In this document: positions 1-64,000 of the stretch, in pieces | Layout: each line of letters starts with the position of its first letter | Position numbering within the stretch: the stretch's first letter is position 1 | Assembly (NCBI GenBank): GCA_002269645.1 | Contig: NIVC01000639.1 | Coordinates: 166,972 to 230,971 of the forward strand | DNA from: Macrostomum lignano | Lineage: Eukaryota | Direction: 5' to 3' | DNA length: 64,000 bases | The notes under the pieces: model-generated | Databases searched by the model: none | Seen by the model: the letters and a program-made list of their open reading frames with translations, nothing else | Told to the model about the DNA's origin: nothing | Made by a program: the position numbers and the translations under genes

Positions 1-2428
1 GATCTCTCATGCAATCAAGCATGATCTCTCATGCAATCACACCTGATCTCTCATGCAATCACACCTGATCTCTCATGCAATCAAGCATGATCTCTCATGC
101 AATCAAGCATGATCTCTCATGCAATCACACCTGATCTCTCATGCAATCAAGCATGATCTCTCATGCAATCACACCTGATCTCTCACGCAATCACACCTGA
201 TCTCTCATGCAATCACACCTGATCTCTCATGCAATCACACCTGATCTCTCATGCAATCACACCTGATCTCTCATGCAATCAAGCATGATCTCTCATACAA
301 TCAAGCATGATCTCTCATACAATCAAGCATGATCTCTCATGCAATCACACCTGATCTCTCATACAATCAAGCATGATCTCTCATGCAATCACACCTGATC
401 TCTCATGCAATCAAGCATGATCTCTCATGCAATCACACCTGATCTCTCATGCAATCACACCTGATCTCTCATGCAATCACACCTGATCTCTCATGCAATC
501 ACACCTGATCTCTCATGCAATCACACCTGATCTCTCATGCAATCAAGCATGATCTCTCATGCAATCAAGCATGATCTCTCATGCAATCAAGCATGATCTC
601 TCATACAATCAAGCATGATCTCTCATGCAATCACACCTGATCTCTCATGCAATCACACCTGATCTCTCATGCAATCACACCTGATCTCTCATGCAATCAA
701 GCATGATCTCTCATGCAATCACACCTGATCTCTCATGCAATCACACCTGATCTCTCATGCAATCAAGCATGATCTCTCATGCAATCAAGCATGATCTCTC
801 ATGCAATCAAGCATGATCTCTCATGCAATCACACCTGATCTCTCATGCAATCACACCTGATCTCTCATGCAATCACACCTGATCTCTCATGCAATCAAGC
901 ATGATCTCTCATGCAATCAAGCATGATCTCTCATGCAATCACACCTGATCTCTCATGCAATCACACCTGATCTCTCATGCAATCAAGCATGATCTCTCAT
1001 GCAATCAAGCATGATCTCTCATGCAATCACACCTGATCTCTCATGCAATCAAGCATGATCTCTCATGCAATCAAGCATGATCTCTCATGCAATCACACCT
1101 GATCTCTCATGCAATCAAGCATGATCTCTCATGCAATCACACCTGATCTCTCATGCAATCACACCTGATCTCTCATGCAATCACACCTGATCTCTCATGC
1201 AATCAAGCATGATCTCTCATGCAATCAAGCATGATCTCTCATGCAATCACACCTGATCTCTCATGCAATCAAGCATGATCTCTCATGCAATCACACCTGA
1301 TCTCTCATGCAATCAAGCATGATCTCTCATGCAATCACACCTGATCTCTCATGCAATCACACCTGATCTCTCATGCAATCAAGCATGATCTCTCATGCAA
1401 TCAAGCATGATCTCTCATGCAATCACACCTGATCTCTCATGCAATCAAGCATGATCTCTCATGCAATCAAGCATGATCTCTCATGCAATCACACCTGATC
1501 TCTCATGCAATCACACCTGATCTCTCATGCAATCAAGCATGATCTCTCATGCAATCAAGCATGATCTCTCATGCAATCACACCTGATCTCTCATGCAATC
1601 AAGCATGATCTCTCATGCAATCAAGCATGATCTCTCATGCAATCACACCTGATCTCTCATGCAATCAAGCATGATCTCTCATGCAATCACACCTGATCTC
1701 TCATGCAATCACACCTGATCTCTCATGCAATCACACCTGATCTCTCATGCAATCAAGCATGATCTCTCATGCAATCAAGCATGATCTCTCATGCAATCAC
1801 ACCTGATCTCTCATGCAATCACACCTGATCTCTCATACAATCAAGCATGATCTCTCATGCAATCACACCTGATCTCTCATGCAATCAAGCATGATCTCTC
1901 ATGCAATCACACCTGATCTCTCATGCAATCACACCTGATCTCTCATGCAATCACACCTGATCTCTCATGCAATCACACCTGATCTCTCATGCAATCAAGC
2001 ATGATCTCTCATGCAATCACACCTGATCTCTCATGCAATCAAGCATGATCTCTCATGCAATCACACCTGATCTCTCATGCAATCACACCTGATCTCTCAT
2101 GCAATCACACCTGATCTCTCATGCAATCACACCTGATCTCTCATGCAATCAAGCATGATCTCTCATGCAATCAAGCATGATCTCTCATGCAATCACACCT
2201 GATCTCTCATGCAATCACACCTGATCTCTCATGCAATCACACCTGATCTCTCATGCAATCAAGCATGATCTCTCATGCAATCAAGCATGATCTCTCATGC
2301 AATCACACCTGATCTCTCATGCAATCAAGCATGATCTCTCATGCAATCACACCTGATCTCTCATGCAATCACACCTGATCTCTCATGCAATCAAGCATGA
2401 TCTCTCATGCAATCAAGCATGATCTCTC
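1..2428. repeat. 22-bp tandem minisatellite with two interspersed unit variants (truncated by window start)
   Basis: Units GATCTCTCATGCAATC+AAGCAT or GATCTCTCATGCAATC+ACACCT, about 110 copies, ending at ...GATCTCTCCCTTTG. Confidence 0.98.
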
Positions 2429-2946
2429 CCTTTGAAAAAGTCACGAAAATAAGGCCAGGCGTGAATTAAACTAAGTTTTCTTAGTATATTTATTAAAAAA
2501 GTGTCAGCCATGCAAATGGCTTACAAACTTATACGCTGGTAGAAGATACCAAAAGCCATCGAATCCATCTTAACAAACGACTAAATTTTAACGCGAAGTT
2601 AAAGTAAGACTCTAAGCAAAAAATTACAGAAACCGGATAAATCCGAAAAACAGAAGAAGTCTAGGAGCGTGTGGTATATGCACTCTAGAAAACTGAACCG
2701 AGAAAAGTATATCAAAGATATTATAATTGTGCAATGGTTTCAGCAATCTGTGACCAGCAACAGGCGTCAATTAGAGAAGGAATTTGTTTAGTTGGGACAG
2801 CGCTTTTATCTTATACAGTGAGGCCGTACTATTCTAAGAAAGAGTCACTACAACAATAATATCATCGTCCAACGCAAAACACATACGCTGGTTTTAAAGT
2901 AATTTGCAAAGCAAACTCAAATATTTCTCTTTGTTTCGATTCAAAC

Positions 2947-5900
2947 TCAGGCGTCAGGCTCAAGGTAGGCACCGTCGTCATGCTCCACCAGTGCGCGCTG
3001 CTGATCCAGGAAGCGGCAATACGCCGCAACATTAGTCGGCCGGCGGACCGAGATCACGAGGTTCGGGTGCACGGGGTTCGCTATGTACGCATTGACCCTG
3101 CGCCTGGCGTAGTCAACGGGGATGGCAGCACCGAAGGTGGTCATCTCCACTTCTTTGTCACTGAAAACTCCGCGACTGGCGGCTGCGATGTACTTGGACG
3201 GGCAGGCGAGGCAGTCATTCATGGTGCCGACCATGTCGCGGAAGCTCGGCCGAGACTCCGGATGCGGCAGCCAGCAGCTCAGCAGGATGTTGTAGAAGTC
3301 GATGCTGCAGATGTCGGGCTGGTTCAGTCGGATGCCCTTCTTCAGCAGGCCGGTGATGTCCTCCACCGAGCGGATCCCGTACGGGTTGTAGGGCGACTCG
3401 CCGAACGTGCAGATCTCCCACAGCAGCACGCCGTAGCTCCACACGTCCGACTTGTGGCTGAACAGTCCGGACTCAAAGCACTCCACGCCGAGCCACTTCA
3501 CCGGCAGCAGGCCGGCCGTCTGGATGAACTCGCCCTCCGACATGTCCAGCAGACGGGCCAGCCCGAAGTCCGTGATCCTCACCTGGTCCGGAGTCTGCAG
3601 CAGCACGTTGCGGGCAGCCAGGTCGCGGTGTACAATGCCCAGAGACTCCAGGTACTCCATGCCCTCTGCCACTTGTAGACCCCAGCGCAGCATTCGCTCC
3701 GCACCGATCTGGTTGCGGTGCGCTCGCAGGAACTCCAGCAGACAGCCCCGAGGCATCAGCGCCGTGATCAGCTGCGGCTCCTGGGTCAGGCACAGAGCCA
3801 CCAGTCGGATACAGCATGGATGCTGCACTCTGGCCAGCATGCTCGCTTCGTTCAGCAGCTCTTGGCCCAGCTTCGGACTGTGGCCGCGCAGCACCTTGAT
3901 CGCGACGGGCAGCTCGCGAACTCCCTTGTTCGTGCTCGACCGCAGGATGCCCTTGTACACCGTGCCGAACGCGCCACTGCCAACCTCCTTCTGCTTCATC
4001 ACATCGTCGTCATTCACAATCAGCAGCTTCGCCATGGCGTTCGGGTTGCTCGGGTCCGTCAGGTACTCGTCCAAGTCGACGATTTCGTACTTTCGCATGC
4101 GCCTCCGGTAGTGCACGTAGGCCACCGGCAGCAGCACCAGCAGCACCAGAATGAGCAGCCCGACGCCAATGCCGACGGTGAGGAGTCTCGCAGACGCCAC
4201 CGAGTAGCAGCGGCCCTTCGAGTCGGCGCGCATCTCTCGGCTGCTACAGGCGGCCACGCACTTGCCGTCCTCCTCCAGGTTGCTGCAGCGCTCGCACTCG
4301 GAGGCGCTCGGACTGCTGCAGCCACCCTCGCACTCGCTGTGGCACTCCTGACATTCTCCGCTCAGATTGTACCGACCGGCCTCCTGGCACGTGGCGTAGC
4401 AGCGGCCGTCCACCTCGAAGTTCCGGCAGGCTACGCACATGTCGGGTCCGGGTCCCCAGCACTCGTCGCGGCACTGGGGGTCACAGACGGCGTTCCTGCA
4501 CACCTCGCTCGTGTTGTCGAAGCTGCGCTCCTTATCTGTTTCGCTTGGCCAGTGCTCCTTCAAGTCTTGCAGCTTCGCCGCGAAGTTGAACGGAAACCAG
4601 CGAGCGCAGAGACCTCTGACATTTCTCAGGCCGAAACAGGACACGTATTTCAGAGACGCAAAGCCAAAATGAGTAATTCTGCAGTCATCAACAAATAGGT
4701 GCCCTGAAACTTGCACGAGATTTTTAAGAAAGCTAAGGCTTCCTATGTGCTGTGGAATATTTTTTATTACAAATTTTTCGACCAAAATAGCTCGAACGGA
4801 TTTCAGATTCCAAATTCCAGAATCTGCATCCAGCGGTCCCAATCGCAGTTGATTTCCATCGATGCTTAAAACTTTTTTAAACTTCAACTCTGTCGGTGCC
4901 AGTGTCGAACAGTTGCTAAACTTTCCTAGAAATTCCTCAGTAAGGGTTCTCTGAAAGCCGTCTTTGCACACGTGGCAGCCCTGTCGCACTCCGGCCACTG
5001 AGCAGGGAGTGCAGATTCCGCTGATGGGCATTTGACCATCAGGACATTCGACAATGCAGTACTTGTGATTGGAATCAATCACGAAGTCTCTCGGGCACTG
5101 GTCAACGCAAACGTTTCCTGCCTGCATCAGAGAATCCTGCGCCGTGTTGATTCGGCTGTATGCCGCATCATACGAATTATTGCGGCAGCTATGGGCGCAC
5201 CTGCCGGCCAGAAGCACACTGCGGCACGCGCGACACTCGCTTGGTTGAAATGACCGGCACCCTCCGAGACAGCTGTTGTCGCAGCATTCTTCCTCGCCGG
5301 TGGGCCGAGTATAGCAGGAGTGGCAGCTTCGCTTCCTGCACTTGGACACCATCTGGCACTCCGTGCTTGACCAGCACAATCGGTGGCCTTCCTTGCTCAT
5401 GGGACAGTCGTCAGGGCACTCGGGGAGATGAGAACAGATGTTAGCCTGATCAGCCGGTTTGAGCGAACTGTTGGTCATGTTATTCAAGTGAGTCACTGCA
5501 TCGAGCAGATGCTGTTCTTTGTGCTCGAATACTTCACTCCAGCTAATTTTTCGGGTTAGCTGGCAATAGAGGTGGATGTCCATGCTGGTGGAGAACATTA
5601 CACCGGGTCCTTGGATGGAGACGAGCTTTGGCATGAATATCTGAGTCGGCGTGTTGCAGTATCCGATCTCCAAGGCGTATAAAGGGTGAGAGGGGCTTTG
5701 CGAGTAGATGAAGCCTCTGATGGCTCTGAGGTTCCGCAGCTCGAGTCGCTTGATGCCGAGGCCCGTGATAACAACTCTACCGGATACCTCTCTAATGGAA
5801 TCAAGAAAGCTAGTATTCATTTCATAGATGTTGCGGTCGATTGTGACTCCGGTGAAGTGCGACCCCAGAAAATGGACGTGCAAATCTCCGTTTACGAATT

Positions 5901-6087
5901 GACAGCCGTCCACCTTGCGGGAGAGAATTTCATGCAGATAGCTCACATTCTTTAGCTGTTTGTAGTCGCTGTTCGTGATGCGGAGGCTCCGGCAGATTTT
6001 CGGCTCCGGAACTATGGCCGAGTGGCCGGGCTTCGGCACCCGGAACGCCATCAGCCACAGTAGGACAAGGACCGCGTCGCTTCGCAT
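2947..6087 (-). CDS. EGFR: EGFR/ErbB-family receptor tyrosine kinase, copy A (single exon)
   Basis: Uninterrupted ORF; the likely start is ATG 6087 (MRSDAVLVLLWLMAF, signal-peptide-like) rather than the track's TTG 6132. It has an L1 domain (DGCQFVNGDL...LRNLRAIRG), furin-like Cys-rich domains, L2, a TM helix (LLTVGIGVGLLILVLLVLLPVAYV), and a kinase with GSGAFG, VAIK, HRDLAARN, DFG and SDVWSYGV. Confidence 0.95.
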   Translation of the reverse strand: MRSDAVLVLLWLMAFRVPKPGHSAIVPEPKICRSLRITNSDYKQLKNVSYLHEILSRKVDGCQFVNGDLHVHFLGSHFTGVTIDRNIYEMNTSFLDSIREVSGRVVITGLGIKRLELRNLRAIRGFIYSQSPSHPLYALEIGYCNTPTQIFMPKLVSIQGPGVMFSTSMDIHLYCQLTRKISWSEVFEHKEQHLLDAVTHLNNMTNSSLKPADQANICSHLPECPDDCPMSKEGHRLCWSSTECQMVSKCRKRSCHSCYTRPTGEEECCDNSCLGGCRSFQPSECRACRSVLLAGRCAHSCRNNSYDAAYSRINTAQDSLMQAGNVCVDQCPRDFVIDSNHKYCIVECPDGQMPISGICTPCSVAGVRQGCHVCKDGFQRTLTEEFLGKFSNCSTLAPTELKFKKVLSIDGNQLRLGPLDADSGIWNLKSVRAILVEKFVIKNIPQHIGSLSFLKNLVQVSGHLFVDDCRITHFGFASLKYVSCFGLRNVRGLCARWFPFNFAAKLQDLKEHWPSETDKERSFDNTSEVCRNAVCDPQCRDECWGPGPDMCVACRNFEVDGRCYATCQEAGRYNLSGECQECHSECEGGCSSPSASECERCSNLEEDGKCVAACSSREMRADSKGRCYSVASARLLTVGIGVGLLILVLLVLLPVAYVHYRRRMRKYEIVDLDEYLTDPSNPNAMAKLLIVNDDDVMKQKEVGSGAFGTVYKGILRSSTNKGVRELPVAIKVLRGHSPKLGQELLNEASMLARVQHPCCIRLVALCLTQEPQLITALMPRGCLLEFLRAHRNQIGAERMLRWGLQVAEGMEYLESLGIVHRDLAARNVLLQTPDQVRITDFGLARLLDMSEGEFIQTAGLLPVKWLGVECFESGLFSHKSDVWSYGVLLWEICTFGESPYNPYGIRSVEDITGLLKKGIRLNQPDICSIDFYNILLSCWLPHPESRPSFRDMVGTMNDCLACPSKYIAAASRGVFSDKEVEMTTFGAAIPVDYARRRVNAYIANPVHPNLVISVRRPTNVAAYCRFLDQQRALVEHDDGAYLEPDA

Positions 6088-7289
6088 CTCTTGCGAGTGG
6101 TGCTTAGGGTCTTTTATCTGAAATTGAAGCAATTTTTAGGGCTTCAAAATCTAAATCTCATGTTAAAAACTGGCCAATGCAAATTGCGGAGACCCTCTTG
6201 CTACACAAGACGTGAAGTTCCCCCTTTTTAATTTGCTTTGAGGGTCGAACCGTTTGAGTTTGGCTAGCAGCTACTTATTAACTAGCCACGAAGACTTGTC
6301 AGCTTACCGCAAATTGCTTTGAGGCGCAGTATGAGAAGCGAAATTTCGTGCAACCTGTGCAGCGGGGGCAGCAGCAGCAGCCAAGAGATGCAATCCAGCT
6401 TTTATGCCCTGAGTCCATTAAGCTCACCCACGCCCCGGCCTCTCCAACCCAGGCACAAGTGCAAGAGAAGCAGCCAATCTGACGGTAGTTGCCAGCTGTC
6501 TACACGGTTGCACCCGCGAATTTTCCAAAAGAAAGGCACAGTTGGGTGTCCGTCCGTATTGTCAGGAAACAAGTGACAATGATTTACAAGCCGCCATGCT
6601 GAATATAATCCGTTGTTTACTGCTCTTTGTGTCTGTCGAATCCGCCTGATTCAGTGTGCATTGTTTAATGGCAATTAATTTTTGCGGCAACAAGTCTTTG
6701 ATCTCGCCGAAGTGGGAGCGGCGATCCGAATGAGGATCTGAGGAGAATTCAAGAGTCACGTGAAACCCGTTTACTAGAGGGAACAGCTATTGGGTGCCTT
6801 CTAGAAACAAGTGATCTGAGCAGCTCTGAGCAGCCCAGATCAGGCTTTGTCACCGATTCAGCAGAGAACGTTTTGAGCCGATGAAGTGGAGACAAAAGGG
6901 TATAACTAAGTGGCCGTTTAGCAGACTAATCCAGCGCATTTATTTGATGCAGCGCACTCGGCATTCGGTGCATTGTCTGACTACTTCGATTAGTTGCGAA
7001 GTGGCACTCTTGATGGCTCAATGAACGTTCGAAGAGAAGATTTTAGCGGGAGCAGGTCAACGCCCCCTCACAGCATGCAGCACCAGGACGGTGCAGCCCA
7101 CGTTTTAAAGGTCTGTAGAGAGATCCAAACCAAGAGAACTGAACTCACCTGCAAGACTTGTGATTAACGATATGCCTTTTCAATTTTTGCAGTAGAAATT
7201 TAGAAGCGGCCCACGCTACCGCGGATAAAAACAAGTAACTCACTGCAAGGCTCCAGACACTCCGTCACTGGCCACTAATTTTGAAAAAT

Positions 7290-7545
7290 ATTGTCTTTTG
7301 CGTGACTGCACAAAAACAGGGATTACTTGGTGTAGCCCGACTGTAAGCCCAGTAGGAAATGAACCATCTGCAAATCTACGCAGACAACCCATTCATGATC
7401 ATGGTAGGCTACGAACGTACATACGAGCGTACTTGAACGCATCAAATTGTTCCTTTAGTGTTGTCGAATGGGCTGGAGGTATTGATGGATAAACATTGCC
7501 GTTGTGTAGCAGTACACATTTCTAAGAGCACTTGCTGGGGTCAAT
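7290..7545 (-). mobile_element. Degenerate Chapaev(CMC)-type transposase fragment
   Basis: Manual minus-strand translation gives IDPSKCS*KCVLLHNGNVYPSIPPAHSTTLKEQF, then after a frameshift HEWVVCVDLQMVHFLLGLQSGYTK*SLFLC. These match Chapaev motifs as I recall them (SLKCVLLHNGN; CVDLKMVNFLLGQQSGYTKYPCFLC). Contains stops and a frameshift. Confidence 0.7.
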
Positions 7546-7599
7546 GCGTCGACCCAAAGTAGCCTAGGGACAGGGAGACGCAGATACAGCTCTGCTGCA

Positions 7600-7900
7600 G
7601 CATCGGTCCTATCAGCGCTCCAAAACTTCCACAGACTTGTTGGTACGCCGATGTGTAGTAGAGGGTCCTCCCTCACAGCGAAGTCCCGCGGATCCGCCTT
7701 AATAGACACCCCTGCAGCGCGATGACATCACAGCTTAGGTTGAGCGCTAGCTTTGCCAGAGCCCCTCTCCGCCCAGGCGGCCCCGAGAGTGCGGCAGTTC
7801 AGCGTCCCGACCCGAAGTATGAGCAGTTGAGTCTCACGGAAGATCCGCATGGGCCAGCGCAGCCGCAGTTCGGCGGACAGCACCACGTCGCCGACCGCGC
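7600..7900 (-). mobile_element. Degenerate non-LTR retrotransposon (RTE-like) APE endonuclease N-terminal fragment
   Basis: Minus-strand LRVGTLNCRTL followed, in another frame, by AKLALNLSCDVIALQ; these are the GTxN and DIIxLQE motifs of LINE endonucleases. Frameshifted. Confidence 0.6.
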
Positions 7901-8709
7901 CAATTTCACTTCACGTCGGAGCTCAACACGCCGACGTTCGCTCCGCTGCTCTTGCTTAGTCCTGCCGCTGTTGGCCGCCGCAGCAGTGAAGCGCAGTCGA
8001 CCGTCTTGACCACTTGGAGGTCGCAGAATTTACTTTATCAACGTGCAAATAATACAGGACTCCCCTCTCCATAAGTTTGACTCAAGCCCCGATGCCAGGC
8101 ATCATTTGTCACTTAGTGAGCCATTTTGCACTGCGTCTGCAGATGCTCAGTGTAAGCTACAAAACCTTCCTTTGCTTGACTTCAACTGGCCAAAACGAGT
8201 CCAACACACTAGCAATGCAAAGTGCACTGAAGGCCAAGCTTTTGTTAGAGAGGAAGAAACAAACAATATCGCGTTACACTGACGCAGCTTTCCCAACTTT
8301 GCTGTAATTTTAGCTCGCTAATGATTTAAGATGCACAAGAAACCTCAGCAAACTTCATGCTTGCAGCTTTGAATATTAGGCTCGCTACTTACAACAGTAT
8401 ACGCGGGTCTGTGTGCTAGATAATTATCACGCCTATGCCAATGTGTTAGTCGATAAGTCAAATATGGATAAACAAAAATTTAGATAGATTTCGATCTGTT
8501 TGTGAAGCTGCTGATGATGACATTTAGACACAAAAAATTGCAAAACCCATTCGACTGAGAGATGCATGCTGCAGTTCGAGATATCTGGGCTTTTAGCCCG
8601 GCTGCTTTTCACACCGCAACAACCACTCCAGTGGACTACTGGGAGTAACGGGGTTACAACGGTAACCACCAACTATCTGTTGCCTATTAGTCTTTCAAGT
8701 CACTGATTA

Positions 8710-9020
8710 AACCACCAACCACCAACCAGTCCCGGGATCCCACACCAACCAGCCCCGGGATTCCCCACCAACCAGTCCCAAGATCCTGAACCAACCAGTC
8801 CCGAGAGCCGAGATCCCGCACCAACCAGTCCCAAGATCCTGAACGAACCAGTCCCGAGAGCCGAGATCCCGCACCAACCAGTCCCAAGATCCTGAACCAA
8901 CCAGTCCCGAGATCCCCCACCCACCAGGTCCCGGGATCCCACAACAACCAGTCTCGAGATCCTGCACCAACCAGTCCCGGGATCCCCCACCCACCAGTCC
9001 CGAGATCTCGCACCAACCAG
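8710..9020. repeat. Degenerate ~23-bp minisatellite
   Basis: Repeated ACCAACCAGTCCCGAGATCC-like units. Confidence 0.85.
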
Positions 9021-9399
9021 TGAGGGGACACTATGCATCCAACGCCGCAACAGTTGCAGCACATCGTGTGGCAAGTCAGCGTTAGAGTTTCAAGTGAAAA
9101 CTCGTATTTCAATCCAATGCAGTCCGGAGGGCAGAGTTAATGAATTCACGGGCATGAGCCGGCGCAAAACATAATGCAGGATCATTTCATTCTTCACGAT
9201 AAATTTAACCAAGCCTAACAGCTGCGCAAATTGTGACTGACATTTGCAATATCTGAGGCCATGTGGATGAGCACTGGACACTCAAACAGAAATGAAATTG
9301 CAATAAACCTGTGAGCAGTCAGGCTGCAAGCTTGAGTTCGAAACATGCATAATACGGTTGGGTTTTAAAATGTTTAAAACTGTTTTTACGGTTAGGCCA

Positions 9400-9782
9400 T
9401 CGGGGTCACGGAAGGCCATGGGGTCATGGGGGTCAGGGGAGTCATGAAGGTCAGTGGGGTCATGGGGGTCATAGGGGTCATGGAGGTCAGGGGGATTAGG
9501 GGGTCAGGGCTCTAGGGGGTCAGTGCGTTAGGGGGTCCGGGCGTTAGGGGTCAGGGGGTCATGGGTGTCATAGTTGTCATGGGGATCAGGGGTCTGGGGT
9601 CATGGGGGTCATGGAGGTCAGGGGGATCAGGGGGTCAGGATTTCAGGGTGTCAGGGTGTCAGGGTCAGGGGTCATGGGGGTCATGGGCGTCATAGGGGTC
9701 ATGGAGGTCACGGGGTCAGGGTGTCAGGGGTTAGGGGGTCATGGGGTCAGGGGGTCATGGGGTCAGGGGTCAGGGGGTCATG
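9400..9782. repeat. Degenerate G-rich GGGGTCA(T/G) short-unit array
   Basis: Dozens of GGGGTCA units. Confidence 0.85.
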
Positions 9783-10359
9783 ACACCTCAAACGGCCGAC
9801 CATTAAAATTTGTCTACTGCACCTGATTGGCGGCTCGGACACGCTAAGCGGTTGAGCCGTTTTTTTCTAAAATTAAAAAAATAGCTCTGGGGTGATTAAA
9901 TTTTGCAAAATTTCCTCCTGCGAAATGTCGCGATTAGGCCGCCGTGTTTGCTTTCGAAGTTGCCGCGCGCTTCCCTCTTGGCCCCAGATTTCCGCGCAAA
10001 TATTTTCCCCATCTTTAATTTACTCACTCTGCAGAGTTCCCTTCACAAAAAGTTTGCAGAAATCCAAGCCAGCTCTGTGCAGTTTGAGTTGCCGTACTCA
10101 ATCTGGCACTTTTATTGCTGCGGCACGAGAGGCAATAAAAGCCAGTGAAAAACGCTGGGCTGCGCAAGCAGGCAGCGGCTGCACTAATCGCGTCCTGCAC
10201 TCAGCGAGTTCGTCTGTTCGTCTGGATGAAATAACAGATTTTGCCGTGAAGCCGCTGATAAATGCAGGCTGCGCGAAATCCGACTGCGCTGCTGGATGAA
10301 CTGCCTCTTCCAGTCCTCTGCGCTTCGTGTCCGCCCTCTGCCGCTTCTTAGCGGACTCT

Positions 10360-10665
10360 ACTTTTCCCTCTACCACTCCACTTTTCCCTCTAGCACTCTA
10401 CGTTTTTCTCTACCCGCTCTACTTTTCCTTCTAGCGCTCTACGTTTTTCTCTACCCGCTCTACTTTTCCCTTTACCGCTCTACTTTTCCCTCTACCGCTC
10501 TACTCCTACCTCTAACGCTCTACTTTTCTTTCTAGCACTCTACTCTTTTCTCTACCCGCTCTACTTTTCTCTCCACCGCTCTGCTTTTCTTTCTAGCACT
10601 CTACTTTTCTCTCTACCGCTCTACTCTTCTCTCAATAGCGCTACTCTTCCCTCTACCGCTGGACT
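10360..10665. repeat. Pyrimidine-rich degenerate array (CTCTACTTTTCCCTCTACCG-like)
   Basis: Repeated CTCTAC...TTTTC units. Confidence 0.85.
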
Positions 10666-10700
10666 TTCCTATCAACCAAATGATTATTTGATCCAACGAT

Positions 10701-11553
<853 letters not shown>

Positions 11554-11841
11554 TAGATTTGTCTTTTCACTCAGCGCCAGCGCCACTTCCTGATGCTAAT
11601 GAGAGCAGAAGGCTCTGGCACTCTGATGCCGCTGTCATTAGAAATGCATCATCCAAGCACGCGGTGACTACGCGAAAATTTTAATCAACTGCTAATTGGT
11701 GTGACGCAGGACAACTGATGCATTGCCTGTTGCATTAAGCATACTTAGCTCGGATATGCGCTGTTCTATCTGAGAGGGCGTCGCTTTTACAAACTAGAAA
11801 TGCCCGTTATTTTCACAAGCTCAAATTTATGACAGCTAGTA

Positions 11842-13585
11842 GAGTGAGTGTCAGACTGTCAGGATCGCTAGAGTGGGTGTCAGACTGTCAGGATCGCTAG
11901 AGTGGGTGTCAGACTGTCAGGATCGTTAGAGTGGGTGTCAGACTGTCAGGATCGCTAGAGTGGGTGTCAGACTGTCAGGATCGCTGGAGTGGGTGTCAGA
12001 CTGTCAGGATCGCTAGAGTGAGTGTCAGACTGTCAGGATCGCTGGAGTGGGTGTCAGACTGTCAAGATCGCTAGAGTGGGTGTCAGACTGTCAAGATCGC
12101 TAGAGTGGGTGTCAGACTGTCAGGATCGCTAGAGTGGGTGTCAGACTGTCAGGATCGCTAGAGTGGGTGTCAGACTGTCAAGATCGCTAGAGTGGGTGTC
12201 AGACTGTCAAGATCGCTAGAGTGGGTGTCAGACTGTCAAGATCGCTAGAGTGGGTGTCAGACTGTCAAGGATCGCTAGAGTGGGTGTCAGACTGTCAGGA
12301 TCGCTAGAGTGGGTGTCAGACTGTCAAGATCGCTAGAGTGGGTGTCAGACTGTCAAGATCGCTAGAGTGGGTGTCAGACTGTCAAGATCGCTAGAGTGGG
12401 TGTCAGACTGTCAAGGATCGCTAGAGTGGGTGTCAGACTGTCAAGATCGCTAGAGTGGGTGTCAGACTGTCAAGATCGCTAGAGTGGGTGTCAGACTGTC
12501 AAGATCGCTAGAGTGGGTGTCAGACTGTCAGGCCTGCTAGAGTGGGTGTCAGACTGTCAGGATCGCTAGAGTGGGTGTCAGACTGTCAGGATCGCTAGAG
12601 TGGGTGTCAGACTGTCAGGATCGCTAGAGTGGGTGTCAGACTGTCAGGATCGCTAGAGTGGGTGTCAGACTGTCAGGCCTGCTAGAGTGGGTGTCAGACT
12701 GTCAGGATCGCTAGAGTGGGTGTCAGACTGTCAGGATCGCTAGAGTGGGTGTCAGACTGTCAGGATCGCTAGAGTGGGTGTCAGACTGTCAGGCCTGCTA
12801 GAGTGGGTGTCAGACTGTCAGGCCTGCTAGAGTGGGTGTCAGACTGTCAGGATCGCTAGAGTGGGTGTCAGACTGTCAGGCTTGCTAGAGTGGGTGTCAG
12901 ACTGTCAGGCTTGCTAGAGTGGGTGTCAGACTGTCAGGATCGCTAGAGTGGGTGTCAGACTGTCAGGATTGCTAGAGTGGGTGTCAGACTGTCAGGGGAC
13001 CAATAGAGTGGTTGTCAGACTGTCAGGATCGCTAGAGTGGGTGTCAGACTGTCAATGATCGCTAGAGTGGGTGTCAGACTGTCAGGATCGCTAGAGTGGG
13101 TGTCAGACTGTCAGGATCGCTAGAGTGGGTGTCAGACTGTCAAGGATCGCTAGAGTGGGTGTCAGACTGTCAAGGATCGCTAGAGTGGGTGTCAGACTGT
13201 CAAGGATCGCTAGAGTGGGTGTCAGACTGTCAGGATCGCTAGATGAGTGTCAGACTGTCAGGATCGCTATAGTGGGTGTCAGACTGTCAGGGGACCAATA
13301 GAGTGGGTGTCAGACTGTCAGGATCGCTAGAGTGGGTGTCAGACTGTCAGGATCGCTAGAGTGAGTTTCAGACTGTCAGGATCGCTAGAGTGAGTGTCAG
13401 ACTGTCAGGATCGCTAGAGTGGGTGTCAGACTGTCAAGGATCGCTAGAGTGGGTGTCAGACTGTCAAGGATCGCTAGAGTGGGTGTCAGACTGTCAAGGA
13501 TCGCTAGAGTGGGTGTCAGACTGTCAGGATCGCTAGAGTGGGTGTCAGATTGTCAGACTTGCTACATGGGGTGTCAGACTGTCAG
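11842..13585. repeat. 29-bp minisatellite, array 1
   Basis: Unit AGAGTGGGTGTCAGACTGTCAGGATCGCT with variants. Confidence 0.97.
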
Positions 13586-14054
13586 GACCGCTCTTGGTGT
13601 AGAAAGCACACGGTATACTTTTGCCTGTTTCTGGTCTCCAATAGCAGATTAATTTCAGTTCGTTTTGAAGCGACATTGGGGATGAATTCCAGCAAATCCC
13701 GTATAAAACTTCCGGATAAAGCAGCACGAAAAAAGTTTAAGTGCAAGATATTATAGCCATCCTGTTGCTAGGGGGTCTACGAGAAGTTCTGAACCCGGAC
13801 GAACTGCACTTGGGATTTGCCAGCCTGCGCCCCCTCCCCCCAGTCTAAGAAGACGACGTCTTTCTGATTGTACAGCTTACCAACAAACTATTCGCTGCTT
13901 TATCAAGGATGCAGAAAAACTGAAAAATGTCAGCAGTTCGGTACATCCTACCTTGTCTCGTGGAATTAAAGCTTTTAGTTGTAGAGGTCTGTCTAAGTGA
14001 GTGACTGCATGTTCTCGATCTTCGCTTGCTACACTGGTTAGCATTAGAGCTGAC

Positions 14055-15850
14055 GGGTTTCAGACTGTCAGGATCGCTAGAGTGGTTGTCAGACTGTCAG
14101 GCTTGCTTGGGGGTCAGACTGTCAGGATCGCTAGAGTGGTTGTCAGACTGTCAGGCTTGCTTGGGGGTCAGACTGTCAGGATCGCTAGAGTGGTTGTCAG
14201 ACTGTCAGGCTTGCTTGGGGGTCAGACTGTCAGGATCGCTAGAGTGGTTGTCAGACTGTCAGGCTTGCTTGGGTGTCAGACTGTCAGGATCGCTAGAGTG
14301 GTTGTCAGACTGTCAGGCTTGCTTGGGTGTCAGACTGTCAGGATCGCTAAAGTGGGTGTCAGACTGTCAGGCTTGCTTGGGTGTCAGACTGTCAGGATCG
14401 CTAGAGTGGGTGTCAGACTGTCAGGCTTGCTAGAGTGGGTGTCAGACTGTCAGGATCGATATAGTGGGTGTCAGACTGTCAGGATCGCTAGAGTGGGTTT
14501 CAGACTGTCAGGATTGCTAGAGTGGGTGTCAGACTGTCAGGATCGATAGAGTGGGTGTCAGACTGTCAGGATCGATAGAGTGGGTGTCAGACTCTCAGGA
14601 TCGCTAGAGTGGTTGTCAGACTGTCAGGCTTGCTTGGGTGTCAGACTGTCAGGATCGCTAGAGTGGGTTTCAGACTGTCAGGATTGCTAGAGTGGGTGTC
14701 AGACTGTCAGGCTTGCTAGAGTGGGTGTCAGACTGTCAGGATCGATAGAGTGGGTGTCAGACTGTCAGGATCGCTAGAGTGGGTGTCAGACTGTCAGGAT
14801 CGCTAGAGTGGGTGTCAGACTGTCAGGATCGCTAGAGTGGGTGTCAGACTGTCAAGGATCGCTAGAGTGGGTGTCAGACTGTCAAGGATCGCTAGAGTGG
14901 GTGTCAGACTGTCAGGATCGCTAGATGAGTGTCAGACTGTCAGGATCGCTAGAGTGGGTGTCAGACTGTCAAGGATCGCTAGAGTGGGTGTCAGACTGTC
15001 AGGATCGCTAGAGTGAGTGTCAGACTGTCAGGATCGCTAGAGTGAGTGTCAGACTGTCAGGATCGCTAGATGAGTGTCAGACTGTCAGGATCGCTATAGT
15101 GGGTGTCAGACTGTCAGGATCGCTAGAGTGGGTGTCAGACTGTCAGGATCGCTAGATGAGTGTCAGACTGTCAGGATCGCTAGAGTGGGTGTCAGACTGT
15201 CAAGGATCGCTAGAGTGGGTGTCAGACTGTCAAGGATCGCTAGAGTGGGTGTCAGACTGTCAGGATCGCTAGATGAGTGTCAGACTGTCAGGATCACTAG
15301 AGTGGGTGTCAGACTGTCAAGGATCGCTATAGTGGGTGTCAGACTGTCAGGATCGCTAGAGTGAGTGTCAGACTGTCAGGATCGCTAGAGTGAGTGTCAG
15401 ACTGTCAGGATCGCTAGATGAGTGTCAGACTGTCAGGATCGCTATAGTGGGTGTCAGACTGTCAGGATCGCTAGAGTGGGTGTCAGACTGTCAGGATCGC
15501 TAGATGAGTGTCAGACTGTCAGGATCGCTAGAGTGGGTGTCAGACTGTCAGGATCGCTAGAGTGAGTGTCAGACTGTCAGGATCGCTAGATGAGTGTCAG
15601 ACTGTCAGGATAGCTAGAGTGGGTGTCAGACTGTCAGGATCGCTAGAGTGGGTGTTAGACTGTCAGGATCGCTAGAGTGGGTGTCAGACTGTCAGGATCG
15701 CTAGAGTGGGTGTCAGACTGTCAGGATCGCTAGAGTGAGTGTCAGACTGTCAGGATCGCTAGATGAGTGTCAGACTGTCAGGATCGCTAGAGTGGGTGTC
15801 AGACTGTCAGGATCGCTTGCTTGGGTGTCAGACTGTCAGGATCGCTAGAG
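14055..15850. repeat. 29-bp minisatellite, array 2 (same family; local alternating higher-order variant near 14070-14350)
   Basis: Same unit as 11842-13585, separated from it by about 470 bp of non-repetitive DNA. Confidence 0.97.
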
Positions 15851-15964
15851 TTTCCAAAATTCTCGAGTGACGGTCAGAACAGTGCCACGACAACGCTTTT
15901 CCAGGAAGCGCTATGAACACAATTTACCAGCACAAGGAAAGCTCGGGAGCGCAACAACCCTGAA

Positions 15965-16578
15965 TAGGGAATACAATCCCGGGATTTTGGTTAGGCCTAA
16001 ATCCCGGGATCACAATTGTCCGGTATTCGAAAATCCCGGGATTGACCATCGGGATCCTGATCCTGCTTTGCAATGATCTCGAGTATCTGCAGCTGAGATA
16101 CTTGTCAGGTGAAAATCATAACTCAGTTGTCCTACCTTGATTTCTTAATCGTTTTAAGCATGCAGGGTAGCGAGTAGAAGGCTATAGGGCTGCAGGGACA
16201 CGAAACAGAAGCTGTTAGCAGGTCGTAAGGGTATTTAAGGTGTACTAATGTAGAACTACTTTAAGCAGTCCCTACCTTCAAAACTCCTTGGCCGTAGTTG
16301 GGATTAGAACAGTGGGGACCTTGCTATCGGACCACAACCCAAGCTACCAGTTCTCCATCTAGGGCGGGTGCCCCTGGGAGGGTGAGGTCTGATCCCCTTC
16401 TGCCCTGGTATCAGTGCCTCGGGCCATAGCTCTGTAAGCTATCATTCTTCAGGTTACATCACAATCAAGTGTGATTTTCCTGAGCTGATACTGGCATGTA
16501 AAAAAGCACCTTTACAGCACCTTTACAGAAATCCCGACAATCCCGAGATTGGCAAAACTCGGGATTTTGTATTCCCTA
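15965..16578. mobile_element. Non-autonomous hAT-type MITE (614 bp)
   Basis: TIRs TAGGGAATACAATCCCG / CGGGATTTTGTATTCCCTA; subterminal (AT)CCCGGGAT repeats; exact 8-bp TSD ACCCTGAA at 15957-15964 and 16579-16586. Confidence 0.88.
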
Positions 16579-17279
16579 ACCCTGAACATTTAAGTGGTTT
16601 GCCATGATGCCATGCCATTGCCATCGGTTTGTCACAACCCACCAATATTTTCAGTCAGTTTCATTTTATTAATTGGACCAGTGCCCAATCCGAGTCAAAT
16701 GTACAGTGCGCACGGAATGCACACTCCTTGTACACTCACTCACTCTGTGCGCTTGAGGCCTCAGCTTAGGAGTGGGGCTGGGGGGTGCTTGCGATAAGTC
16801 AGCTCGCAGTCAATTGGGTGACGGGGCACAGCGGGGGGGGTCTGCATTTGAAAGGCTGTGCAGTCGCCCGGCCCCATTTTACTGATAAGCGAATGGAGGC
16901 CTGATATGGCATAAAGCGTTGTAGCGATCTCGCAGTGCTTTATATAGCCTGGCTGGCAAACTGCGTGGGCCGCACGAGGAGAAAAACGCAACAAACAGGT
17001 AAACCGACCAAGCTGCCAAGAGAAGCCTTCGATTTGGCAGCTCACCTGCAATCAACTACGCTTTAGTATTGTTTGTTTGTTAAAAACCTTCGCAAAAGAC
17101 TGCCTTATTGGGGCATTTCCCGCAACTGCGCGAGCCTGATAAGATAAAGGCCGATTCAATTCACTTTCAAAAAAGACAGGCTCAGCGAGCGGAAAGGCGA
17201 GGCAAAACGAGTAATTAACAGCTGAAAAATACTGCAGAATTTCCTGGCAGCCTGCGCGAAACAGTTGACGCTGGGAAAC

Positions 17280-20200
17280 ATGACTCTAAGGCTCCGGCTG
17301 CTCACTCTGCAGCTGCTGCTGCTGGCCGCATCAGCTTCAGCCAGCCAGCCGCTGGGCTCCAGCAGCCGCCTGTGCAAGACGGTCTACATCTCAAGTCGCG
17401 AGTACCGCACCCACAGGAACATCAGCCGGCTGCATGCTGAGCTCCAGGCCAGCGTGGACGGCTGCCAGTACGTTCACGGCGACGTAATCATCCAGAACAT
17501 CGGCGCCGACTCCGTCACTGAGGAGCCGATTGACGAGGCCATCCGCGGCCTCCAAACCGACTTCCTGGACTCCATCATCGAGATCAGCGGCCGATTGGTG
17601 ATCAAACGGATTAACCTGGAGCGCATCAGCTTGCGCAACTTGCGCGCCATCCGCGGCTACAACCTGGAGAACACCAGCCCCTTCTTCGCAATGGAGGTTT
17701 TCCAATCGAAGTACCCGGTCAAGCTAGAGCTGCCGCAGCTGAGCGCCATCCTGCAAGGCGACGTCCGCATCATCGGCAACCTGCACGCCGACCTTTACTG
17801 CTACCTGTCCCGCCGGATTAATTGGCCCAGCCTCTTCCAGAGCCACTCGAGCCGAACGCCGCAGCAGTTCAACGACAACGTGGAGATCATGACGCTGGGC
17901 GACCAGCAGATCAACGTCAGCGACTACGCCGCAACCGAGAAGGTCTGCACGTCGCTTCCAGCGTGCAACTCCAGCTGCCACACGGAGAAGTCCGGGCGGC
18001 AGCTCTGCTGGTCCGACAGTCCCGGGGGCTGCCAGAGCTTCCACGGGTGTCTCGTGCGCCCATGTCGGAACTGCTTCCGCCATCCGTACACAGGCAACGA
18101 GGAGTGCTGCGAAAGCGACTGTCTTGGCGGTTGCTCGAACAAATCGGACGGCTGCTTTTCCTGCCGCGATGTCAGCCTGGACGGCGTCTGCAAAGGCAAC
18201 TGCCCGATGAAGACCGATCTGAACCCCGGCACCAACAAGATCGAGACGCGGAACTCCAGTACAACTATGAAGCGAGTGGGCAACATCTGCGTGAAACAGT
18301 GCGAGATGCCCTTCGTCACCAGCTCCAACGACAAGTACTGCGTGAGCGAGTGCCCTCTGACCGAGATTCCCGTCAATGGCATCTGCACGCGCTGCGCGGC
18401 CAAGCACCAGTCTGCCTGCGAGACGTGCACCGTCGACACGCTAATCATGAGCGACAAAGTGGCGCAGGCTTTGAAGAACGGCAACTGCACGATTTGGCGG
18501 ACCGACTCGTCGCTGGATATCAACTCGGAGAAGCTCAACAGCAGTGCCAGCCTCGAGACGCTGGAGTTTCTGCGAATTTTCTATGGCCGACTGTTCATCA
18601 AGCGGACGGATCGGCTGGTGGACAATCTGCGGTTCCTTCGCAATCTTAAATTTGTTTCGAACAACTTTGGCATCATGATGCTGCACACGCGGTACCTGGG
18701 CCTCGCCAGCCTGCGATACGCCAAAGCTCTCTGGCTCATCAAGATCAGCGGGCTCTGCGAAGCTTGGTACCCTAGCAGAAGAATTCGACAGATTACAGAG
18801 GTCACGAAAGAATTTACCATAGGCACCCGTGAAATCAGCTTCGACAACACGAGCGAGGTGTGCAGGAACGCCGTCTGTGACCCCCAGTGCCGCGACGAGT
18901 GCTGGGGACCCGGATCCGACATGTGCGTAGCCTGCCGGAACTTCGAGGTGGACGGCCGCTGCTACGCCACGTGCCAGGATTCCGGTCGGTACAATCTGAG
19001 CGGAGAATGTCAGGAGTGCCACAGCGAGTGCGAGGGCGGCTGCAGCAGTCCGAGCGCCTCCGAGTGCGAGCGCTGCAGCAACCTGGAGGAGGACGGCAAG
19101 TGCGTGGCCGCCTGCAGCAGCCGAGAGATGCGCGCCGACTCGAAGGGCCGCTGCTACTCGGTGGCGTCTGCGAGACTCCTCACCGTCGGCATTGGCGTCG
19201 GGCTGCTCATTCTGGTGCTGCTGGTGCTGCTGCCGGTGGCCTACGTGCACTACCGGAGGCGCATGCGAAAGTACGAAATCGTCGACTTGGACGAGTACCT
19301 GACGGACCCGAGCAACCCGAACGCCATGGCGAAGCTGCTGATTGTGAATGACGACGATGTGATGAAGCAGAAGGAGATTGGCAGTGGCGCGTTCGGCACG
19401 GTGTACAAGGGCATCCTGCGGTCGAGCACGAACAAGGGAGTTCGCGAGCTGCCCGTCGCGATCAAGGTGCTGCGCGGCCACAGTCCGAAGCTGGGCCAAG
19501 AGCTGCTGAACGAAGCGAGCATGCTGGCCAGAGTGCAGCATCCATGCTGTATCCGACTGGTGGCTCTGTGCCTGACCCAGGAGCCGCAGCTGATCACGGC
19601 GCTGATGCCTCGGGGCTGTCTGCTGGAGTTCCTGCGAGCGCACCGCAACCAGATCGGTGCGGAGCGAATGCTGCGCTGGGGTCTACAAGTGGCAGAGGGC
19701 ATGGAGTACCTGGAGTCTCTGGGCATTGTACACCGCGACCTGGCTGCCCGCAACGTGCTGCTGCAGACTCCGGACCAGGTGAGGATCACGGACTTCGGGC
19801 TGGCCCGTCTGCTGGACATGTCGGAGGGCGAGTTCATCCAGACGGCCGGCCTGCTGCCGGTGAAGTGGCTCGGCGTGGAGTGCTTTGAGTCCGGACTGTT
19901 CAGCCACAAGTCGGACGTGTGGAGCTACGGCGTGCTGTTGTGGGAGATCTGCACGTTCGGTGAGTCGCCCTACAACCCGTACGGGATCCGCTCGGTGGAG
20001 GACATCACCGGCCTGCTGAAGAAGGGCATCCGACTGAACCAGCCCGACATCTGCAGCATCGACTTCTACAACATCCTGCTGAGCTGCTGGCTGCCGCATC
20101 CGGAGTCTCGGCCGAGCTTCCGCGACATGGTCGGCACCATGAATGACTGCCTCGCCTGCCCGTCCAAGTACATCGCACAGCGGTACAGCACCATGGACCC

Positions 20201-20552
20201 GAACCTGTTCGACACCGATGATGCTGTCGGGTTTGTGACCGAAGTGTCAAAGCCGGCCGCACCGCAGCCGTTGCAGAAAAGCCCGGACAAGCACGGCGTG
20301 GAGCTGAACTCGTACATCTCCGACCCGACCTCCTGCTCGGCATCGAAACTGCGTAACTCGCCGGCACGGGCGCTGCAAGCTCAGGCCAGCAACACCAGCG
20401 AGAGCGCCGGCCTGCTGAGCGGCCAGATGAGCGTGCCCGACGCAAACGACGACTACCTGACGCCGACGTCGCCGGGAGATAACTACGGAGACGTGCACGA
20501 CGGTGGCGGAGCATGCGGCCTGGACGACTACCTGACGCCGAGGAAGGCGTGA
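17280..20552 (+). CDS. EGFR: EGFR/ErbB-family receptor tyrosine kinase, copy B (single exon)
   Basis: Uninterrupted ORF; likely start ATG 17280 (MTLRLRLLTLQLLLLAASASA, signal peptide). L1-CR1-L2-CR2-TM-kinase with the same catalytic motifs as copy A, and a Tyr-containing tail (YSTM, DDYLTP twice). Confidence 0.95.
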   Translation: MTLRLRLLTLQLLLLAASASASQPLGSSSRLCKTVYISSREYRTHRNISRLHAELQASVDGCQYVHGDVIIQNIGADSVTEEPIDEAIRGLQTDFLDSIIEISGRLVIKRINLERISLRNLRAIRGYNLENTSPFFAMEVFQSKYPVKLELPQLSAILQGDVRIIGNLHADLYCYLSRRINWPSLFQSHSSRTPQQFNDNVEIMTLGDQQINVSDYAATEKVCTSLPACNSSCHTEKSGRQLCWSDSPGGCQSFHGCLVRPCRNCFRHPYTGNEECCESDCLGGCSNKSDGCFSCRDVSLDGVCKGNCPMKTDLNPGTNKIETRNSSTTMKRVGNICVKQCEMPFVTSSNDKYCVSECPLTEIPVNGICTRCAAKHQSACETCTVDTLIMSDKVAQALKNGNCTIWRTDSSLDINSEKLNSSASLETLEFLRIFYGRLFIKRTDRLVDNLRFLRNLKFVSNNFGIMMLHTRYLGLASLRYAKALWLIKISGLCEAWYPSRRIRQITEVTKEFTIGTREISFDNTSEVCRNAVCDPQCRDECWGPGSDMCVACRNFEVDGRCYATCQDSGRYNLSGECQECHSECEGGCSSPSASECERCSNLEEDGKCVAACSSREMRADSKGRCYSVASARLLTVGIGVGLLILVLLVLLPVAYVHYRRRMRKYEIVDLDEYLTDPSNPNAMAKLLIVNDDDVMKQKEIGSGAFGTVYKGILRSSTNKGVRELPVAIKVLRGHSPKLGQELLNEASMLARVQHPCCIRLVALCLTQEPQLITALMPRGCLLEFLRAHRNQIGAERMLRWGLQVAEGMEYLESLGIVHRDLAARNVLLQTPDQVRITDFGLARLLDMSEGEFIQTAGLLPVKWLGVECFESGLFSHKSDVWSYGVLLWEICTFGESPYNPYGIRSVEDITGLLKKGIRLNQPDICSIDFYNILLSCWLPHPESRPSFRDMVGTMNDCLACPSKYIAQRYSTMDPNLFDTDDAVGFVTEVSKPAAPQPLQKSPDKHGVELNSYISDPTSCSASKLRNSPARALQAQASNTSESAGLLSGQMSVPDANDDYLTPTSPGDNYGDVHDGGGACGLDDYLTPRKA

Positions 20553-21578
20553 GCTGCCGGCCTACCACCCTTGCACCGGTTGACCTGGGAGAATTTTTAT
20601 TTGTGGATTGAATTTTTATCCTTTTTGCACTCGCTTTACCATGTAATGTTTCAATTTCTCAATATTTAATAATGTAGGTATTACAAACTCTTATGAATCA
20701 GTAAGCTGATCAGTCTGGGCACTTGGGTCAATGGTGCTCAGCCTCCCCTAGCAGTGAGCAGCGGGAACTCTGAACTCTGTAAAGGACGCCAATCAAATAA
20801 GAGAATCGCAGCCGACCTCAGTTGTTTGCAGACAAAATAGGTTTCTCGAGCTTCAGAATTGGCTGCCTTTTTTACCTGTACCTGGCCCTGGGCTTTTTGT
20901 GATTGCTATTGCGGCTCTTCGTGTAGCGCTTGGGTTGCTTGTGATAGCAATTTTTTAACTGTATTAGCTTGCACAAACATATTTGTACCTGTCATGCAGA
21001 GCCCATTGCAAATTAATTGTACGTAACAGTTCACCAATAATTATCTATTTTTGTTATCATTGAATATTAATTATTAACAAGTTTGTTGTTGTAAAGACAA
21101 ATATTTAAGCAACTAAAATGTGTATCATCTTCATGTCTGTATTTCATTCTCTGCTTTGCGTCTCGCTTGTAATTGTAATCGAAAAGCTTTTGTTGATGTT
21201 GTTGATGCGCTGCATGTGTGACGCAATACATCTGGTAATGAGCCTTGTTCGTTTCCAGAGCAGTATGGATTGCTTAATGTCATTTCAGCAACTATTTTTA
21301 ATGCTCTATACAAACTTTTACCTCTGTGTTGTCGCTTCTCAATAACAAATCAGTTAATTGGAATTATGAATATTTTGCTCGGATTTTGAATCCCCAATCC
21401 GTCAATGTGCTGCAAAATTTGATTGAATAAAAAACTGCTGGCATCACAGAAATTTTCTTTTTTCGCTTGGCTCGACCTGGTTGTTGGCGTCATCGCTGCA
21501 GTTTTCATAAATAAAAGCATCAACGGTCATTACAAGACAAGCAAAATGCAAAGTTTTACACAGCACGTGACAAGCTGC

Positions 21579-24500
21579 CACGGTTGGGCTGGAATAAGAT
21601 TTCGGGGTAAAAAAATGCCCAATAAAACGACCACTGCAGTGTGATAGAGGAACATCTCAGCTGCTAGGGGAATATTTTCCTAAAATGAAATCGGTTTGTC
21701 CTGACCAGTTATGCCTAATTATGTTAATTAGCTAGCATAATTAATTTATGTACTCGAAATTAGCCGTTTCCTTCGTGTGAAATCGCCTAAAAACTGCTTT
21801 TATGGCCTGGTCTGCTTTTATGTTTTTATGATATAAACTGCTATTATACTGGATGAGCAGTTGCTAATCAGAATGTATGCAGCAGCCAATGCTCTGCTCT
21901 AGCTTCAATATGAACTGTTGTGCTCTAGGTCTCACGCACTCTCTTTGCTCAATATCGAAATTAGCACATGAACGTACGTACGTTCGTACTGTTCTATTTC
22001 ATATGCGTCGGACTGTCAGATGTACATTGATTATTGCAACTTTCATAGCCAACTCATATCAGCACTCAAATAAATATCACAACCAATACTCAAGTCAAGG
22101 CCAAATTCAAAACATTTGTCTCTTGCATCAGTGGCCAGCGATCAATTTCAGAATTTCAGAATATGCCGAATGCAAAAAAATCACATGAGGAGTGCAGAGA
22201 GAGTCTGTGTTTGCTCTGTTTGCGGAAAGCCTCGCGCTCAATTTGGTCGGTAGCCAATTTTTCTGCTGAGGATTTGGTGCCGAATTTCGCCTCTGTACAG
22301 CACATTCTGCCGACCGGCTTGTGTGACGGGTGTCGACGCATCATTTCATCTCTATCTGGTCCAGCGCCTCGTGAGTTGCCACCAAGGCTAAACTATGAGC
22401 AGATGGTTGCCGACCTGCAGAGTCTGCCTCCGTCCACAAGAAATAATCCGCATTGCTCTTGCGAACTGTGCGAGCTTGCCAGATCGAAGAACAGCAGCAA
22501 GTTGACAACTTCTGTCAGCTCTTACAGTACTGGCGCTGCTGCATCTCGTCCAGGACGACCTCGAAAACATCCATTGTCGGCAGCTGATGCAGCACAACCA
22601 CAGTTCATTTGCTCGTTTTGTCGATCAGAAATTGGCCGTGGCAAGAAACACAACTGCTCAAGAGCAACGCGACTGACTAATCTGCAGCAGGGTGTCAGTC
22701 CTGATACGCAGGACATGCTGGCCAGCAGCTGCATATCAACAAAAGCTGCAGCAAGTGGCTCCAGCTGTGTTTCCTTGTCACGGATGGAAGGTGGTCGCCC
22801 AATGCGCGTGACTGTTGGTGCTAGTGTGGGCAATGGAGCAACCAGCTTCCCTGCAACTTCTATCAGCACAATGAAGACACTGAAAGGTGTGCTGAATCTT
22901 AGCAACAATCAGACGCTGCAGGTCGCGCAGGTACTGAGAGCTGGTGCAAGCTCTTCGCGAGCAGTTGAATCTAGGCTGAAAGATTCATTAGTGACTCAGA
23001 ATCGTGTATTGGAAGACTTTTTTAAACTTAAGACACTTCAATTCGAGCTGTCATCTTCTGCCATTGGTGATCGTGCTGCTGTCCTCTGCACTGATGCTTC
23101 GCGCCTCATTGAATTTATTGTCCAACAGCGAGGAGCCTCTAACTTCGAATGCCGGCTGGGGCTTGATGGTGGCGGAGGTTTTTTTAAGATTTGCGTGTCT
23201 GTCGTTGCGTCCACGTCTGACCATCAGGTGCACGGCGGTGCTGCTGCAGTTCACGAAAGTGTGCGACGCCACTCACAGTTCAATGACGCCGGAGTGAAAA
23301 AAATTATAGTTCTCGCAATCGTCAACGACATCTCAGAAACGTACAAAAATGTAAAAACACTGCTACAGGCTGTTTCTGTGGTAGAGCTGTCTGCTGTGAC
23401 TGTCACAGACATGAAGCTAGCAAACATTCTCTGCGGACTCCAGCCTCACTCGTGTGCTCACCCATGTCCGTACTGCGAGTCTACTGCACCACTGACGACA
23501 AGCGGCAGGCCACGAACCCTCGGTAGAATTCGGCAGAAAGTGCAGGAGTTCAATTCTGCTGGACGAGTTTGGAGCAGAGCGAAGCAGTTCATGAACTGTG
23601 TCAATCTGCCGCTGCTGGCTGGTGATGATGACGAGGAAGTGCTGATGCTGCTGCCCCCTCCTGAACTGCATCTTCTGCTCGGAATCAGTAACAAATTGCT
23701 TGATTCTTTGAACGAAGCTTGGGGCGAAGACCGCGGATTTGCATGGCTACAATCTCACGGCATCGTGCGAGCGGGGTACCGCGGCGGCACAATGGAAGGC
23801 AACGCTTGTCGCAAATTGCTGCTGATGGCTGAGGTTCTTCTTGAAGACGTTCCTCATGAACTACAGCCCTTCGCCCAGTGCTTGATTTGCTTCAACAGCG
23901 TTGTTAATGGAGCATTTGGCCAGGAATTGGTCCCGGATTTTGGTGAGCGAATCGAAAATTTTGGAGCTGCATACCTGGCACTGGGATTGACTGTCACGCC
24001 CAAAGTGCATGTTCTCCTTTGCCACGTGAGCGACTTCTGCCATCGCACTGGTCGTGCACTTGGAACTTGTAGCGAACAGGCAGTAGAGAGCGCACACTCG
24101 GATTTCCAGCGGACTTGGCAGCGCTACAGGCTGCCAGCCGATCACCCACAGTTCGGCAATAGGCTGCTGCAGGCAACAGTGGCGTATAACAGCTGGCATA
24201 TCTAATGCAGTGACATATTTAATGCGGTGATGGCTTTTCATTTGACTAAATTTACTGTCGTGTTGTGCAGCCTACTTTGCTGCATGCTGTTGTTACCAGC
24301 ACTACTACATGGATGAAGAAAAACAGTATAATAGGAGCAATACTTCCATGACAATTTGTGAAGGGATCTATCTAAAAGTTCAACATCCAAAAGTTTGAAT
24401 ATTGATTCTATTGGCAATGGAAGTAATTCAAAAGAAATATTCAATATCTAAAAAAACTTTTGACCCAGACTTTTCTGCTCAGATTAGCAATATTCTCTTC

Positions 24501-25035
24501 TTTATCTGTGACATGTATCTCGTAGTACCTGCATGCTAAAACATAAACTGATCATGAATTGCTATATAAGTTATATTATAATTATATCATATATTTAATT
24601 TTATTGATATAAATTTTAATAGGTGCTATCCAAATGTCCAACCTGCTGCTCAGTTTTGAAGAGACCCTTTCTCTGAAACGCTGGATATTTCTATTTTTTT
24701 CTTTAATTTTTGAGTACTAATAATATGAACTACAAAGTGCTCACTTTCTATAACTAATACTAATATATATTGATATTAAATAGCTACAGATTTTAACGCG
24801 AACACAGCTCATAAAAGCAGTTTTTAGGCGATTTCACACAAAGGAAGCGGCTAATTTCGAGTACATAAATTAATTATGCTAGCTAATTAACATAATTAGG
24901 CATAACTGGTCAGGACAAACCGATTTCATTTTAGGAAAATATTCCCCTAGCAGCTGAGGTGTTCCTCTATCACACTGCAGTGGTCATTTTATTGGGCATT
25001 TTTTTACCCCGAAATCTTATTCCAGCCCAACCGTG
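21579..25035 (+). mobile_element. Complete Transib/RAG1-like DNA transposon (3,457 bp)
   Basis: Termini CACGGTT...AACCGTG; 226-bp TIRs at 21579-21804 and 24810-25035 (4 mismatches seen); 5-bp TSD GCTGC at 21574-21578 and 25036-25040; one intact 680-aa ORF. Confidence 0.88.
22163..24205 (+). CDS. RAG1/Transib/Chapaev-related DDE transposase with N-terminal Cys-rich zinc-binding region and AT-hook
   Basis: LGLDGGGG (first D), VTDMKLANILCGLQ..CPYC (second D plus CxxC), TPKVHVLLCH (HxxxxH) and SEQAVESAH (E). The order parallels RAG1 D600/D708/C727-C730/H937-H942/E962. N-terminal CLLC, CDGC, HCSCELC, FICSFC, plus RPGRPRK. Confidence 0.85.
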   Translation: MPNAKKSHEECRESLCLLCLRKASRSIWSVANFSAEDLVPNFASVQHILPTGLCDGCRRIISSLSGPAPRELPPRLNYEQMVADLQSLPPSTRNNPHCSCELCELARSKNSSKLTTSVSSYSTGAAASRPGRPRKHPLSAADAAQPQFICSFCRSEIGRGKKHNCSRATRLTNLQQGVSPDTQDMLASSCISTKAAASGSSCVSLSRMEGGRPMRVTVGASVGNGATSFPATSISTMKTLKGVLNLSNNQTLQVAQVLRAGASSSRAVESRLKDSLVTQNRVLEDFFKLKTLQFELSSSAIGDRAAVLCTDASRLIEFIVQQRGASNFECRLGLDGGGGFFKICVSVVASTSDHQVHGGAAAVHESVRRHSQFNDAGVKKIIVLAIVNDISETYKNVKTLLQAVSVVELSAVTVTDMKLANILCGLQPHSCAHPCPYCESTAPLTTSGRPRTLGRIRQKVQEFNSAGRVWSRAKQFMNCVNLPLLAGDDDEEVLMLLPPPELHLLLGISNKLLDSLNEAWGEDRGFAWLQSHGIVRAGYRGGTMEGNACRKLLLMAEVLLEDVPHELQPFAQCLICFNSVVNGAFGQELVPDFGERIENFGAAYLALGLTVTPKVHVLLCHVSDFCHRTGRALGTCSEQAVESAHSDFQRTWQRYRLPADHPQFGNRLLQATVAYNSWHI

Positions 25036-25241
25036 GCTGCAGTTTGGCTTGCATCATTTTTTTCTTTTTAAAGGAGATTCCATAGAAACGCATGGCTCAC
25101 AGACCACCCGTGTGTTTGCACCGGTGTAAGGCCAGTGCAAATGGAAGTGTGCGCTTGCACTTTTGCCCGATTATGACGCCACTACGCCAGCACGAATCCA
25201 TTGGCAGTTGCGCTCTCTTACGCAGGTCCTAAACCAGCATG

Positions 25242-25794
25242 CAGGGGCGTCGCCACCGGGACATGGGGGACATGTCCCCCCCAGTGATAGCTATGGGGGT
25301 GACATCTGCCAATGCTTTGTCCCCTCCCCCACCCAGACTTGTGACTCGTTATGGAAATCGATATTTTTGCTTCCCGGTGAAAAAATATATAGCGCCTGTG
25401 GCACCAAAATGACTCCCTAAAATTATTGACTGCGACGCCAAAGTTAATGACAGTGGTGCTAAAGTTAATGACTGCGGCGCTAAAGTTAATGACTGCGGCG
25501 CTAAAGTTAATGACTGCGGCGCTAAAGATAATGACTGCGGCGCTAAAGTTAATGACTGCGGCGCTAAAGATAATGACTGCGGCGCTAAAGTTAATGACTG
25601 CGGCGCTAAAGTTAATGACTGCGGCGCTAAAGATAATGACTGCGGCGCTAAAATGAATGCCTGTGGTGCTAAACTGAGTGCCTGCGGCGCCAAAGTGAGT
25701 GCTGACAGCACCGATTCTGAAAAGAATGTCCACATACATGCAGAATTATTCGCTTTGAACCCCCCTCACCATAAAGTCCATGGTGACACTCTTG
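25242..25794. mobile_element. hAT-type MITE (553 bp) carrying an internal 21-bp minisatellite
   Basis: Starts CAGGGGCGTCGCCACC and ends GGTGACACTCTTG (degenerate TIR); exact 8-bp TSD CCAGCATG at 25234-25241 and 25795-25802; internal array CTAAAGTTAATGACTGCGGCG at about 25435-25652. Confidence 0.78.
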
Positions 25795-26049
25795 CCAGCA
25801 TGTACATGACGCATGCGTTTGGTCAGTCAATACCGATTGATGATCAGCCTTGCATAATTAAGTACATGACGTGAATCAGTTTCCTGAAAAACTACAGCGA
25901 CAATGACGGTTCACAGTTTTTGCTCTTTGGTACCTTTTAAGTTGTGCTAGTAGGTTTTTAAATTGTTTTTAAACGAATTCAAGGTGGTTGTATACCACCT
26001 AACTAAAGATCTTTTAGTAGTCTTAAAGATAACTAAAGACTGCTAAAAG

Positions 26050-26312
26050 ATCGGGGGTTCGATTTTCGACCCAACTCGGAACAATTTGTGTCCTTGAGCA
26101 AGACACTTAGCTCTCCATTGCTTCAGCTCATCCGCTGTAAAATGAGAGCCAGCATTATAGCTGGTGTACGTAATTGAGGGTGCGTGTGGCGAACCCCAGC
26201 CCTTGGACTGAACAGCCGTACGCAGCCTTCAGATGCGCCCCTCAACACAGCTGCGATTGAGCTGTCGGTTGCACAACTGTCCATAGGGCAGGTGTAATCA
26301 GCTATTATTACA
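26050..26312 (+). mobile_element. CORE-type SINE, probably 5'-truncated
   Basis: B-box-like GGTTCGATT, then GTGTCCTTGAGCAAGACACTTAGCTCTCC...CTCATCCGCTGTAAAATG resembling the MIR/CORE domain, and a (TAT)n-like tail. The 3' part recurs at about 63271-63328. Confidence 0.7.
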
Positions 26313-27837
26313 CGGATTAAAATGATAGATAAAATTGCATGTATATTCTCGCCGTGAAATCAAACATGTACGATGGAGCCCAAACGTCAAGATTCGAGTG
26401 GATATGCTATAGCATGTCACAGTTTCTGATGCAGAGAGAGTATAGCACGCTAGAGCCATCAAAAGATGTAATTATGTGCATCTCTTCCGTATGTTAACAG
26501 TATAGTGTCTGCAGATGAAAACTGAAAATCCAAGGCCAATAACTACTGCTGCCAATCCATCAAAGCTGCGTTGTAAGAGTACAATAAAAGTGTGGATCGT
26601 GGATTGCTCCATAAAGCCTCACTGCACATGGTATATCTGGCATTTCGTAGAGGATCAGGCAGTTCATTCCGCATGTATTTACATGGCACTCACAATATTG
26701 CATCAGCACTAATAAAGCTGTTCCATGCAATCGAGTTGGAGAGCCAATCCTTCAGATTTTGCAACTGCAACGTAAATCCGTTGTGTGAACCCAAATTACA
26801 GCGTACATATAGTTTTGAAATAGAGTATTTCTGTTTTTATTAATTCAAATTAAAATCCTTGAATTTTTGCGTATTGTACCTTTAATGTAACCTCTAGTGT
26901 ACCTTGGCGCATGTAGTCCAGCAGCTCAACTGCCGTAGAACGAATTCGGAGAATGTATTACGCGAGTGTATTTACGCACGTGACAGTAAGAATCTGTTTA
27001 TGCATATTGTAAACATGACCCGGGCATCCATCCTATCGACACAGCCAATGCAATCAAATTAACGGCATATGATGAGAGCTGCTATTTGTATTCATTAGCA
27101 AACCATAACATCAAATGTAAAATTAGTGTCATGACTCACGCCAGTAATGGATGGCAAGCATTTTCATTGGCCTTCAACAACACTGCATGGAGTGTGCGCG
27201 CCATTTTCCTGACCAGCAATTCCTATTCGCGTAATGCATACTGCTTAATTCCTTCATGTACGCATGGTGTACTGCAAGTAGCACTGCAGGGGCTTAAGGA
27301 AATATGATTACAGGTTTGGTTCAAACACCCAATGATTTAATATGCATCATCACTTATTATGACCGGCTGTGGCATTAGCCGGCTGCAACTCATCTGTGCT
27401 TAAAGCTAATATTTATAACAAACCTCTTTGTTACAGTGGGCATGGCAGTATTGCCTGCGCAGCGTATGTACAGAGACACGACACTGCAGGATGAAATTCA
27501 GACTAATTAATATATCAGCTTTCAGACTGGAAAGATTAATAAAATGTTAAATAATAAAACTTGCTAACCATGTACTTAAGAGACAATTATAATCTAAAAT
27601 ATGAGTGCGCAGTCAGGTTGACTAATTATGCAGCCTTCGAGAATCGGGCTTCCGAAAGAAGAATAGCATGTAGCATTCGAGAACTAGGAACAGACACGGA
27701 GCAGTCTAACAGAAACCGGCAGCTAATAATTGGGGCTGAAATAATATTCACCTGGCTAATAATAAAGTCCGTACTCTGTGCAGACAGCGAACATTGCTGG
27801 GCAATGCATTGCCCGAAAATCCCATGGACACCTCGGC

Positions 27838-30800
27838 TTAGGCTGGGGGCAGCAGCTTGGCCAGGAACTCCTTCACGTCCGACATTTCCTGCGGTGCGAT
27901 CGATGGGGACACGGGATCCTGGTGATTGCGATAGCTGACAGAAAGCTGACACACTGAAAGTGCACATGAGACACCCCACACTCACCAGCCTGCAGTGTGC
28001 ATGAGACACCCCACACTCACCAGCCTGCAGTGTGCATGAGACACCCCACACTCACCAGCCTGCAGTGTGCATGAGACACCCCACACTCACCAGCCTGCAG
28101 TGTGCATGAGACACCCCACACTCACCAGCCTGCAGTGTGCATGAGACACCCCACACTCACCAGCCTGCAGTGTGCATGAGACACCCCACACTCACCAGCC
28201 TGCAGTGTGCATGAGACACCCCACACTCACCTGTCTGCAGTGTGCATGAGACACGCCACACTCACCAGCCTGCAGTGTGCATGAGACACCCCACACTCAC
28301 CTGTCTGCAGTGTGCATGAGACACGCCACACTCACCAGCCTGCAGTGGGCATGAGACACCCCACACTCACCAGCCTGCAGTGTGCATGAGACACCCCACA
28401 CTCACCAGCCTGCAGTGTGCATGAGACACCCCACACTCACCAGCCTGCAGTGTGCATGAGACACCCCACACTCACCAGCCTGCATACATGAGCACCCAGT
28501 GTGAGCACAACATGCAGACAATAAAATGTCTGCCTGACTGAAGCCAACAGCATTGAGCTTGGGCCAGACCTCCATATGAAATCAAGATCAAAAGAGCCCA
28601 GATATTCAATAATCAATATTATGCCCGCATATTTCCCTCACACACGGCTTGAGCATCATGCTGCAATTCAGGCGTGCATGGCTGCATCTAAAATCAGTTT
28701 CTCAAGCCTTAGGTAATAAAAATAGAAAAAGTTGCCTCATTTTTGGCTTGAAGCGCCCGCCCAGTGCAGTTGTTAGAATATAGAGGCTTATGAACTGGCC
28801 CACAAGTGACTGGGAGAGGGTGGCAGCGGCCCACAAGTGACTGGGAGGGTGGCAGCGGCCCACAAGTGACTGGGAGGGTGGCAGCGGCCCACTGAGTGAC
28901 TGGGAGGGGATGGCAGCAGCCCACTGAGTGACTGGGAGGGGATGGCAGCAGCCCACTGAGTGACTGGGAGGGGATGGCAGCAGCCCACTGAGTGACTGGG
29001 AGGGGATGGCAGCAGCCCACTGAGTGACTGGGAGGGGATGGCAGCAGCCCACTGAGTGACTGGGAGGGGATAGCAGCAGCCCACTGAGTGACTGGGAGGG
29101 GGAGGGGGAGACCATAAATGTTCGAAGACCGATCTTCATCAAACATTTATGAAGCTGTACAGATAACTATGGGGACTGTTCGGCACACATCTCTGTTATC
29201 AAGACATCTACAAAGACCTGAGAAGCAACTCATGTCAATCCTGGCGGCTCACCTGGTCAGAGGACGAGTGCATGAGCCCCGGGTAGGACTTGAACTGAGC
29301 CTCGCCCACGCCCATCTGCTTGATCAGCTTGTGCGTCATGTCGCCCATGACGAACGGCACCATCTGGTCGCTGTCGCCGTGGCCTTGGAAAACCTGCGGC
29401 TTGTTGACCACCTGGCCGGGACTGGACAGCAGCTTCTGGTGCATCGGCAGCCAGCTGGATAGCGCCACGACCCCGGCCGGGCTAACCTTCGTGCTGGTCA
29501 GGCCGGTGTACAGCGCCAGAGCGCCGCCCATGGAGAAGCCGCCGATGGCCAACCGGCTGGAGGGGATGCCGGCCGCCGTCTCCTCGGCGATGAGCTTCTC
29601 CACCATGTCGCGGCCGCGCTCGATGCCAACTTCGTCCTGCTCGGCATTGGGGCTGAGGCCGCGGATGTCGAACCAGGCCGGCATCCGCATGCCGCCGTTC
29701 AGCGTCACCGGGATGGCGGGCGCGTGCGGGCAGACCAGCTTGCAGTAGGCCGGCACCACCTCCTGCAGAATGGAGGCCCAGCCATGGCCGGTGTCGCCAA
29801 GGCCGTGCAGAAAGATCAGCTGATTCGGGTAGGGTGACAGGTTAGTAAGCTCGAGTTGAATTGAGCTGAGCTGGTTGGATATATCCAAGTTGGAACACAG
29901 CTTGAGCTGGTGACCTAAATACTGACCTGCCTGACCTGTACCTGAAGTTGCCTGACCTACAGCCTAAGCAGCCTGACCTACAACCTTAGCTGCCTGACCT
30001 ACAGCCTAAGCTGCCTGACCTACAACCTTAGCTGCCTGACCTACAACCTTAGCTGCCTGACCTACAACCTTAGCTGCCTGACCTACAGCCTTAGCTGCCT
30101 GACCTACAACCTTAGCTGCCTGACCTACAACCTTAGCTGCCTGACCTACAACCTTAGCTGCCTGACCTACAGCCTAGGCCTATGCTGCTTGACCTACAAT
30201 CCAAGCTGACTGACTTAAAACCTGACTAAACTTGAGGTGCCTAACCTACAAATTAAGCTAGTAACATACCAGCTTAGTAAAACCTATGTTGATTAACATA
30301 CAACCCAAGTTGTCTAAACCACAACCTATAATATAGACAACAAAATAATAAAAGACTATAATAAATTAATAAAATATTGTTTATAAAGGCAAACCTAGTA
30401 TCAAATCAGTTTTTTTTCAGTGCAAGCTCTGCTGATTATTTAATCTAAACCACAGCATTATTCTTAACCAGAATAGTCTCTTCATATATGACTTATAATT
30501 AAAAAAGAATGTTAAAAATCTTTAATCCATAGTGTAAAAGGATCTCTATGTATGATAGATAATAAAGTAAATTTCAGTTTGACTCTTATATGACAATACA
30601 ACAATAGTCAAATAATTTTACTTTAAAAAAAATATTACAACTCTATAAGTAATGTAAATAGTAGTAATGTAACCACTTATTCATGTAGAAAGTCTTGTTG
30701 TGGTTATGAACTTGTGAATACATATAATGTACAATAGCATGACCAATATATACAACCTATTGGAATAAGTTGACAAAATGTAGACAACCGTCCATCACAT

Positions 30801-32133
30801 TTTCAGATACTCCAGATGTTGCATTGCACAACAGTGGTGTCAAGTGGTGTGTTGCATCATGTGACAGTGCTATCTAGCATTGTGCCACATTGCCCAACAC
30901 TGTGGCAACCTGGTGTTGTCATGCGTCATGTTGTGGGACACAACAATGTGGTAACTTGGTGACTAGCCTTGTCATGTGTCACATTGCGGCCTGGATCTGC
31001 AGCCAAAACCTTGCAAATTGCATTTCATTTTAATCCGTTCATGGTTGTTTCTTGGTATTTAAATGTTTCAAAAATGTTTGATAATAACTAGTTCTTGAAT
31101 TGTTTTTTTTATTTTGATAGTAAAGTAACTAATACTTTAAATATAATTTTTAGAAATGTTACTTGTCAGTTATAATGTGTGCTGTTTTTCTAATTGCTGT
31201 ACCTTAGTTGTTTTACTTTTTATTGTTTTTAAATTTCATTTCTTTTTCTGTGAAATTGAAAGGAATAATCTTGTCTCCCACCCCATGGTCTTGGGGCTAG
31301 GACAACTAGTTGGGCAATGTGCAATATGGCTGCTATGGCATTCTCCCCCCCTCCCCTAGTCATTCGGTCAACAGACATTGGTGTCGCATCGCCGTATCAC
31401 CCCCCCCCCCTAGTCAACAAAATGTGTGTTGCATCGCACTTTTGAGGGCACAATTTTGGCACCTGTGTTGCGTGTCCAGATTTTTTATTTTTTCCAATAG
31501 GGTATATATAATAATACAATAGGTAGGGGCCTACAACAAAAGGGCCCTTGCAAAAATGAATGATGTATGATGTATACGATGGCCAGCCTCAGAGTAAAAT
31601 GGAAATTTCCATTGTACAACCATCCTTCTACACTATGGTCTATAATCTATTCTTTATATCAAATGTTTAGTTTTGCTCAGATTTTTATATACTAAAAATA
31701 TTAGTAATCCAACAATATTTTTTATCTAAAATCTAATAAAAAATTTGTCTTGAAAAAAGCTTTTAGCAAATAATGTAGGTGGTGTTATTTTTGTTAGTAA
31801 TGAAAAATTGTAATTGATAAAATGCATGCAAAATCTAATTAATACTAAAGTTGTATTTAATATAGTTTTTGCCTATAAATGTAATTTTGCCATGATTAGA
31901 CAAAACTTTAACGCATATAAAAGTCTCCAAATATCATACGACTACTCTAATAATAAACAAACAGCATTTAAAACATATAACGTGACTAAGACGGACTAGT
32001 CATTGTGATGCACTGCCGCGAGCCCACTCTGCACTGATACCAACAAATCTAAAAAATATTGTTACTAAAATTACAAAGAATAAAGACTCACCGTAGCAGT
32101 GTGTACAGTTGGTTTAATAACTACAGCCGCCAT
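27838..32133 (-). CDS. LYPLA1: Acyl-protein thioesterase / lysophospholipase (APT1/2), 3 exons, 219 aa
   Basis: Exons 32133-32092 (MAAVVIKPTVHTAT), 29819-29253 (LIFLHGLGDTG...GFSMGG...GDSDQMV...LMHSSSDQ) and 27888-27838 (EMSDVKEFLAKLLPPA*). GT-AG junctions are all phase 0, and the Ser-Asp-His triad is present. LYPLA1 versus LYPLA2 cannot be resolved. Confidence 0.93.
27955..28485. repeat. 35-bp minisatellite in LYPLA intron 2
   Basis: Unit TGCAGTGTGCATGAGACACCCCACACTCACCAGCC. Confidence 0.95.
28795..29100. repeat. ~32-bp minisatellite in LYPLA intron 2
   Basis: Unit CCACTGAGTGACTGGGAGGGGATGGCAGCAGC. Confidence 0.93.
29925..30200. repeat. 21-bp minisatellite in LYPLA intron 1
   Basis: Unit CTGACCTACAACCTTAGCTGC. 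Confidence 0.93.
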
Positions 32134-33069
32134 ATCGTCACCTCTTTGCTGTCCTCGAAGCATAAAACAATTTCCCATAGACTTGAATCAATCACCCGCA
32201 ATAATAGTTGTTACTATTTCTTATAAAAATACAAAGTCAAAAAAACTTTTCTAGTCTTTTAAATTTTCTGTTGCCCTGTAATAATTTTTAAACACACATA
32301 ATTTTAAAGTGCACAATAGTAACTTTTTTGCAAAAAAAAACTATTTAATAAAAAAGAAATAATTTGTTGTTTTTTCTGTTTAATTTATCGCGCTTTAAAC
32401 CGGCTTTTTCTTCGAAGAATTTTATTTTTTGATTCGGGCCTGATTTATCAAGATAAAAATTTACTTATAAGTTTCAGACGCCAAATATTTTGTATTTAAC
32501 ACATATTTAGGTATTTTGTGGACCTGCATGCATAGTTTGTTTATTAATTATTTAGTATATCTAATGATAAATTTACCTCAATAAGTTGCACTTAATAGAT
32601 TCGCGCCAGTTTCAGTTTGCAGGCTTGCGCAAAAAAATTATTTTAGCTTAGCAGCGTTAGTTCTAAAATAAAATTTTAGCAACTAGTTACATCAAAATAT
32701 GTTTTTCCAGGAAATGGAACATAAGTACTAAAAAGAGAGGGGCACAAAGAAGCTTTAAATCCTTGCTACTGATTTTTTGCTAGATTAATCATAGCTCCAT
32801 ACCATAGTCAGGAAGGTGGCACAGTGTGCGCCAGAATTATTTTGACAGCTTTTGAGCACTGTGCGCCATGTGCGCCGCCAGAGCATTTCCAATTTTTCCT
32901 TGTATGCCGTGTGCACAGTGTGTGCCAAAAAAGGCCAATTTGCGCCGGAAAATTCACCAAAAACTGCCACCTTCCCAGCTATGGGCTCCATAGTCAGGAT
33001 CATGGCACACCTGCGCCGGAATAAATCCTATCAAAAAAGTTTGCTTGCACCGTGCGTTGGAACTATTTC

Positions 33070-36000
33070 TAGAGCTGTCACGAGATCTCGACGAGACGAG
33101 ATTCGAGACGAGATCTCGACATTTTTTCTCGTCTCGAGAAATCTCGAATTTTGTTAAGAAATTCGGGACGAGATTTAAGAATTTTTCTGATACCTTTTTT
33201 CAAAAACTTTTAAGTGATAAGATATAAAAAGGGGAGCAAATTTTTATATAAATACAACTATTTGTTGTAACACGCTTGATAGGGCAATTTTCAAATGGTA
33301 AAATCTAGCCAATGTCGAGCAGTTTTAGTTATTTAACGAACGTCGTTATATACGAGTTTGCATTGCATATGCGCTCTTTTAGTTATCATTTCAGTTCTGC
33401 GGCAAGGTGTATCACAGCAGACTCGAAGACAATCTGCTTTTGACGAATTACTACCTGACTTTGTACTCGTAAGTAACCTTTAATTAATATATTAATGCAT
33501 GAAGCAAATTTTTAAACATTAAAAATATAATTGTAACTTTTCGTCTTACTGGGTTCATTATTTCTTTCTTTCTGATGGCAGGCACATTTTATTTTTTGAA
33601 AGTTGTAAAAACTGCTGCTGTATACGCAAGGCGCCTGCATTGGCATCAGTCATGTAGGCACATATTATTGCCTTTAATTGGCTTTAACAATATTTAAACT
33701 AGAGATGTTATTGTACAGGTACATGAGTACAGTATGTAGCACATGGAAAATATAAAAAGGTAAAATTATACCTACTGATTACGTATAGAAACATGTAACA
33801 AACTACACGAAGATGGTGAAAGAGAGCAAACAACAAACCTGATGGTGAACATGTAAAGCATAGTTATAAAAAGGTTTATGTAAATGCTTGCGCATTTTAT
33901 AAGTGATTTGATAATATATAATAGATATAAACACTGAGTATCCGCTTGGCAGCTTATGGCACATACACAAGTGATCGAGTATGAGTAAATAAGCATGCTT
34001 TTGTTTTTCTGCATGATTTCGAATCAAAGTTTAATTTTTTAAATAATGTACCAGCGTAAGTATAGTTTCAAATTTCCTATCAAAAGTGCTCAAGCTGCAG
34101 AATGCTAATGGCTAAAACAAACAAATAAAACCATGGTTCTATAAGCTCAACCATACATATAAAACGATGTAAGAGTTTCAAATCTAAAATCTGAACTTTC
34201 TAGGACTCGATCTTGAATTAATGTGAAATTTAGTCACTATTCTCAGTATAGTCAGTCACAAAGAAAAACAGTTGAGTTACTACATCAAATCAGCTGCGGC
34301 ATGTTGCTGGCCAAAAACAGCAGGCGCTCGATATTTTCTCCCTTCAGACTTCGTCTTCTTGGTTCGTAGATTCGGCCAGCCTTTGAAAACAATCGTTCAC
34401 TTGGCACCGACGTCGGTGGGGCACCAAGATAGCGCCGAATGAGAGACTTCAAGTCTGATGGAAGGTTGTCTGAACGCAATTTATTACGCCAATGATCTAG
34501 AGGATCAGAACTCATTGGCAGAAGTTCTGGATTGGCAAAATAGTCGTGAAGTACCTTCGCTGCTTTCCCAGCAGGCATAGGACCTTGGGCCTGAGATGAC
34601 TGAACGATGCCATGAAACTCCTCCAAAAATGACAAACGTTTAGTTTTGCCGGCTCTAGCAGGTTGGTCCTCAGATTCGGCAACAGCGCTGATAGTTTCAT
34701 GGCTGTCGTCCTCAGAGCCAAGATTTTCGACGTTGGCATAGTAGTTCGACTCCTCGTTGCCTGTGTTAGGGAATAGATAGTTTGTGAAACGTAAAGAGCA
34801 TTGGAGTACATACATGTAAAGCCCAAGGACATAAACATTGTAATTTTCTACCACCTTACCTGCCGCTGTAGCCACAGACAAGGTAGGTGGAGCACGCGAT
34901 CCAAGCTCCTGGAGAATGTAGTCCTTGATTATTTCGTGCTGAGAGCTATCAAAGAAAGCCAATTTGAAGCGGCCATCTAAGGCAGTAGAAGCCTGATAGA
35001 ACTCATTTGTCAGGAAGCACTCGAACCTGCTCTTGATTGCATTAATCAATGACCGATGCACACTGCTGATTTGGGCAAAGTCGATCTTGTCCAGCTTACG
35101 TAGCAGCATTCGAATGATAGGAATCAGAACAGATGTTGACTCAGCATCCCGACTCAACTGCTCAGTGGCTTCATCAAGCGGCTCAAGTAGAGTTACTAGC
35201 CTAGCAGAGATGTCAAGCTCATTCTCAGTCAATGCCTGGAGCGTTGTTCCAGAAGAAGCACTGAGCACAGCAGCAACAGCAGCATGCTGTTCATTGTAGC
35301 GACGGAGCATATGCAGAGAAGAATTCCACCGAGTTTCCACATTTTGAATCAGTCGGTTTTTGGGCAGACCTAAAGCCCCCTGGAAATTCTGTAGCTGCTT
35401 TTGTGCTGGATGTGACCGGTCAAAGTGGCCTACAAGGCCCTTTACTTTTTTTATGATGGTCTGCGTCAAGACTCCTTCCTTCAAGGCCTCTTTGACACAG
35501 AGCTGCAGAACATGGCAGGCACAGGAGGCATCCGGAACTTGAAGAAGAGATGCTGCCTTTCGAATGTTGCTGCCCCCATCACGCAGGAGCAGGGTCACAT
35601 GGTCATTAAGCTGAAACTCTTCAATAACATTCAGGAGGATGTTAGAGAGGGCCTCCCCAGTGTGAGCAGACTCGATTGGTGTAGCAGCTAGGACTAAATT
35701 TTTTCGCTCCAAGTCTTGAGTGACGAAGTGCCCTGTCACACTGAGTAAAGCAATGGCCTGATTAGCAGATGACCAGCAGTCGGAAGTGACTGCCACCTCA
35801 ACATCATCAGGCAGCTGCTGTTTGACTGTTTGCTTGGCCAACTCGTACTCTTTTTCTATAAGCTTCTGGTAATAATTTCTTGATTTCAGTTCATATCGAG
35901 GCTCCAAACCAGCAACTAAGCGTTGGAAGCCTAGATCCTCTACAATAGAGACAGGCTGACTGTCCACTGCAATCATTTGGACAATCAGCCTATCAATAGC

Positions 36001-37671
36001 ACGACTCGATGGGTTATTTTTATCCCATGGCTTGTTGACTCGAAACATTGAGTCAATTTTTGCTTGCTTCGATGGAGGAGGACAAGATTGCATGCATGAT
36101 GAATCATTGTCCTTGTTGGTACTTGAATTATGGCTGCTTGCAGCACTAGTATTCTGATTGCTTGTAGTCGATACAGAAAAAGGTACTCGTGCTGCCTTAG
36201 CCTTTTCCTCATTTTTTAACGTCTCGTACAGACCAACGTGTTTGTTCTGAAGATGTCTCCAAAGTCCAGTAGTTGAAGAGCTTGTTGTTTTTAATTCTGC
36301 CTTGCATGAGAGGCAGATTGCAGCTTCTTTAACAGGAACTCGGTTAAAATGTTTCCAGATAGGATTGTCCATAATCATGCAGGCAAACAGGTTCTATCTA
36401 GTTATTATATAATTTTAGGCTGCTTCTAACGAATTTTTATCAAATCTAATATCAATTTGAGCTGAAATAATCAGGAAGATTTATAAAGTTAAAAGAAAAA
36501 TAGAATATTTCTTGACTAGAAGATGGCCATAGGAGATTGACTCTGGAATGCTATAGTTTATTTCTTGATTTTGATACTTACAAATCAGCACATTAGTATA
36601 GGAGCCTACATACCTACCTATCTATATATCTATCAATCTACACCTCACCTACATACCTACTACACTTATAGTTTGCTAGAACTAGCCACAGGTGGGCGAA
36701 CAGGGAACACAGTGGAATTGAGACACCTGGGCAAACAGGGAACACAGTGGAATTGAGACACCTGGGCAACTATAACTATATAGCTAGCTAATAGCTATGA
36801 CAAAGTTAAGTAACTAGCCAATTATTAATAAATATTTGATTTCTAGATTTCTAAGTACTTAAGTAAAACAAATTCAAATTTATAACAGCTAGCTAGCTAT
36901 AAAAGTTTGATTAGTTTGACTTTAGTTTGACCATTGATTTTTCAATTTTTGTTTTATAATTGATTAGTAAAAAAAGAAAAAAATTATTAACCAAATAAGT
37001 TATATAACCTATTAATTTGAAGTTACTACTAGGCCCTAATACTTACTACAATAATAAATAAGTCATTAATAGATAATAGAAGTAGCTAAATATATATTTA
37101 TAGATTTAAACATGTAGAACATTGTCTTCTACTAAGATTTCTACTTTCTTTAGATTTCTTTAGATTTAGTCTACCTTGCAATATTAAGCCAATAATTTTA
37201 TAGATTGCATATTTTACTTTGTTGCAATTTCCTTGGCTTAGTTAATAAACTATTTAATCTATAGACTAACATAAACTTAATGCAATATTATACAATGCAT
37301 ATATATATATATATGATAATAAATATCAATATCATATATAGGCCTAGTAGGTCTAATTGTAATTAGTAATAGTAGGGCCTATATGTTACTAGCATAAATG
37401 CTTATGAATAAATAGCAAAGAATTAAAACTAGAATTAAGAAAGAATCAATTAGATTCTGAAAAATCTAAAAAATATATTTTAGAATTATATCTTGTCAAG
37501 AAATTTAAGGCAAGATAAGACAAGACAAGAGCAAGACAAGATGCAATTCTGAATTCTGAAATATATTTTTTTAGATTTACTTTGTCTCGTCTCGTCTCGA
37601 ATTTCTCGACTTATAAGCCTTTCTCGTCTCGAATCTCGTCTCGAATAAAATCTCTAATTTTGACAGCTCTA
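33070..37671 (-). mobile_element. Complete autonomous-looking hAT transposon (4,602 bp)
   Basis: TIRs TAGAGCTGTCA / TGACAGCTCTA; subterminal GAGACGAGA/TCTCGTCTC repeats; exact 8-bp TSD ACTATTTC at 33062-33069 and 37672-37679. Confidence 0.93.
34285..36378 (-). CDS. hAT (Ac/ZBED-like) transposase with BED finger; probable 99-bp in-frame intron at 34859-34761
   Basis: BED finger (WKHF..CLSC..LWRHLQNKH), TSDCWS (D), RDGGSN (D), CACH, ETRWNS, PTSVPSERLFS (E; hATC domain). The GTAAGG...CACAG segment encodes out-of-character sequence. Confidence 0.92.
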   Translation of the reverse strand: MIMDNPIWKHFNRVPVKEAAICLSCKAELKTTSSSTTGLWRHLQNKHVGLYETLKNEEKAKAARVPFSVSTTSNQNTSAASSHNSSTNKDNDSSCMQSCPPPSKQAKIDSMFRVNKPWDKNNPSSRAIDRLIVQMIAVDSQPVSIVEDLGFQRLVAGLEPRYELKSRNYYQKLIEKEYELAKQTVKQQLPDDVEVAVTSDCWSSANQAIALLSVTGHFVTQDLERKNLVLAATPIESAHTGEALSNILLNVIEEFQLNDHVTLLLRDGGSNIRKAASLLQVPDASCACHVLQLCVKEALKEGVLTQTIIKKVKGLVGHFDRSHPAQKQLQNFQGALGLPKNRLIQNVETRWNSSLHMLRRYNEQHAAVAAVLSASSGTTLQALTENELDISARLVTLLEPLDEATEQLSRDAESTSVLIPIIRMLLRKLDKIDFAQISSVHRSLINAIKSRFECFLTNEFYQASTALDGRFKLAFFDSSQHEIIKDYILQELGSRAPPTLSVATAAGKVVENYNVYVLGLYMYVLQCSLRFTNYLFPNTGNEESNYYANVENLGSEDDSHETISAVAESEDQPARAGKTKRLSFLEEFHGIVQSSQAQGPMPAGKAAKVLHDYFANPELLPMSSDPLDHWRNKLRSDNLPSDLKSLIRRYLGAPPTSVPSERLFSKAGRIYEPRRRSLKGENIERLLFLASNMPQLI

Positions 37672-38753
37672 ACTATTTCTATAAAAAGTTTGCTCGAGCT
37701 ATGTACCACAACATTTTGAAAAAAAGCAAAAATTAGAAATTTTCTGTTTGAAAAATACTAGTAAAACTTGTATTTTAAATATTGAATCTGCTTCATAAAA
37801 ATGCAATATTGAAATTAATTAATTAAAAAGCTGTCAATACACTGGCAAACAAAAAGTGCTAATAAAAATAAATAGTATATCAATTTTCTATCAGAGAAAA
37901 TATTGTCTTGTCAGAAGTTTTTGTCTTGCACCAATTTCCAAATTGTGCCAATTTTTTTGTCTTGCACTGTACTAAGCTGGATTTTTCTCCCTTGCCTGCT
38001 GTTGTGCCAGAATGCACGAGCACAGTGCATGTCCAACCCCTTTTGTGCCAGAATTTTCCCTGAAAAAGGCCATCTTCTTGACTAGGGTAACATGGCTAGC
38101 AGACATCCTGCAGCCCTGAGTTTTATTATCTAGCTCCAAATTTTCTTTGCAATATTGCCATCCTGACCAACTAGAATACTACTCTTTTTAGCTTGGTGGT
38201 GAGTGGCAAGACATATAGTAGTCAATGATCAGGTTGTTAGCAATGTAGGCCTATCATTTTATTCTGAACCAGCGCCATTGCAGTGCTTGTCTAGCTAGCG
38301 ATAGTATCATGCTGATGCACCTTCAATGTTAAGCAGGTGATCAGTACGTTGATGGCTTTGCTTGGAATTGCAAAGATTGCTGGTTGCAGGTTTTAATCTA
38401 TTAAGACTCATTATTTGAGGCCTTGAAACTCAGCCTAGTGCTGCTAGTCTAGACTATAGCTTATCTACTAGGATAGGCCTAGTTGCCCTTATAGTGTAGT
38501 AGTTGATTGAGGTGAATGGTGAACCAAGGAAAAGCTGCTCACCAAGTGTAGATAAGCTCATAAACACTTGTTGATTGGCATAATTTCATTAGGGATATCT
38601 GTGCCCAGTACTCATTGACCATCTAAATGAACTAGGAGGCCCTAGTTGGGACTTAGTTGGAAAGTCAAAATATAGAAGTCTTATTTTATATACCAAAAAT
38701 TTTATCAAGGTTGCACATTGGCCTAGCCAATTGATGGGTGCTAGCATGCTTGG

Positions 38754-38883
38754 GTGCAACCTAGGGATTCACCCGGCCGTTTCTATTGGCAACACATACA
38801 TGTAAGTTGCTATTAGATAGAAGATAGAAACTTACATGTGTGTGTTGCCAATCGAAATGGCTGGGTGATTCCCAAGGTTGCAC
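38754..38883. repeat. 130-bp imperfect palindrome (about 55-bp arms, 20-nt loop)
   Basis: GTGCAACCTAGGGATTCACCCGG...CATGTAAGTT pairs with AACTTACATG...GGTTGCAC, with about 6 mismatches. Confidence 0.85.
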
Positions 38884-39527
38884 ATATATAGGTGCTAGGA
38901 ATAGTAGAGTGTGGTATTCAGAAATGCATGATAATACTAGTTGAGCCTAAGGAGTATATTGCGACAACCTTGTTGCCAATTATCACTTATTATACTCTTT
39001 TGGGATTTGCATCTTGACAATTAACTGACAAGCTTACAACCAGCTGCCTAACTAGAAACCACAGTATTGTGAACCACTAGCTGCATTTAGTAAACCCACA
39101 AGATGCAACAAATTCATATGAATCTTATTAAAGTCACATAGGCTCATAGACTAACTAATAAGTTATTAGACTCAACTTAAAATTAACTTCTTATTCATAA
39201 TCATAGCTTAAGCTTCTAAAAGCTTTACTTTTGAGCTTCTAAATAATAGTAGGTTCACTAGGGTGTTCCATTGTCTATATATAATAAATGATTACTATTT
39301 GATATTTGATAGCAGAGTTTAAATGCTTATTAAAAATGAAATCTGTAGCTATCCGAAATCAAGGAATCTGGGTATTGATTCTGACCTAAAATCCTAGGCT
39401 CTCAAGTTTGCCTGATTTGATCTTGTCTGACCCCTATTTAGCTCGTATTAGCAGGAGTTTTAACAGTATTTTCATCCCACCTAATCCTGTAATCAACTGA
39501 CTCCCCTTCTCCAGCATCAGCTGGGCA

Positions 39528-42500
39528 ATGAGCTCCAGCAGCTGCATCATCAACAATGGCAGCTGCAGCAGTGCCAGGCCAGTTGGCCACCCACACGGTG
39601 CAGTCCAGGTGGCATCTGACAATGAAGACAGCACCTCCGACCGCTTTGTGCTGGCCAGCGACTCCCTGCCACACAGCCCCGCGGCCTCGGCTGGCGACCC
39701 CGCCAGCTCTGGAGATGCCGCGGCACCCTGCACAGTCGCCTTTCGTACAGAGCACCCAGAGGGCACCCGCCTGCACCGCCTGGCCTTCGCTGGCGACGTG
39801 GCCGCCCTGGCCAGGGCTGTGCGCGACCTCGGATCCGAGGAGGTGGCCCGGCTTATCAATATCCAGGATAAGCATGGTGAGAGTCGCCGCTGTTTTGGTT
39901 GCTATGGAAACAAGCTAACTGTCGGCCTAACTGTGTCAGATCTAGATAGAGTATTTAGTATATAGTGGATTGCTTGATGAATTAGGTAGTATGGTTAAGT
40001 TCACGACAAACTTCTGGGCGCTGCCCAGATCTGGCTCTGATAAGCAGCCGAAGTTGTTGCTGGGCAACCATGTTTGTATTTATAGGTGAAATCTTAAAAA
40101 AACAGTAGTCAATCTTGGTTGCTAGGCAACCATATTTGTAGGTAAAATCTTAAAAACAGTACTTAATCTTGGTTGCTAAGCGTCTATCTATCTTTGTGTG
40201 AAGGTAAAATCTTTAAAAAAAAGTAGTTAATATTGGTTGCTAGGCAACCATGTTTTTCTGTAAGTAAAATCTTTAAAACAGTACTCAATCTTGGTTGCTA
40301 GGCATCTATCTTTGTTTATAGGTAAGATCTTGAAAAACAATACTCAATATTGGTTGCTAGGCAACTATCTTTGTTTTTAGGTAAAATAGTAAAAAACAGT
40401 ACTCAATCTTGGTTGCTAAGTAACCATCTTTGTTTGTAGGTAAAATCTAAAAAAACAGTACTCAATCTTGGTTGCTAGGCAACCATCTTTGTTTGTAGGT
40501 AAAATCTTAAAAAACAGTATTCGATCTTGGTTGCTAGGCAACCATCTTTGTTTGTAGGTAAAATCTTAAAAACAGTAGTCAATGTTTGTCAATGGGGATT
40601 GTGTTTCGGGATTTGTTTCGAATAGGATTTGTTTGTAGGTAAAATAGTAAAAACAGTACTCAATCCTGGTTGCTAGGCAAGTTGAACTAATCAAAGCATC
40701 TATCTTCGTTGCCAGGCAACACAGCGATACACATCGCAATAATGCGCGGTCACCACGCCTGCGTGACGCTACTGACGGGCGAGGGCGCCTCCGTGCGGAT
40801 CCGCAACCGGGAGTGCTGGTCACCCATCTGCGAGGCCGTCAGCTATGGGGACAGGAAGACCAGTAGGTGGCTCGCGTGTTGCAAGGCTGGGATGGTGTGT
40901 CTGGGTCTGTGTTGCGGCTGTCTGTAATGTGTCTCTTTTTGTGTTGTGTCTGGGTCTGTGTTGCGGCTGTCTGTAATGTGTCTCTTTCTGTGTTGTGTCT
41001 GGGTCTTTGAGTTTTTTCTGGGTTTCTGTGGTCTGTATCACTGAGCTATTTCCGTCTTTGTGGTGTTATGTGACTCTGAGGTGTGTCTTGGTCTATGTGT
41101 TGTCTAGATCTCCAGTTATCTGCAGTACCTTTGTGTTTTTTACCTGTGTCTCTCAAGGTATCTCTGGGTCGATCTGGGTCCTTTCTTCTGTCTGGATTTG
41201 CCTGGGTCTCTTAGGGTATCCCTGGGGTCTCTCAGGGTATCCCTGGGGTCTCTCAGGGTATCCCTGGGGTTTCTCAAGGTATCCCTGGGTCTCTTAGGGT
41301 ATCCCTGGGTCTCTCAAGATATCCCTGGGTCTCTCAAGATATCCCTGGGTCTCTCAAGATATCCCTGGGTCTCTCAAGATATCCCTGGGTCTCTTAGGCT
41401 ATCCCTGGGTCTCTCAGGGCGTCCCTGGTGTCTGTGTATGCCTGGGTCTCTATGGGTGTCCCTGGTGTCTGTGTATGCCTGGGTCTCTATGGCTGTCCCT
41501 GGTGTCTGTGTATGCCTGGGTCTCTCAAGGTGTCCCTGGTGTCTGTGTATGCCTGGGTCTCTCAGGGTGTCCCTGGTGTCTGTGTATGCCTGGGTCTCTC
41601 AAGGTGTCCCTGGTGTCTATGTATGCCTGGGTCTCTCAGGGTGTCCCTGGTGTCTGTGTATGCCTGGATGTCTCAGGGTGTCCCTGGGTCTCTCAAGGTG
41701 TCCCTGGTGTCTGTGTATGCCTGGGTCTCTCAAGGTGTCCCTGGTGTCTGTGTATGCCTGGGTCTCTCAAGGTGTCCCTAGTGTCTGTGTATGCCTGGGT
41801 CTCTATGGGTGTCCCTGGTGTCGGTGTATGCCTGGGTCTCTCAGGGTGTCCCTGGTGTCTGTGTATGCCTGGGTCTCTCAAGGTGTCCCTGGTGTCTGTG
41901 TATGCCTGGATGTCTCAGGGTGTCCCTGGGTCTCTCAAGGTGTCCCTGGTGTCTGTGTATGCCTGGGTCTCTCAAGGTGTCCCTGGTGTCTGTGTATGCC
42001 TGGGTCTCTCAAGGTGTCCCTAGTGTCTGTGTATGCCTGGGTCTCTATGGGTGTCCCTGGTGTCTGTGTATGCCTGGGTCTCTCAGGGTGTCCCTGGTGT
42101 CTGTGTATGCCTGGGTCTCTATGGGTGTCCCTGGTGTCTGTGTATGCCTGGGTCTCTATGGGTGTCCCTGGTGTCTGTGTATGCCTGGGTCTCTCAAGGT
42201 GTCCCTGGTGTCTGTGTATGCCTGGGTCTTTCAAGGTGTCCCTGGTGTCTGTGTATGCCTGGGTCTCTCAGGGTGTCCCTGGTGTCTGTGTATGCCTGGG
42301 TCTCTCAGGGTGTCCCTGGGTGTCTGTGTATGCCTGGGTCTCTATGGGTGTCCCTGGTGTCTGTGTATGCCTGGGTCTTTCAAGGTGTCCCTGGTGTCTG
42401 TGTATGCCTGGGTCTCTCAAGGTGTCCCTGGTGTCTGTGTATGCCTGGGTCTCTCAAGGTGTCCCTGGTGTCTGTGTATGCCTGGGTCTCTCAAGGTGTC

Positions 42501-45500
42501 CCTGGTGTCTGTGTATGCCTGGGTCTCTATGGGTGTCCCTGGTGTCTGTGTATGCCTGGGTCTCTATGGGTGTCCCTGGTGTCTGTGTATGCCTGGGTCT
42601 CTATGGGTGTCCCTGGTGTCTGTGTATGCCTGGGTCTTTCAAGGTGTCCCTGGTGTCTGTGTATGCCTGGGTCTCTCAAGGTGTCCCTGGTGTCTGTGTA
42701 TGCCTGGGTCTCTATGGGTGTCCCTGGTGTCTGTGTATGCCTGGGTCTCTATGGGTGTCCCTGGTGTCTGTGTATGCCTGGGTCTCTATGGGTGTCCCTG
42801 GTGTCTGTGTATGCCTGGGTCTCTATGGTCCATCGGGTGCTCTTTTGGGCGAGTCTGGCTCTGTTTTTTGCAGCAGATTTTCTTGTTTTTTATCTTACAA
42901 AGAAGGCTTCTGGTCTGGCGTGTGTCTTCATCTGCGGGTCACGAGTCTGTGTGCGGGCTGCAGCTGTGAGCAGCGCCTTCATCCTCTCCCCAGTCAGAAT
43001 TTCTCGAAACCCCAGCTGCTTCGGTGCTCAATTGGAACAGACATTTTATTATTATGGATTCTGTGTTCCCAGCACTAACGATAACCCGCTCTGGCAGGCC
43101 GCCTTCCCGCCACCCCGCCCTCGCCTTTGAGTCCTCGGGCGCGCGCGCCGCCTTAATCGGCTTGAGGGTGGAGGGGGGGGGGTAATTAACTAGAGGGAAA
43201 GAGACTGTAAGCCTCATCGGCTCTTAATCAGCGTCTGCAAATGACTGAGCTGTGTCTGCTTAGGAATGCTTATTGTATTTACTGACTGAGCTCCCTGTGT
43301 GATCTTGATGGCGCTGCTGAGCTGCCCTGGAATTCCCGTAGCTCTAGCCATTAGCTCCGCATTGTAAGCCGCTGTTGAGTGACAGACCGGCTGACGGACT
43401 GAGTGACAGACTGACTGACAGACTGGCTGACAGAGTAGCTGACAGACTGGCTGACAGAGTGTCTGACAGAGTGTCTGACAGTGGCTGACAGACTGTCTGA
43501 CAGACTTAGTGACAGATTGGCTAGCTGACTGAGTGACAGACTGAGTGACAGACTGGCTGACAGACTTAGTGACAGACTGAGTGACAGACTGGCTGACAGA
43601 GTGTCTGACAGAGTGTCTGACAGAGTGGCTGACAGACTGTCTGACAGACTTAGTGACAGATTGGCTAGCTGACTGAGTGACAGACTGAGTGACAGACTGA
43701 GTGACAGACTGGCTGACAGACTTAGTGACAGACTGGCTGACAGACTGAGTGACAGACTGGCTGACAGAGTGTCTGACAGAGTGGCTGACAGACTGTCTGA
43801 CAGACTGTCTGACAGACTTAGTGACAGATTGGCTAGCTGACTGAGTGACAGACTGAGTGACAGACTGGCTGACAGACTTAGTGACAGACTGGCTGACAGA
43901 CTGAGTGACAGACTGGCTGACAGACTGAGTGACAGACTGGCTGACAGACTAGCTGACACACTGACTGAAAGATTCCAATGCCAAACCCATTTCCAGTCCT
44001 GCACATCATCCGCCTGCTGCACCGGGAGCTGCAGGAGCTCGGCGAATCGCGCAGGCAGGACCTCATCCGGCTGCTCAAGTCTCTGCCGGACTTCTACCTG
44101 GAGATCAAGTGGGACTTCCAGACCTGGGGTGAGTGGCAGCTTAGTTTCCTGTCAATCCGACTGCCACCACCTGGTCGGTCACTCCCACTGCCGCACCTGT
44201 CACTCTCCCACCTGATGCGTCACTCCCTCTGCCACACCTGTCACTCCCACCTGATGCATCACTCCCTCTGCCACACCTATCACCCCCCACCTGATCCGTC
44301 ACTCCCTCCGCCACACCTATCACCCCCCACCTGATCCGTCACTCCCTCCGCCACACCTATCACCCCCACCTGATCCGTCACTCCCTCTGCCACACCTGTC
44401 ACTCTCCCACCTGATGCGTCACTCCCTCTGCCACACCTGTCACTCCCACCTGATGCGTCACTCCCTCTGTCACACCTGTCACTCTCCCACCTGATCCGTC
44501 ACTCTCTCTGCCACACCTGTCACTCTCCCACCTGATGCGTCAGTCCCTCTGCCACACCTGTCACTCCCATCTGATCCGTCACTCCTCTGCCACACCTGTC
44601 ACTCTCCCACCTGATCCGTCACTCCTCTGCCACACCTGTCACTCTCCCACCTGATGCGTCACTCCCTCTGCCACACCTGTCACTCTCCACTCTCCCATCT
44701 GATCCGTCACTCCCTCTGTCACACATGTCACTCTCCCAACTGATCCGTCACTTCCTCTGCCACACCTGTCGCTCTCCCACCTGATCCGTCACTCCCTCTG
44801 CCACACCTGTCACTCTACCAATTGATCGGTCACTCCCTCTGCCACACCTGTCACTCTCCACTCTCCCATCTGATCCGTCACTCCCTCTGTCACACCTGTC
44901 ACTCTCCCACCCGATCCGTCACTCCCGCATCCCCCACGCAGTGCCTCTGCTGTCCCGCCTGCTGCCCAGCGACGTGTGCCGGCTGTACAAGAAGGGCGCC
45001 CGTGTCCGCATGGACAGCACCCTGGTGGACTTTGAGGACATGCGCTGGACTCGGGGCGACATCTCCTTCTTGTACAACGGCGAGGAGAAGGCGCGCAACG
45101 CCTTCGTCATGCTGGACAACGCGGCCCGCTGCTACCAGCGGATGCGGCGCGAGAGGAACAGCGAGAGGGACCTGGCCTCCGAGGCAGACATGCTCATGGC
45201 CAGCGATGTGGTCTTCGCCAAGCTCGACACCGCCAGGGCCAAGTTCTCCAGGCAGCAACAGGTGGGAGTCTGTGCGGGACTGCCTGCTGAGCAGTGGGAT
45301 TCCTGTGTCTGTGGGATTCCTGTGTCTGTGGGATTTATGTATCTATGGGATTCCTGTGCCTGTGGGATTCCTGTTTTTGTGGGATTCCTGTGTCTGTGGG
45401 ATTCCTGTGTCTGTGGGATTCCTGTGTCTATGGGATTCCTGTGCCTGTGGGATTCCTGTGTCTGTGGGATTCCTGTGTCTGTGGGATTCCTGTGTCTGTG

Positions 45501-48500
45501 GGATTCCTGTGTCTGTGGAATTCCTGTGTCTGTGGGATTCCTGTGTCTGTGGGATTCCTGTGCCTGTGGGATTCCTATGCCTGTGGGGATTCCTGTGTCT
45601 GTGGGGTTCCTGTGTCTGTGGGATTCCTGTGCCTGTGGGATTCCTATGCCTGTGGGGATTCCTGTGTCTGTGGGATTCCTGTGTTTATGGGATTCCTGTG
45701 TCTGTGGGATTCCTGTGTCTGTGGGATTTATGTATCTATGGGATTCCTGTGCCTGTGGGATTCCTGTGTCTGTGGGATTCCTGTGTCTGTGGGATTCCTG
45801 TGTCTGTGGAATTCCTGTGCCTGTGGGATTCCTGTGTCTGTGGGATTCCTGTGTCTGTGGGATTTATGTATCTATGGGATTCCTGTGTCTGTGGGATTCC
45901 TGTGCCTGTGGGATTCCTGTGTTTGTGGGATTCCTGTGTCTGTGGGATTCCTGTGCCTGTGGGATTCCTATGCCTGTGGGATTCCTGTGTTTGTGGGATT
46001 CCTGTGTCTGTGGGATTCCTGTGCCTGTGGGATTCCTGTGTCTGTGGGATTCCTGTGTCTGTGGGATTCCTGTGTCTGTGGGATTCCTGTGTGTCTGTGG
46101 GATTCCTGTGTCTGTGGAATTCCTGTGTCTGTGGGATTTATGTATCTATGGGATTCCTGTGTCTGTGGGATTCCTGTGTCTGTGGGATTCCTGTGTCTGT
46201 GGGATTTATGTATCTATGGGATTCCTGTGTCTGTGGAATTCCTGTGTCTGTGGGATTCCTGTGTCTGTGGGATTCCTGTGTCTGTGGGATTCCTGTGTCT
46301 GTGGGATTCCTGTGTCTGTGGGATTTATGTATCTATGGGATTCCTGTGTCTGTGGGATTCCTATGTCTGTGGGATTCCTGTGCCTGTGGGATTCCTGTGT
46401 TTGTGGGATTCCTGTGTCTGTGGGATTCCTGTGTCTGTGGGATTCCTGTGTCTGTGGGATCTGAATCAATGGATGCTCATAATGTTCCATCCTCAGTTTC
46501 GTGAGTCTTGGCTTCATCTCTATGTGCCCAGGCCTCCCAGCTTCATGTACTCACTCACCCGAGCTCCATCACTCCCCCCTCCGCAGGGCTGGCTGTGGCG
46601 GCGGCACGAGCGCAGCGAGCAGGTGGGTGACTGGAGCGCCAGCTTCTACGAGGTGCGCGGCCTGCGGCTGTGCGTGCGGAAGCGGCGCGAGCACCTGTCT
46701 GCTGAGGACGTCCGGCGCAACAAGGAGGTGATGGAGAAATTCGCCAAAGGTCACGTGGCCCAGAATCTCGAATTCGAGGAGCGCCATTCGCTGCCGCCGC
46801 CGACCCCGCCGCCGGAGCCCGAGGATGAGGTGGCCCTGGAAGCTGCCTGGGCGGCCTACCTGGCCGGAGACAGTCCCTACCTGGGCCGCAAGCCCGTGCT
46901 GAAGGACAGCATCAAGACCCACACATGCCGGCTGGCTATGGCCGAGGATTTCCCGCTGGATGTGAAGCAGTAAGCAGTTTCCCTGTGAGATTCCTATCAT
47001 GAGATTGTGAGATTCCTAATTTCCTACCATGAAATTAAAATTCCTACCGTGAGATTATAAGACTCCTACCATGCGATTGTAGATTCCTACCATGAGATTG
47101 TGAGATTCCTACCGTGAGACTATGAGGCTCCTACCATGGGATTGTGAGATTCCTACCATGAGATTATGAAACTTCTAACATGAGATTGTGAGATTCCTAC
47201 CGTGAGATTATGAGGCTCCTACCATGGGATTGTGAGATTCCTACCATGAGATTATGAAACTTCTAACATGAGATTGTGAGATTCCTATCGTGAGATTAAA
47301 ATTCCTACCGTGAGATTATAAGACTCCTACCATGAGATTGTAGATTCCTACTATGAGATTGTGAGATTCCTACCATGAGATTGTAGATTCTTACCATGAG
47401 ATTGTAAGATTCCTACCATGAGATTGTAGATTCTTACCATGAGATTGTAAGATTCCTACCATGAGATTGTAGATTCTTACCATGAGTTTGTGTGGTATTT
47501 ACTGTGAGATTGTGAGGCTCCTACCATGAGAATATGAGATTCCTACCATGAGATTGTGAGATTCCTATCATGATATTGTGAGATTACTACTATGAGATTG
47601 TGAGATTCCTACCATGAGATTGTGAGATTCCTACCATGAGATTGTGAGATTCCTACCATGAGATTGTGAGATTCCTATCATGAGATTATGAAACTTCTTC
47701 CATGAGATTGTGTGGTATTTTACTGTGAGATTGTGAGGCTCCTACCATGAGAATATGAGATTCCTACCATGAGATTGTGAGATTCCTATCATGATATTGT
47801 GAGATTACTACTATGAGATTGTGAGATTCCTACCATGAGATTGTCAGATTCCTACCATGAGATTGTGAGATTCCTATCATGAGATTGTGAGATTCCTACC
47901 ATGAGATTGTCAGATTCCTACCATGAGATTGTGAGATTCCTATCATGAGATTGTGAGACTCCTACCATGAGATTGTGAGATAACTATTATGAGATTGTGA
48001 GATTCCTATCATGAGATTGTGAGATTACTACTATGAGATTGTGTGATTCCTACCATGAGATTGTGAGATTGCTACCATGATATTGTGAGATTCTTGCAAT
48101 TCCTAGCATTAAGATTCCAGTATGAGATTTCCCCTGGAATTATCCCAAGACCGCAGTCCCAAACCCCAATTCGATCCGCCAGATTCCTCGAGCTGCTCCG
48201 CCTGCTGGCGCCGTTCAAGCAGTTCAACCGGTTGCGCGAATTCCTCAGCAACCAGCTGCCGCCCGGGTTCCCGGTGAAGATCGGTGAGCTTCGCTTTGGT
48301 GACAGTGCGGCACCATAGGCGGCCATGCCTACTTGCAGTAGTATAAGTGCTGTGGGATGCAGTCTTGCAGTTTTTTGCTAGTGATTTGCAATTGGATATG
48401 AGCAGTGCAGAGGTAATACCAAATAATGAATATATAAATATGAGCAAGCTATAAGTAGGTGGCATGGCCTTTATGAGCAGGTTAAAATAGACATAACCAT

Positions 48501-49517
48501 TATGAGCAGGCTATCAGTAGGTATGACCATTATGAGCAGGCTATCAGTAGGCATGACATTTATGAGCAGGCTATAATTATACATGACCATTATCAGTAGG
48601 CTATAAATAGGCATGACCATTATGAGCAGGCTGTCAGAAGGCATAACCATTATGAGCATTCTATCAGTAGGCATGACCATTATGAGCAGGCTATCAGTAG
48701 GCATGACAATTATGAGCAAGCTATAACTATACATGACCATTATGAGCAGATAATAAGTAGGCATGACCATTATGAGAAGGCTATCAGTAGGCATGACCAT
48801 TATGAGCAGGCTATCAGTAGGCATGACCATTATGAGCAGGCTATCAGTAGGCATGACCATTATGAGCAGGCTATCAGTAGGCATGACCATTATGAGCAGG
48901 CTATCAGTAGGCATGACCATTATGAGCAGGCTATCAGTAGGCATGACCATTATGAGCAGGCTATCAGTAGGCATGACCATTATGAGCAGGCTATAATTAT
49001 ACATGACCATTATGAGCAGATTATAAGTAGGCATGACCATTATGAGCAGATTACAAGTAGACATGACCATTATGAGCAGGCTATCAGTAGGCATGACCAT
49101 TATGAGCAGGCTATCAGTAGGCATGACCATTATGAGCAGGCTATCAGTAGGCATGACCATTATGAGCAGGCTATCAGTAGGCATGACCATTATGAGCAGG
49201 CTATCAGTAGGCATGACCATTATGAGCAGGCTATAATTATACATGACCATTATGAGCAGATTATAAGTAGGCATGACCATTATGAGCAGATTACAAGTAG
49301 ACATGACCATTATGAGCAGGCTATCAGTAGGCATGACCATTATGAGCAGAACCAAGCCAGCAGCCTCGCACACCCGCCCACAGAGATGCCGGTCTATCCC
49401 ACCATCACGGCCCAGGTGAGCTTCCGCCACTACGAGCTGCGCACCGACCTCGCCGACTCGCTGTTCACCATCCCGGAGGGCTTCAAGCACAGCCGGCGCC
49501 GGTTCCCCAACTTGTGA
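39528..49517 (+). CDS. ANKRD13C: ANKRD13-family (ANKRD13C-like) ankyrin-repeat / GPCR-chaperone-domain protein, 7 coding exons, about 521 aa
   Basis: Exons 39528-39876, 40716-40862, 43997-44128, 44942-45261, 46587-46969, 48183-48283 and 49384-49517; all GT-AG and phase-compatible (sum 1,566 nt). Motifs GNTAIHIA, DFYLEIKWDFQTWVPLLSRLLPSD, LPPGFPVKIEMPVYPT; ends FPNL* with no UIMs. The start codon is the least certain part. Confidence 0.9.
40060..40680. repeat. ~58-bp minisatellite, ANKRD13 intron 1
   Basis: Unit AAAAACAGTACTCAATCTTGGTTGCTAGGCAACCATCTTTGTTTGTAGGTAAAATCTT. Confidence 0.9.
41200..42827. repeat. 20-bp array grading into a 37-bp minisatellite, ANKRD13 intron 2
   Basis: CCCTGGGTCTCTCAAGATAT, then CCTGGGTCTCTCAAGGTGTCCCTGGTGTCTGTGTATG. 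Confidence 0.95.
43378..43960. repeat. 12-bp minisatellite, ANKRD13 intron 2
   Basis: GACAGACTGGCT/GACAGACTGAGT/GACAGAGTGTCT variants. Confidence 0.95.
44165..44925. repeat. ~41-bp minisatellite, ANKRD13 intron 3
   Basis: CACTCCCTCTGCCACACCTGTCACTCTCCCACCTGATCCGT-like units. Confidence 0.92.
45292..46460. repeat. 17-bp minisatellite, ANKRD13 intron 4
   Basis: Unit GTGGGATTCCTGTGTCT. Confidence 0.96.
46985..48105. repeat. 22-bp minisatellite, ANKRD13 intron 5
   Basis: Unit CATGAGATTGTGAGATTCCTAC. Confidence 0.95.
48440..49350. repeat. 30-bp minisatellite, ANKRD13 intron 6
   Basis: Unit TATGAGCAGGCTATCAGTAGGCATGACCAT. Confidence 0.96.
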
Positions 49518-49689
49518 CGGGACCTGGGGGACGCGGCCCTCCTGCTGCCGCTGACCGCGCCGCTGGTGGCCGAGGCTGACGACGGCGGCCACCTGCTGTG
49601 CGTCGACCTGCCGCTGTCCAATGTCGGCGAGTCCGGGCCCGTCCTCCGAGTGGAACTCTGATGTCCTTGATAGAATGCTGCATTGAGTC

Positions 49690-50070
49690 CTTTGATGTGT
49701 GCCACCCCCGCTGCTATCTGAATCCTTTGATGTGTGCCGCCCCCGCTGCTATCTGAATCCTTTGATGTGTGCCGCCCCCGCTGCTATCTGAATCCTTTGA
49801 TGTGTGCCACCCCCGCTGCTATCTGAATCCTTTGATGTGTGCCACCCCCGCTGCTATCTGAATCCTTTGATGTGTGCCGCCCCCGCTGCTATATGAATCC
49901 TTTGATGTGTGCCGCCCCCGCTGCTATCTGAATCCTTTGATGTGTGCCACCCCCGCTGCTATCTGAATCCTTTGATGTGTGCCGCCCCCGCTGCTATCTG
50001 AATCCTTTGATGTGTGCCGCCCCCGCTGCTATCTGAATCCTTTGATGTGTGCCACCCCCGCTGCTATCTG
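49690..50070. repeat. 35-bp minisatellite just 3' of the ANKRD13 stop
   Basis: Unit AATCCTTTGATGTGTGCCGCCCCCGCTGCTATCTG. Confidence 0.95.
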
Positions 50071-50809
50071 ATCACAGAATGTCCGGTATTGTTCAATCTA
50101 CTCTAGAGAGCGGATTATTTTTTATTTTTACGAAACCAATTTTAGTTTTAAAGTTTTAAAAGTGCTTATCGTGATGTTTTTACTGCTTATTTTAATCGAA
50201 AGCTGAATTGAAATTTTAGTTGTAGTTTAAAACTAATTGCTTACTCTCGATGATGAGGATTATCATGATGTTGTTAATTGGTGACCCAACTAGAGTGCCG
50301 GAGCAGTGCGCCTGCACCTGTACAATATCCGGGTCCATTGGTTTGCCTCTTGCCTCATTTTCTATTCGAACTGCCGCTCAGCTTGCGGTATCCCAGTTGT
50401 CTCAGGTAGTGAGATGCAGCACCCCACATTGTTGGCCAATATTTGAAGGCCGATTTTTGCAAATTTGCACGCAACGAAAATGGAAAACTGACGACAGCAG
50501 CCCGGAACTGTCAAATTTTCTAAACCAGTCGCTCGCGCCCCAGTGGCTTTTTTTGCAACTTCTGAGCGGTCAGCATTGATGATTTTGTACAAATTCAATG
50601 GAATAATTCACTGTTCACACTTACAAGCACCAGTGCTTTGAACCAACTGGCATATCTGTGTCCATTGTGATCTGCTTTCTATTCAGCACTGGACTTGTGG
50701 CTTTTCAAATACACAAGATTCTAATAAATTTTGTCTGGCTTTTGATTTTTTATCCAAATAGATAGTCAGAGATGCGACCCCTGTTTTTGTAACAATTTAT
50801 GAATTCCTG

Positions 50810-51280
50810 GGGCAGCACACACTGAGGCCTGAAGCACTGGGGGCAGCACACACTGAGGCCTGAAGCACTGGGGCAGCACACACTGAGGCCTGAAGCACTG
50901 GGGCAGCACACACTGAGGCCTGAAGCACTGGGGCAGCACACACTGAGGCCTGAAGCACTGGGGCAGCACACACTGAGGCCTGAAGCACTGAGGGCAGCAC
51001 AAACTGAGGCCTGAAGCACTGGGGGGCAGCACACACTGAGGCCTGAAGCACTGAGAGCAGCACACACTGAGGCCTGAAGCACTGGGGGGCAGCACACACT
51101 GAGGCCTGAAGCACTGGGGGGGTGGGGCAGCACACACTGAGGCCTGAAGCACTGGGGGGGTGGGGCAGCACACACTGAGGCCTGAAGCACTGGGGCAGCA
51201 CACACTGAGGCCTGAAGAACTGGGGGGCAGAACACACTGAGGCCTGAAGAACTGGGGGCAGAACACACTGAGGCCTGGAG
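50810..51280. repeat. 30-bp minisatellite
   Basis: Unit GGGGCAGCACACACTGAGGCCTGAAGCACT. Confidence 0.95.
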
Positions 51281-51367
51281 GTCTTCTGGCATGAACCACT
51301 CTGCATGAATGAGGTCAAAAAACATAAAAAGAGCTCTTAAACCGCTTCAGCCCTTTCCACATCCCGA

Positions 51368-52068
51368 ATGTCCGCACCGGAGCCATTGGCCGGCCGCAGC
51401 GCCGCCGACCTCAGGCGAGGCGGAGCCAGCGAGGCGGAGCGCCGGCTGCTCACCTACGCGGCGGAGTTCATCGAGCTGCTGCTGCACCAGCTGCTGCGCC
51501 GGCACCGGGTGTACCCGACTGGCGCCTTCCAGCTGCGCCAGCGCTACGGCTTGCCCGTGTGGCAGTGCGCGCACCCCCGGGTCGCCGAGTACACCGCGGC
51601 CGTGGCCAGCACCTTCGAGTTGTGCGCTGGCGCCGTCGACCGACTGCGGGTGACGTTCCGGCCCTGCCGCCCAGACCGTCGGGCAGTTCGCTACTGCCTG
51701 CTGGTGCGGCTGCGGCCTCAGCGGTTCGAGGACAACGCGGACGCCTGTCTGCGTCTGGAGGCCCAGCTGGCCCGCCTGCTGCTGTGCGCGCTGGAGCCGC
51801 CGCAGTGCAGGGAAGCCGCCGCAGAGCCGGCTGACGGAGCCGAGGAATCAGCTGAGTGGAGCGTGGAATTCGTTGCTAAGGAACCGCTGGAGGGACTCGC
51901 GAGTCCGCACTTCCCATCGGCCGGGTCGGCTGCGAGGATGGCGGCGAGCGAGAGACATTCGGCGACGGCGCCCGCAGTCGATTGGCGCCGATGGGTAGCG
52001 CCGTGGCGCCGTTTCTGGGCCTGGATCTCGTTTTGGAGGAGCTGCCTGAGGATGCTGGGGAGGCGTAG
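51368..52068 (+). CDS. MAD2L2: REV7/MAD2L2-like HORMA-domain protein with an apparent 1-nt frameshift near 51892
   Basis: EFIELLLHQLLRRHRVYPTGAFQLRQRYGLPVWQCAHPRVAEY matches the REV7 N-terminal pattern ([43 protein letters not shown]). A REV7-like C-terminus (RLAPMGSAVAPFLGLDLVLEE...*, stop at 52066-52068) lies in another frame; adding one G at GGG 51892-51894 gives a 233-aa protein. Confidence 0.75.
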
Positions 52069-52074
52069 GCGGAT

Positions 52075-52562
52075 GTGGGAGAGGCATGCACTGATGTGGG
52101 GAAGGCATGCACTGATGTGGGGGGAGGCATGCACTGATGTGGGGGGAGGCATGCACTGATGTGGGGGGAGGCATGCACTGATGTGGGGAAGGCATGCACT
52201 GATGTGGGGAAGGCATGCACTGATGTGGGGGGAGGCATGCACTGATGTGGGGAAGGCATGCACTGATGTGGGGGGAGGCATGCACTGATGTGGGGAAGGC
52301 ATGCACTGATGTGGGGGAGGCATGCACTGATGTGGGGAGACATGCACGGGTGTGGGGGAGGCATGCACTGATGTGGGGGGAGGCATGCACTGATGTGGGG
52401 GGAGGCATGCACTGATGTGGGGAAGGCATGCACTGATGTGGGGGGAGGCATGCACTGATGTGGGGGAGGCATGCACTGATGTGGGGGAGGCATGCACTGA
52501 TGTGGGGGAGGCATGCACTGATGTGGGGGAGACATGCACGGGTGTGGGGGAGGCATGCACTG
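52075..52562. repeat. 21-22-bp minisatellite
   Basis: Unit GCATGCACTGATGTGGGGGAG. Confidence 0.95.
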
Positions 52563-52854
52563 ATGACACCCAGCTGCCCAGTGTTTTTACAAAGCTTAAA
52601 TTTGTGCTCATTTTTACTTCCAGTTTAAACCGTTGCATTTTTGTAAATACAAACTACTGCGCGCTGTGATCTGCGGTGAAAATGTTATTAAAAAATAAAA
52701 ACTTTTCTTTTTGCTGAGCTTTGAATAGTTAATCTTTATTATTTATATAGCCAGGGCATCCTAAATATTTCTTGCTAAAGTTGCCGAAGTGATTCAGAGT
52801 AACGGTTTAATGGGGTCGAGTTTAATGTGGGGGTAAATTCTGGTTTAATTGGGT

Positions 52855-53898
52855 TGTGAAGTCGGGTTTAATGGGGCTGTGAAGTCGGGTTTAATGGGGC
52901 TGTGAAGTCGGGTTTAATGGGGCTGTGAAGTCGGGTTTAATGGGGCTGTGAAGTAGGGTTTAATGGGGCTGTGAAGTAGGGTTTAATGGGGCTGTGAAGT
53001 CGGGTTTAATGGGGCTGTGAAGTCGGGTTTAATGGGGCTGTGAAGTCGGGTTTAATGGGGCTGTGAAGTCTGGTTTAATGTGGCTGTGAAGTCGGGTTTA
53101 ATGGGGCTGTGAAGTCGGGTTTAATGGGGTTGTGAAGTCGGGTTTAATGGGGCTGTGAAGTCGGGTTTAATGAGGCTGTGAAGTCGGGTTTAATGGGGTT
53201 GTGAAGTCGGGTTTAATGGGGCTGTGAAGTCGGGTTTAATGGGGCTGTGAAGTCGGGTTTAATGAGACTGTGAAGTAGGGTTTAATGGGGCTGTGAAGTC
53301 GGGTTTAATGGGGCTGTGAAGTCAGGTTCAATGGGGCTGTGAAGTCGGGTTTAATGGGGCTGTGAAGTCAGGTTTAATGGGGCTGTGAAGTCGGGTTTAA
53401 TGGGGCTGTGAAGTCGGGTTTAATGGGGCTGTGAAGTCGGGTTTAATGGGGCTGTGAAGTCGGGTTTAATGAGACTGTGAAGTAGGGTTTAATGGGGCTG
53501 TGAAGTCGGGTTTAATGGGGCTGTGAAGTCAGGTTTAATGGGGCTGTGAAGTCTGGTTTAATGAGACTGTGAAGTAGGGTTTAATGGGGCTGTGAAGTCG
53601 GGTTTAATGGGGCTGTGAAGTCAGGTTTAATGGGGCTGTGAAGTCGGGTTTAATGGGGCTGTGAAGTCGGGTTTAATGGGGCTGTGAAGTCGGGTTTAAT
53701 GGGGCTGTGAAGTCTGGTTTAATGGGGCTGTGAAGTCGGGTTTAATGGGGCTGTGAAGTCGGGTTTAATGGGGCTGTGAAGTCGGGTTTAATGGGGCTGT
53801 GAAGTCGGGTTTAATGGGGCTGTGAAGTCAGGTTTAATAGGGCTGTGAAGTCGGGTTTAATGGGGCTGTGAAGTCGGGTTTAATGGGGCTGTGAAGTT
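52855..53898. repeat. 23-bp minisatellite
   Basis: Unit GTCGGGTTTAATGGGGCTGTGAA. Confidence 0.96.
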
Positions 53899-54798
53899 GG
53901 CTGCAAGAATTCAGAAGAGTCCATAAGATTTTTCCGCCGAGATTTGCCCACAATGCTTTTTTCTGCAGTGCGTTTTGACTCCAATTCTCTTAGTAAAGAG
54001 AGTTAAGAGAGAGAAATGAAGTCCTGCTGCATGGAAGAAATTTGATATGCAGTTACATGTACTACCGCCACGTCTTGATTGGGTAAATTTCTTCAGTAAG
54101 ATTTACATGTAATAGGAAAAGCATTGCGGGCTACCTACATGTACCTTGGATTGCCTGATGTCTTGCGCTTCTGACGTCACAACGTGCTGAATTTCTCTTG
54201 CAGAGTAAACTTGTGTGAAAGAAATCTAGCACTTTGTGATGCCTGAAGCGTGACTGCTCACAGCTAAAACAGAGCTGGAAACCATCGACAGTAAAGTAAA
54301 TTGAGAAGGTGCTCAGACTTGAAACTGCTTCGAGCGCATGCTTTGTCAGGATTGACAAACTGCAGTCAACCAAACTGGCTGTGTCAACCTTTGTAAACTT
54401 GCAAATTTATGCAAAACTGCCCCTGCAGACGAGATAAACCTTCCTTTATTGAGTCTTGACTCTAACCAGTGATGCTGCGCATTATTCACCAGCTGCACTG
54501 AGTTTATATTTCAGACTCTATCTGGTCCCGTTTAACAGGCACTATCAAAGAAAATATTAAACAGACACTGCTCAAAGAGCTTTGTTGGGTTTGCTCACGA
54601 CTGCTTTAAGGACTAAAATCCTCTGGGTTTATTTTTTGACAACTCTCTTTCCTTGCTCAGATTGCTAGTCAAACACGAGAGTGTTCTCAGTATTGTCACC
54701 TCGTAGCATCGTGTTCTCACTGGCACTTCTTTGCTCGGCTTGTAAGCCAAGCACTCTCGGTTTGCTTCAAAGCATTGGGTTCTCAATCTGCTCAAGCC

Positions 54799-56761
54799 TC
54801 AAACCTGCTGGCACCAGCTGTCCAGCAGCGCAAACTCGCTCTGCGTGAGCACTCGAGTGCTCAGGCCAAAACATGAGATGCTGCCCCGCACAGAGAAGCT
54901 CGAATTTCCGGGGAAGCCTCCCAGATGCAGGCATTGGAAATTGGCGTTGCTGAGACCGCCGACCGCCTCCGTCTCGTCCAGGGTGGCGCCGCGCGCGTTG
55001 CCGTTGAAGTAGAAGCCGGAGGCAGTTGTCGAGTTGAAGGAGACCCCAGCAGCAATAGAAGCCGCGGAGCTGTTCGAACTTGCATTAAACGCGGCGTCAG
55101 ACCTGAACAGGCGGGATATCGACTCGGCTGGCCAGAACACGTTGTGCCAAATCTTTCCATCGTACACGAAGAAGTCGTGAGAGACGTTGTTGCTGATGCA
55201 CTGCCGAAACACGGCATACGTGGCGCTGCGGTTCAGAGGTGACTTGCGTGCACTTGCCGGCTAAATTAACAGCGAGCTGTTTCAGACTTTTAGAAAATTA
55301 TACTCACTCAATGTTCAGCGGGTGCTTGGCCCGGACGAAGAAGGAGAACTTGTTGCCCTTGTTGACCACCGTCTCGAAGCCGGGCGTCTCCGCCATCAGG
55401 AAGGAGTCGGGGCTCTGCACAAAGTGCGCACCAGAGGCGTTCACAGTGGCGTTGCCGCTACTCAGCCGGTACTTAGAGGGATCGGCGACGTTCTCGAGGC
55501 CGTGGCTGGCGAACCTGTAGAGCAGCTTGAGGCACAGCTGGGCCACAATCGGGTCCACGGATGACGGCACTGGAATGGTTTGATGATGGTCAATCGGGCG
55601 ATTGTGAAAATGATTTATGAGTTGCTGACAAGACCGAAACGAGATGTCAACTTAAGCATGGGAATCCATCAATCCGTAATGGGGAGGAATGCCCTTCCTG
55701 CCTCTCCGGTGTCGAGAATGCGGAGCACTTCATCTGTGACTGCTCTGCCTATACTCAGAACAGGTGTAGTGACTGTGCATCGGGCCTAGGTGTTGTCAAG
55801 CGACCATCCACGACCTGGACTCTCCGAAGGAAAACCGCGCAGCGGATCTTCAAGGATCTCCTTGTGCGAAAACGCAACACCAGCTGCCCGTGGTCACCAG
55901 AGGTCAGCAAAATGGGCGGAGACGCCTCCCCACTGTATCCAAATGTCCGGAACCCCCTGCAGCTGGGTCAAGTAAGTCACGGGAATCCATTGGTTCACAG
56001 GGGATATAGGGGATAAAACTGGGATTTCACCTTAACTTAAACCTAGAACGGAGCCCAACGAAAAGTTTCAAACTAAAGCGCCTTCAACCGGAACCCCTGC
56101 ATCCCTGGAAGCCCCTTGTGAGGGATCTGGAGGAGAGGTCACGGCTTCTCTAATCGACTGTTCCGAAGAAATGATCGAATGCAGTCCGTCTGGTCCAGGG
56201 GCCCAGCTTCACAAGAAAAAAATAACAAAACATCGAAAAATATTATCGGGTCTTTCGCAAGACCGAAGCATTGGAAAACCCTCATCAACAACAAGCGCTA
56301 CCAGCCTGATTGATGAATCCTTTACCCATTCTGAGAACTTGGCATCGGCAAAACTGCCTTTTCATGTAAACAGTCTTTCAATCTGACCAAGCGGTTTTCG
56401 GTCTTGCATGTATGATATCTCAGTCCTTATGGATAAGCGACCCCCACGTCATGCACAGCCTCGCACCTTGTCTATACGACTCGCAGGGCCCATTGCTCCA
56501 CAGGGCCAGTCCCTCGCACGTGGAGTTGCCATGGTAACAGAGACCGGCTGTCCGGTTGAAGTGGAACAGGTCGCAGTCCGGCCTGCTGCTGCACGCAGCG
56601 CCGCAGCCAATCTTCGAATTCTCGGCTCGGGCGGGCAGCGCGGAGAGCCGCGGGCACAGGGCGGCCGCTTTGAACTGCTTGACTGTGGAGAGGCCGGGGC
56701 AGCCCTGCAGCAGCTGCAGGAGAACGACGCAGAACAGAAGGAGCTCGCGGTGGGGGCTCAT
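54799..56761 (-). CDS. Secreted protein: signal peptide + PAN/apple-like domain + LamG/concanavalin-like domain, copy A (3 exons, 327 aa)
   Basis: Exons 56761-56467, 55569-55308 and 55225-54799, GT-AG and phase-compatible (984 nt). MSPHRELLLFCVVLLQLL signal; CGAACSSRPDCDLFHFNRTAGLCY (PAN-like); FYFNG...LHLGG...FSVRGSISCFGLSTRVLT (LamG3-like). Domain names come from pattern recall. Confidence 0.8.
55600..56020 (+). mobile_element. Possible LINE 3'-end relic in intron 1 of copy A
   Basis: Plus-strand CPSCLSGVENAEHFICDCSAYTQNR resembles the C-terminal CCHC motif of non-LTR ORF2. The paralogous intron in copy B is only 89 bp. Confidence 0.4.
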
Positions 56762-57499
56762 GGCAAGGGAGGTTGCAAGCAGCGGGGAGAATTGGAGACG
56801 GGGAGGCTGGATGCTTTTATGCATCTTCGGACTCCCAACTCAGCCAATGACCACCTGGATGAATAATTCACAGTCTCCGAGAAATTTGCGAGCCATTGTG
56901 TTTGTCAGCGATGGAGGAAATGCTGGGCTGCACAGGCTTGGAGCAGAAACTGAGGCAGGCCCGCTAATGAGCAAGCAAGCCGTGGGTTGGCAGGCTTCAC
57001 TAGAAAAGCTAAAAATGGTTACCTGTTGGAATCTGCAGCAGGTGCGTCGCCTGGTTTCTAACATCTTCTCTCCGTCGCTAACGTCCTTAGACAGAAATTG
57101 CGTGCCAGAATTATGATAAATGCTCCGTCATGGCTAAAAAACATTTCTGCCTTTACTTCCAGGAGCTTCCAATTAGTTAGGGAGAATTTTTTATAATCTT
57201 TTTTGAGATCTTCTAACTCAACCAGTTGGTAGTGCTTCAATTGCAAGGACAAAAATGTCTGCAAGGAATGGTCGACCCTACTTGAAGTAGAAAAATGGTT
57301 TTCACTTTAAATACCAGAGACTGTGCTGTGGTCTTTCGTATACAATGGTTTCGTATACCAGCTGACTCGAATGACTGCTCATCATTGATACTTGAAAACA
57401 TGTGGCACTTTTTCAAAACTGTTGTAATTGATACGGACCGTGCCCGTTCGTGCCCGTGTGCTAATGACAGAATAGAACATTGGGTTTCAGAAGCCAATA

Positions 57500-57787
57500 T
57501 TCGGTGTCAGAGACAAGTATTAGATGTCCGAGACAAGGATTGGGTGTCAGAGAAAAGTATTGGGTGTCAGAGACAATTATTGGGTGTCCTAGACAAGGAT
57601 TGGGTGTCAGAGACAAGTATTGGGTGTCCGAGACAAGTATTGGGTGTCCGAGACAAGTATTGGGTGGTCAGAGACAAGTATTGGGTGTCCGAGACAAGTA
57701 TTGGGTGGTCAGAGACAATTATTTGGTGTCAGAGACAAGTATTGGGTGTCAGAGACAAGTATTGGGTGTCAGAGACAAGTATTGGGT
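57500..57787. repeat. 20-bp minisatellite
   Basis: Unit CAGAGACAAGTATTGGGTGT. Confidence 0.92.
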
Positions 57788-57879
57788 AGTCAGAAGCACC
57801 ACTTGGGATGCAGTACAGTGGCGGTACAAAAAAGAGGCCGATGCAAGCGTGTCTGGAAGCCGCTGCTGTGGCGCGGGTG

Positions 57880-58270
57880 CATCAACAGCCTCATGGCGGG
57901 TGAATCAACAGCGTCATGGCGGGCCCGCGTGTGCATCAACAGCCTCATGGCGGGTGCATCAACAGCATCATATCGGGTGCATCAATAGCATCATATCGGG
58001 TGCATCAACAGCATCATGGCGGGTGCATCAATAGCATCATATCGGGTGCATCAACAGCATCATGGCGGGTGCATCAATAGCATCATATCGGGTGCATCAA
58101 CAGCATCATGGCGGGTGCATCAACAGCATCATATCGGGTGCATCAATAGCATCATGGCGGGTGCATCAACAGCATCATATCGGGTGCATCAATAGCATCA
58201 TATCGGGTGCATCAATAGCCTCATGGTGGGTGCATCAATAGCATCATGGCGGGTGAATCAACAGCCTCAT
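57880..58270. repeat. 23-bp minisatellite
   Basis: GGGTGCATCAACAGCATCATGGC and ...CATCATATC variants. Confidence 0.92.
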
Positions 58271-59544
58271 GGCGGTGTGCCATATCAGATGTACTGTCTC
58301 GCAATTCTGAGCTCTCACCCTCCATCAAGCGCAGCTGCTTGCGCTAACCTTGTGAGTCAGTTAAGTGCGTCAACTTCGCTTGCCAGCATGCCTTGTCAAA
58401 TAGTTAGACCGGCAGTTGAGTCTTTGTTTGCTTCAGCAGAGGTTTATTGGGTATAAGATTGAGGGAAATTCTGCAGGTTGTTTGAGCTGATTGACAGGTT
58501 TCAGAGTTGCAGGATTTCGCTCGCATTCAGCAGTGCTGCAGCCATAAAAATGTTCAAGCAAGAAAAATAATTTTCTAGAAAAATGTTTTCACGACAGTTG
58601 ACACAATTGTGCCGGAGCGCACCTGGGATTTGGATTTGCAGCTGTGGAGTCTTATTATCGATCGGAAGTGTTCCTAAAGATACAGAATGTCAATTTCAAG
58701 AGACGCTGTAACTGGGCGGCTCCTGCGCTCGGGCTGGGGTATATCTGGCGCTTGACCCCTGAATGTACAATAATTCCCTCGTTATGCCCCTATCATTCCC
58801 CCTGTGGCGTTGTCTCATTCCCCTGCTTTCCCCTGTGCCCCTGATACTGAGTTATGCCGCTTATATTAATACATATTTCCTTCTGTCAACTATAGTAGGG
58901 AGAGGACGCTCTCCCTTTTCTCCCCCTTAACATATTTGCGCCACCAGCTACACCGCCACATCGTTTATTCTCTTTCGCGGCCAATTTCCATTTAGTATTT
59001 TTTATCAGAGGCGGGGGCTGTGTACCCCCTGAGGCACTTTAAGTGACATTGTCACACAATCGGCGAGAGACATTACCGCCCATTCCGCCGGCTCCCCTGA
59101 GCAGGCACACAAGCGCGCGGATAAGTGCGTAGTCATACGCACAGGCACACACTCGCACAGGAGTGCACATCGGCCATAACTTTATTTATCGTTAGGTATG
59201 TACACTTCACTGTGCCTTGGGTTGGGCCCAAGGTAATTCCATGAGCAGACCCAAGCCGAGATTCCAATTTAGCCCCAAATTAATGACTGCACTTGGAATC
59301 GAGCCTGGGCCGCTGGCCCATCACAGCGCCTCGATAGATCACTGGTAGTGCTGCTCTCCTATTGCTACTTGTAGTACACATTCACGACTGCTGTGTTCCT
59401 GATTTGCTTTTTCCTCCAAATGCCTAGGCACTAGCCTCGTAGGTTAGTACGCCCTACCCGTTTTTCTACCCATTTTCTTGCATTTTCCACACGTGATCCG
59501 CGTGATAAGGCTATTTTTAAAAACATTTCAGTGACATTTCTGAT

Positions 59545-60300
59545 TGCAGACCAGTACACACCTAAACTATAGACCAGTACACAGCTAAACTGCAGACAAG
59601 TACACACCTCAACTGCAGACCAGTACACAGCTAAACTGCAGACCAGTACACACCTCAACTGCAGACCAGTACACAGCTAAACTGCAGACCAGTACACACC
59701 TCAACTGCAGACCAGTACACACCTCAACTGCAGACCAGTACACACTTCAACTGCAGACCAGTACACACCTCAACTGCAGACCAGTACACACCTCAACTAC
59801 AGACCAGTACACACCTCAACTGCAGACCAGTACACACCTCAACTGCAGACCAGTACACACCTCAACTGCAGACCAGTACACACCTCAACTGCAGACCAGT
59901 ACACACCTCAACTGCAGACCAGTACACACCTCAACTGCAGACCAGTACACACCTCAACTACAGACCAGTACACACCTCAACTGCAGACCAGTACACACCT
60001 CAACTGCGGACCAGTACACACCTCAACTGCAGACCAGTACACACCTCAACTGCAGACCAGTACACACCTCAACTGCGGACCAGTACACACCTCAACTGCA
60101 GACCAGTACACACCTCAACTGCAGACCAGTACACACCTCAACTGCAGACCAGTACACACCTCAACTACAGACCAATACACAGCTACACTGCAGACCAGTA
60201 CACAGCCAGAGTAAAGACCAGTACACAGCCAGAGTAAAGACCAATACACAGCCAGAGTAAAGACCAGTACACAGCTAAACTGCAGATCAGTACACAGCCA
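59545..60300. repeat. 23-bp minisatellite
   Basis: Unit CAGACCAGTACACACCTCAACTG. Confidence 0.95.
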
Positions 60301-60601
60301 ACTGCTCCAACTCAGTCTGCTCGCATCTACAGAACCTGAGTTATTGAGATGAGCAGCGCCAGTAAAATAAGCTGAAATTCAGAGTCGCGGTTAGCATTTG
60401 AATTTTTGGGATGCTCGAGGAAAAAGGGCCAGCTGGCGTTGTTTATTCGTGTCTGTCTCAGACCGGGACTTGCGTCAGGGATCAGTTTGTCAAGTCTGTC
60501 AGATAAACCTCTTGAATGAAGGATTTGCGCTGTTATTCAATCTTCAGGTGCGATCAGATTCTCAGTTCAACTGCACTGCTGGCTTCCATGGGGCCGCCGC
60601 T

Positions 60602-62459
60602 TCAAACCCGCTGGCACCAGCTGTCCAGCAGCGCGAACTCGGACTGGTTGAGCACTCGAGTGCTCAGACAGAAGCAGGAGATGCTGCCCTGGATGGAGTA
60701 TCCGCTGACAGGGAAGCCCCCAAGCTGCAGGCATTGGAAATTCGCAGTGCTGAGGTCGGACTTCGAGTTTGTTTTATCCAGACTGGCAGCGCGGCTGCTC
60801 CCGTTGAAGAAGAAGCTAACGGCCCGGTCCGTGTCGTAGGAGACCCCGATAGAGACCAGGGCGACCGAGCTGCTCTTGTTGTACACGGTGCCGGAATTGT
60901 AGCGGTAGGATTTTTCGTCAGCGGGCCAGTACACCTCATGCCAGATTTCTCCTTCGTGAGTGTACAAGTCATGAGCCACGGATGTCCAGGATGTCCCGGT
61001 GCAGTGCCGGAATGCTGCGTAGGTGCCGCTGCAATTAAAAGAGGGTTTGGAACTCTCAGCCCCATTCGCACAAAGGTCTCACTGCGGTGCACAGGATCTG
61101 GGACTCTCAGCCCCATTCGCACAAAGGTCTCACTGCGGTGCACAGGATCTGGGACTCTCAGCCCCATTCGCACAAAGGTCTCACTGCGGTGCACAGGATC
61201 TGGGACTCTCAGCCCCATTCGCACAAAGGTCTCACTGCGGTGCACAGGATCTGGGACTCTCAGCCCCATTCGCACAAAGGTCTCACTGCGGTGCACAGGA
61301 TCTGGGACTCTCAGCCCCATTCGCACAAAGGTCTCACTGCGGTGCACAGGATCTGGGACTCTCAGCCCCATTCGCACAAAGGTCTCACTGCGGTGCACAG
61401 GATCTGGGACTCTCAGCCCCATTCGCACAAAGGTCTCACTGCGGTGCACAGGATCTGGACTCTCAGCCCCATTCGCACAAAGGTCTCACTGCGGTGCACA
61501 GGATCTGGGACTCTCAGCCCCATTCGCACAAAGGTCTCACTGCGGTGCACAGGATCTGGGACTCTCAGCCCCATTCGCACAAAGGTCTCACTGCGGTGCA
61601 CAGGATCTGGGACTCTCAGCCCCATTCGCACAAAGGTCTCACTGCGGTGCACAGGATCTGGGACTCTCAGCCCCATTCGCACAAAGGTCTCACTGCGGTG
61701 CACAGGATCTGGAACTCTCAGCCCTATTTGAACAAAGGTCTCACTGCGGTGCACAATGACTCAGCAAGAACCGAGCTCTGCTCGAACTTTCATTGCCTCA
61801 GAGGCGACTCACTCGATGTCCAGCGGGTGCTTGGCCCGGACGAAGAAGGAGAACTTGTTGCCCTTGTTGACCACCGTCTCGTAGCGGGCGTCTCCGCCAT
61901 CAGGAAGGAGTCCGGGCTCTGCACAAAGTGCGCACCAGAGGCGTTCACCACCGTGGCGTTGCCGCTCCTCAGCCGGTGCTGGCACGGGTCGGCGACGTTC
62001 TCGAGGCCGTGGCTGGCGAACCTGTAGAGCAGCTTGAGGCCGAGTTGGCCCACAATGGGGTGCACGGAGGACTGCTCTGGAGTGGGTGGGTGGTCAGGGG
62101 GATTTGCAAGCATTCGGAAGGAACAGAGGAAATACAGCACCGGACTTCCGGCTCACGGAAGCTACCTGCGCTGTAGGAGTCGCAAGGTCCGTCGCTCCAC
62201 AGCGCCAGTCCCTCACAGGTGGAGTTGCCATGGAAACAGAGACCGGCTGTCCGGTTGAAGTGGAACAGGTCGCAGTCCGGCCTGCTGCTGCACGCAGCGC
62301 CGCAGCGAATCTTCGACTTCTCGGCTCGGGCGGGCAGCGCGGAGAGCCGCGGGCACAGGGCGGTCGCTTTGAACTGCCGGCTGGTGGAGAGGCCGGGCAG
62401 CCCCGCAGCAGCTGCAGGAGGACGGCGCAGCAGAGGAGGAGCTCGCGGTCGGGGCTCAT
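60602..62459 (-). pseudogene. PAN + LamG-like secreted protein, copy B; two 1-nt deletions (pseudogene or consensus error)
   Basis: Exons 62459-62166, 62076-61813 and 61028-60602 are homologous to copy A. A single G is missing at 62395-62397 (GGG versus GGGG in A) and a single C at 61885 (C versus CC in A). Confidence 0.72.
61049..61757. repeat. 51-bp minisatellite filling intron 2 of copy B
   Basis: Unit GGACTCTCAGCCCCATTCGCACAAAGGTCTCACTGCGGTGCACAGGATCTG, about 14 near-identical copies. Confidence 0.96.
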
Positions 62460-63270
62460 GGCTGCGGGCGGCGGGCGGAGCGGCGAGTCTGCAGGCCTTT
62501 AAATCGGCTGCCGCCCAGCCAGTCAGCGCAGGATTTGCTTGAGGCCCGCCAACAGAAACTCTTCTGTGAGAGAAAAATTTTTTTGAATGGAAAATTTTCA
62601 ATGGCAGTCAGGCAAACAGTTGCTAAGGAAAATGGGACTGCTCGAGCTTCAGTTTTCTACGAAGTAGAAGAGAATTGGACACCTGTGGTATTGGTAATTT
62701 GACAGAAAGCCCCTTGAGATGGCTTTACTTGTTCAAACAGTTGACTTTGAAAAGTGAAAAAGTGTGGGTTCAAACAAATATGTGGCAAATCACCAGTCTA
62801 GGAGAGGTTGCGTCTCAAAATTGGCTTGGCTTCAGAGCAACAGATACTACTAGGTAACCTGGCCTAAGCCCAATGCGACGGCTCCTACAAGTTGAGTAAA
62901 TTGTTCTGAGCTGGATTGGAGACTCATCTCGGAAGCGAGACGGGTGGCTTCTCAAACCTGACCTTGGCGCCCGTCAAGAAAGCATCACAGACAGGTCGTG
63001 GTCCGCATCAGTTTAAGCTGGATGACTTCTTAAGTAGAAGGCGCAGATCTTGTGACAGCCGATTCTCAAAGAGTTTCTAAGTATTGCCAATGTTGAAGGC
63101 TCAGTATTATCCGTCCTGCCTTGCTGCTTGACTGGAAACTTTTTTCCAGAGTGGCAGCTTGTTGAACTGAGGTGACCCGGCCATACCTTGAGAATGTTTC
63201 TATGCATCCTCCAACTCTCTATCTGACTTCTGTTACTATTCTAGTGTTTCACAAAACCAGTTAAACCTTA

Positions 63271-63328
63271 GGACTGAACAGCGTACGCAGATGCGCCGCG
63301 CAATAGCTGCGGCTGAGCTGTCGGTTGT
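63271..63328 (+). mobile_element. 3' fragment of the SINE family seen at 26050-26312
   Basis: GGACTGAACAGC..GTACGCAG..ATGCGCC...AGCTGCG..TGAGCTGTCGGTTG is shared with about 26205-26270. Confidence 0.6.
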
Positions 63329-64000
63329 TGCTGTTACGTCCGGCTTCCGTAATCCAGCCGAAGTTTTTTATTCTTTAGCTCGTAGCAGGCGCTCAGGCGT
63401 TTTCTTCTCTTTTTATTGCAATCGTTACTCTCTGAGTAAGGTGTGTTAGACGCGCCGGGGGGTGCGCTGTACATGCCTCTGTACTCTGGCCGGGTTGAGC
63501 GTGGGATGTTGGTCGCGCCGCCCGGCTTGTCTCCGCCGCCATTTCTCAATTTTTTGCTCAGCCACCGACATTGAGTGCCAGCCCCAAAGCGACTCAACGT
63601 GCGCCAACTCAAGGCTGAGCTGCGAAACAGAGGCCTGCCTACCACGGGCCGCAAAACAACGGCTCGCAAGCGTTGTCTACTGCACTCGGCTTAGAGCAAG
63701 CTGACGAAGCTTCAACAACTCCGAGATGACTTCTTCTGCTCCGGACGCCGAGGCCGGCATCGGCCAGCGCGGGCGAGGCGCCTCCGGGGGCGGGAGCGAC
63801 CGGCTGGCGGCCGCTGCGGCAGAAGGCGGAGCTGCTCGAACTGCAAGTCCTGGAGGCCGTGGTCGGGATCTTCAGCAACGGCTTCACACTCAGCAGCGCT
63901 TGACGGCTCAGCTCCAGCCAGCATAATCATCAGGTGAGCAAAACGCACATACGCTCTACCAGTCTGCAGTTGCCCGAGGTTTTTGAATCTGGGATGAGGG

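What the first reader, a model, noticed from the sequence alone, without database searches (positions are those of the whole stretch)
3184..20177. Two EGFRs share a near-identical 1,342-bp inverted block bounded by protein-domain edges
Seen: 4525->3184 (minus) and 18836->20177 (plus) are both 1,342 bp. They differ by only about 8 substitutions I could spot (4 amino acids: P/S, E/D, A/S, V/I), several near the 5' end of the block. The block starts at the L2/CR2 junction (SFDNTSEVC) and stops at the kinase end (SKYIA). On either side the paralogs are heavily diverged: L1 is only roughly half identical by eye, and L2 and the tails much less. Inference: recent or recurrent gene conversion, or module replacement, keeps the signalling core uniform while ligand-binding and docking modules diversify.
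Basis: partly seen in the sequence, partly recalled or inferred. Interest (0 to 1): 0.82.

Follow-up and report, generated by a model that had tools for sequence, protein, structure and literature searches.

The report
Gene conversion between two flatworm EGFRs
Two neighbouring, oppositely oriented EGF-receptor genes of the flatworm Macrostomum lignano are very different proteins except for a 1,342-base stretch (membrane-proximal domain, membrane anchor and kinase) that one gene has almost certainly copied from the other: a real and clean case of an already well-known process, gene conversion between paralogs.

Summary
The arms 3184-4525(-) and 18836-20177(+) are 1,342 nt with 8 substitutions, no indels and razor-sharp edges. 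dS is 0.013 inside the block and about 2 (saturated) outside.

The window is Macrostomum lignano Mlig_3_7, contig NIVC01000639.1. Both genes are intact, intronless EGFR/ErbB-family receptors lying head-to-head. Gene A is unannotated.

A and B are not sister paralogs. Their ectodomains are 33% identical and never group together in bootstraps, whereas the block groups them in 100%. Both block edges sit on the outermost short nucleotide islands conserved across the family (16 nt and 21 nt), so the junctions were homology-guided. They are not at introns.

Third-codon-position G+C content (GC3) jumps at the block in A (0.33-0.74 to 0.80-0.95) but not in B, which suggests B was the donor and A the recipient.

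The A-B block divergence (0.6%) equals that among the three neopolyploid subgenome copies of B (0.5-1.0%). A lies within B-copy diversity, so the exchange dates to about the genome duplication or later and may be repeated.

The junctions recur on three contigs and in a gene model from an older assembly. A gross assembly artefact is therefore unlikely, but SNP-level patterns are not secure.

Verdict: real ectopic gene conversion, a new example of a known kind, of moderate interest.

The parts
2947..6087 (-). Gene A: intact, intronless EGFR/ErbB-family receptor CDS (1046 aa plus stop; the open frame extends up to 6132). Not annotated in any public protein set.
   Evidence: ORF list and translation. 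Pfam finds Recep_L, Furin-like, GF_recep_IV and PK_Tyr. No exact product is on record. No A-type ectodomain was found in the protein databases. All 28 of 28 family-conserved ectodomain cysteines are retained.
3184..4525 (-). Block arm in gene A: domain IV (CR2), transmembrane helix, juxtamembrane segment and tyrosine-kinase domain. Inferred to be the recipient copy.
   Evidence: GC3 jumps from 0.33-0.74 in the A-specific part to 0.80-0.95 in the block.
4526..6087 (-). A-specific ectodomain (signal peptide, L1, CR1, L2). It is 33% identical to B, and synonymous sites are saturated.
2947..3183 (-). A-specific C-terminal tail (78 aa plus stop), 22-24% identical to the tail of B.
   Evidence: The first tail codons resemble paralog P0019 (GCCGCCAG after KYIA).
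17280..20552 (+). Gene B: intronless EGFR/ErbB-family receptor CDS (1090 aa, = P0001), annotated in Mlig_3_7.
18836..20177 (+). Block arm in gene B. Inferred to be the donor-type copy; its composition is continuous with the rest of B.
18835..18850 (+). 5' edge island TCAGCTTCGACAACAC (the SFDNT motif). It ties for the longest exact match between B and paralog P0002 in the 5' half of the gene, and it starts at the block edge.
20156..20176 (+). 3' edge island CTGCCCGTCCAAGTACATCGC (the CPSKYIA motif). It is the last exact-match island (21 nt) between B and paralog P0019, and it ends at the block edge. The same island in A lies at 3185-3205(-).
4526..18835 (.). Spacer of 14,310 nt between the arms. 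It holds both 5' gene halves head-to-head, the intergenic region, and 23-bp, 20-bp, (GATA)n and 29-bp (4 kb) tandem arrays. It has no other inverted symmetry apart from a 73-nt pair.
   Evidence: It is collinear with a second subgenome copy, L004, where it is about 1 kb shorter (the output for the third copy, L005, was cut and is not assessed).

Best explanation
This is a real ectopic (non-allelic) gene conversion between two physically linked, head-to-head EGFR-family paralogs of Macrostomum lignano.

A homology-guided repair event copied 1,342 bp from gene B into the homologous position of gene A. The copied piece encodes domain IV, the transmembrane and juxtamembrane segments and the kinase, and it overwrote A's own version. 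More than one such event is possible.

The tract ends where usable nucleotide homology between the two subfamilies ends. These are a 16-nt island at the L2/domain IV junction and a 21-nt island at the end of the kinase. That is why the edges look like domain edges.

The inverted orientation, 14.3 kb apart, lets the two arms pair within one chromatid, so exchange can happen without deleting anything.

The last homogenisation is about as old as, or younger than, the divergence of the three subgenomes of this neopolyploid.

What is shown: the tract, its sharpness, the dS step, the tree incongruence, the coincidence of edges with islands, and the reproducibility of the junctions.

What is inferred: the B-to-A direction, the repair mechanism, repeated exchange, and any functional benefit.
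For: - **Tract and edges:** 1342 nt, 8 substitutions, no indels, flanks unalignable.
- **dS step:** 0.013 in the block against about 2.0 in the ectodomain and about 2.5 in the tail. Nucleotide identity is 99.4% against 48% and 39%.
- **Tree incongruence:** in neighbour-joining (NJ) trees with 500 bootstraps, A+B group at 100% in the block. In the ectodomain that grouping is absent from the ten most frequent groupings, the least frequent of which had 4.4% support. There A groups with P0003/P0019 (78%) and B with P0002 (61%).
- **Edges at conserved islands:** TCAGCTTCGACAACAC starts at the 5' edge and CTGCCCGTCCAAGTACATCGC ends at the 3' edge. Each is the outermost exact-match island shared with other paralogs.
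- **Direction:** GC3 along A runs 0.74, 0.65, 0.62, 0.71, 0.57, 0.33, then 0.80-0.95 in the block, then 0.75. GC3 along B is smooth at 0.74-0.94.
- **Timing:** block differences are A-B 8, A-B1 7, A-B2 11, B-B1 9, B-B2 14 and B1-B2 10. Only 2 sites are private to A. B against B1 outside the block is 14 in 1931 nt. Genome-wide divergence of coding sequence between subgenomes is 1.1% (PMC10733133).
- **Reproducibility:** the B junctions are identical on contigs NIVC01000639.1, NIVC01001626.1 and NIVC01000386.1. An old gene model, P0011, contains the antisense translation of a second A copy, with the A-specific tail and the A-specific L2 end flanking the block.
- **Kinase intact:** the motifs GSGAFG, VAIK, HRDLAARN and DFG are all present.
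Against: - **No independent read evidence:** both assemblies use the same PacBio reads of the inbred DV1 line. Mlig_3_7 was also Pilon-polished with multi-mapping Illumina and RNA-seq reads (PMC5730564). The exact number and pattern of SNPs among the near-identical blocks may therefore be distorted.
- **Direction rests mainly on composition:** the block kinase is as similar to P0019 (79%) as to P0002 (78.5%). The NJ support for block+P0002 is only 64%.
- **Weak homology before conversion:** if A was P0019-like, pre-conversion nucleotide identity would have been far below what canonical homologous recombination needs. Domain IV would have been about 48-50% identical at the protein level. The first event must then have been anchored on short islands, or the region was never allowed to diverge.
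- **Thin evidence for repeated exchange:** it rests on 3 informative sites (202, 212, 715) plus inferences from an antisense translation.
- **No cross-species data:** no orthologous loci from other species could be examined.
Confidence: 0.8

Rival explanations
1. Continuous concerted evolution since an ancient inverted duplication. On this view A and B have always been neighbours, the block has been homogenised without interruption, and only the outer modules were free to diverge.
For: - There are no fixed A-type versus B-type differences at the sites that can be read. Polymorphisms are shared between A-type and B-type blocks: sites 202, 212, 715 and 1198. Sites 202 and 715 show all four gametes.
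- At least two subgenomes carry an A copy with the block.
- A block tree of ((A,B),P0002) fits this scenario too.
Against: - A is not B's sister in the ectodomain, and B is closer to P0002 (45% against 33%).
- GC3 steps sharply at the block in A only, which is not expected if the block had sat in A's context for as long as the flanks.
- The edges fall from 100% identity straight to background with no zone of intermediate divergence.
- The P0002, P0003 and P0019 loci have no inverted partner within 10 kb.
Confidence: 0.12
2. Replicative template switching (a FoSTeS/MMBIR-type event) rather than recombinational repair. A stalled fork in A would have switched to the inverted B copy and back, using microhomology, and so pasted in the block.
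For: - Both junctions lie in short identity islands of 16 and 21 nt.
- The paralogs are otherwise very diverged.
- The inverted orientation at 14 kb is a typical setting for template switches (established knowledge).
Against: - The replacement is perfectly homologous and in frame at both ends. There are no inserted or deleted bases and no extra copy of the segment. This is what conversion gives, and it is unusual for MMBIR.
- The sequence alone cannot separate the two mechanisms.
Confidence: 0.1
3. Assembly or polishing artefact. On this view the block in A, or in B, is a consensus contaminated by reads from the other copy, and the true copies are much more divergent.
For: - The genome is a highly repetitive three-subgenome neopolyploid in which 93% of read pairs multi-map (PMC10733133).
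- Pilon polishing used Illumina and RNA-seq reads.
- One subgenome copy shows a likely homopolymer error inside the block.
Against: - The junctions are in frame and identical on three contigs for B, and they recur for A in a gene model from a differently assembled and polished assembly.
- The arms are not literal copies, as they differ at 8 sites.
- PacBio reads are much longer than 1.3 kb and anchor in unique flanks.
- Polishing cannot turn roughly 70% identity into 99.4% over 1.3 kb with clean edges.
Confidence: 0.04
4. Extreme purifying selection on the signalling core alone, with no exchange of sequence.
For: Kinase domains are the most conserved part of the family, at 70-79% protein identity among the other paralogs.
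Against: - Synonymous divergence in the block is 0.013, against saturation outside it.
- Domain IV and the transmembrane/juxtamembrane segments are only 46-61% identical among the other paralogs, yet 97-100% identical between A and B.
Confidence: 0.01

Closest known systems
Interlocus (ectopic) gene conversion between inverted paralogs or palindrome arms, for example the human Y-chromosome palindromes and inverted segmental duplications (own knowledge; review: Chen et al. 2007, cited in PMC6368629)
   Same: It has inverted copies a few kb apart on one chromosome, near-identity maintained by non-reciprocal exchange, and sharp identity boundaries. The inverted orientation avoids deletions.
   Different: The arms here are only 1.3 kb and lie inside two otherwise unalignable genes. 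They are not whole duplicated gene-bearing arms, and the partners are old members of different subfamilies, not a recent duplication.
Domain-restricted gene conversion in paired receptors, for example SIGLEC11/SIGLEC16 and the KIR/LILR families (own knowledge, not tested here)
   Same: Only one module of a modular receptor is homogenised between neighbouring paralogs. The result is receptors that share one module and differ in the rest.
   Different: In those cases the ligand-binding ectodomain is shared and the signalling part differs. Here the membrane-proximal and kinase core is shared, while the ectodomain and docking tail differ.
Gene conversion among tandem plant receptor-like kinases (cysteine-rich receptor-like kinases (CRKs), GENECONV analysis, PMC6368629; the rice Xa21 family recombining at a highly conserved stretch, own knowledge)
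   Same: These are receptor kinases in clusters, with exchange that depends on proximity and residual homology. Breakpoints fall at conserved stretches.
   Different: Those are plant Ser/Thr receptor-like kinases in tandem, direct orientation, and conversion is mostly between recent duplicates. That paper states that conversion becomes rare as copies diverge, whereas here the partners are strongly diverged.
Lineage-specific EGFR expansion in flatworms (Barberan et al. 2016, PMC4914847)
   Same: M. lignano was reported to have 8 EGFRs from an expansion independent of those in planarians and polyclads. A and B belong to this expansion.
   Different: That study was transcriptome-based and does not mention gene conversion (0 occurrences of the term) or intronless copies. 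It reports introns in all six planarian EGFRs, whereas A, B and P0019 here are intronless.

Membership tests
EGFR/ErbB receptor tyrosine kinase family | Ectodomain with L domain, furin-like Cys-rich domain, second L region and domain IV | tested here: met
   Pfam finds Recep_L_domain, Furin-like and GF_recep_IV in both proteins. The second L domain is too diverged for Pfam and is inferred from its position. All 28 of 28 conserved ectodomain cysteines are present in A.
EGFR/ErbB receptor tyrosine kinase family | Single transmembrane helix followed by an EGFR-type tyrosine-kinase domain with catalytic motifs | tested here: met
   PK_Tyr_Ser-Thr scores E about 1e-78. The best solved-structure matches are EGFR, ErbB2 and ErbB4 kinases. 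The motifs GSGAFG, VAIK, HRDLAARN and DFG are present. The hydrophobic stretch LLTVGIGVGLLILVLLVLLPVAYV followed by RRRMRK is visible in the translations.
EGFR/ErbB receptor tyrosine kinase family | Ligand-dependent kinase activity, and expression | not testable with these tools
   No expression or biochemical data are available here. Gene A is absent from all annotated protein sets.
Interlocus gene conversion | A tract of near-identity with abrupt boundaries inside otherwise diverged paralogs | tested here: met
Interlocus gene conversion | A drop in synonymous divergence confined to the tract | tested here: met
   dS is 0.013 in the tract against about 2.0 and 2.5 in the flanks.
Interlocus gene conversion | Phylogenetic incongruence between the tract and the flanks | tested here: met
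   A+B group at 100% in the block. In the ectodomain that grouping is absent from the ten most frequent groupings, the least frequent of which had 4.4% support.
Interlocus gene conversion | Non-reciprocal transfer with an identifiable donor and recipient | tested here: inconclusive
   The GC3 step in A only favours B-to-A transfer. Block phylogeny is not decisive: P0002 is 78.5% and P0019 79% identical in the kinase, and bootstrap support is 64%.
Interlocus gene conversion | Paralogs within a species more alike in the tract than orthologues between species | not testable with these tools
   No other Macrostomum genome or proteome is reachable. The best outside hits are other M. lignano paralogs.
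Exon shuffling / intron-mediated domain swap | Module boundaries coincide with intron positions | tested here: not met
   A and B are intronless. The nearest intron in paralog P0002 is 25 nt upstream of the 5' edge. No paralog intron lies at the 3' edge; P0002 exon 824-1084 and P0003 exon 882-1158 both span it.
Assembly artefact (collapsed or mis-polished repeat) | Junctions not reproducible in independent contigs or assemblies | tested here: not met
   The B junctions appear on three contigs. The A junctions also appear in the old gene model P0011. The raw reads themselves could not be examined.

The most novel reading that the evidence does not exclude
The 1.3-kb inverted arms may act as a standing recombination substrate rather than a one-off event. 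Crossover between them would invert the 14.3-kb spacer and re-pair each ectodomain with the other gene's docking tail. Continued conversion would keep domain IV, the transmembrane and juxtamembrane segments and the kinase identical, so that the two receptors remain fully compatible dimer partners. That would make this a selected, combinatorial two-receptor module, not a neutral accident.

Nothing here excludes this reading. The copies seen all have the same orientation, and the shared polymorphisms are compatible with ongoing exchange.
Probability: 0.07. Interest if true: 0.7.

Novelty: new member of a known kind. Interest (0 to 1): 0.38.

Why it matters
- **A natural domain swap:** the two receptors have unrelated-looking ligand-binding regions (33% identity) and different docking tails, but the same domain IV, transmembrane and juxtamembrane segments and kinase. 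The pair could be used to ask what the ectodomain and the tail each contribute to signalling in a regeneration model that can be made transgenic.
- **Conversion between very diverged paralogs:** it shows that conversion can act when only short conserved islands, 16 and 21 nt here, remain to anchor it.
- **Practical warnings for M. lignano genomics:** gene A is unannotated. Kinase-based EGFR phylogenies or paralog counts will mis-place it. Short reads, probes and RNAi triggers against the kinase region will hit both genes in all three subgenomes.
- **Limits:** the finding does not change how gene conversion is understood.

Tried and rejected
- **Viral or retrogene idea:** early on, the intronless EGFRs amid dense minisatellites suggested a virus or a recent retrocopy. 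This was dropped once the contig was identified as M. lignano and a third paralog, P0019, also proved intronless.
- **Apparent close PDB relative:** 9p9u looked like a close homologue (E = 7e-167), but it is a human EGFR construct with two kinase copies, so the score is inflated.
- **Exon-boundary explanation for the edges:** rejected.
- **Search for annotated A-type proteins:** this was meant to reach the A copies on the other two subgenome contigs. The exact look-up failed, the word-index search found nothing, and the exhaustive search found only 34-35% relatives.
- **Reaching the other A copies through flanks:** the 10-kb flanks of L004 stop at about window-equivalent 6293, roughly 200 nt short of gene A. 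The only second A copy available is therefore the antisense translation inside P0011.
- **Phylogeny to fix the donor:** inconclusive.
- **Inverted EGFR partners at other loci:** none within 10 kb of the P0002, P0003 or P0019 genes.
- **Literature:** no paper in the library links Macrostomum EGFRs with gene conversion.


Full report
**1. The observation**

The repeat finder on window 1-24000 returns one long inverted pair, 3184-4525 and 18836-20177. It is 1342 nt, 99% complementary, with 14,310 nt between the arms.

Aligning both arms with 100-nt flanks shows 8 substitutions, including one adjacent GG/TT pair, and no indels. The flanks cannot be aligned directly outside either end.

The arms lie inside two long ORFs, 2947-6132(-) and 17265-20552(+). 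With the first Met these give gene A (1046 aa) and gene B (1090 aa).

Both carry Recep_L_domain, Furin-like, GF_recep_IV and PK_Tyr_Ser-Thr. Their best solved-structure matches are EGFR, ErbB2 and ErbB4. An apparently much better hit, 9p9u, is a human EGFR construct with two kinase copies.

The block begins 12-13 residues before the Pfam domain IV match and ends 14 residues after the Pfam kinase match.

**2. Size of the step**

| Region | Aligned codons | Nucleotide identity | Protein identity | dS |
|---|---|---|---|---|
| Ectodomain | 504 | 48% | 33% | about 2.0 (pS 0.70, saturated) |
| Block | 447 | 99.4% | 99.1% | 0.013 (dN 0.004) |
| Tail | 77 | 39% | 22% | about 2.5 |

All values are from a codon alignment. 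In 30-codon windows the change from background to 98-100% identity happens within one window at each end.

At the gene-wide mismatch rate of 0.30, a 1342-nt run with 8 or fewer mismatches has a probability of about 1e-194. Purifying selection alone cannot explain this, because the synonymous sites are also identical.

**3. Where the window comes from**

The exact product of gene B is on record on contig NIVC01000639.1 of GCA_002269645.1. This is the Mlig_3_7 assembly of the flatworm Macrostomum lignano.

The closest other proteins are M. lignano EGFR paralogs P0002, P0003 and P0019, each roughly half identical to B over the whole length. Barberan et al. reported 8 EGFRs in M. lignano from a lineage-specific expansion (PMC4914847).

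Gene A is not annotated:
- No gene with its product is on record.
- A search with its ectodomain against 5.8 billion proteins found nothing.
- An exhaustive HMMER search of 1.84 billion cluster representatives found only P0019 (35%) and gene B (34%).

Even so, A keeps 28 of 28 ectodomain cysteines and 86 of 111 columns that are invariant in the four other paralogs. It also has an uninterrupted 1046-codon frame. It therefore looks like a constrained receptor gene, not a decayed copy.

**4. A and B are not a young duplicate pair**

Ectodomain identities are B-P0002 45%, B-P0003 38%, P0003-P0019 46%, and A against everything 33-35%.

In neighbour-joining (NJ) trees with 500 bootstraps, the ectodomain places A with P0003/P0019 (78%) and B with P0002 (61%). 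An A+B group is absent from the ten most frequent groupings, the least frequent of which had 4.4% support. The block gives A+B 100%.

Among the other paralogs, domain IV is 42-51% identical, the transmembrane and juxtamembrane segments 52-61%, and the kinase 70-79%. Between A and B these values are 97%, 100% and 99.6%. The tract has a different history from its flanks, which is the signature of gene conversion or replacement.

**5. The edges**

A, B and P0019 are intronless. P0002 and P0003 have introns.

The nearest paralog intron, in P0002, lies 25 nt upstream of the 5' edge. None lies at the 3' edge. Intron-mediated exon shuffling is therefore not the explanation.

Instead, both edges coincide with short islands of nucleotide identity shared across subfamilies:
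- TCAGCTTCGACAACAC (SFDNT) starts at the 5' edge. It ties for the longest exact match between B and P0002 in the 5' half of the gene.
- CTGCCCGTCCAAGTACATCGC (CPSKYIA) ends at the 3' edge. It is the last exact-match island between B and P0019.

Right after the 3' edge, A reads GCCGCCAG, as P0019 does.

The tract thus ends where homology usable for pairing ends. This also explains why the edges approximate domain borders, since conservation drops at those borders. The replacement is perfectly in register at both ends. This favours homology-guided repair (synthesis-dependent strand annealing or gap repair) over non-homologous insertion. A microhomology-guided template switch cannot be excluded from the sequence alone.

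**6. Direction**

GC3 in 80-codon windows:

| Gene | Before the block | Block | After the block |
|---|---|---|---|
| A | 0.74, 0.65, 0.62, 0.71, 0.57, 0.33 | 0.80-0.95 | 0.75 |
| B | smooth, 0.74-0.94 throughout | | |
| P0019 | 0.88-0.96 throughout | | |

The block matches B's composition and is foreign to A's. This points to B as donor and A as recipient.

Phylogeny does not settle the question. The block kinase is 78.5% identical to P0002 and 79% to P0019, and the block+P0002 grouping has only 64% bootstrap support. I rate the B-to-A direction at about 0.7.

**7. Timing and repeated exchange**

M. lignano DV1 is a neopolyploid. Its assembly holds three paralogous subgenome copies of about 70% of the genome, diverged by 1.1% in coding sequence (PMC10733133).

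Gene B has syntenic copies on NIVC01001626.1 (L004, protein P0009; called B1 here) and NIVC01000386.1 (L005, protein P0010; called B2). Both are 99.3% identical over the whole gene, and both have the same abhydrolase gene downstream.

Substitutions within the block:

| Pair | Differences |
|---|---|
| A-B | 8 |
| A-B1 | 7 |
| A-B2 | 11 |
| B-B1 | 9 |
| B-B2 | 14 |
| B1-B2 | 10 |

The A block is therefore nested within the diversity of the B copies, and only two sites (280, 542) are private to A. Three of the five differences near the 5' end (sites 80, 145 and 146) are private to the window's B copy and absent from B1 and B2. They are recent changes in B, not an edge gradient.

A 3053-aa UniParc gene model (P0011) comes from an assembly whose B gene is of the B1 type. 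It contains the antisense translation of a second A copy, complete with the A-specific tail and the A-specific L2 end on either side of the block.

Where the antisense frame is informative, that A' copy carries the B-type state at sites 202 and 280. It carries the B1/B2 state at 715 and the B2 state at 1198. The sites that can be read show no fixed A-type versus B-type difference, and sites 202 and 715 show all four gametes.

The simplest reading is that the block was already in A when the subgenomes separated, or was introduced shortly before. Some exchange between A-type and B-type blocks has happened since.

This last step is weak. It rests on a handful of sites. Both assemblies use the same PacBio reads, and Mlig_3_7 was polished with Pilon using Illumina and RNA-seq reads that multi-map among the near-identical blocks (PMC5730564; 93% of read pairs multi-map).

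**8. Artefact check**

- The B junctions are identical on three contigs.
- The A junctions recur in the model from the older assembly, made with a different assembler and polisher.
- The arms differ at 8 sites, so neither is a pasted copy of the other.
- The replacement is in frame.
- PacBio reads are far longer than 1.3 kb.

A gross artefact is unlikely; I put it at about 0.04. Polishing or read correction could have erased or shuffled a few true differences, so '99.4%' and the site patterns are approximate. I could not look at raw reads.

**9. Geometry**

The genes are head-to-head, so the two arms are the distal 3' parts. The spacer holds both ectodomain-coding halves and several minisatellites. 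It is collinear with a second subgenome copy, L004, where the 29-bp array is shorter; the output for L005 was cut.

Inverted arms can pair within one chromatid. Conversion then homogenises them without loss of sequence. A crossover would invert the spacer and re-pair each ectodomain with the other tail. No such isomer is seen in the copies available.

The P0002, P0003 and P0019 loci have no EGFR partner within 10 kb.

**10. Comparison with what is known**

Mechanistically this is ordinary ectopic gene conversion. It is known from palindrome arms, inverted duplications and clustered receptor families (own knowledge). Conversion among tandem plant receptor kinases is documented in PMC6368629.

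The closest conceptual parallel is domain-restricted conversion in paired immune receptors (own knowledge). The polarity is reversed here: the signalling core is shared, and the ligand-binding region and the docking tail differ.

The less common feature is how diverged the partners are outside the tract. No paper in the library connects Macrostomum EGFRs with gene conversion.

**11. Verdict**

Its adaptive gloss is untested, and its 'diversifying duplicates' picture should be replaced by 'old, different paralogs, one of which received the other's core'.

It is a new example of a known kind. Its value is mainly as a natural domain-swap pair, and as an annotation and phylogeny warning for this model organism. 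Interest: 0.38.

Noticed in passing
window 2947-6087 (-): Gene A is an intact 1046-aa EGFR-family gene that is missing from the Mlig_3_7 annotation and from every protein set searched. Its ectodomain has unusually low GC3 for this family: 0.33-0.74, against 0.74-0.91 in the ectodomain of B and 0.88-0.96 throughout P0019.
   Followed up: yes
L002 10001-17121, L003 10001-18547, L006 10001-13276, window genes A and B: Intron content differs sharply within one gene family. A, B and P0019 are intronless, while P0002 has at least 4 and P0003 at least 6 introns of 0.3-2 kb. The pattern does not follow the ectodomain tree, which implies repeated intron loss or gain.
   Followed up: partly
L005 about 11602 (block position 46): The third subgenome copy of gene B has a 1-nt deletion in a run of C. 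This gives the annotated truncated protein P0010 (549 aa). It is either a real pseudogenisation of one homeologue or a homopolymer error.
   Followed up: partly
window 1-2428; 11840-15851; many others to 61755: The density of minisatellites is extreme, with 41 Tandem Repeats Finder rows. Examples are a 22-bp unit repeated 110 times at the window start and a 29-bp unit repeated 139 times (4 kb) between the two EGFR genes. The 29-bp array is about 1 kb shorter in subgenome copy L004.
   Followed up: partly
window 10701-10773 / 11481-11553, with (GATA)55 at 11234-11455: A 73-nt, 99% inverted repeat brackets a 707-nt segment containing a long GATA microsatellite, in the spacer between the genes. 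It may be the ends of a small non-autonomous transposon.
   Followed up: no
window 34285-36378 (-), within the AT-rich stretch about 30000-38000: A 697-aa ORF has zf-BED and hAT dimerisation domains (a hAT transposase). It sits in a 30-34% GC island, in contrast with 45-60% GC elsewhere.
   Followed up: no
window 22163-24205 (+): A 680-aa ATG-initiated ORF just downstream of gene B has no Pfam match.
   Followed up: no
P0011 (UniParc UPI0007A2709C): This public 3053-aa 'protein' is a gene-model artefact. It strings together a transposase-like piece, the antisense translation of gene A, translated minisatellites and gene B.
   Followed up: yes
window 29235-29888 (-): An exon of a phospholipase/carboxylesterase (Abhydrolase_2) gene lies downstream of gene B. 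Its position is conserved in all three subgenome copies, which confirms synteny.
   Followed up: partly

What the first reader, a model, noticed from the sequence alone, without database searches (positions are those of the whole stretch)
4526..18835. Potential invertible receptor switch: a crossover in the inverted block swaps tails between ectodomains in frame
Seen: the genes are head-to-head and intronless, and the shared block is in the same reading frame in both. The 14.3 kb between the arms holds both promoters and both ectodomains; the two different tails lie outside. Established: homologous recombination between inverted repeats inverts the intervening DNA. Inference: one crossover would give ectodomain A-tail B and ectodomain B-tail A with no loss of sequence, i.e. 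a 2x2 ligand-to-output rewiring as a polymorphism or somatic event. No evidence here that it actually occurs.
Basis: inference. Interest (0 to 1): 0.78.

Follow-up and report, generated by a model that had tools for sequence, protein, structure and literature searches.

The report
Shared kinase block, flatworm EGFR pair
Two neighbouring, oppositely oriented EGF-receptor genes of the flatworm Macrostomum lignano carry an almost identical 1.3-kb kinase-encoding block, most likely copied between them by gene conversion; a crossover there could swap their tails, but every available copy of the locus has the same orientation, so nothing shows a working switch.

Summary
Arms 3184-4525 and 18836-20177 form a 1342-nt inverted repeat with 8 mismatches and sharp edges, in frame inside two head-to-head, intronless EGFR/ErbB-type receptor genes of Macrostomum lignano (assembly Mlig_3_7).

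The repeat covers domain IV, the transmembrane helix and the kinase. In it the proteins are 99.1% identical. The ectodomains are 33% identical and the tails about 21-27%. Other M. lignano EGFR paralogs are only 62-69% identical in the same block. The best explanation is therefore non-allelic gene conversion between two old paralogs.

I found no sign that it happens:
- All three subgenome copies of the locus keep the reference orientation at the junction(s) I could read.
- The older ML2 gene models do too, and none of the 8 gene models/ORFs is chimeric.
- No ORF of at least 100 aa between the arms has a real Pfam match, so no recombinase was found there.
- The two tails carry the same kinds of tyrosine motifs.

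All the data come from one inbred line and consensus assemblies, so rare or somatic inversion is not excluded.

Verdict: an ordinary substrate for recombination between repeats, with an unusual in-frame layout. Modest interest.

The parts
2947..6132 (-). Gene A: intronless EGFR/ErbB-type receptor tyrosine kinase. The ORF as listed starts at a TTG; the first ATG is at 6087, the stop at 2947-2949, giving 1046 aa.
   Evidence: ORF list. Pfam Recep_L, Furin-like, GF_recep_IV and PK_Tyr_Ser-Thr. 99% identical to ML2 proteins P0063, P0068 and P0069. Its exact product is absent from the NCBI annotation.
2950..3183 (-). Tail A (78 aa), outside the inverted repeat. Tyrosine motifs: NAYIANP, GAYLEP, VDYARR, AAYCRF.
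   Evidence: About 21-27% identity to tail B.
3184..4525 (-). Left arm: the shared block in gene A. It encodes the start of domain IV, the transmembrane helix, the juxtamembrane region and the whole kinase (aa 522-968).
   Evidence: Catalytic motifs GSGAFG, VAIK, HRDLAARN and DFG are present.
4526..6087 (-). Ectodomain A: signal peptide, L1, furin-like Cys-rich region and the L2 region (521 aa). Lies inside the interval.
   Evidence: 33% aa identity to ectodomain B; GC3 61%.
6088..17279 (.). Divergent intergenic region, 11.1 kb. Both promoters are inferred to lie here. No convincing gene. Contains a 29-nt satellite at 11840-15851 (139 copies) and smaller arrays.
   Evidence: TRF. ORFs of at least 100 aa have no real Pfam match. 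Collinear with L001 and L002.
17280..18835 (+). Ectodomain B (519 aa). Lies inside the interval.
   Evidence: 45% aa identity to the ectodomain of the intron-bearing paralog P0002 and only 33% to A. GC3 82%.
18836..20177 (+). Right arm: the shared block in gene B (aa 520-966).
   Evidence: Same tract boundaries in the copies L001 and L002.
20178..20552 (+). Tail B (124 aa plus stop), outside the inverted repeat. Tyrosine motifs: NSYISDP, two DDYLTP, DNYGDV, and QRYSTM at the start of the tail.

Best explanation
Genes A and B are two old, divergently transcribed, intronless EGFR/ErbB-family receptor genes of Macrostomum lignano. A 1342-bp segment encoding domain IV, the transmembrane helix and the kinase has been made nearly identical between them by non-allelic (interlocus) gene conversion. 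There was at least one founding event before the three subgenomes separated, and probably small exchanges since.

The ligand-binding ectodomains and the docking tails were not converted and stayed divergent. The inverted repeat is a by-product of that exchange, not a dedicated switch. Its orientation is stable in the sequenced line. A crossover between the arms could occasionally invert the 14.3 kb and swap the tails in frame, as with any long inverted repeat, but that would be a rare structural variant.

Shown: the tract, its edges, the paralog incongruence and the constant orientation. Inferred: conversion as the mechanism, its direction (B into A), and the rarity of inversion.
For: - The block is 99.4% identical in nucleotides and 99.1% in protein (443/447). 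Only 4 synonymous and 4 non-synonymous differences separate the arms, so selection on the protein alone cannot explain it.
- Outside the block the genes are 33% (ectodomain) and about 21-27% (tail) identical.
- In the same block, other M. lignano EGFR paralog pairs are 62-69% identical. Ectodomain B is closer to P0002 (45%) than to A (33%), so the block and its flanks tell different histories.
- Arm A of the window differs from the B arms of the other two subgenome copies by 7 and 12 positions. The B arms differ among themselves by 9-15. Arm A therefore sits within the spread of the B arms.
- Sites 202 and 212 show all four combinations. At site 212 (Ser/Gly) the window's gene B carries the state found in all four gene A sequences.
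- Block GC3 is 87%. That matches gene B (82-83%) rather than gene A (61-73%).
- Tract boundaries are the same in all three copies.
- Orientation is the same in the window, L001, L002 and the ML2 models, and there is no chimera.
- No ORF of at least 100 aa between the arms has a real Pfam match, so no recombinase was found.
- Precedent: the homogenised 4-kb inverted paralogs in yeast (PMC9731477).
Against: - I could not read the gene A arm of the other two subgenome copies at the nucleotide level. 'Ongoing' versus 'single founding' conversion therefore rests on a handful of sites.
- Polishing among six near-identical arms could scramble single SNPs.
- A founding conversion between sequences that were then only about 65-70% alike is hard for ordinary homologous recombination. 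The first event may have been a template switch or a segment replacement.
- Conversion between inverted repeats is mechanistically linked to crossover, so inversion is not ruled out.
- All the data come from one inbred line (DV1). ML2 and Mlig_3_7 share the same PacBio reads (PMC5730564).
Confidence: 0.8

Rival explanations
1. Flip-flop polymorphism. Recurrent homologous recombination between the arms inverts the 14.3 kb on evolutionary or population timescales. Some M. lignano haplotypes would then encode ectoA-tailB and ectoB-tailA receptors.
For: The geometry is correct. A perfect 560-nt run and 99.4% identity over 1.3 kb are adequate substrate. There are signs of exchange between the arms. 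The yeast 24-kb flip/flop region shows that homogenised inverted paralogs do flip repeatedly over evolutionary time (PMC9731477).
Against: Three subgenome copies, whose local flanks differ by about 0.8-2.1% (the genome-wide figure is 1.9-2.4%, PMC10733133), all keep ectoB-tailB and the same downstream flank. ML2 has three ectoA-tailA models and one model with both junctions in reference order. The site-212 exchange is non-reciprocal, as expected of conversion and not of double inversion. The yeast region, with arms three times longer, did not flip in about 53,800 mitoses and 950 meioses.
Confidence: 0.12
2. Programmed or somatic switch. Cells invert the segment in a regulated way to rewire ligand input to tail output, giving four receptors from two genes.
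For: Only the in-frame geometry. Consensus assemblies cannot see minority orientations.
Against: No ORF of at least 100 aa in the interval has a real Pfam match, so no recombinase was found there. I did not scan the rest of the window for one; the only enzyme-like ORF I examined nearby belongs to a transposon that is absent from the other two copies. There are no short specific crossover sites: the arms are plain coding homology. The tails share the same motif types, NxY[IV]x[DN]P and [DG]xYLxP, which all four paralogs carry, so the functional gain is doubtful. The other EGFR paralog loci have no such partner within 10 kb.
Confidence: 0.02
3. A single recent segment replacement with no exchange since. 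One event shortly before the subgenome split copied the block from gene B into gene A, and the 8 differences are later mutations.
For: The tract boundaries are identical in all copies. The tree of the four arms is star-like. GC3 points to a B origin. The Ser/Gly site 212 separates A-type from B-type in most copies.
Against: The window's gene B carries the A-type state at site 212. Sites 202 and 212 show all four combinations. Sites 212 and 715 group the window's two arms against the other copies. Each of these could also be a parallel mutation or a polishing error.
Confidence: 0.3
4. Assembly artefact. The inverted repeat, or its near-identity, was produced by mis-assembly or consensus polishing.
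For: Mlig_3_7 is redundant and partly chimeric (PMC10733133). L002 has a 1-nt deletion in a C5 run that truncates the gene model P0061. That looks like a long-read homopolymer error.
Against: The same structure, with intact ORFs across both junctions, appears in three contigs and in the separately assembled ML2 models. The arms are only 1.3 kb, well within long-read length.
Confidence: 0.03

Closest known systems
Yeast chromosome XIV 'flip/flop' region: 24 kb between homogenised 4-kb inverted paralog pairs (Salzberg et al. 2022, PMC9731477)
   Same: Paralogous genes in inverted orientation are kept nearly identical by gene conversion and flank a segment of some tens of kb. Inversion would occur by ordinary homologous recombination, without a dedicated recombinase.
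   Different: In yeast both orientations are documented in many strains and species; here only one is seen. The yeast repeats contain whole genes, so inversion makes no chimeric protein. Here the repeat lies inside two coding sequences, so inversion would swap C-terminal tails. The arms here are three times shorter.
Inversions in human disease and polymorphism mediated by inverted low-copy repeats: F8 intron 22, IDS/IDSP1, FLNA-EMD, and sequence exchange between PMS2 and PMS2CL (from my own knowledge)
   Same: Inverted paralogous segments of about 1-10 kb and over 97% identity undergo conversion and occasional inversion.
   Different: Those events disrupt a gene or are neutral. None is known to make two functional in-frame hybrids. 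No inversion is documented here.
Bacterial and phage invertible segments that swap protein C-termini or domains in frame: phage Mu G segment/Gin, the R64 shufflon, phase-variable hsdS loci (from my own knowledge)
   Same: Inverted repeats lie inside coding sequence, and inversion joins a constant part to an alternative variable part in frame.
   Different: Those systems use short specific sites and a dedicated adjacent recombinase, and both orientations coexist in cultures. None of these features is found here.
EGFR/ErbB receptor family, expanded in flatworms: 8 EGFRs reported in M. lignano (Barberan et al. 2016, PMC4914847)
   Same: Domain order is L1, furin-like Cys-rich region, L2 region, domain IV, transmembrane helix, tyrosine kinase and a Tyr-rich tail. 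The catalytic motifs are intact.
   Different: Both genes are intronless, whereas the paralogs P0002 and P0003 have 4 and 8 introns and the planarian EGFRs have introns (PMC4914847). Pfam does not detect the second L domain. The kinase module is shared almost identically between two otherwise distant paralogs.

Membership tests
EGFR/ErbB receptor tyrosine kinase | Receptor L domain followed by a furin-like cysteine-rich region | tested here: met
   PF01030 (A 2.2e-9, B 5e-18) and PF00757 (A 2e-19, B 3.5e-16).
EGFR/ErbB receptor tyrosine kinase | Second L domain (domain III) between the two cysteine-rich regions | tested here: inconclusive
   Pfam reports only one Recep_L stretch per protein. 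A stretch of about 130 aa of the right length and position is present and aligns with the paralogs.
EGFR/ErbB receptor tyrosine kinase | Growth-factor-receptor domain IV, a single transmembrane helix and a cytoplasmic tyrosine kinase with catalytic motifs | tested here: met
   PF14843 and PF07714 (E about 1e-78). GSGAFG, VAIK, HRDLAARN and DFG. The hydrophobic stretch LLTVGIGVGLLILVLLVLLPVAYV followed by RRRMRK is read directly from the sequence.
EGFR/ErbB receptor tyrosine kinase | C-terminal tail with tyrosine docking motifs | tested here: met
   Tail A has 4 Tyr and tail B has 5. The motifs NxY[IV]x[DN]P and [DG]xYLxP are shared with P0002 and P0003. Phosphorylation was not tested.
Interlocus gene-conversion tract (concerted evolution of paralogs) | A discrete tract of near-identity, including synonymous sites, flanked by diverged paralogous sequence | tested here: met
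   1342 nt with 8 differences, 4 of them synonymous. The flanks are 33% and about 21-27% identical in protein.
Interlocus gene-conversion tract (concerted evolution of paralogs) | Phylogenetic incongruence between the tract and its flanks | tested here: met
   Block: A-B 99% against 62-69% for other paralog pairs. Ectodomain: B-P0002 45% is higher than A-B 33%.
Interlocus gene-conversion tract (concerted evolution of paralogs) | Paralogous copies within a genome are closer to each other than orthologous or homeologous copies are (repeated conversion) | tested here: inconclusive
   Arm A lies within the spread of the three B arms (7-12 against 9-15 differences), and a few sites are mosaic. The A arms of the other subgenomes could not be read at the nucleotide level.
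Inversion-prone inverted repeat (flip-flop by recombination between repeats) | Inverted repeats of about 1 kb or more at very high identity, with long perfect runs | tested here: met
   1342 nt, 99.4% identical, longest perfect run 560 nt.
Inversion-prone inverted repeat (flip-flop by recombination between repeats) | Both orientations observed among haplotypes, strains or species | tested here: not met
   The window, L001, L002 and the ML2 models are all in the reference orientation. The sample is one inbred line only.
Programmed site-specific invertible switch (Gin/Hin/shufflon type) | A dedicated recombinase encoded at or next to the invertible segment | tested here: not met
   The five ORFs of at least 100 aa in the interval have no real Pfam match. 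I did not scan the rest of the window. The nearby 680-aa ORF is the transposase of an element absent from the other copies.
Programmed site-specific invertible switch (Gin/Hin/shufflon type) | Coexisting orientations within one population or individual | not testable with these tools
   This needs raw single-molecule reads. Only consensus assemblies were reachable.

The most novel reading that the evidence does not exclude
In natural M. lignano populations, or at low frequency in somatic or germ cells, recombination between the two arms flips the 14.3-kb segment. Two intronless EGFR genes would then yield four receptors (ectoA or ectoB joined to tailA or tailB). This would be a eukaryotic, recombinase-free counterpart of bacterial in-frame shufflons.
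Probability: 0.1. Interest if true: 0.7.

Novelty: new member of a known kind. Interest (0 to 1): 0.33.

Why it matters
The locus is a clean example of modular receptor evolution. The ligand-binding part and the docking tail of two old EGFR paralogs diverge freely, while the membrane-proximal and catalytic module is kept identical by DNA exchange.

It also has practical consequences for work on M. lignano, a regeneration model:
- The 1.3-kb block exists in about six near-identical copies (two genes in three subgenomes).
- Short-read transcript assemblies, PCR products, and RNAi or in situ probes aimed at the kinase region will not separate the two receptors. They can also produce artefactual chimeras.
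- The exact gene A product is missing from the NCBI annotation of Mlig_3_7.

If inversion were ever shown, it would be a rare case of in-frame domain swapping by inversion in an animal nuclear genome. Nothing here shows it.

Tried and rejected
- **Third homolog search.** I searched with ectodomain A alone to list every A-type protein and look for chimeras. It returned nothing, not even P0063, which is 99% identical. The word index is patchy, so this negative is uninformative.
- **Encoding-contig look-ups.** The exact gene A product and P0063 are not on record. I therefore could not read the left junction or arm A in the other two subgenome contigs. The 10-kb flank of L001 stops about 160 bp short of the gene A ORF (about 205 bp from its ATG).
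- **Purifying selection as the cause of the identity.** Rejected, because synonymous sites are identical too and other paralogs are 62-69% identical in the block.
- **Assembly artefact.** Rejected, because three contigs and the ML2 models agree.
- **A recombinase between the arms.** The ORFs there lie in satellite or simple repeats, and their Pfam 'hits' have no passing stretch.
- **A family-wide head-to-head layout.** The P0002 and P0003 loci show a single EGFR gene within 10 kb on either side.
- **An old intron position at the block's 5' edge.** Intron 1 of P0002 maps about 15 aa upstream of the edge. That is near but not coincident, so nothing can be concluded.
- **The 680-aa transposon ORF.** A single-sequence Pfam scan and a PDB sequence search found nothing. 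Only a 48-member profile reached RAG1L/RAG1.


Full report
**Source.** The window comes from the flatworm Macrostomum lignano, assembly Mlig_3_7 (GCA_002269645.1), contig NIVC01000639.1. Gene B's product is an exact NCBI protein of that contig.

**1.
- The repeat finder gives one long inverted pair in the first 30 kb: 3184-4525 and 18836-20177, 1342 nt, 99% complementary, 14310 nt apart.
- The pairwise alignment shows 8 mismatches. Identity collapses to scattered matches within a few bases of each end. The longest perfect run is 560 nt.
- Gene A (2947..6132, minus strand; first ATG at 6087; 1046 aa) and gene B (17265..20552, plus strand; first ATG at 17280; 1090 aa) are single uninterrupted ORFs.
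- Both have the EGFR/ErbB domain order: receptor L domain, furin-like Cys-rich region, growth-factor-receptor domain IV and a tyrosine kinase. The catalytic motifs are intact.
- The genes lie head to head. The arms are in the same reading frame in both and encode aa 522-968 of A and 520-966 of B: the start of domain IV, the transmembrane helix, the juxtamembrane region and the whole kinase.
- The ectodomains and an 11.1-kb intergenic region lie between the arms. The tails lie outside.
- The intergenic region holds a 4-kb satellite with a 29-nt unit and smaller arrays, but no convincing gene.

**2. What the repeat is.**

The two genes are old paralogs:

| Region | A vs B | Other paralog pairs (A, B, P0002, P0003) |
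|---|---|---|
| Ectodomain | 33% aa identity | 34-45% (B-P0002 is highest at 45%) |
| Block | 99.1% (443/447 aa) | 62-69% |
| Tail | about 21-27% | 13-30% |

(the two tail figures come from a pairwise and a four-way alignment.)

- The arms differ by only four synonymous and four non-synonymous substitutions. Selection on the protein cannot explain that.
- Ectodomain B is closer to the intron-bearing paralog P0002 (45%) than to ectodomain A (33%). The block and its flanks therefore have different histories.
- This is the signature of non-allelic gene conversion, or of a segment replacement followed by conversion.
- Third-position GC is 87% in the block, 82-83% in the rest of gene B and 61-73% in the rest of gene A. 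Either B was the donor or conversion has been GC-biased.

**3. Comparison with the other copies of the locus.**
- Mlig_3_7 contains three homeologous subgenomes with about 1.9-2.4% SNP divergence (PMC10733133).
- I retrieved the gene B locus from the other two: L001 (NIVC01001626.1) and L002 (NIVC01000386.1).
- L001 is collinear with the window from about 6293 and L002 from at least about 11840. Both then run through gene B and on into the downstream flank.
- The tract boundaries are the same in both.
- Between copies, nucleotide divergence is 0.26-0.45% in ectodomain B, 0.67-1.04% in the arm, 1.3-2.1% in tail B and 0.8-2.1% in the flanks.
- Arm A of the window differs from the B arms of L001 and L002 at 7 and 12 positions. 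The three B arms differ from each other at 9-15. The paralogous arm thus lies inside the spread of the homeologous arms.
- Sites 202 and 212 show all four combinations.
- At site 212 (Ser/Gly) the window's gene B has the state seen in the window's gene A and in all three ML2 gene A models. The other B copies have Gly.
- These points suggest small non-reciprocal exchanges after the subgenomes split. They rest on few sites, and polishing among six near-identical arms could have produced them.

**4. Does the segment invert?**

An inversion changes both junctions at once, so reading one junction is enough.
- Gene B is joined to tail B and to the same downstream flank in all three subgenome copies.
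- The ML2 model P0062 reads through the antisense of tail A, the arm and ectodomain A, and then through ectodomain B, the arm and tail B.
- The three ML2 gene A models all end in tail A.
- None of the 8 gene models/ORFs is chimeric.
- No ORF of at least 100 aa in the interval has a real Pfam match, so no recombinase was found.
- The other EGFR paralog loci have no head-to-head partner within 10 kb.
- Both tails carry the same motif types, NxY[IV]x[DN]P and [DG]xYLxP, which P0002 and P0003 also carry. Tail B has one more YLxP. From memory, YLxP resembles the DEYLIP site around Tyr992 of human EGFR. A swap would therefore change motif number more than kind.

Limits of this test:
- ML2 and Mlig_3_7 were built from the same PacBio reads of one inbred line (PMC5730564).
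- Consensus assemblies hide minority orientations.
- Rare, population-level or somatic inversion is therefore untested.

**5. Comparison with what is known.**
- The nearest documented system is the yeast chromosome XIV flip/flop region. There, homogenised 4-kb inverted paralogs flank 24 kb that has flipped many times over evolution. It did not flip in about 53,800 mitoses and 950 meioses (PMC9731477).
- The present locus meets the substrate criteria of that class but not the criterion of two observed orientations.
- It differs in that the repeat is intragenic, so an inversion would produce two in-frame hybrid receptors.
The defining recombinase, specific sites and coexisting orientations are absent or untestable here.
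- M. lignano is reported to have 8 EGFRs from a lineage-specific expansion (PMC4914847).
- A and B are unusual in being intronless. P0002 has 4 introns and P0003 has 8, and the genome-wide mean is about 5 per gene. That hints at a retrocopy ancestor, but I could not resolve this.

**6. Verdict.** The evidence supports a gene-conversion tract between old paralogs and gives no sign of a working switch. I rate it a new member of a known kind, of modest interest. The most novel reading still open is a flip-flop in populations or soma; I put it at about 0.1.

Noticed in passing
window 21579-25035: A 3457-bp DNA transposon is present here but absent from the same site in both other subgenome copies. 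It has a 5-bp target-site duplication (GCTGC), 236-nt terminal inverted repeats ending in CACGGTT, and one intact 680-aa ORF (22163..24205, plus strand). The ORF has no Pfam hit. It belongs to a family of more than 3400 representative proteins. A 48-member profile of that family hits only amphioxus RAG1L and vertebrate RAG1 in the PDB (E 2.7e-4 to 0.03, same region). It looks like a recently inserted Transib-type (RAG1-like) element.
   Followed up: yes
window 2947-6132 (gene A): The exact gene A product is absent from the protein collection and from the NCBI gene calls of Mlig_3_7. Near-identical models exist only from the older ML2 annotation (P0063, P0068, P0069). This is probably an annotation gap caused by the shared block, or gene A may have little transcript support.
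   Followed up: partly
window 2980-4698 (+) and 18441-19909 (-): Long ORFs (219-400 aa) lie antisense to the GC3-rich block. They look like composition artefacts. One archived 3053-aa model (P0062, UPI0007A2709C) strings such antisense frames of gene A together with gene B.
   Followed up: partly
L002 about 11602 (arm position 46; corresponds to window 18881): The L002 copy of gene B has a 1-nt deletion in a C5 run at the start of the block. It truncates the annotated protein to 549 aa (P0061). It could be a long-read homopolymer error or a real pseudogenising frameshift in that subgenome.
   Followed up: partly
window 1-2428, 11840-15851, 27965-30223: Large tandem arrays: a 22-nt unit in 110 copies running to the left edge of the window, a 29-nt unit in 139 copies between the two genes, and units of 35, 32 and 21 nt downstream. 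Copy numbers differ between the subgenome copies.
   Followed up: no
window about 32801-37671: In L001 the match jumps from window 32801 to 37671. This AT-rich stretch (GC 30-45%) is therefore another insertion/deletion difference between the subgenome copies. I did not examine its content.
   Followed up: no
window 2947-6132 and 17265-20552, compared with L003 and L004: Genes A and B are intronless, whereas the M. lignano paralogs P0002 and P0003 have 4 and 8 introns. This suggests a retrocopy origin for the A/B ancestor. Intron 1 of P0002 maps about 15 aa upstream of the block's 5' edge.
   Followed up: partly

Follow-up and report, generated by a model that had tools for sequence, protein, structure and literature searches.

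The element at positions 21579-25035 of the window (the whole analysed stretch of 64,000 nucleotides, contig NIVC01000639.1) is, with a probability of about 0.9, an autonomous DNA transposon of the Chapaev group (CMC/'CMCT' clade) that was recently active in Macrostomum lignano. As a Chapaev element, it is only distantly related to the RAG1/Transib lineage and falls outside it. The placement in Chapaev is based on the N-terminal domain of the transposase, one Chapaev3 core sequence (Garfield_BM), motifs and the length of the target site duplication (TSD).

Organisation of the element

The element is 3,457 bp long, and all features listed in a preliminary description of this DNA were found at their coordinates. 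They are given below, sorted by position; codons and motifs follow the domain to which they belong.

21574..21578, no strand: left flanking direct repeat GCTGC (5 bp in the window copy; 4 bp is the norm of the family)
21579..21804, + strand: 5' TIR, 226 bp, begins with CACGGTT (222/226 positions match the 3' TIR)
21579..21585, + strand: heptamer-like terminus CACGGTT (CAC is invariant across related families)
21609..21617, + strand: A-tract AAAAAAATG, nonamer-like, separated from the heptamer by 23 bp
21805..22162, + strand: internal 5' non-coding region from TIR to start codon (putative promoter and 5' UTR)
22163..24205, + strand: transposase ORF, single exon, 680 aa, intact (ORF list; homologues)
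22184..22471, + strand: N-terminal Chapa zinc-finger domain, residues 8-103 (homologue alignment, match to Chapaev-2_HM, literature on the Chapa/NZD domain)
22550..22564, + strand: AT-hook-like PGRPR, residues 130-134 (low-confidence linker of the model; homologue alignment)
22610..22657, + strand: small CCHC zinc finger, C150, C153, H163 and C165 (homologue alignment)
23021..24121, + strand: RNase-H-like DDE catalytic core with insertion domain, residues ~287-653 (profile, AF2 model, Foldseek); H503, of the LH motif, lies within it on the same strand
23165-23167, + strand: codon of D335, DDE core
23408-23410, + strand: codon of D416, DDE core
23465-23476, + strand: codons of C435/C438, CxxC of the DDE core
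24008-24025, + strand: codons of H616/H621, HxxxxH of the DDE core
24086-24088, + strand: codon of E642, DDE core
24206..24809, + strand: internal 3' non-coding region, AT-rich, no second ORF
24810..25035, - strand: 3' TIR, 226 bp, ends with AACCGTG (A-tract block at 24997-25005, CATTTTTTT on the + strand)
25036..25040, no strand: right flanking direct repeat GCTGC (sequence)

The TIRs, whose termini are CACGG...CCGTG, differ at 4 of 226 positions (98.2% identical), in agreement with the ~98% given previously; the 680-aa ORF at 22163-24205 (+) is likewise uninterrupted, as had been described. No RAG2-like gene was found in the ORF list of the element, which contains one transposase ORF: the remaining ORFs of at least 80 aa coincide in part with this ORF or with the 5' leader, and the 3' region of ~600 bp is non-coding. 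An ORF of 697 aa at 34285-36378, considered as a second copy, was rejected and corresponds to an unrelated hAT transposase. Neither further fragments of the element nor a paralogous empty site was found in the window and the retrieved loci.

Copy number and age

Loci of the family were drawn from the M. lignano assembly GCA_002269645.1. Nine other copies (98.5-99.97% identical) are integrated at unrelated sites. Seven (L001-L005, L010, L011) are each exactly 3,457 bp long, with 1-11 positions that are not the same as in the window copy; the identity among the seven full-length copies is 99.7-99.97%. No homology of flanks, which would indicate segmental duplication, was found between L001-L005 and the window. 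The 680-aa ORF is kept in seven copies, and five other loci code for exactly this protein; three copies are damaged (L007, 576 aa; L011, 535 aa; L012, 452 aa).

Two of the four TIR mismatches are substitutions that L005 has in common with the window copy, so the identity of the TIRs provides no clock for this DNA transposon; the identity between copies is the better support for youth. The youth previously attributed to the element is thus borne out by its full-length copies, and the suggestion of a possibly active transposon in an invertebrate gains from them: judging from copy identity, the M. lignano element is probably mobile at present or was so very recently.

Target site duplications

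The exact 5-bp repeat GCTGC and the CAC ends reported for the window copy are present (21574-21578 and 25036-25040). A direct repeat is obtained at k=5 or k=2 only; the two 4-mers in register differ (CTGC on one side, GCTG on the other). Other registers were inspected by eye: a TIR extended by GC gives no 3-bp TSD, and the two copies of a 4-bp TSD are offset by one base. The repeat is not attributed to chance, since the probability of such a match is ~1/1024. It could result from a 4-bp duplication followed by a 1-bp indel at the CC (21578/21579) or GG (25035/25036) junction; for a true 5-bp duplication, the empty site would read AAGCTGCAG.

Exact 4-bp TSDs flank eight of the nine other copies of the family (ATCT, TTGC, AACC, CTCG, GGCA, AGAG, AGGG, CGAT); the ninth is flanked by TATA/AATA (3/4 match). 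The TSD of the sister family L006 is GAGC, and those of three elements from metagenomes are CACC, TTAT and GACT. These metagenome relatives were retrieved with an alignment of 8 sequences, and their termini were set by eye and by a search for the pattern CAC...A5. Beyond the window copy, 13 insertions thus give 12 exact 4-bp TSDs, one 3/4 match and none of 5 bp, so that a 5-bp TSD is found in 1/14 insertions, the window copy alone. TSDs of the family show no TWA pattern. The tally leaves out L008, L009, L013, L014 and L015 (TIRs cut by contig ends or undetectable) and L016 (left end inside a (CG)n run, TSD unreadable).

Domains of the transposase

The transposase belongs to a family of 3,463 homologous clusters for which no Pfam model of its own was found. 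Searches of Pfam and of PDB sequences with the single protein gave no matches. Pfam matches of the homologues (DUF1280, zf-AD, AprA_N) were discarded as weak or uninformative; DUF1280 is a Caenorhabditis elegans family of unknown function. The zf-AD matches are in line with a ZAD-like ZFa in the Chapa/NZD domain (2026 RAG1 NZD preprint).

In an alignment of 71 homologues, the eight ligands of the two-zinc Chapa domain (H8, C16, C19, C54, C57, C98, C100, C103) are invariant or nearly so. Their pattern, HExxRxxxCxxC ... PxxxCxxC ... TRxxxxCxCxxC, is the same in Chapaev elements of the RING-less subgroup. The N-terminal family profile matches the Chapa domains of Chapaev-2_HM (72 bits), Chapaev-1_AA (48 bits), Chapaev-5_HM (41 bits) and Chapaev-1_HM (41 bits); scores are at most 25 bits for RAG1L, 20 bits for Chapaev3 and 6.5 bits for RAG1. 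Reference domains were typed from Additional file 5 of PMC4411706, an OCR'd table whose strings are slightly noisy. The GRP core of the AT-hook-like PGRPR is found in 48/71 homologues; a role of this motif in binding of the A-tract is putative. In the catalytic core, D335, D416, C435xxC438 and L502-H503 are invariant among the 71 homologues, and H616xxxxH621 and E642 are nearly so (69-70/71). The whole-protein profile matches the Chapaev3 transposase Garfield_BM with 77.8 bits.

Relationship to RAG1 and Transib

HMM and structure searches, proposed in the preliminary description as checks, both lead to RAG1 and its relatives. In the PDB, the profile of 71 sequences matches RAG1L and RAG1 only (E 8e-5 to 0.02), with 24.5 bits for RAG1L (6B40, residues 413-632 only) and at most 19.6 bits for RAG1. 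The alignment places D416, C435/C438, H503, H616/H621 and E642 in register with the second D, CxxC, LH, HxxxxH and E of RAG1/RAG1L, which upholds the RAG1-like order of motifs described earlier. No sequence match to HzTransib chains was obtained at E<=10 with the single protein or the profile against the PDB.

The AF2 model of the transposase has a pLDDT of 90.1. The 21 significant Foldseek matches in the PDB comprise nothing but RAG1 (lowest E 7e-12) and HzTransib (E 9e-8), and the next one is Hermes (E 0.07). Alignments to RAG1/HzTransib span about 505-660 columns, those to RAG1 about 550-660; the sequence identity to RAG1 in the structural alignment is ~12%. The profile matches and the predicted fold show the transposase to be a true remote homologue of RAG1 and Transib that also matches them in structure.

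Organisation of the ends

Both ends of the window family have the layout CACGGTT-23-AAAAAAATG, with the same spacer. The Transib TIR consensus is CACAATG-23-AAAAAAATC (PMC1131882), and the two nonamers match at 8/9 positions. CAC...GTG termini are found in the window copy, the nine other copies, the sister family and the relatives L016, L019, L037 and L053. The succession of CAC, ~23-bp spacer and A-tract is found in six to seven families (window family, L006, L016, L019, L037, L053, L054), and A31-A35 are invariant in four families. Contig ends (unverified) of L015 and L009 hint at variants with a 12-bp spacer.

It is tentatively proposed, at rather less than even odds, that this bipartite layout is common to the Chapaev subgroup concerned instead of being an invention of Transib/RAG, and that a RAG1-like body, acting with an N-terminal AT-hook or NBD-like element, reads it. 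If so, the architecture of the RSS, and possibly the nick-hairpin chemistry, would predate the split between Chapaev and Transib, and the origin of the RSS could be tested on the M. lignano element, the first Chapaev element that is apparently live.

Placement of the family

EnSpm elements have CACTA termini and a 3-bp TSD, and Mirage elements a 2-bp TSD; the termini (CACGG) and TSD (4 bp) found here agree with neither. The hallmarks of Chapaev are CAC/GTG ends, a 3-4-bp TSD, C(2)C, LH and H(4)H (PMC4079192). The CAC...GTG ends, a 4-bp TSD, C(2)C/LH/H(4)H and an N-terminal Chapa domain were all looked for and found. The 3-bp TWA TSD between A and T, characteristic of Chapaev3, was not. CAC ends had been taken, together with a 5-bp TSD, as defining Transib and ProtoRAG; since such ends, like C(2)C and H(3-4)H, are common to the entire CACTA-Mirage-Chapaev-Transib clade (PMC12730594), none of these features is specific to RAG1/Transib.

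The element was previously read as a member of the lineage ancestral to RAG1, that is Transib/ProtoRAG proper, from its CAC ends and 5-bp TSD. The window copy does have a 5-bp repeat, its termini are Transib-like (heptamer, 23-bp spacer, A-rich nonamer), and RAG1, RAG1L and HzTransib are the only sequence or fold matches in the PDB. Remote homology and fold therefore stand, but membership does not, given the 4-bp TSDs and the Chapa domain. The 5-bp TSD, supposed to separate Transib/ProtoRAG from Chapaev, is peculiar to the window copy: of the 13 other insertions, 12 have exact 4-bp TSDs and not one has a 5-bp TSD. The protein carries a Chapa domain, whereas Transib has none (2026 RAG1 NZD preprint), and the similarity to Transib is structural only. 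In sequence, RAG1L is matched only marginally (24.5 bits) and HzTransib not at all, compared with 77.8 bits for a Chapaev3 transposase. ProtoRAG has a pair of RAG1L and RAG2L genes, convergent or adjacent, between its TIRs and a core identity at the RAG1L level; here no RAG2-like ORF is present and identity is ~12%. For TransibSU and RAG1, core identity exceeds 30% over ~600 aa (PMC4411706). The preliminary description had itself named two results that would speak against its reading, other copies with TSDs of 3 or 4 bp and a protein nested inside an already described Chapaev or Transib family; the tabulation gave 4-bp TSDs, and the N-terminal domain groups with the Chapa domains published for Chapaev. 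Together, these two results place the element in Chapaev and make membership in Transib or ProtoRAG very improbable.

An own clade between Chapaev and Transib, combining a 4-bp TSD and a Chapa domain with RSS23-type ends and a RAG1-like fold over the whole body, is unlikely, if somewhat less so. It would account for the fact that six to seven families conserve CAC and, at positions 29-33, an A-tract, for Foldseek alignments to RAG1 that extend beyond the RNase-H core (~550-660 columns), and for a very large family (3,463 clusters) yet devoid of its own Pfam model. However, the N-terminus matches published Chapaev-2_HM (72 bits) and Chapaev-1_AA, Chapaev-1_HM and Chapaev-5_HM (41-48 bits), so the lineage is already in Repbase as Chapaev, and Chapaev itself has been included in a broad Transib superfamily (Kapitonov and Koonin) and assigned to CMCT (Kojima). 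That the ORF is a domesticated gene, RAG1-like or derived from Chapaev and retained by the host, is barely credible: the frame is undamaged, and its exact product has been annotated as a hypothetical host protein, but the ORF lies between 226-bp TIRs with flanking TSDs, and at least 10 near-identical copies, some of them decaying, are found at unrelated loci.

Proposed mechanism and significance

By homology with RAG1 and HzTransib, a dimer of the transposase would pair the two ends of the element. The catalytic core would read the terminal CAC heptamer-like block, and the N-terminal DNA-binding element (AT-hook or NBD-like region) the A-tract ~23 bp inward; the latter reading and the hairpin route are both extrapolated from RAG1/HzTransib. 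A nick at the border between CAC and flank would be followed by release of the element, probably via a hairpin on the flanking DNA. The 3'-OH ends would then be joined to the target with a 4-bp stagger, and repair of the gaps by the host would generate the TSD. The lone 5-bp case may reflect an occasional wider stagger, a 1-bp indel or an assembly error at the junction.

To our knowledge, no Chapaev or other CMC transposase has been studied biochemically. Transgenesis is established in the flatworm M. lignano. The lack of experimental validation and of experimental Chapaev systems is pointed out in the 2026 RAG1 NZD preprint. The family offers together young intact copies, a RAG1-like fold predicted with high confidence, a Chapa domain and RSS23-like ends. 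It could serve as an experimental outgroup for the acquisition by RAG1 of its signal recognition, hairpin chemistry and 5-bp stagger, and might become a transposon tool. The picture of the origin of RAG is unchanged, the kinship of Chapaev, Transib and RAG1 being already published (PMC4411706, PMC12730594).

Comparison with known systems

The closest elements are Chapaev transposons of the RING-less subgroup, reportedly described by Kapitonov and Jurka in 2007 (Chapaev-2_HM, Chapaev-1_HM and Chapaev-5_HM of Hydra; Chapaev-1_AA of Aedes). Shared features are CAC...GTG ends, a 4-bp TSD, a DDE core with C(2)C/LH/H(4)H, a Chapa domain, the absence of a RING and a single ORF. The M. lignano family differs in being a new family in a new host, a free-living flatworm (references compared over the N-terminal ~100 residues only), and the 5-bp duplication of the window copy is atypical.

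Chapaev3 elements (Merrow, Garfield, Conan) have a homologous transposase, C(2)C/LH/H(4)H and CAC ends. They differ by 3-bp TWA duplications between A and T (PMC4079192) and by a Chapa domain of another type, which begins with CxxxxDxFCxxCG and scores at most 20 bits with the family profile.

Transib (HzTransib, 6PQN/6PQX) shares CAC termini, a bipartite TIR, a DDE core with a CxxC/HxxxxH zinc site, the lack of a RAG2-like gene and, as far as the predicted model indicates, a similar overall fold (Foldseek E 9e-8, target-normalised TM 0.55). Its TSDs, unlike those found here, are GC-rich and of 5 bp, and it has no Chapa domain.

RAG1/RAG1L (6CG0, 3JBW, 6B40) have motifs in register with those of the transposase, for which RAG1 is the best structural match (E 7e-12); the M. 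lignano Chapa domain is homologous to the NZD, and a GRPR-type basic motif is present. The M. lignano element differs in having no RAG2 partner gene, no RING and no 12/23 asymmetry, in a stagger of 4 bp instead of 5 bp and in an identity of ~12%, and it is a mobile element, not a domesticated recombinase.

Anatomy of the window copy

The element at 21579-25035 is 3,457 bp long, and its anatomy agrees with the preliminary description: a 680-aa ORF, 226-bp terminal inverted repeats (TIRs), CAC ends and GCTGC flanks.

Features of the window copy
21579-21804 and 24810-25035, inverted: TIR arms, 226 bp, 4 mismatches between the arms
Element ends, as read in this copy: CACGGTTGGG...CCCAACCGTG
21574-21578 and 25036-25040: GCTGC, directly outside each end
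22163-24205 (+): transposase ORF, single, 680 aa, uninterrupted

Within the window, a 29-mer of the element terminus is found at the two ends only. The in-register flanking direct repeats are of 5 bp or 2 bp only; the 4-mers CTGC and GCTG are one base out of register. An ORF scan found no RAG2-like partner gene in the element.

Target site duplications and relationships of the copies

Target site duplications (TSDs) were tabulated for 9 further copies of the same family, all from assembly GCA_002269645.1, for one sister-family locus and for 3 metagenome relatives.

TSDs of other insertions
L001, same family: ATCT
L002, same family: TTGC
L003, same family: AACC
L004, same family: TATA / AATA (3/4 match)
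L005, same family: CTCG
L007, same family, 98.5% identical to the window copy: GGCA
L010, same family: AGAG
L011, same family: AGGG
L012, same family, 98.7% identical to the window copy: CGAT
L006, sister family (protein 56% identical; TIR start CACGGTTAGGCTGG): GAGC
L019, metagenome relative: CACC
L037, metagenome relative: TTAT
L053, metagenome relative: GACT

The TSD is exactly 4 bp in 12 of these 13 insertions and a 3/4 match in the other; none has 5 bp, a length found in the window copy only. A single 4-bp match arises by chance with probability 1/256, so the stagger of the family is 4 bp. The 5-bp TSD, previously read as a lineage mark, is therefore confined to one copy, and the tabulation proposed at that time gave the 4-bp length that had been named as contradicting this reading. 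GCTGC arose either from a stagger that is occasionally 5 bp wide or from a 1-bp indel, at a CC or GG junction, next to a 4-bp TSD.

L001-L005, L010 and L011 are exactly 3,457 bp long, each with 1-11 differences from the window copy; the ORFs of L007 and L012 are truncated, and both copies carry indels. Flank comparison found no homology among L001-L005 and the window copy, so these insertions are independent. The window copy differs from L005 by one base and shares with it two TIR substitutions absent from L001-L004 (element positions 189 and 3408; window 21767 and 24986). These two copies thus form a sub-lineage, and half of the TIR divergence of the window copy was inherited rather than accrued after insertion.

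Placement in Chapaev

An N-terminal profile (residues 1-125 of alignment A2, 71 sequences) was scored against Chapa domains (N-terminal zinc fingers) transcribed from Additional file 5 of PMC4411706.

Scores of the N-terminal profile (references: Chapa or NZD domains)
Chapaev-2_HM: 72 bits
Chapaev-1_AA: 48 bits
Chapaev-5_HM: 41 bits
Chapaev-1_HM: 41 bits
PMRAG1L: 25 bits
Chapaev3: at most 20 bits
Chapaev-1_BF (RING-bearing): 18 bits
Vertebrate RAG1: at most 6.5 bits

With the whole-protein profile, Garfield_BM, a Chapaev3 transposase (typed from the PMC4079192 supplement), scores 77.8 bits, amphioxus RAG1L 24.5 bits and RAG1 at most 19.6 bits. Both sets of scores place the family in the RING-less Chapaev subgroup, already in Repbase. 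The element is Chapaev, not Transib or ProtoRAG, and the TSD of its family is 4 bp; assignment to the Transib/ProtoRAG lineage is contradicted both by the other copies and by nesting in a described Chapaev group. What stands of the earlier interpretation is a real, young, RAG1-related element.

Conserved motifs of the transposase (A2; invariant or in at least 65/71 sequences unless a count is given)
D335, D416, E642: catalytic triad
C435xxC438, L502-H503, H616xxxxH621: zinc-site and LH motifs
H8, C16, C19, C54, C57, C98, C100, C103: eight N-terminal zinc ligands
AT-hook GRP core: 48/71 sequences
Residues 150-165: CCHC finger

Chapaev diagnostics are C(2)C, LH, H(4)H, CAC/GTG ends and 3-4-bp TSDs (PMC4079192). 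C(2)C and H(3-4)H are common to EnSpm, Mirage, Chapaev, Transib and RAG1, a joint clade named 'CMCT' with CA..TG ends and 2-5-bp TSDs (PMC12730594); alone, they therefore do not indicate Transib or RAG.

In Macrostomum lignano, the identical protein and relatives at 99% and 56% identity carry the annotation 'hypothetical protein'. Taken alone, the 680-aa protein gave no match in a Pfam search and no direct sequence match in PDB. Homologues recovered by exhaustive search fall into 3,463 clusters at E<=1e-3 (460 at E<=1e-30), hence a very large, unnamed transposase family.

Kinship with RAG1

The deep RAG1 kinship of the family is real. Against the whole PDB, the A2 profile matches RAG1L (6B40, E 8e-5) and RAG1 (E 0.0025-0.018) only. 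Second D, CxxC, LH, HxxxxH and E align in register, which upholds the RAG1-like order of catalytic acids, CxxC and HxxxxH described previously. Confidence in the AlphaFold2 model is high (pLDDT 90.1, pTM 0.71); D335 lies within a strand, D416 just past strand 411-415 and E642 within a helix, predicted positions that are those expected of an RNase-H fold. All 21 Foldseek matches at E<=1e-3 are RAG1 (best E 7e-12; 553-660 alignment columns; TM 0.42-0.56) or HzTransib (best E 9e-8); the next, Hermes, falls to E 0.07. These matches are consistent with the broad Transib superfamily of Kapitonov and Koonin, of which Chapaev and Chapaev3 are clades. The kinship also agrees with a 2026 preprint in which the Chapa domain is linked with ZAD and with the N-terminal zinc domain of RAG1/RAG1L, a relation that weak zf-AD matches in several homologues fit.

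Other features of the window

2947-6132 (-) and 17265-20552 (+): long single ORFs, 1,061 and 1,095 aa, EGFR-type receptor tyrosine kinases (Recep_L, Furin-like, GF_recep_IV, PK_Tyr); paralogues in opposite orientation, the second ~1 kb upstream of the Chapaev element
25417-25696: tandem array of a 21-bp unit (consensus CTAAAGTTAATGACTGCGGCG), 13.3 copies, ~380 bp downstream of the Chapaev element; source of spurious repetitive minus-strand ORFs (25218-25739)
34285-36378 (-): intact 697-aa hAT transposase ORF with BED zinc finger and hAT dimerisation domain
33092-33113 and 37622-37643: inverted subterminal CGAGACGAGATTCGAGACGAGA repeats, ~4.5 kb apart, flanking the hAT ORF
41198-43078 (+) and 44822-46504 (+): ORFs of 626 and 560 aa, with overlapping alternative-frame ORFs; no significant Pfam family

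With its flanking inverted repeats, the hAT ORF probably forms another intact DNA transposon, unrelated to the Chapaev element.

Proposed mechanism

Multi-copy, TIR-bounded insertions with 4-bp target duplications show cut-and-paste integration with a 4-bp stagger. The DDE triad is invariant, on a RAG1-like predicted fold with the CxxC/HxxxxH site. A transposase dimer would synapse both element ends; its catalytic body would read the CAC block, and the A-tract could be read by an NBD-like region or by the conserved AT-hook PGRPRKHP, which sits in a disordered linker. The proposed reading of the A-tract is modelled on RAG1, whose nonamer-binding domain has a GGRPR motif. Cleavage may proceed by a nick and then a flank hairpin, as for RAG1 and HzTransib, and the 3'-OH ends would attack the target 4 bp apart.

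Termini and comparison with Transib and RSS

In the TIR alignment of the window and sister families, positions 1-14 and 26-41 are conserved and the intervening stretch has diverged.

Termini (heptamer-spacer length-A-rich block)
Window family: CACGGTT-23-AAAAAAATG
L006 (sister family): CACGGTT-22-AAAAAATTG
L016 (related element): CACGCCC-23-AAAAATTCT
L019: CACAGTT-21 to 24-AAAAAATGT
L037: CACAGGT-22-AAAAAAATT
L053: CACGGGT-22-AAAAAAATT
L054 (related element): CACAGCC-25-AAAAATTAC
L014 (related element), candidate: CACCCCT-23-AAAAAAAAT
L015 (related element), candidate, 3' end (rc): CACCCAT-12-AACAAAAGA; short contig
L009 (related element), candidate, 5' end: CACTTAT-12-AAAAAACTA; short contig

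At L015 and L009 the A-rich block is only 12 bp past the candidate CAC, an RSS12-like spacing; their partner ends are truncated by the contig ends. The left terminus of L016 (~62-78) reads CGCGCCC in place of CACGCCC and adjoins a (CG)n run, its TSD being unreadable; either a mutation of the terminus or an artefact of metagenome assembly may account for this. The Chapaev-like element of L037 lies within a longer second inverted-repeat structure starting TGAGGCAGAATC (3251-6725 versus 3349-6309); the element may have inserted into another TIR element, giving a nested arrangement.

Among the papers searched, none describes a CAC-spacer-A-tract layout in Chapaev; it may already be known from the original Repbase Reports. 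Two points give moderate interest: this Chapaev element appears to be live, in a flatworm host that is tractable, and the layout of its ends, if functional, extends RSS-like organization beyond Transib. Transib TIRs have the published consensus CACAATG, then a spacer of 23 bp and AAAAAAATC; the RSS is CACAGTG, a spacer and ACAAAAACC, with heptamer positions 1-3 and nonamer positions 5-6 essential (PMC1131882). These essential positions are also conserved in the termini listed here. The spacer is essentially equal at both ends of each element, so the 12/23 asymmetry is absent, as it is from most Transib families (PMC1131882).
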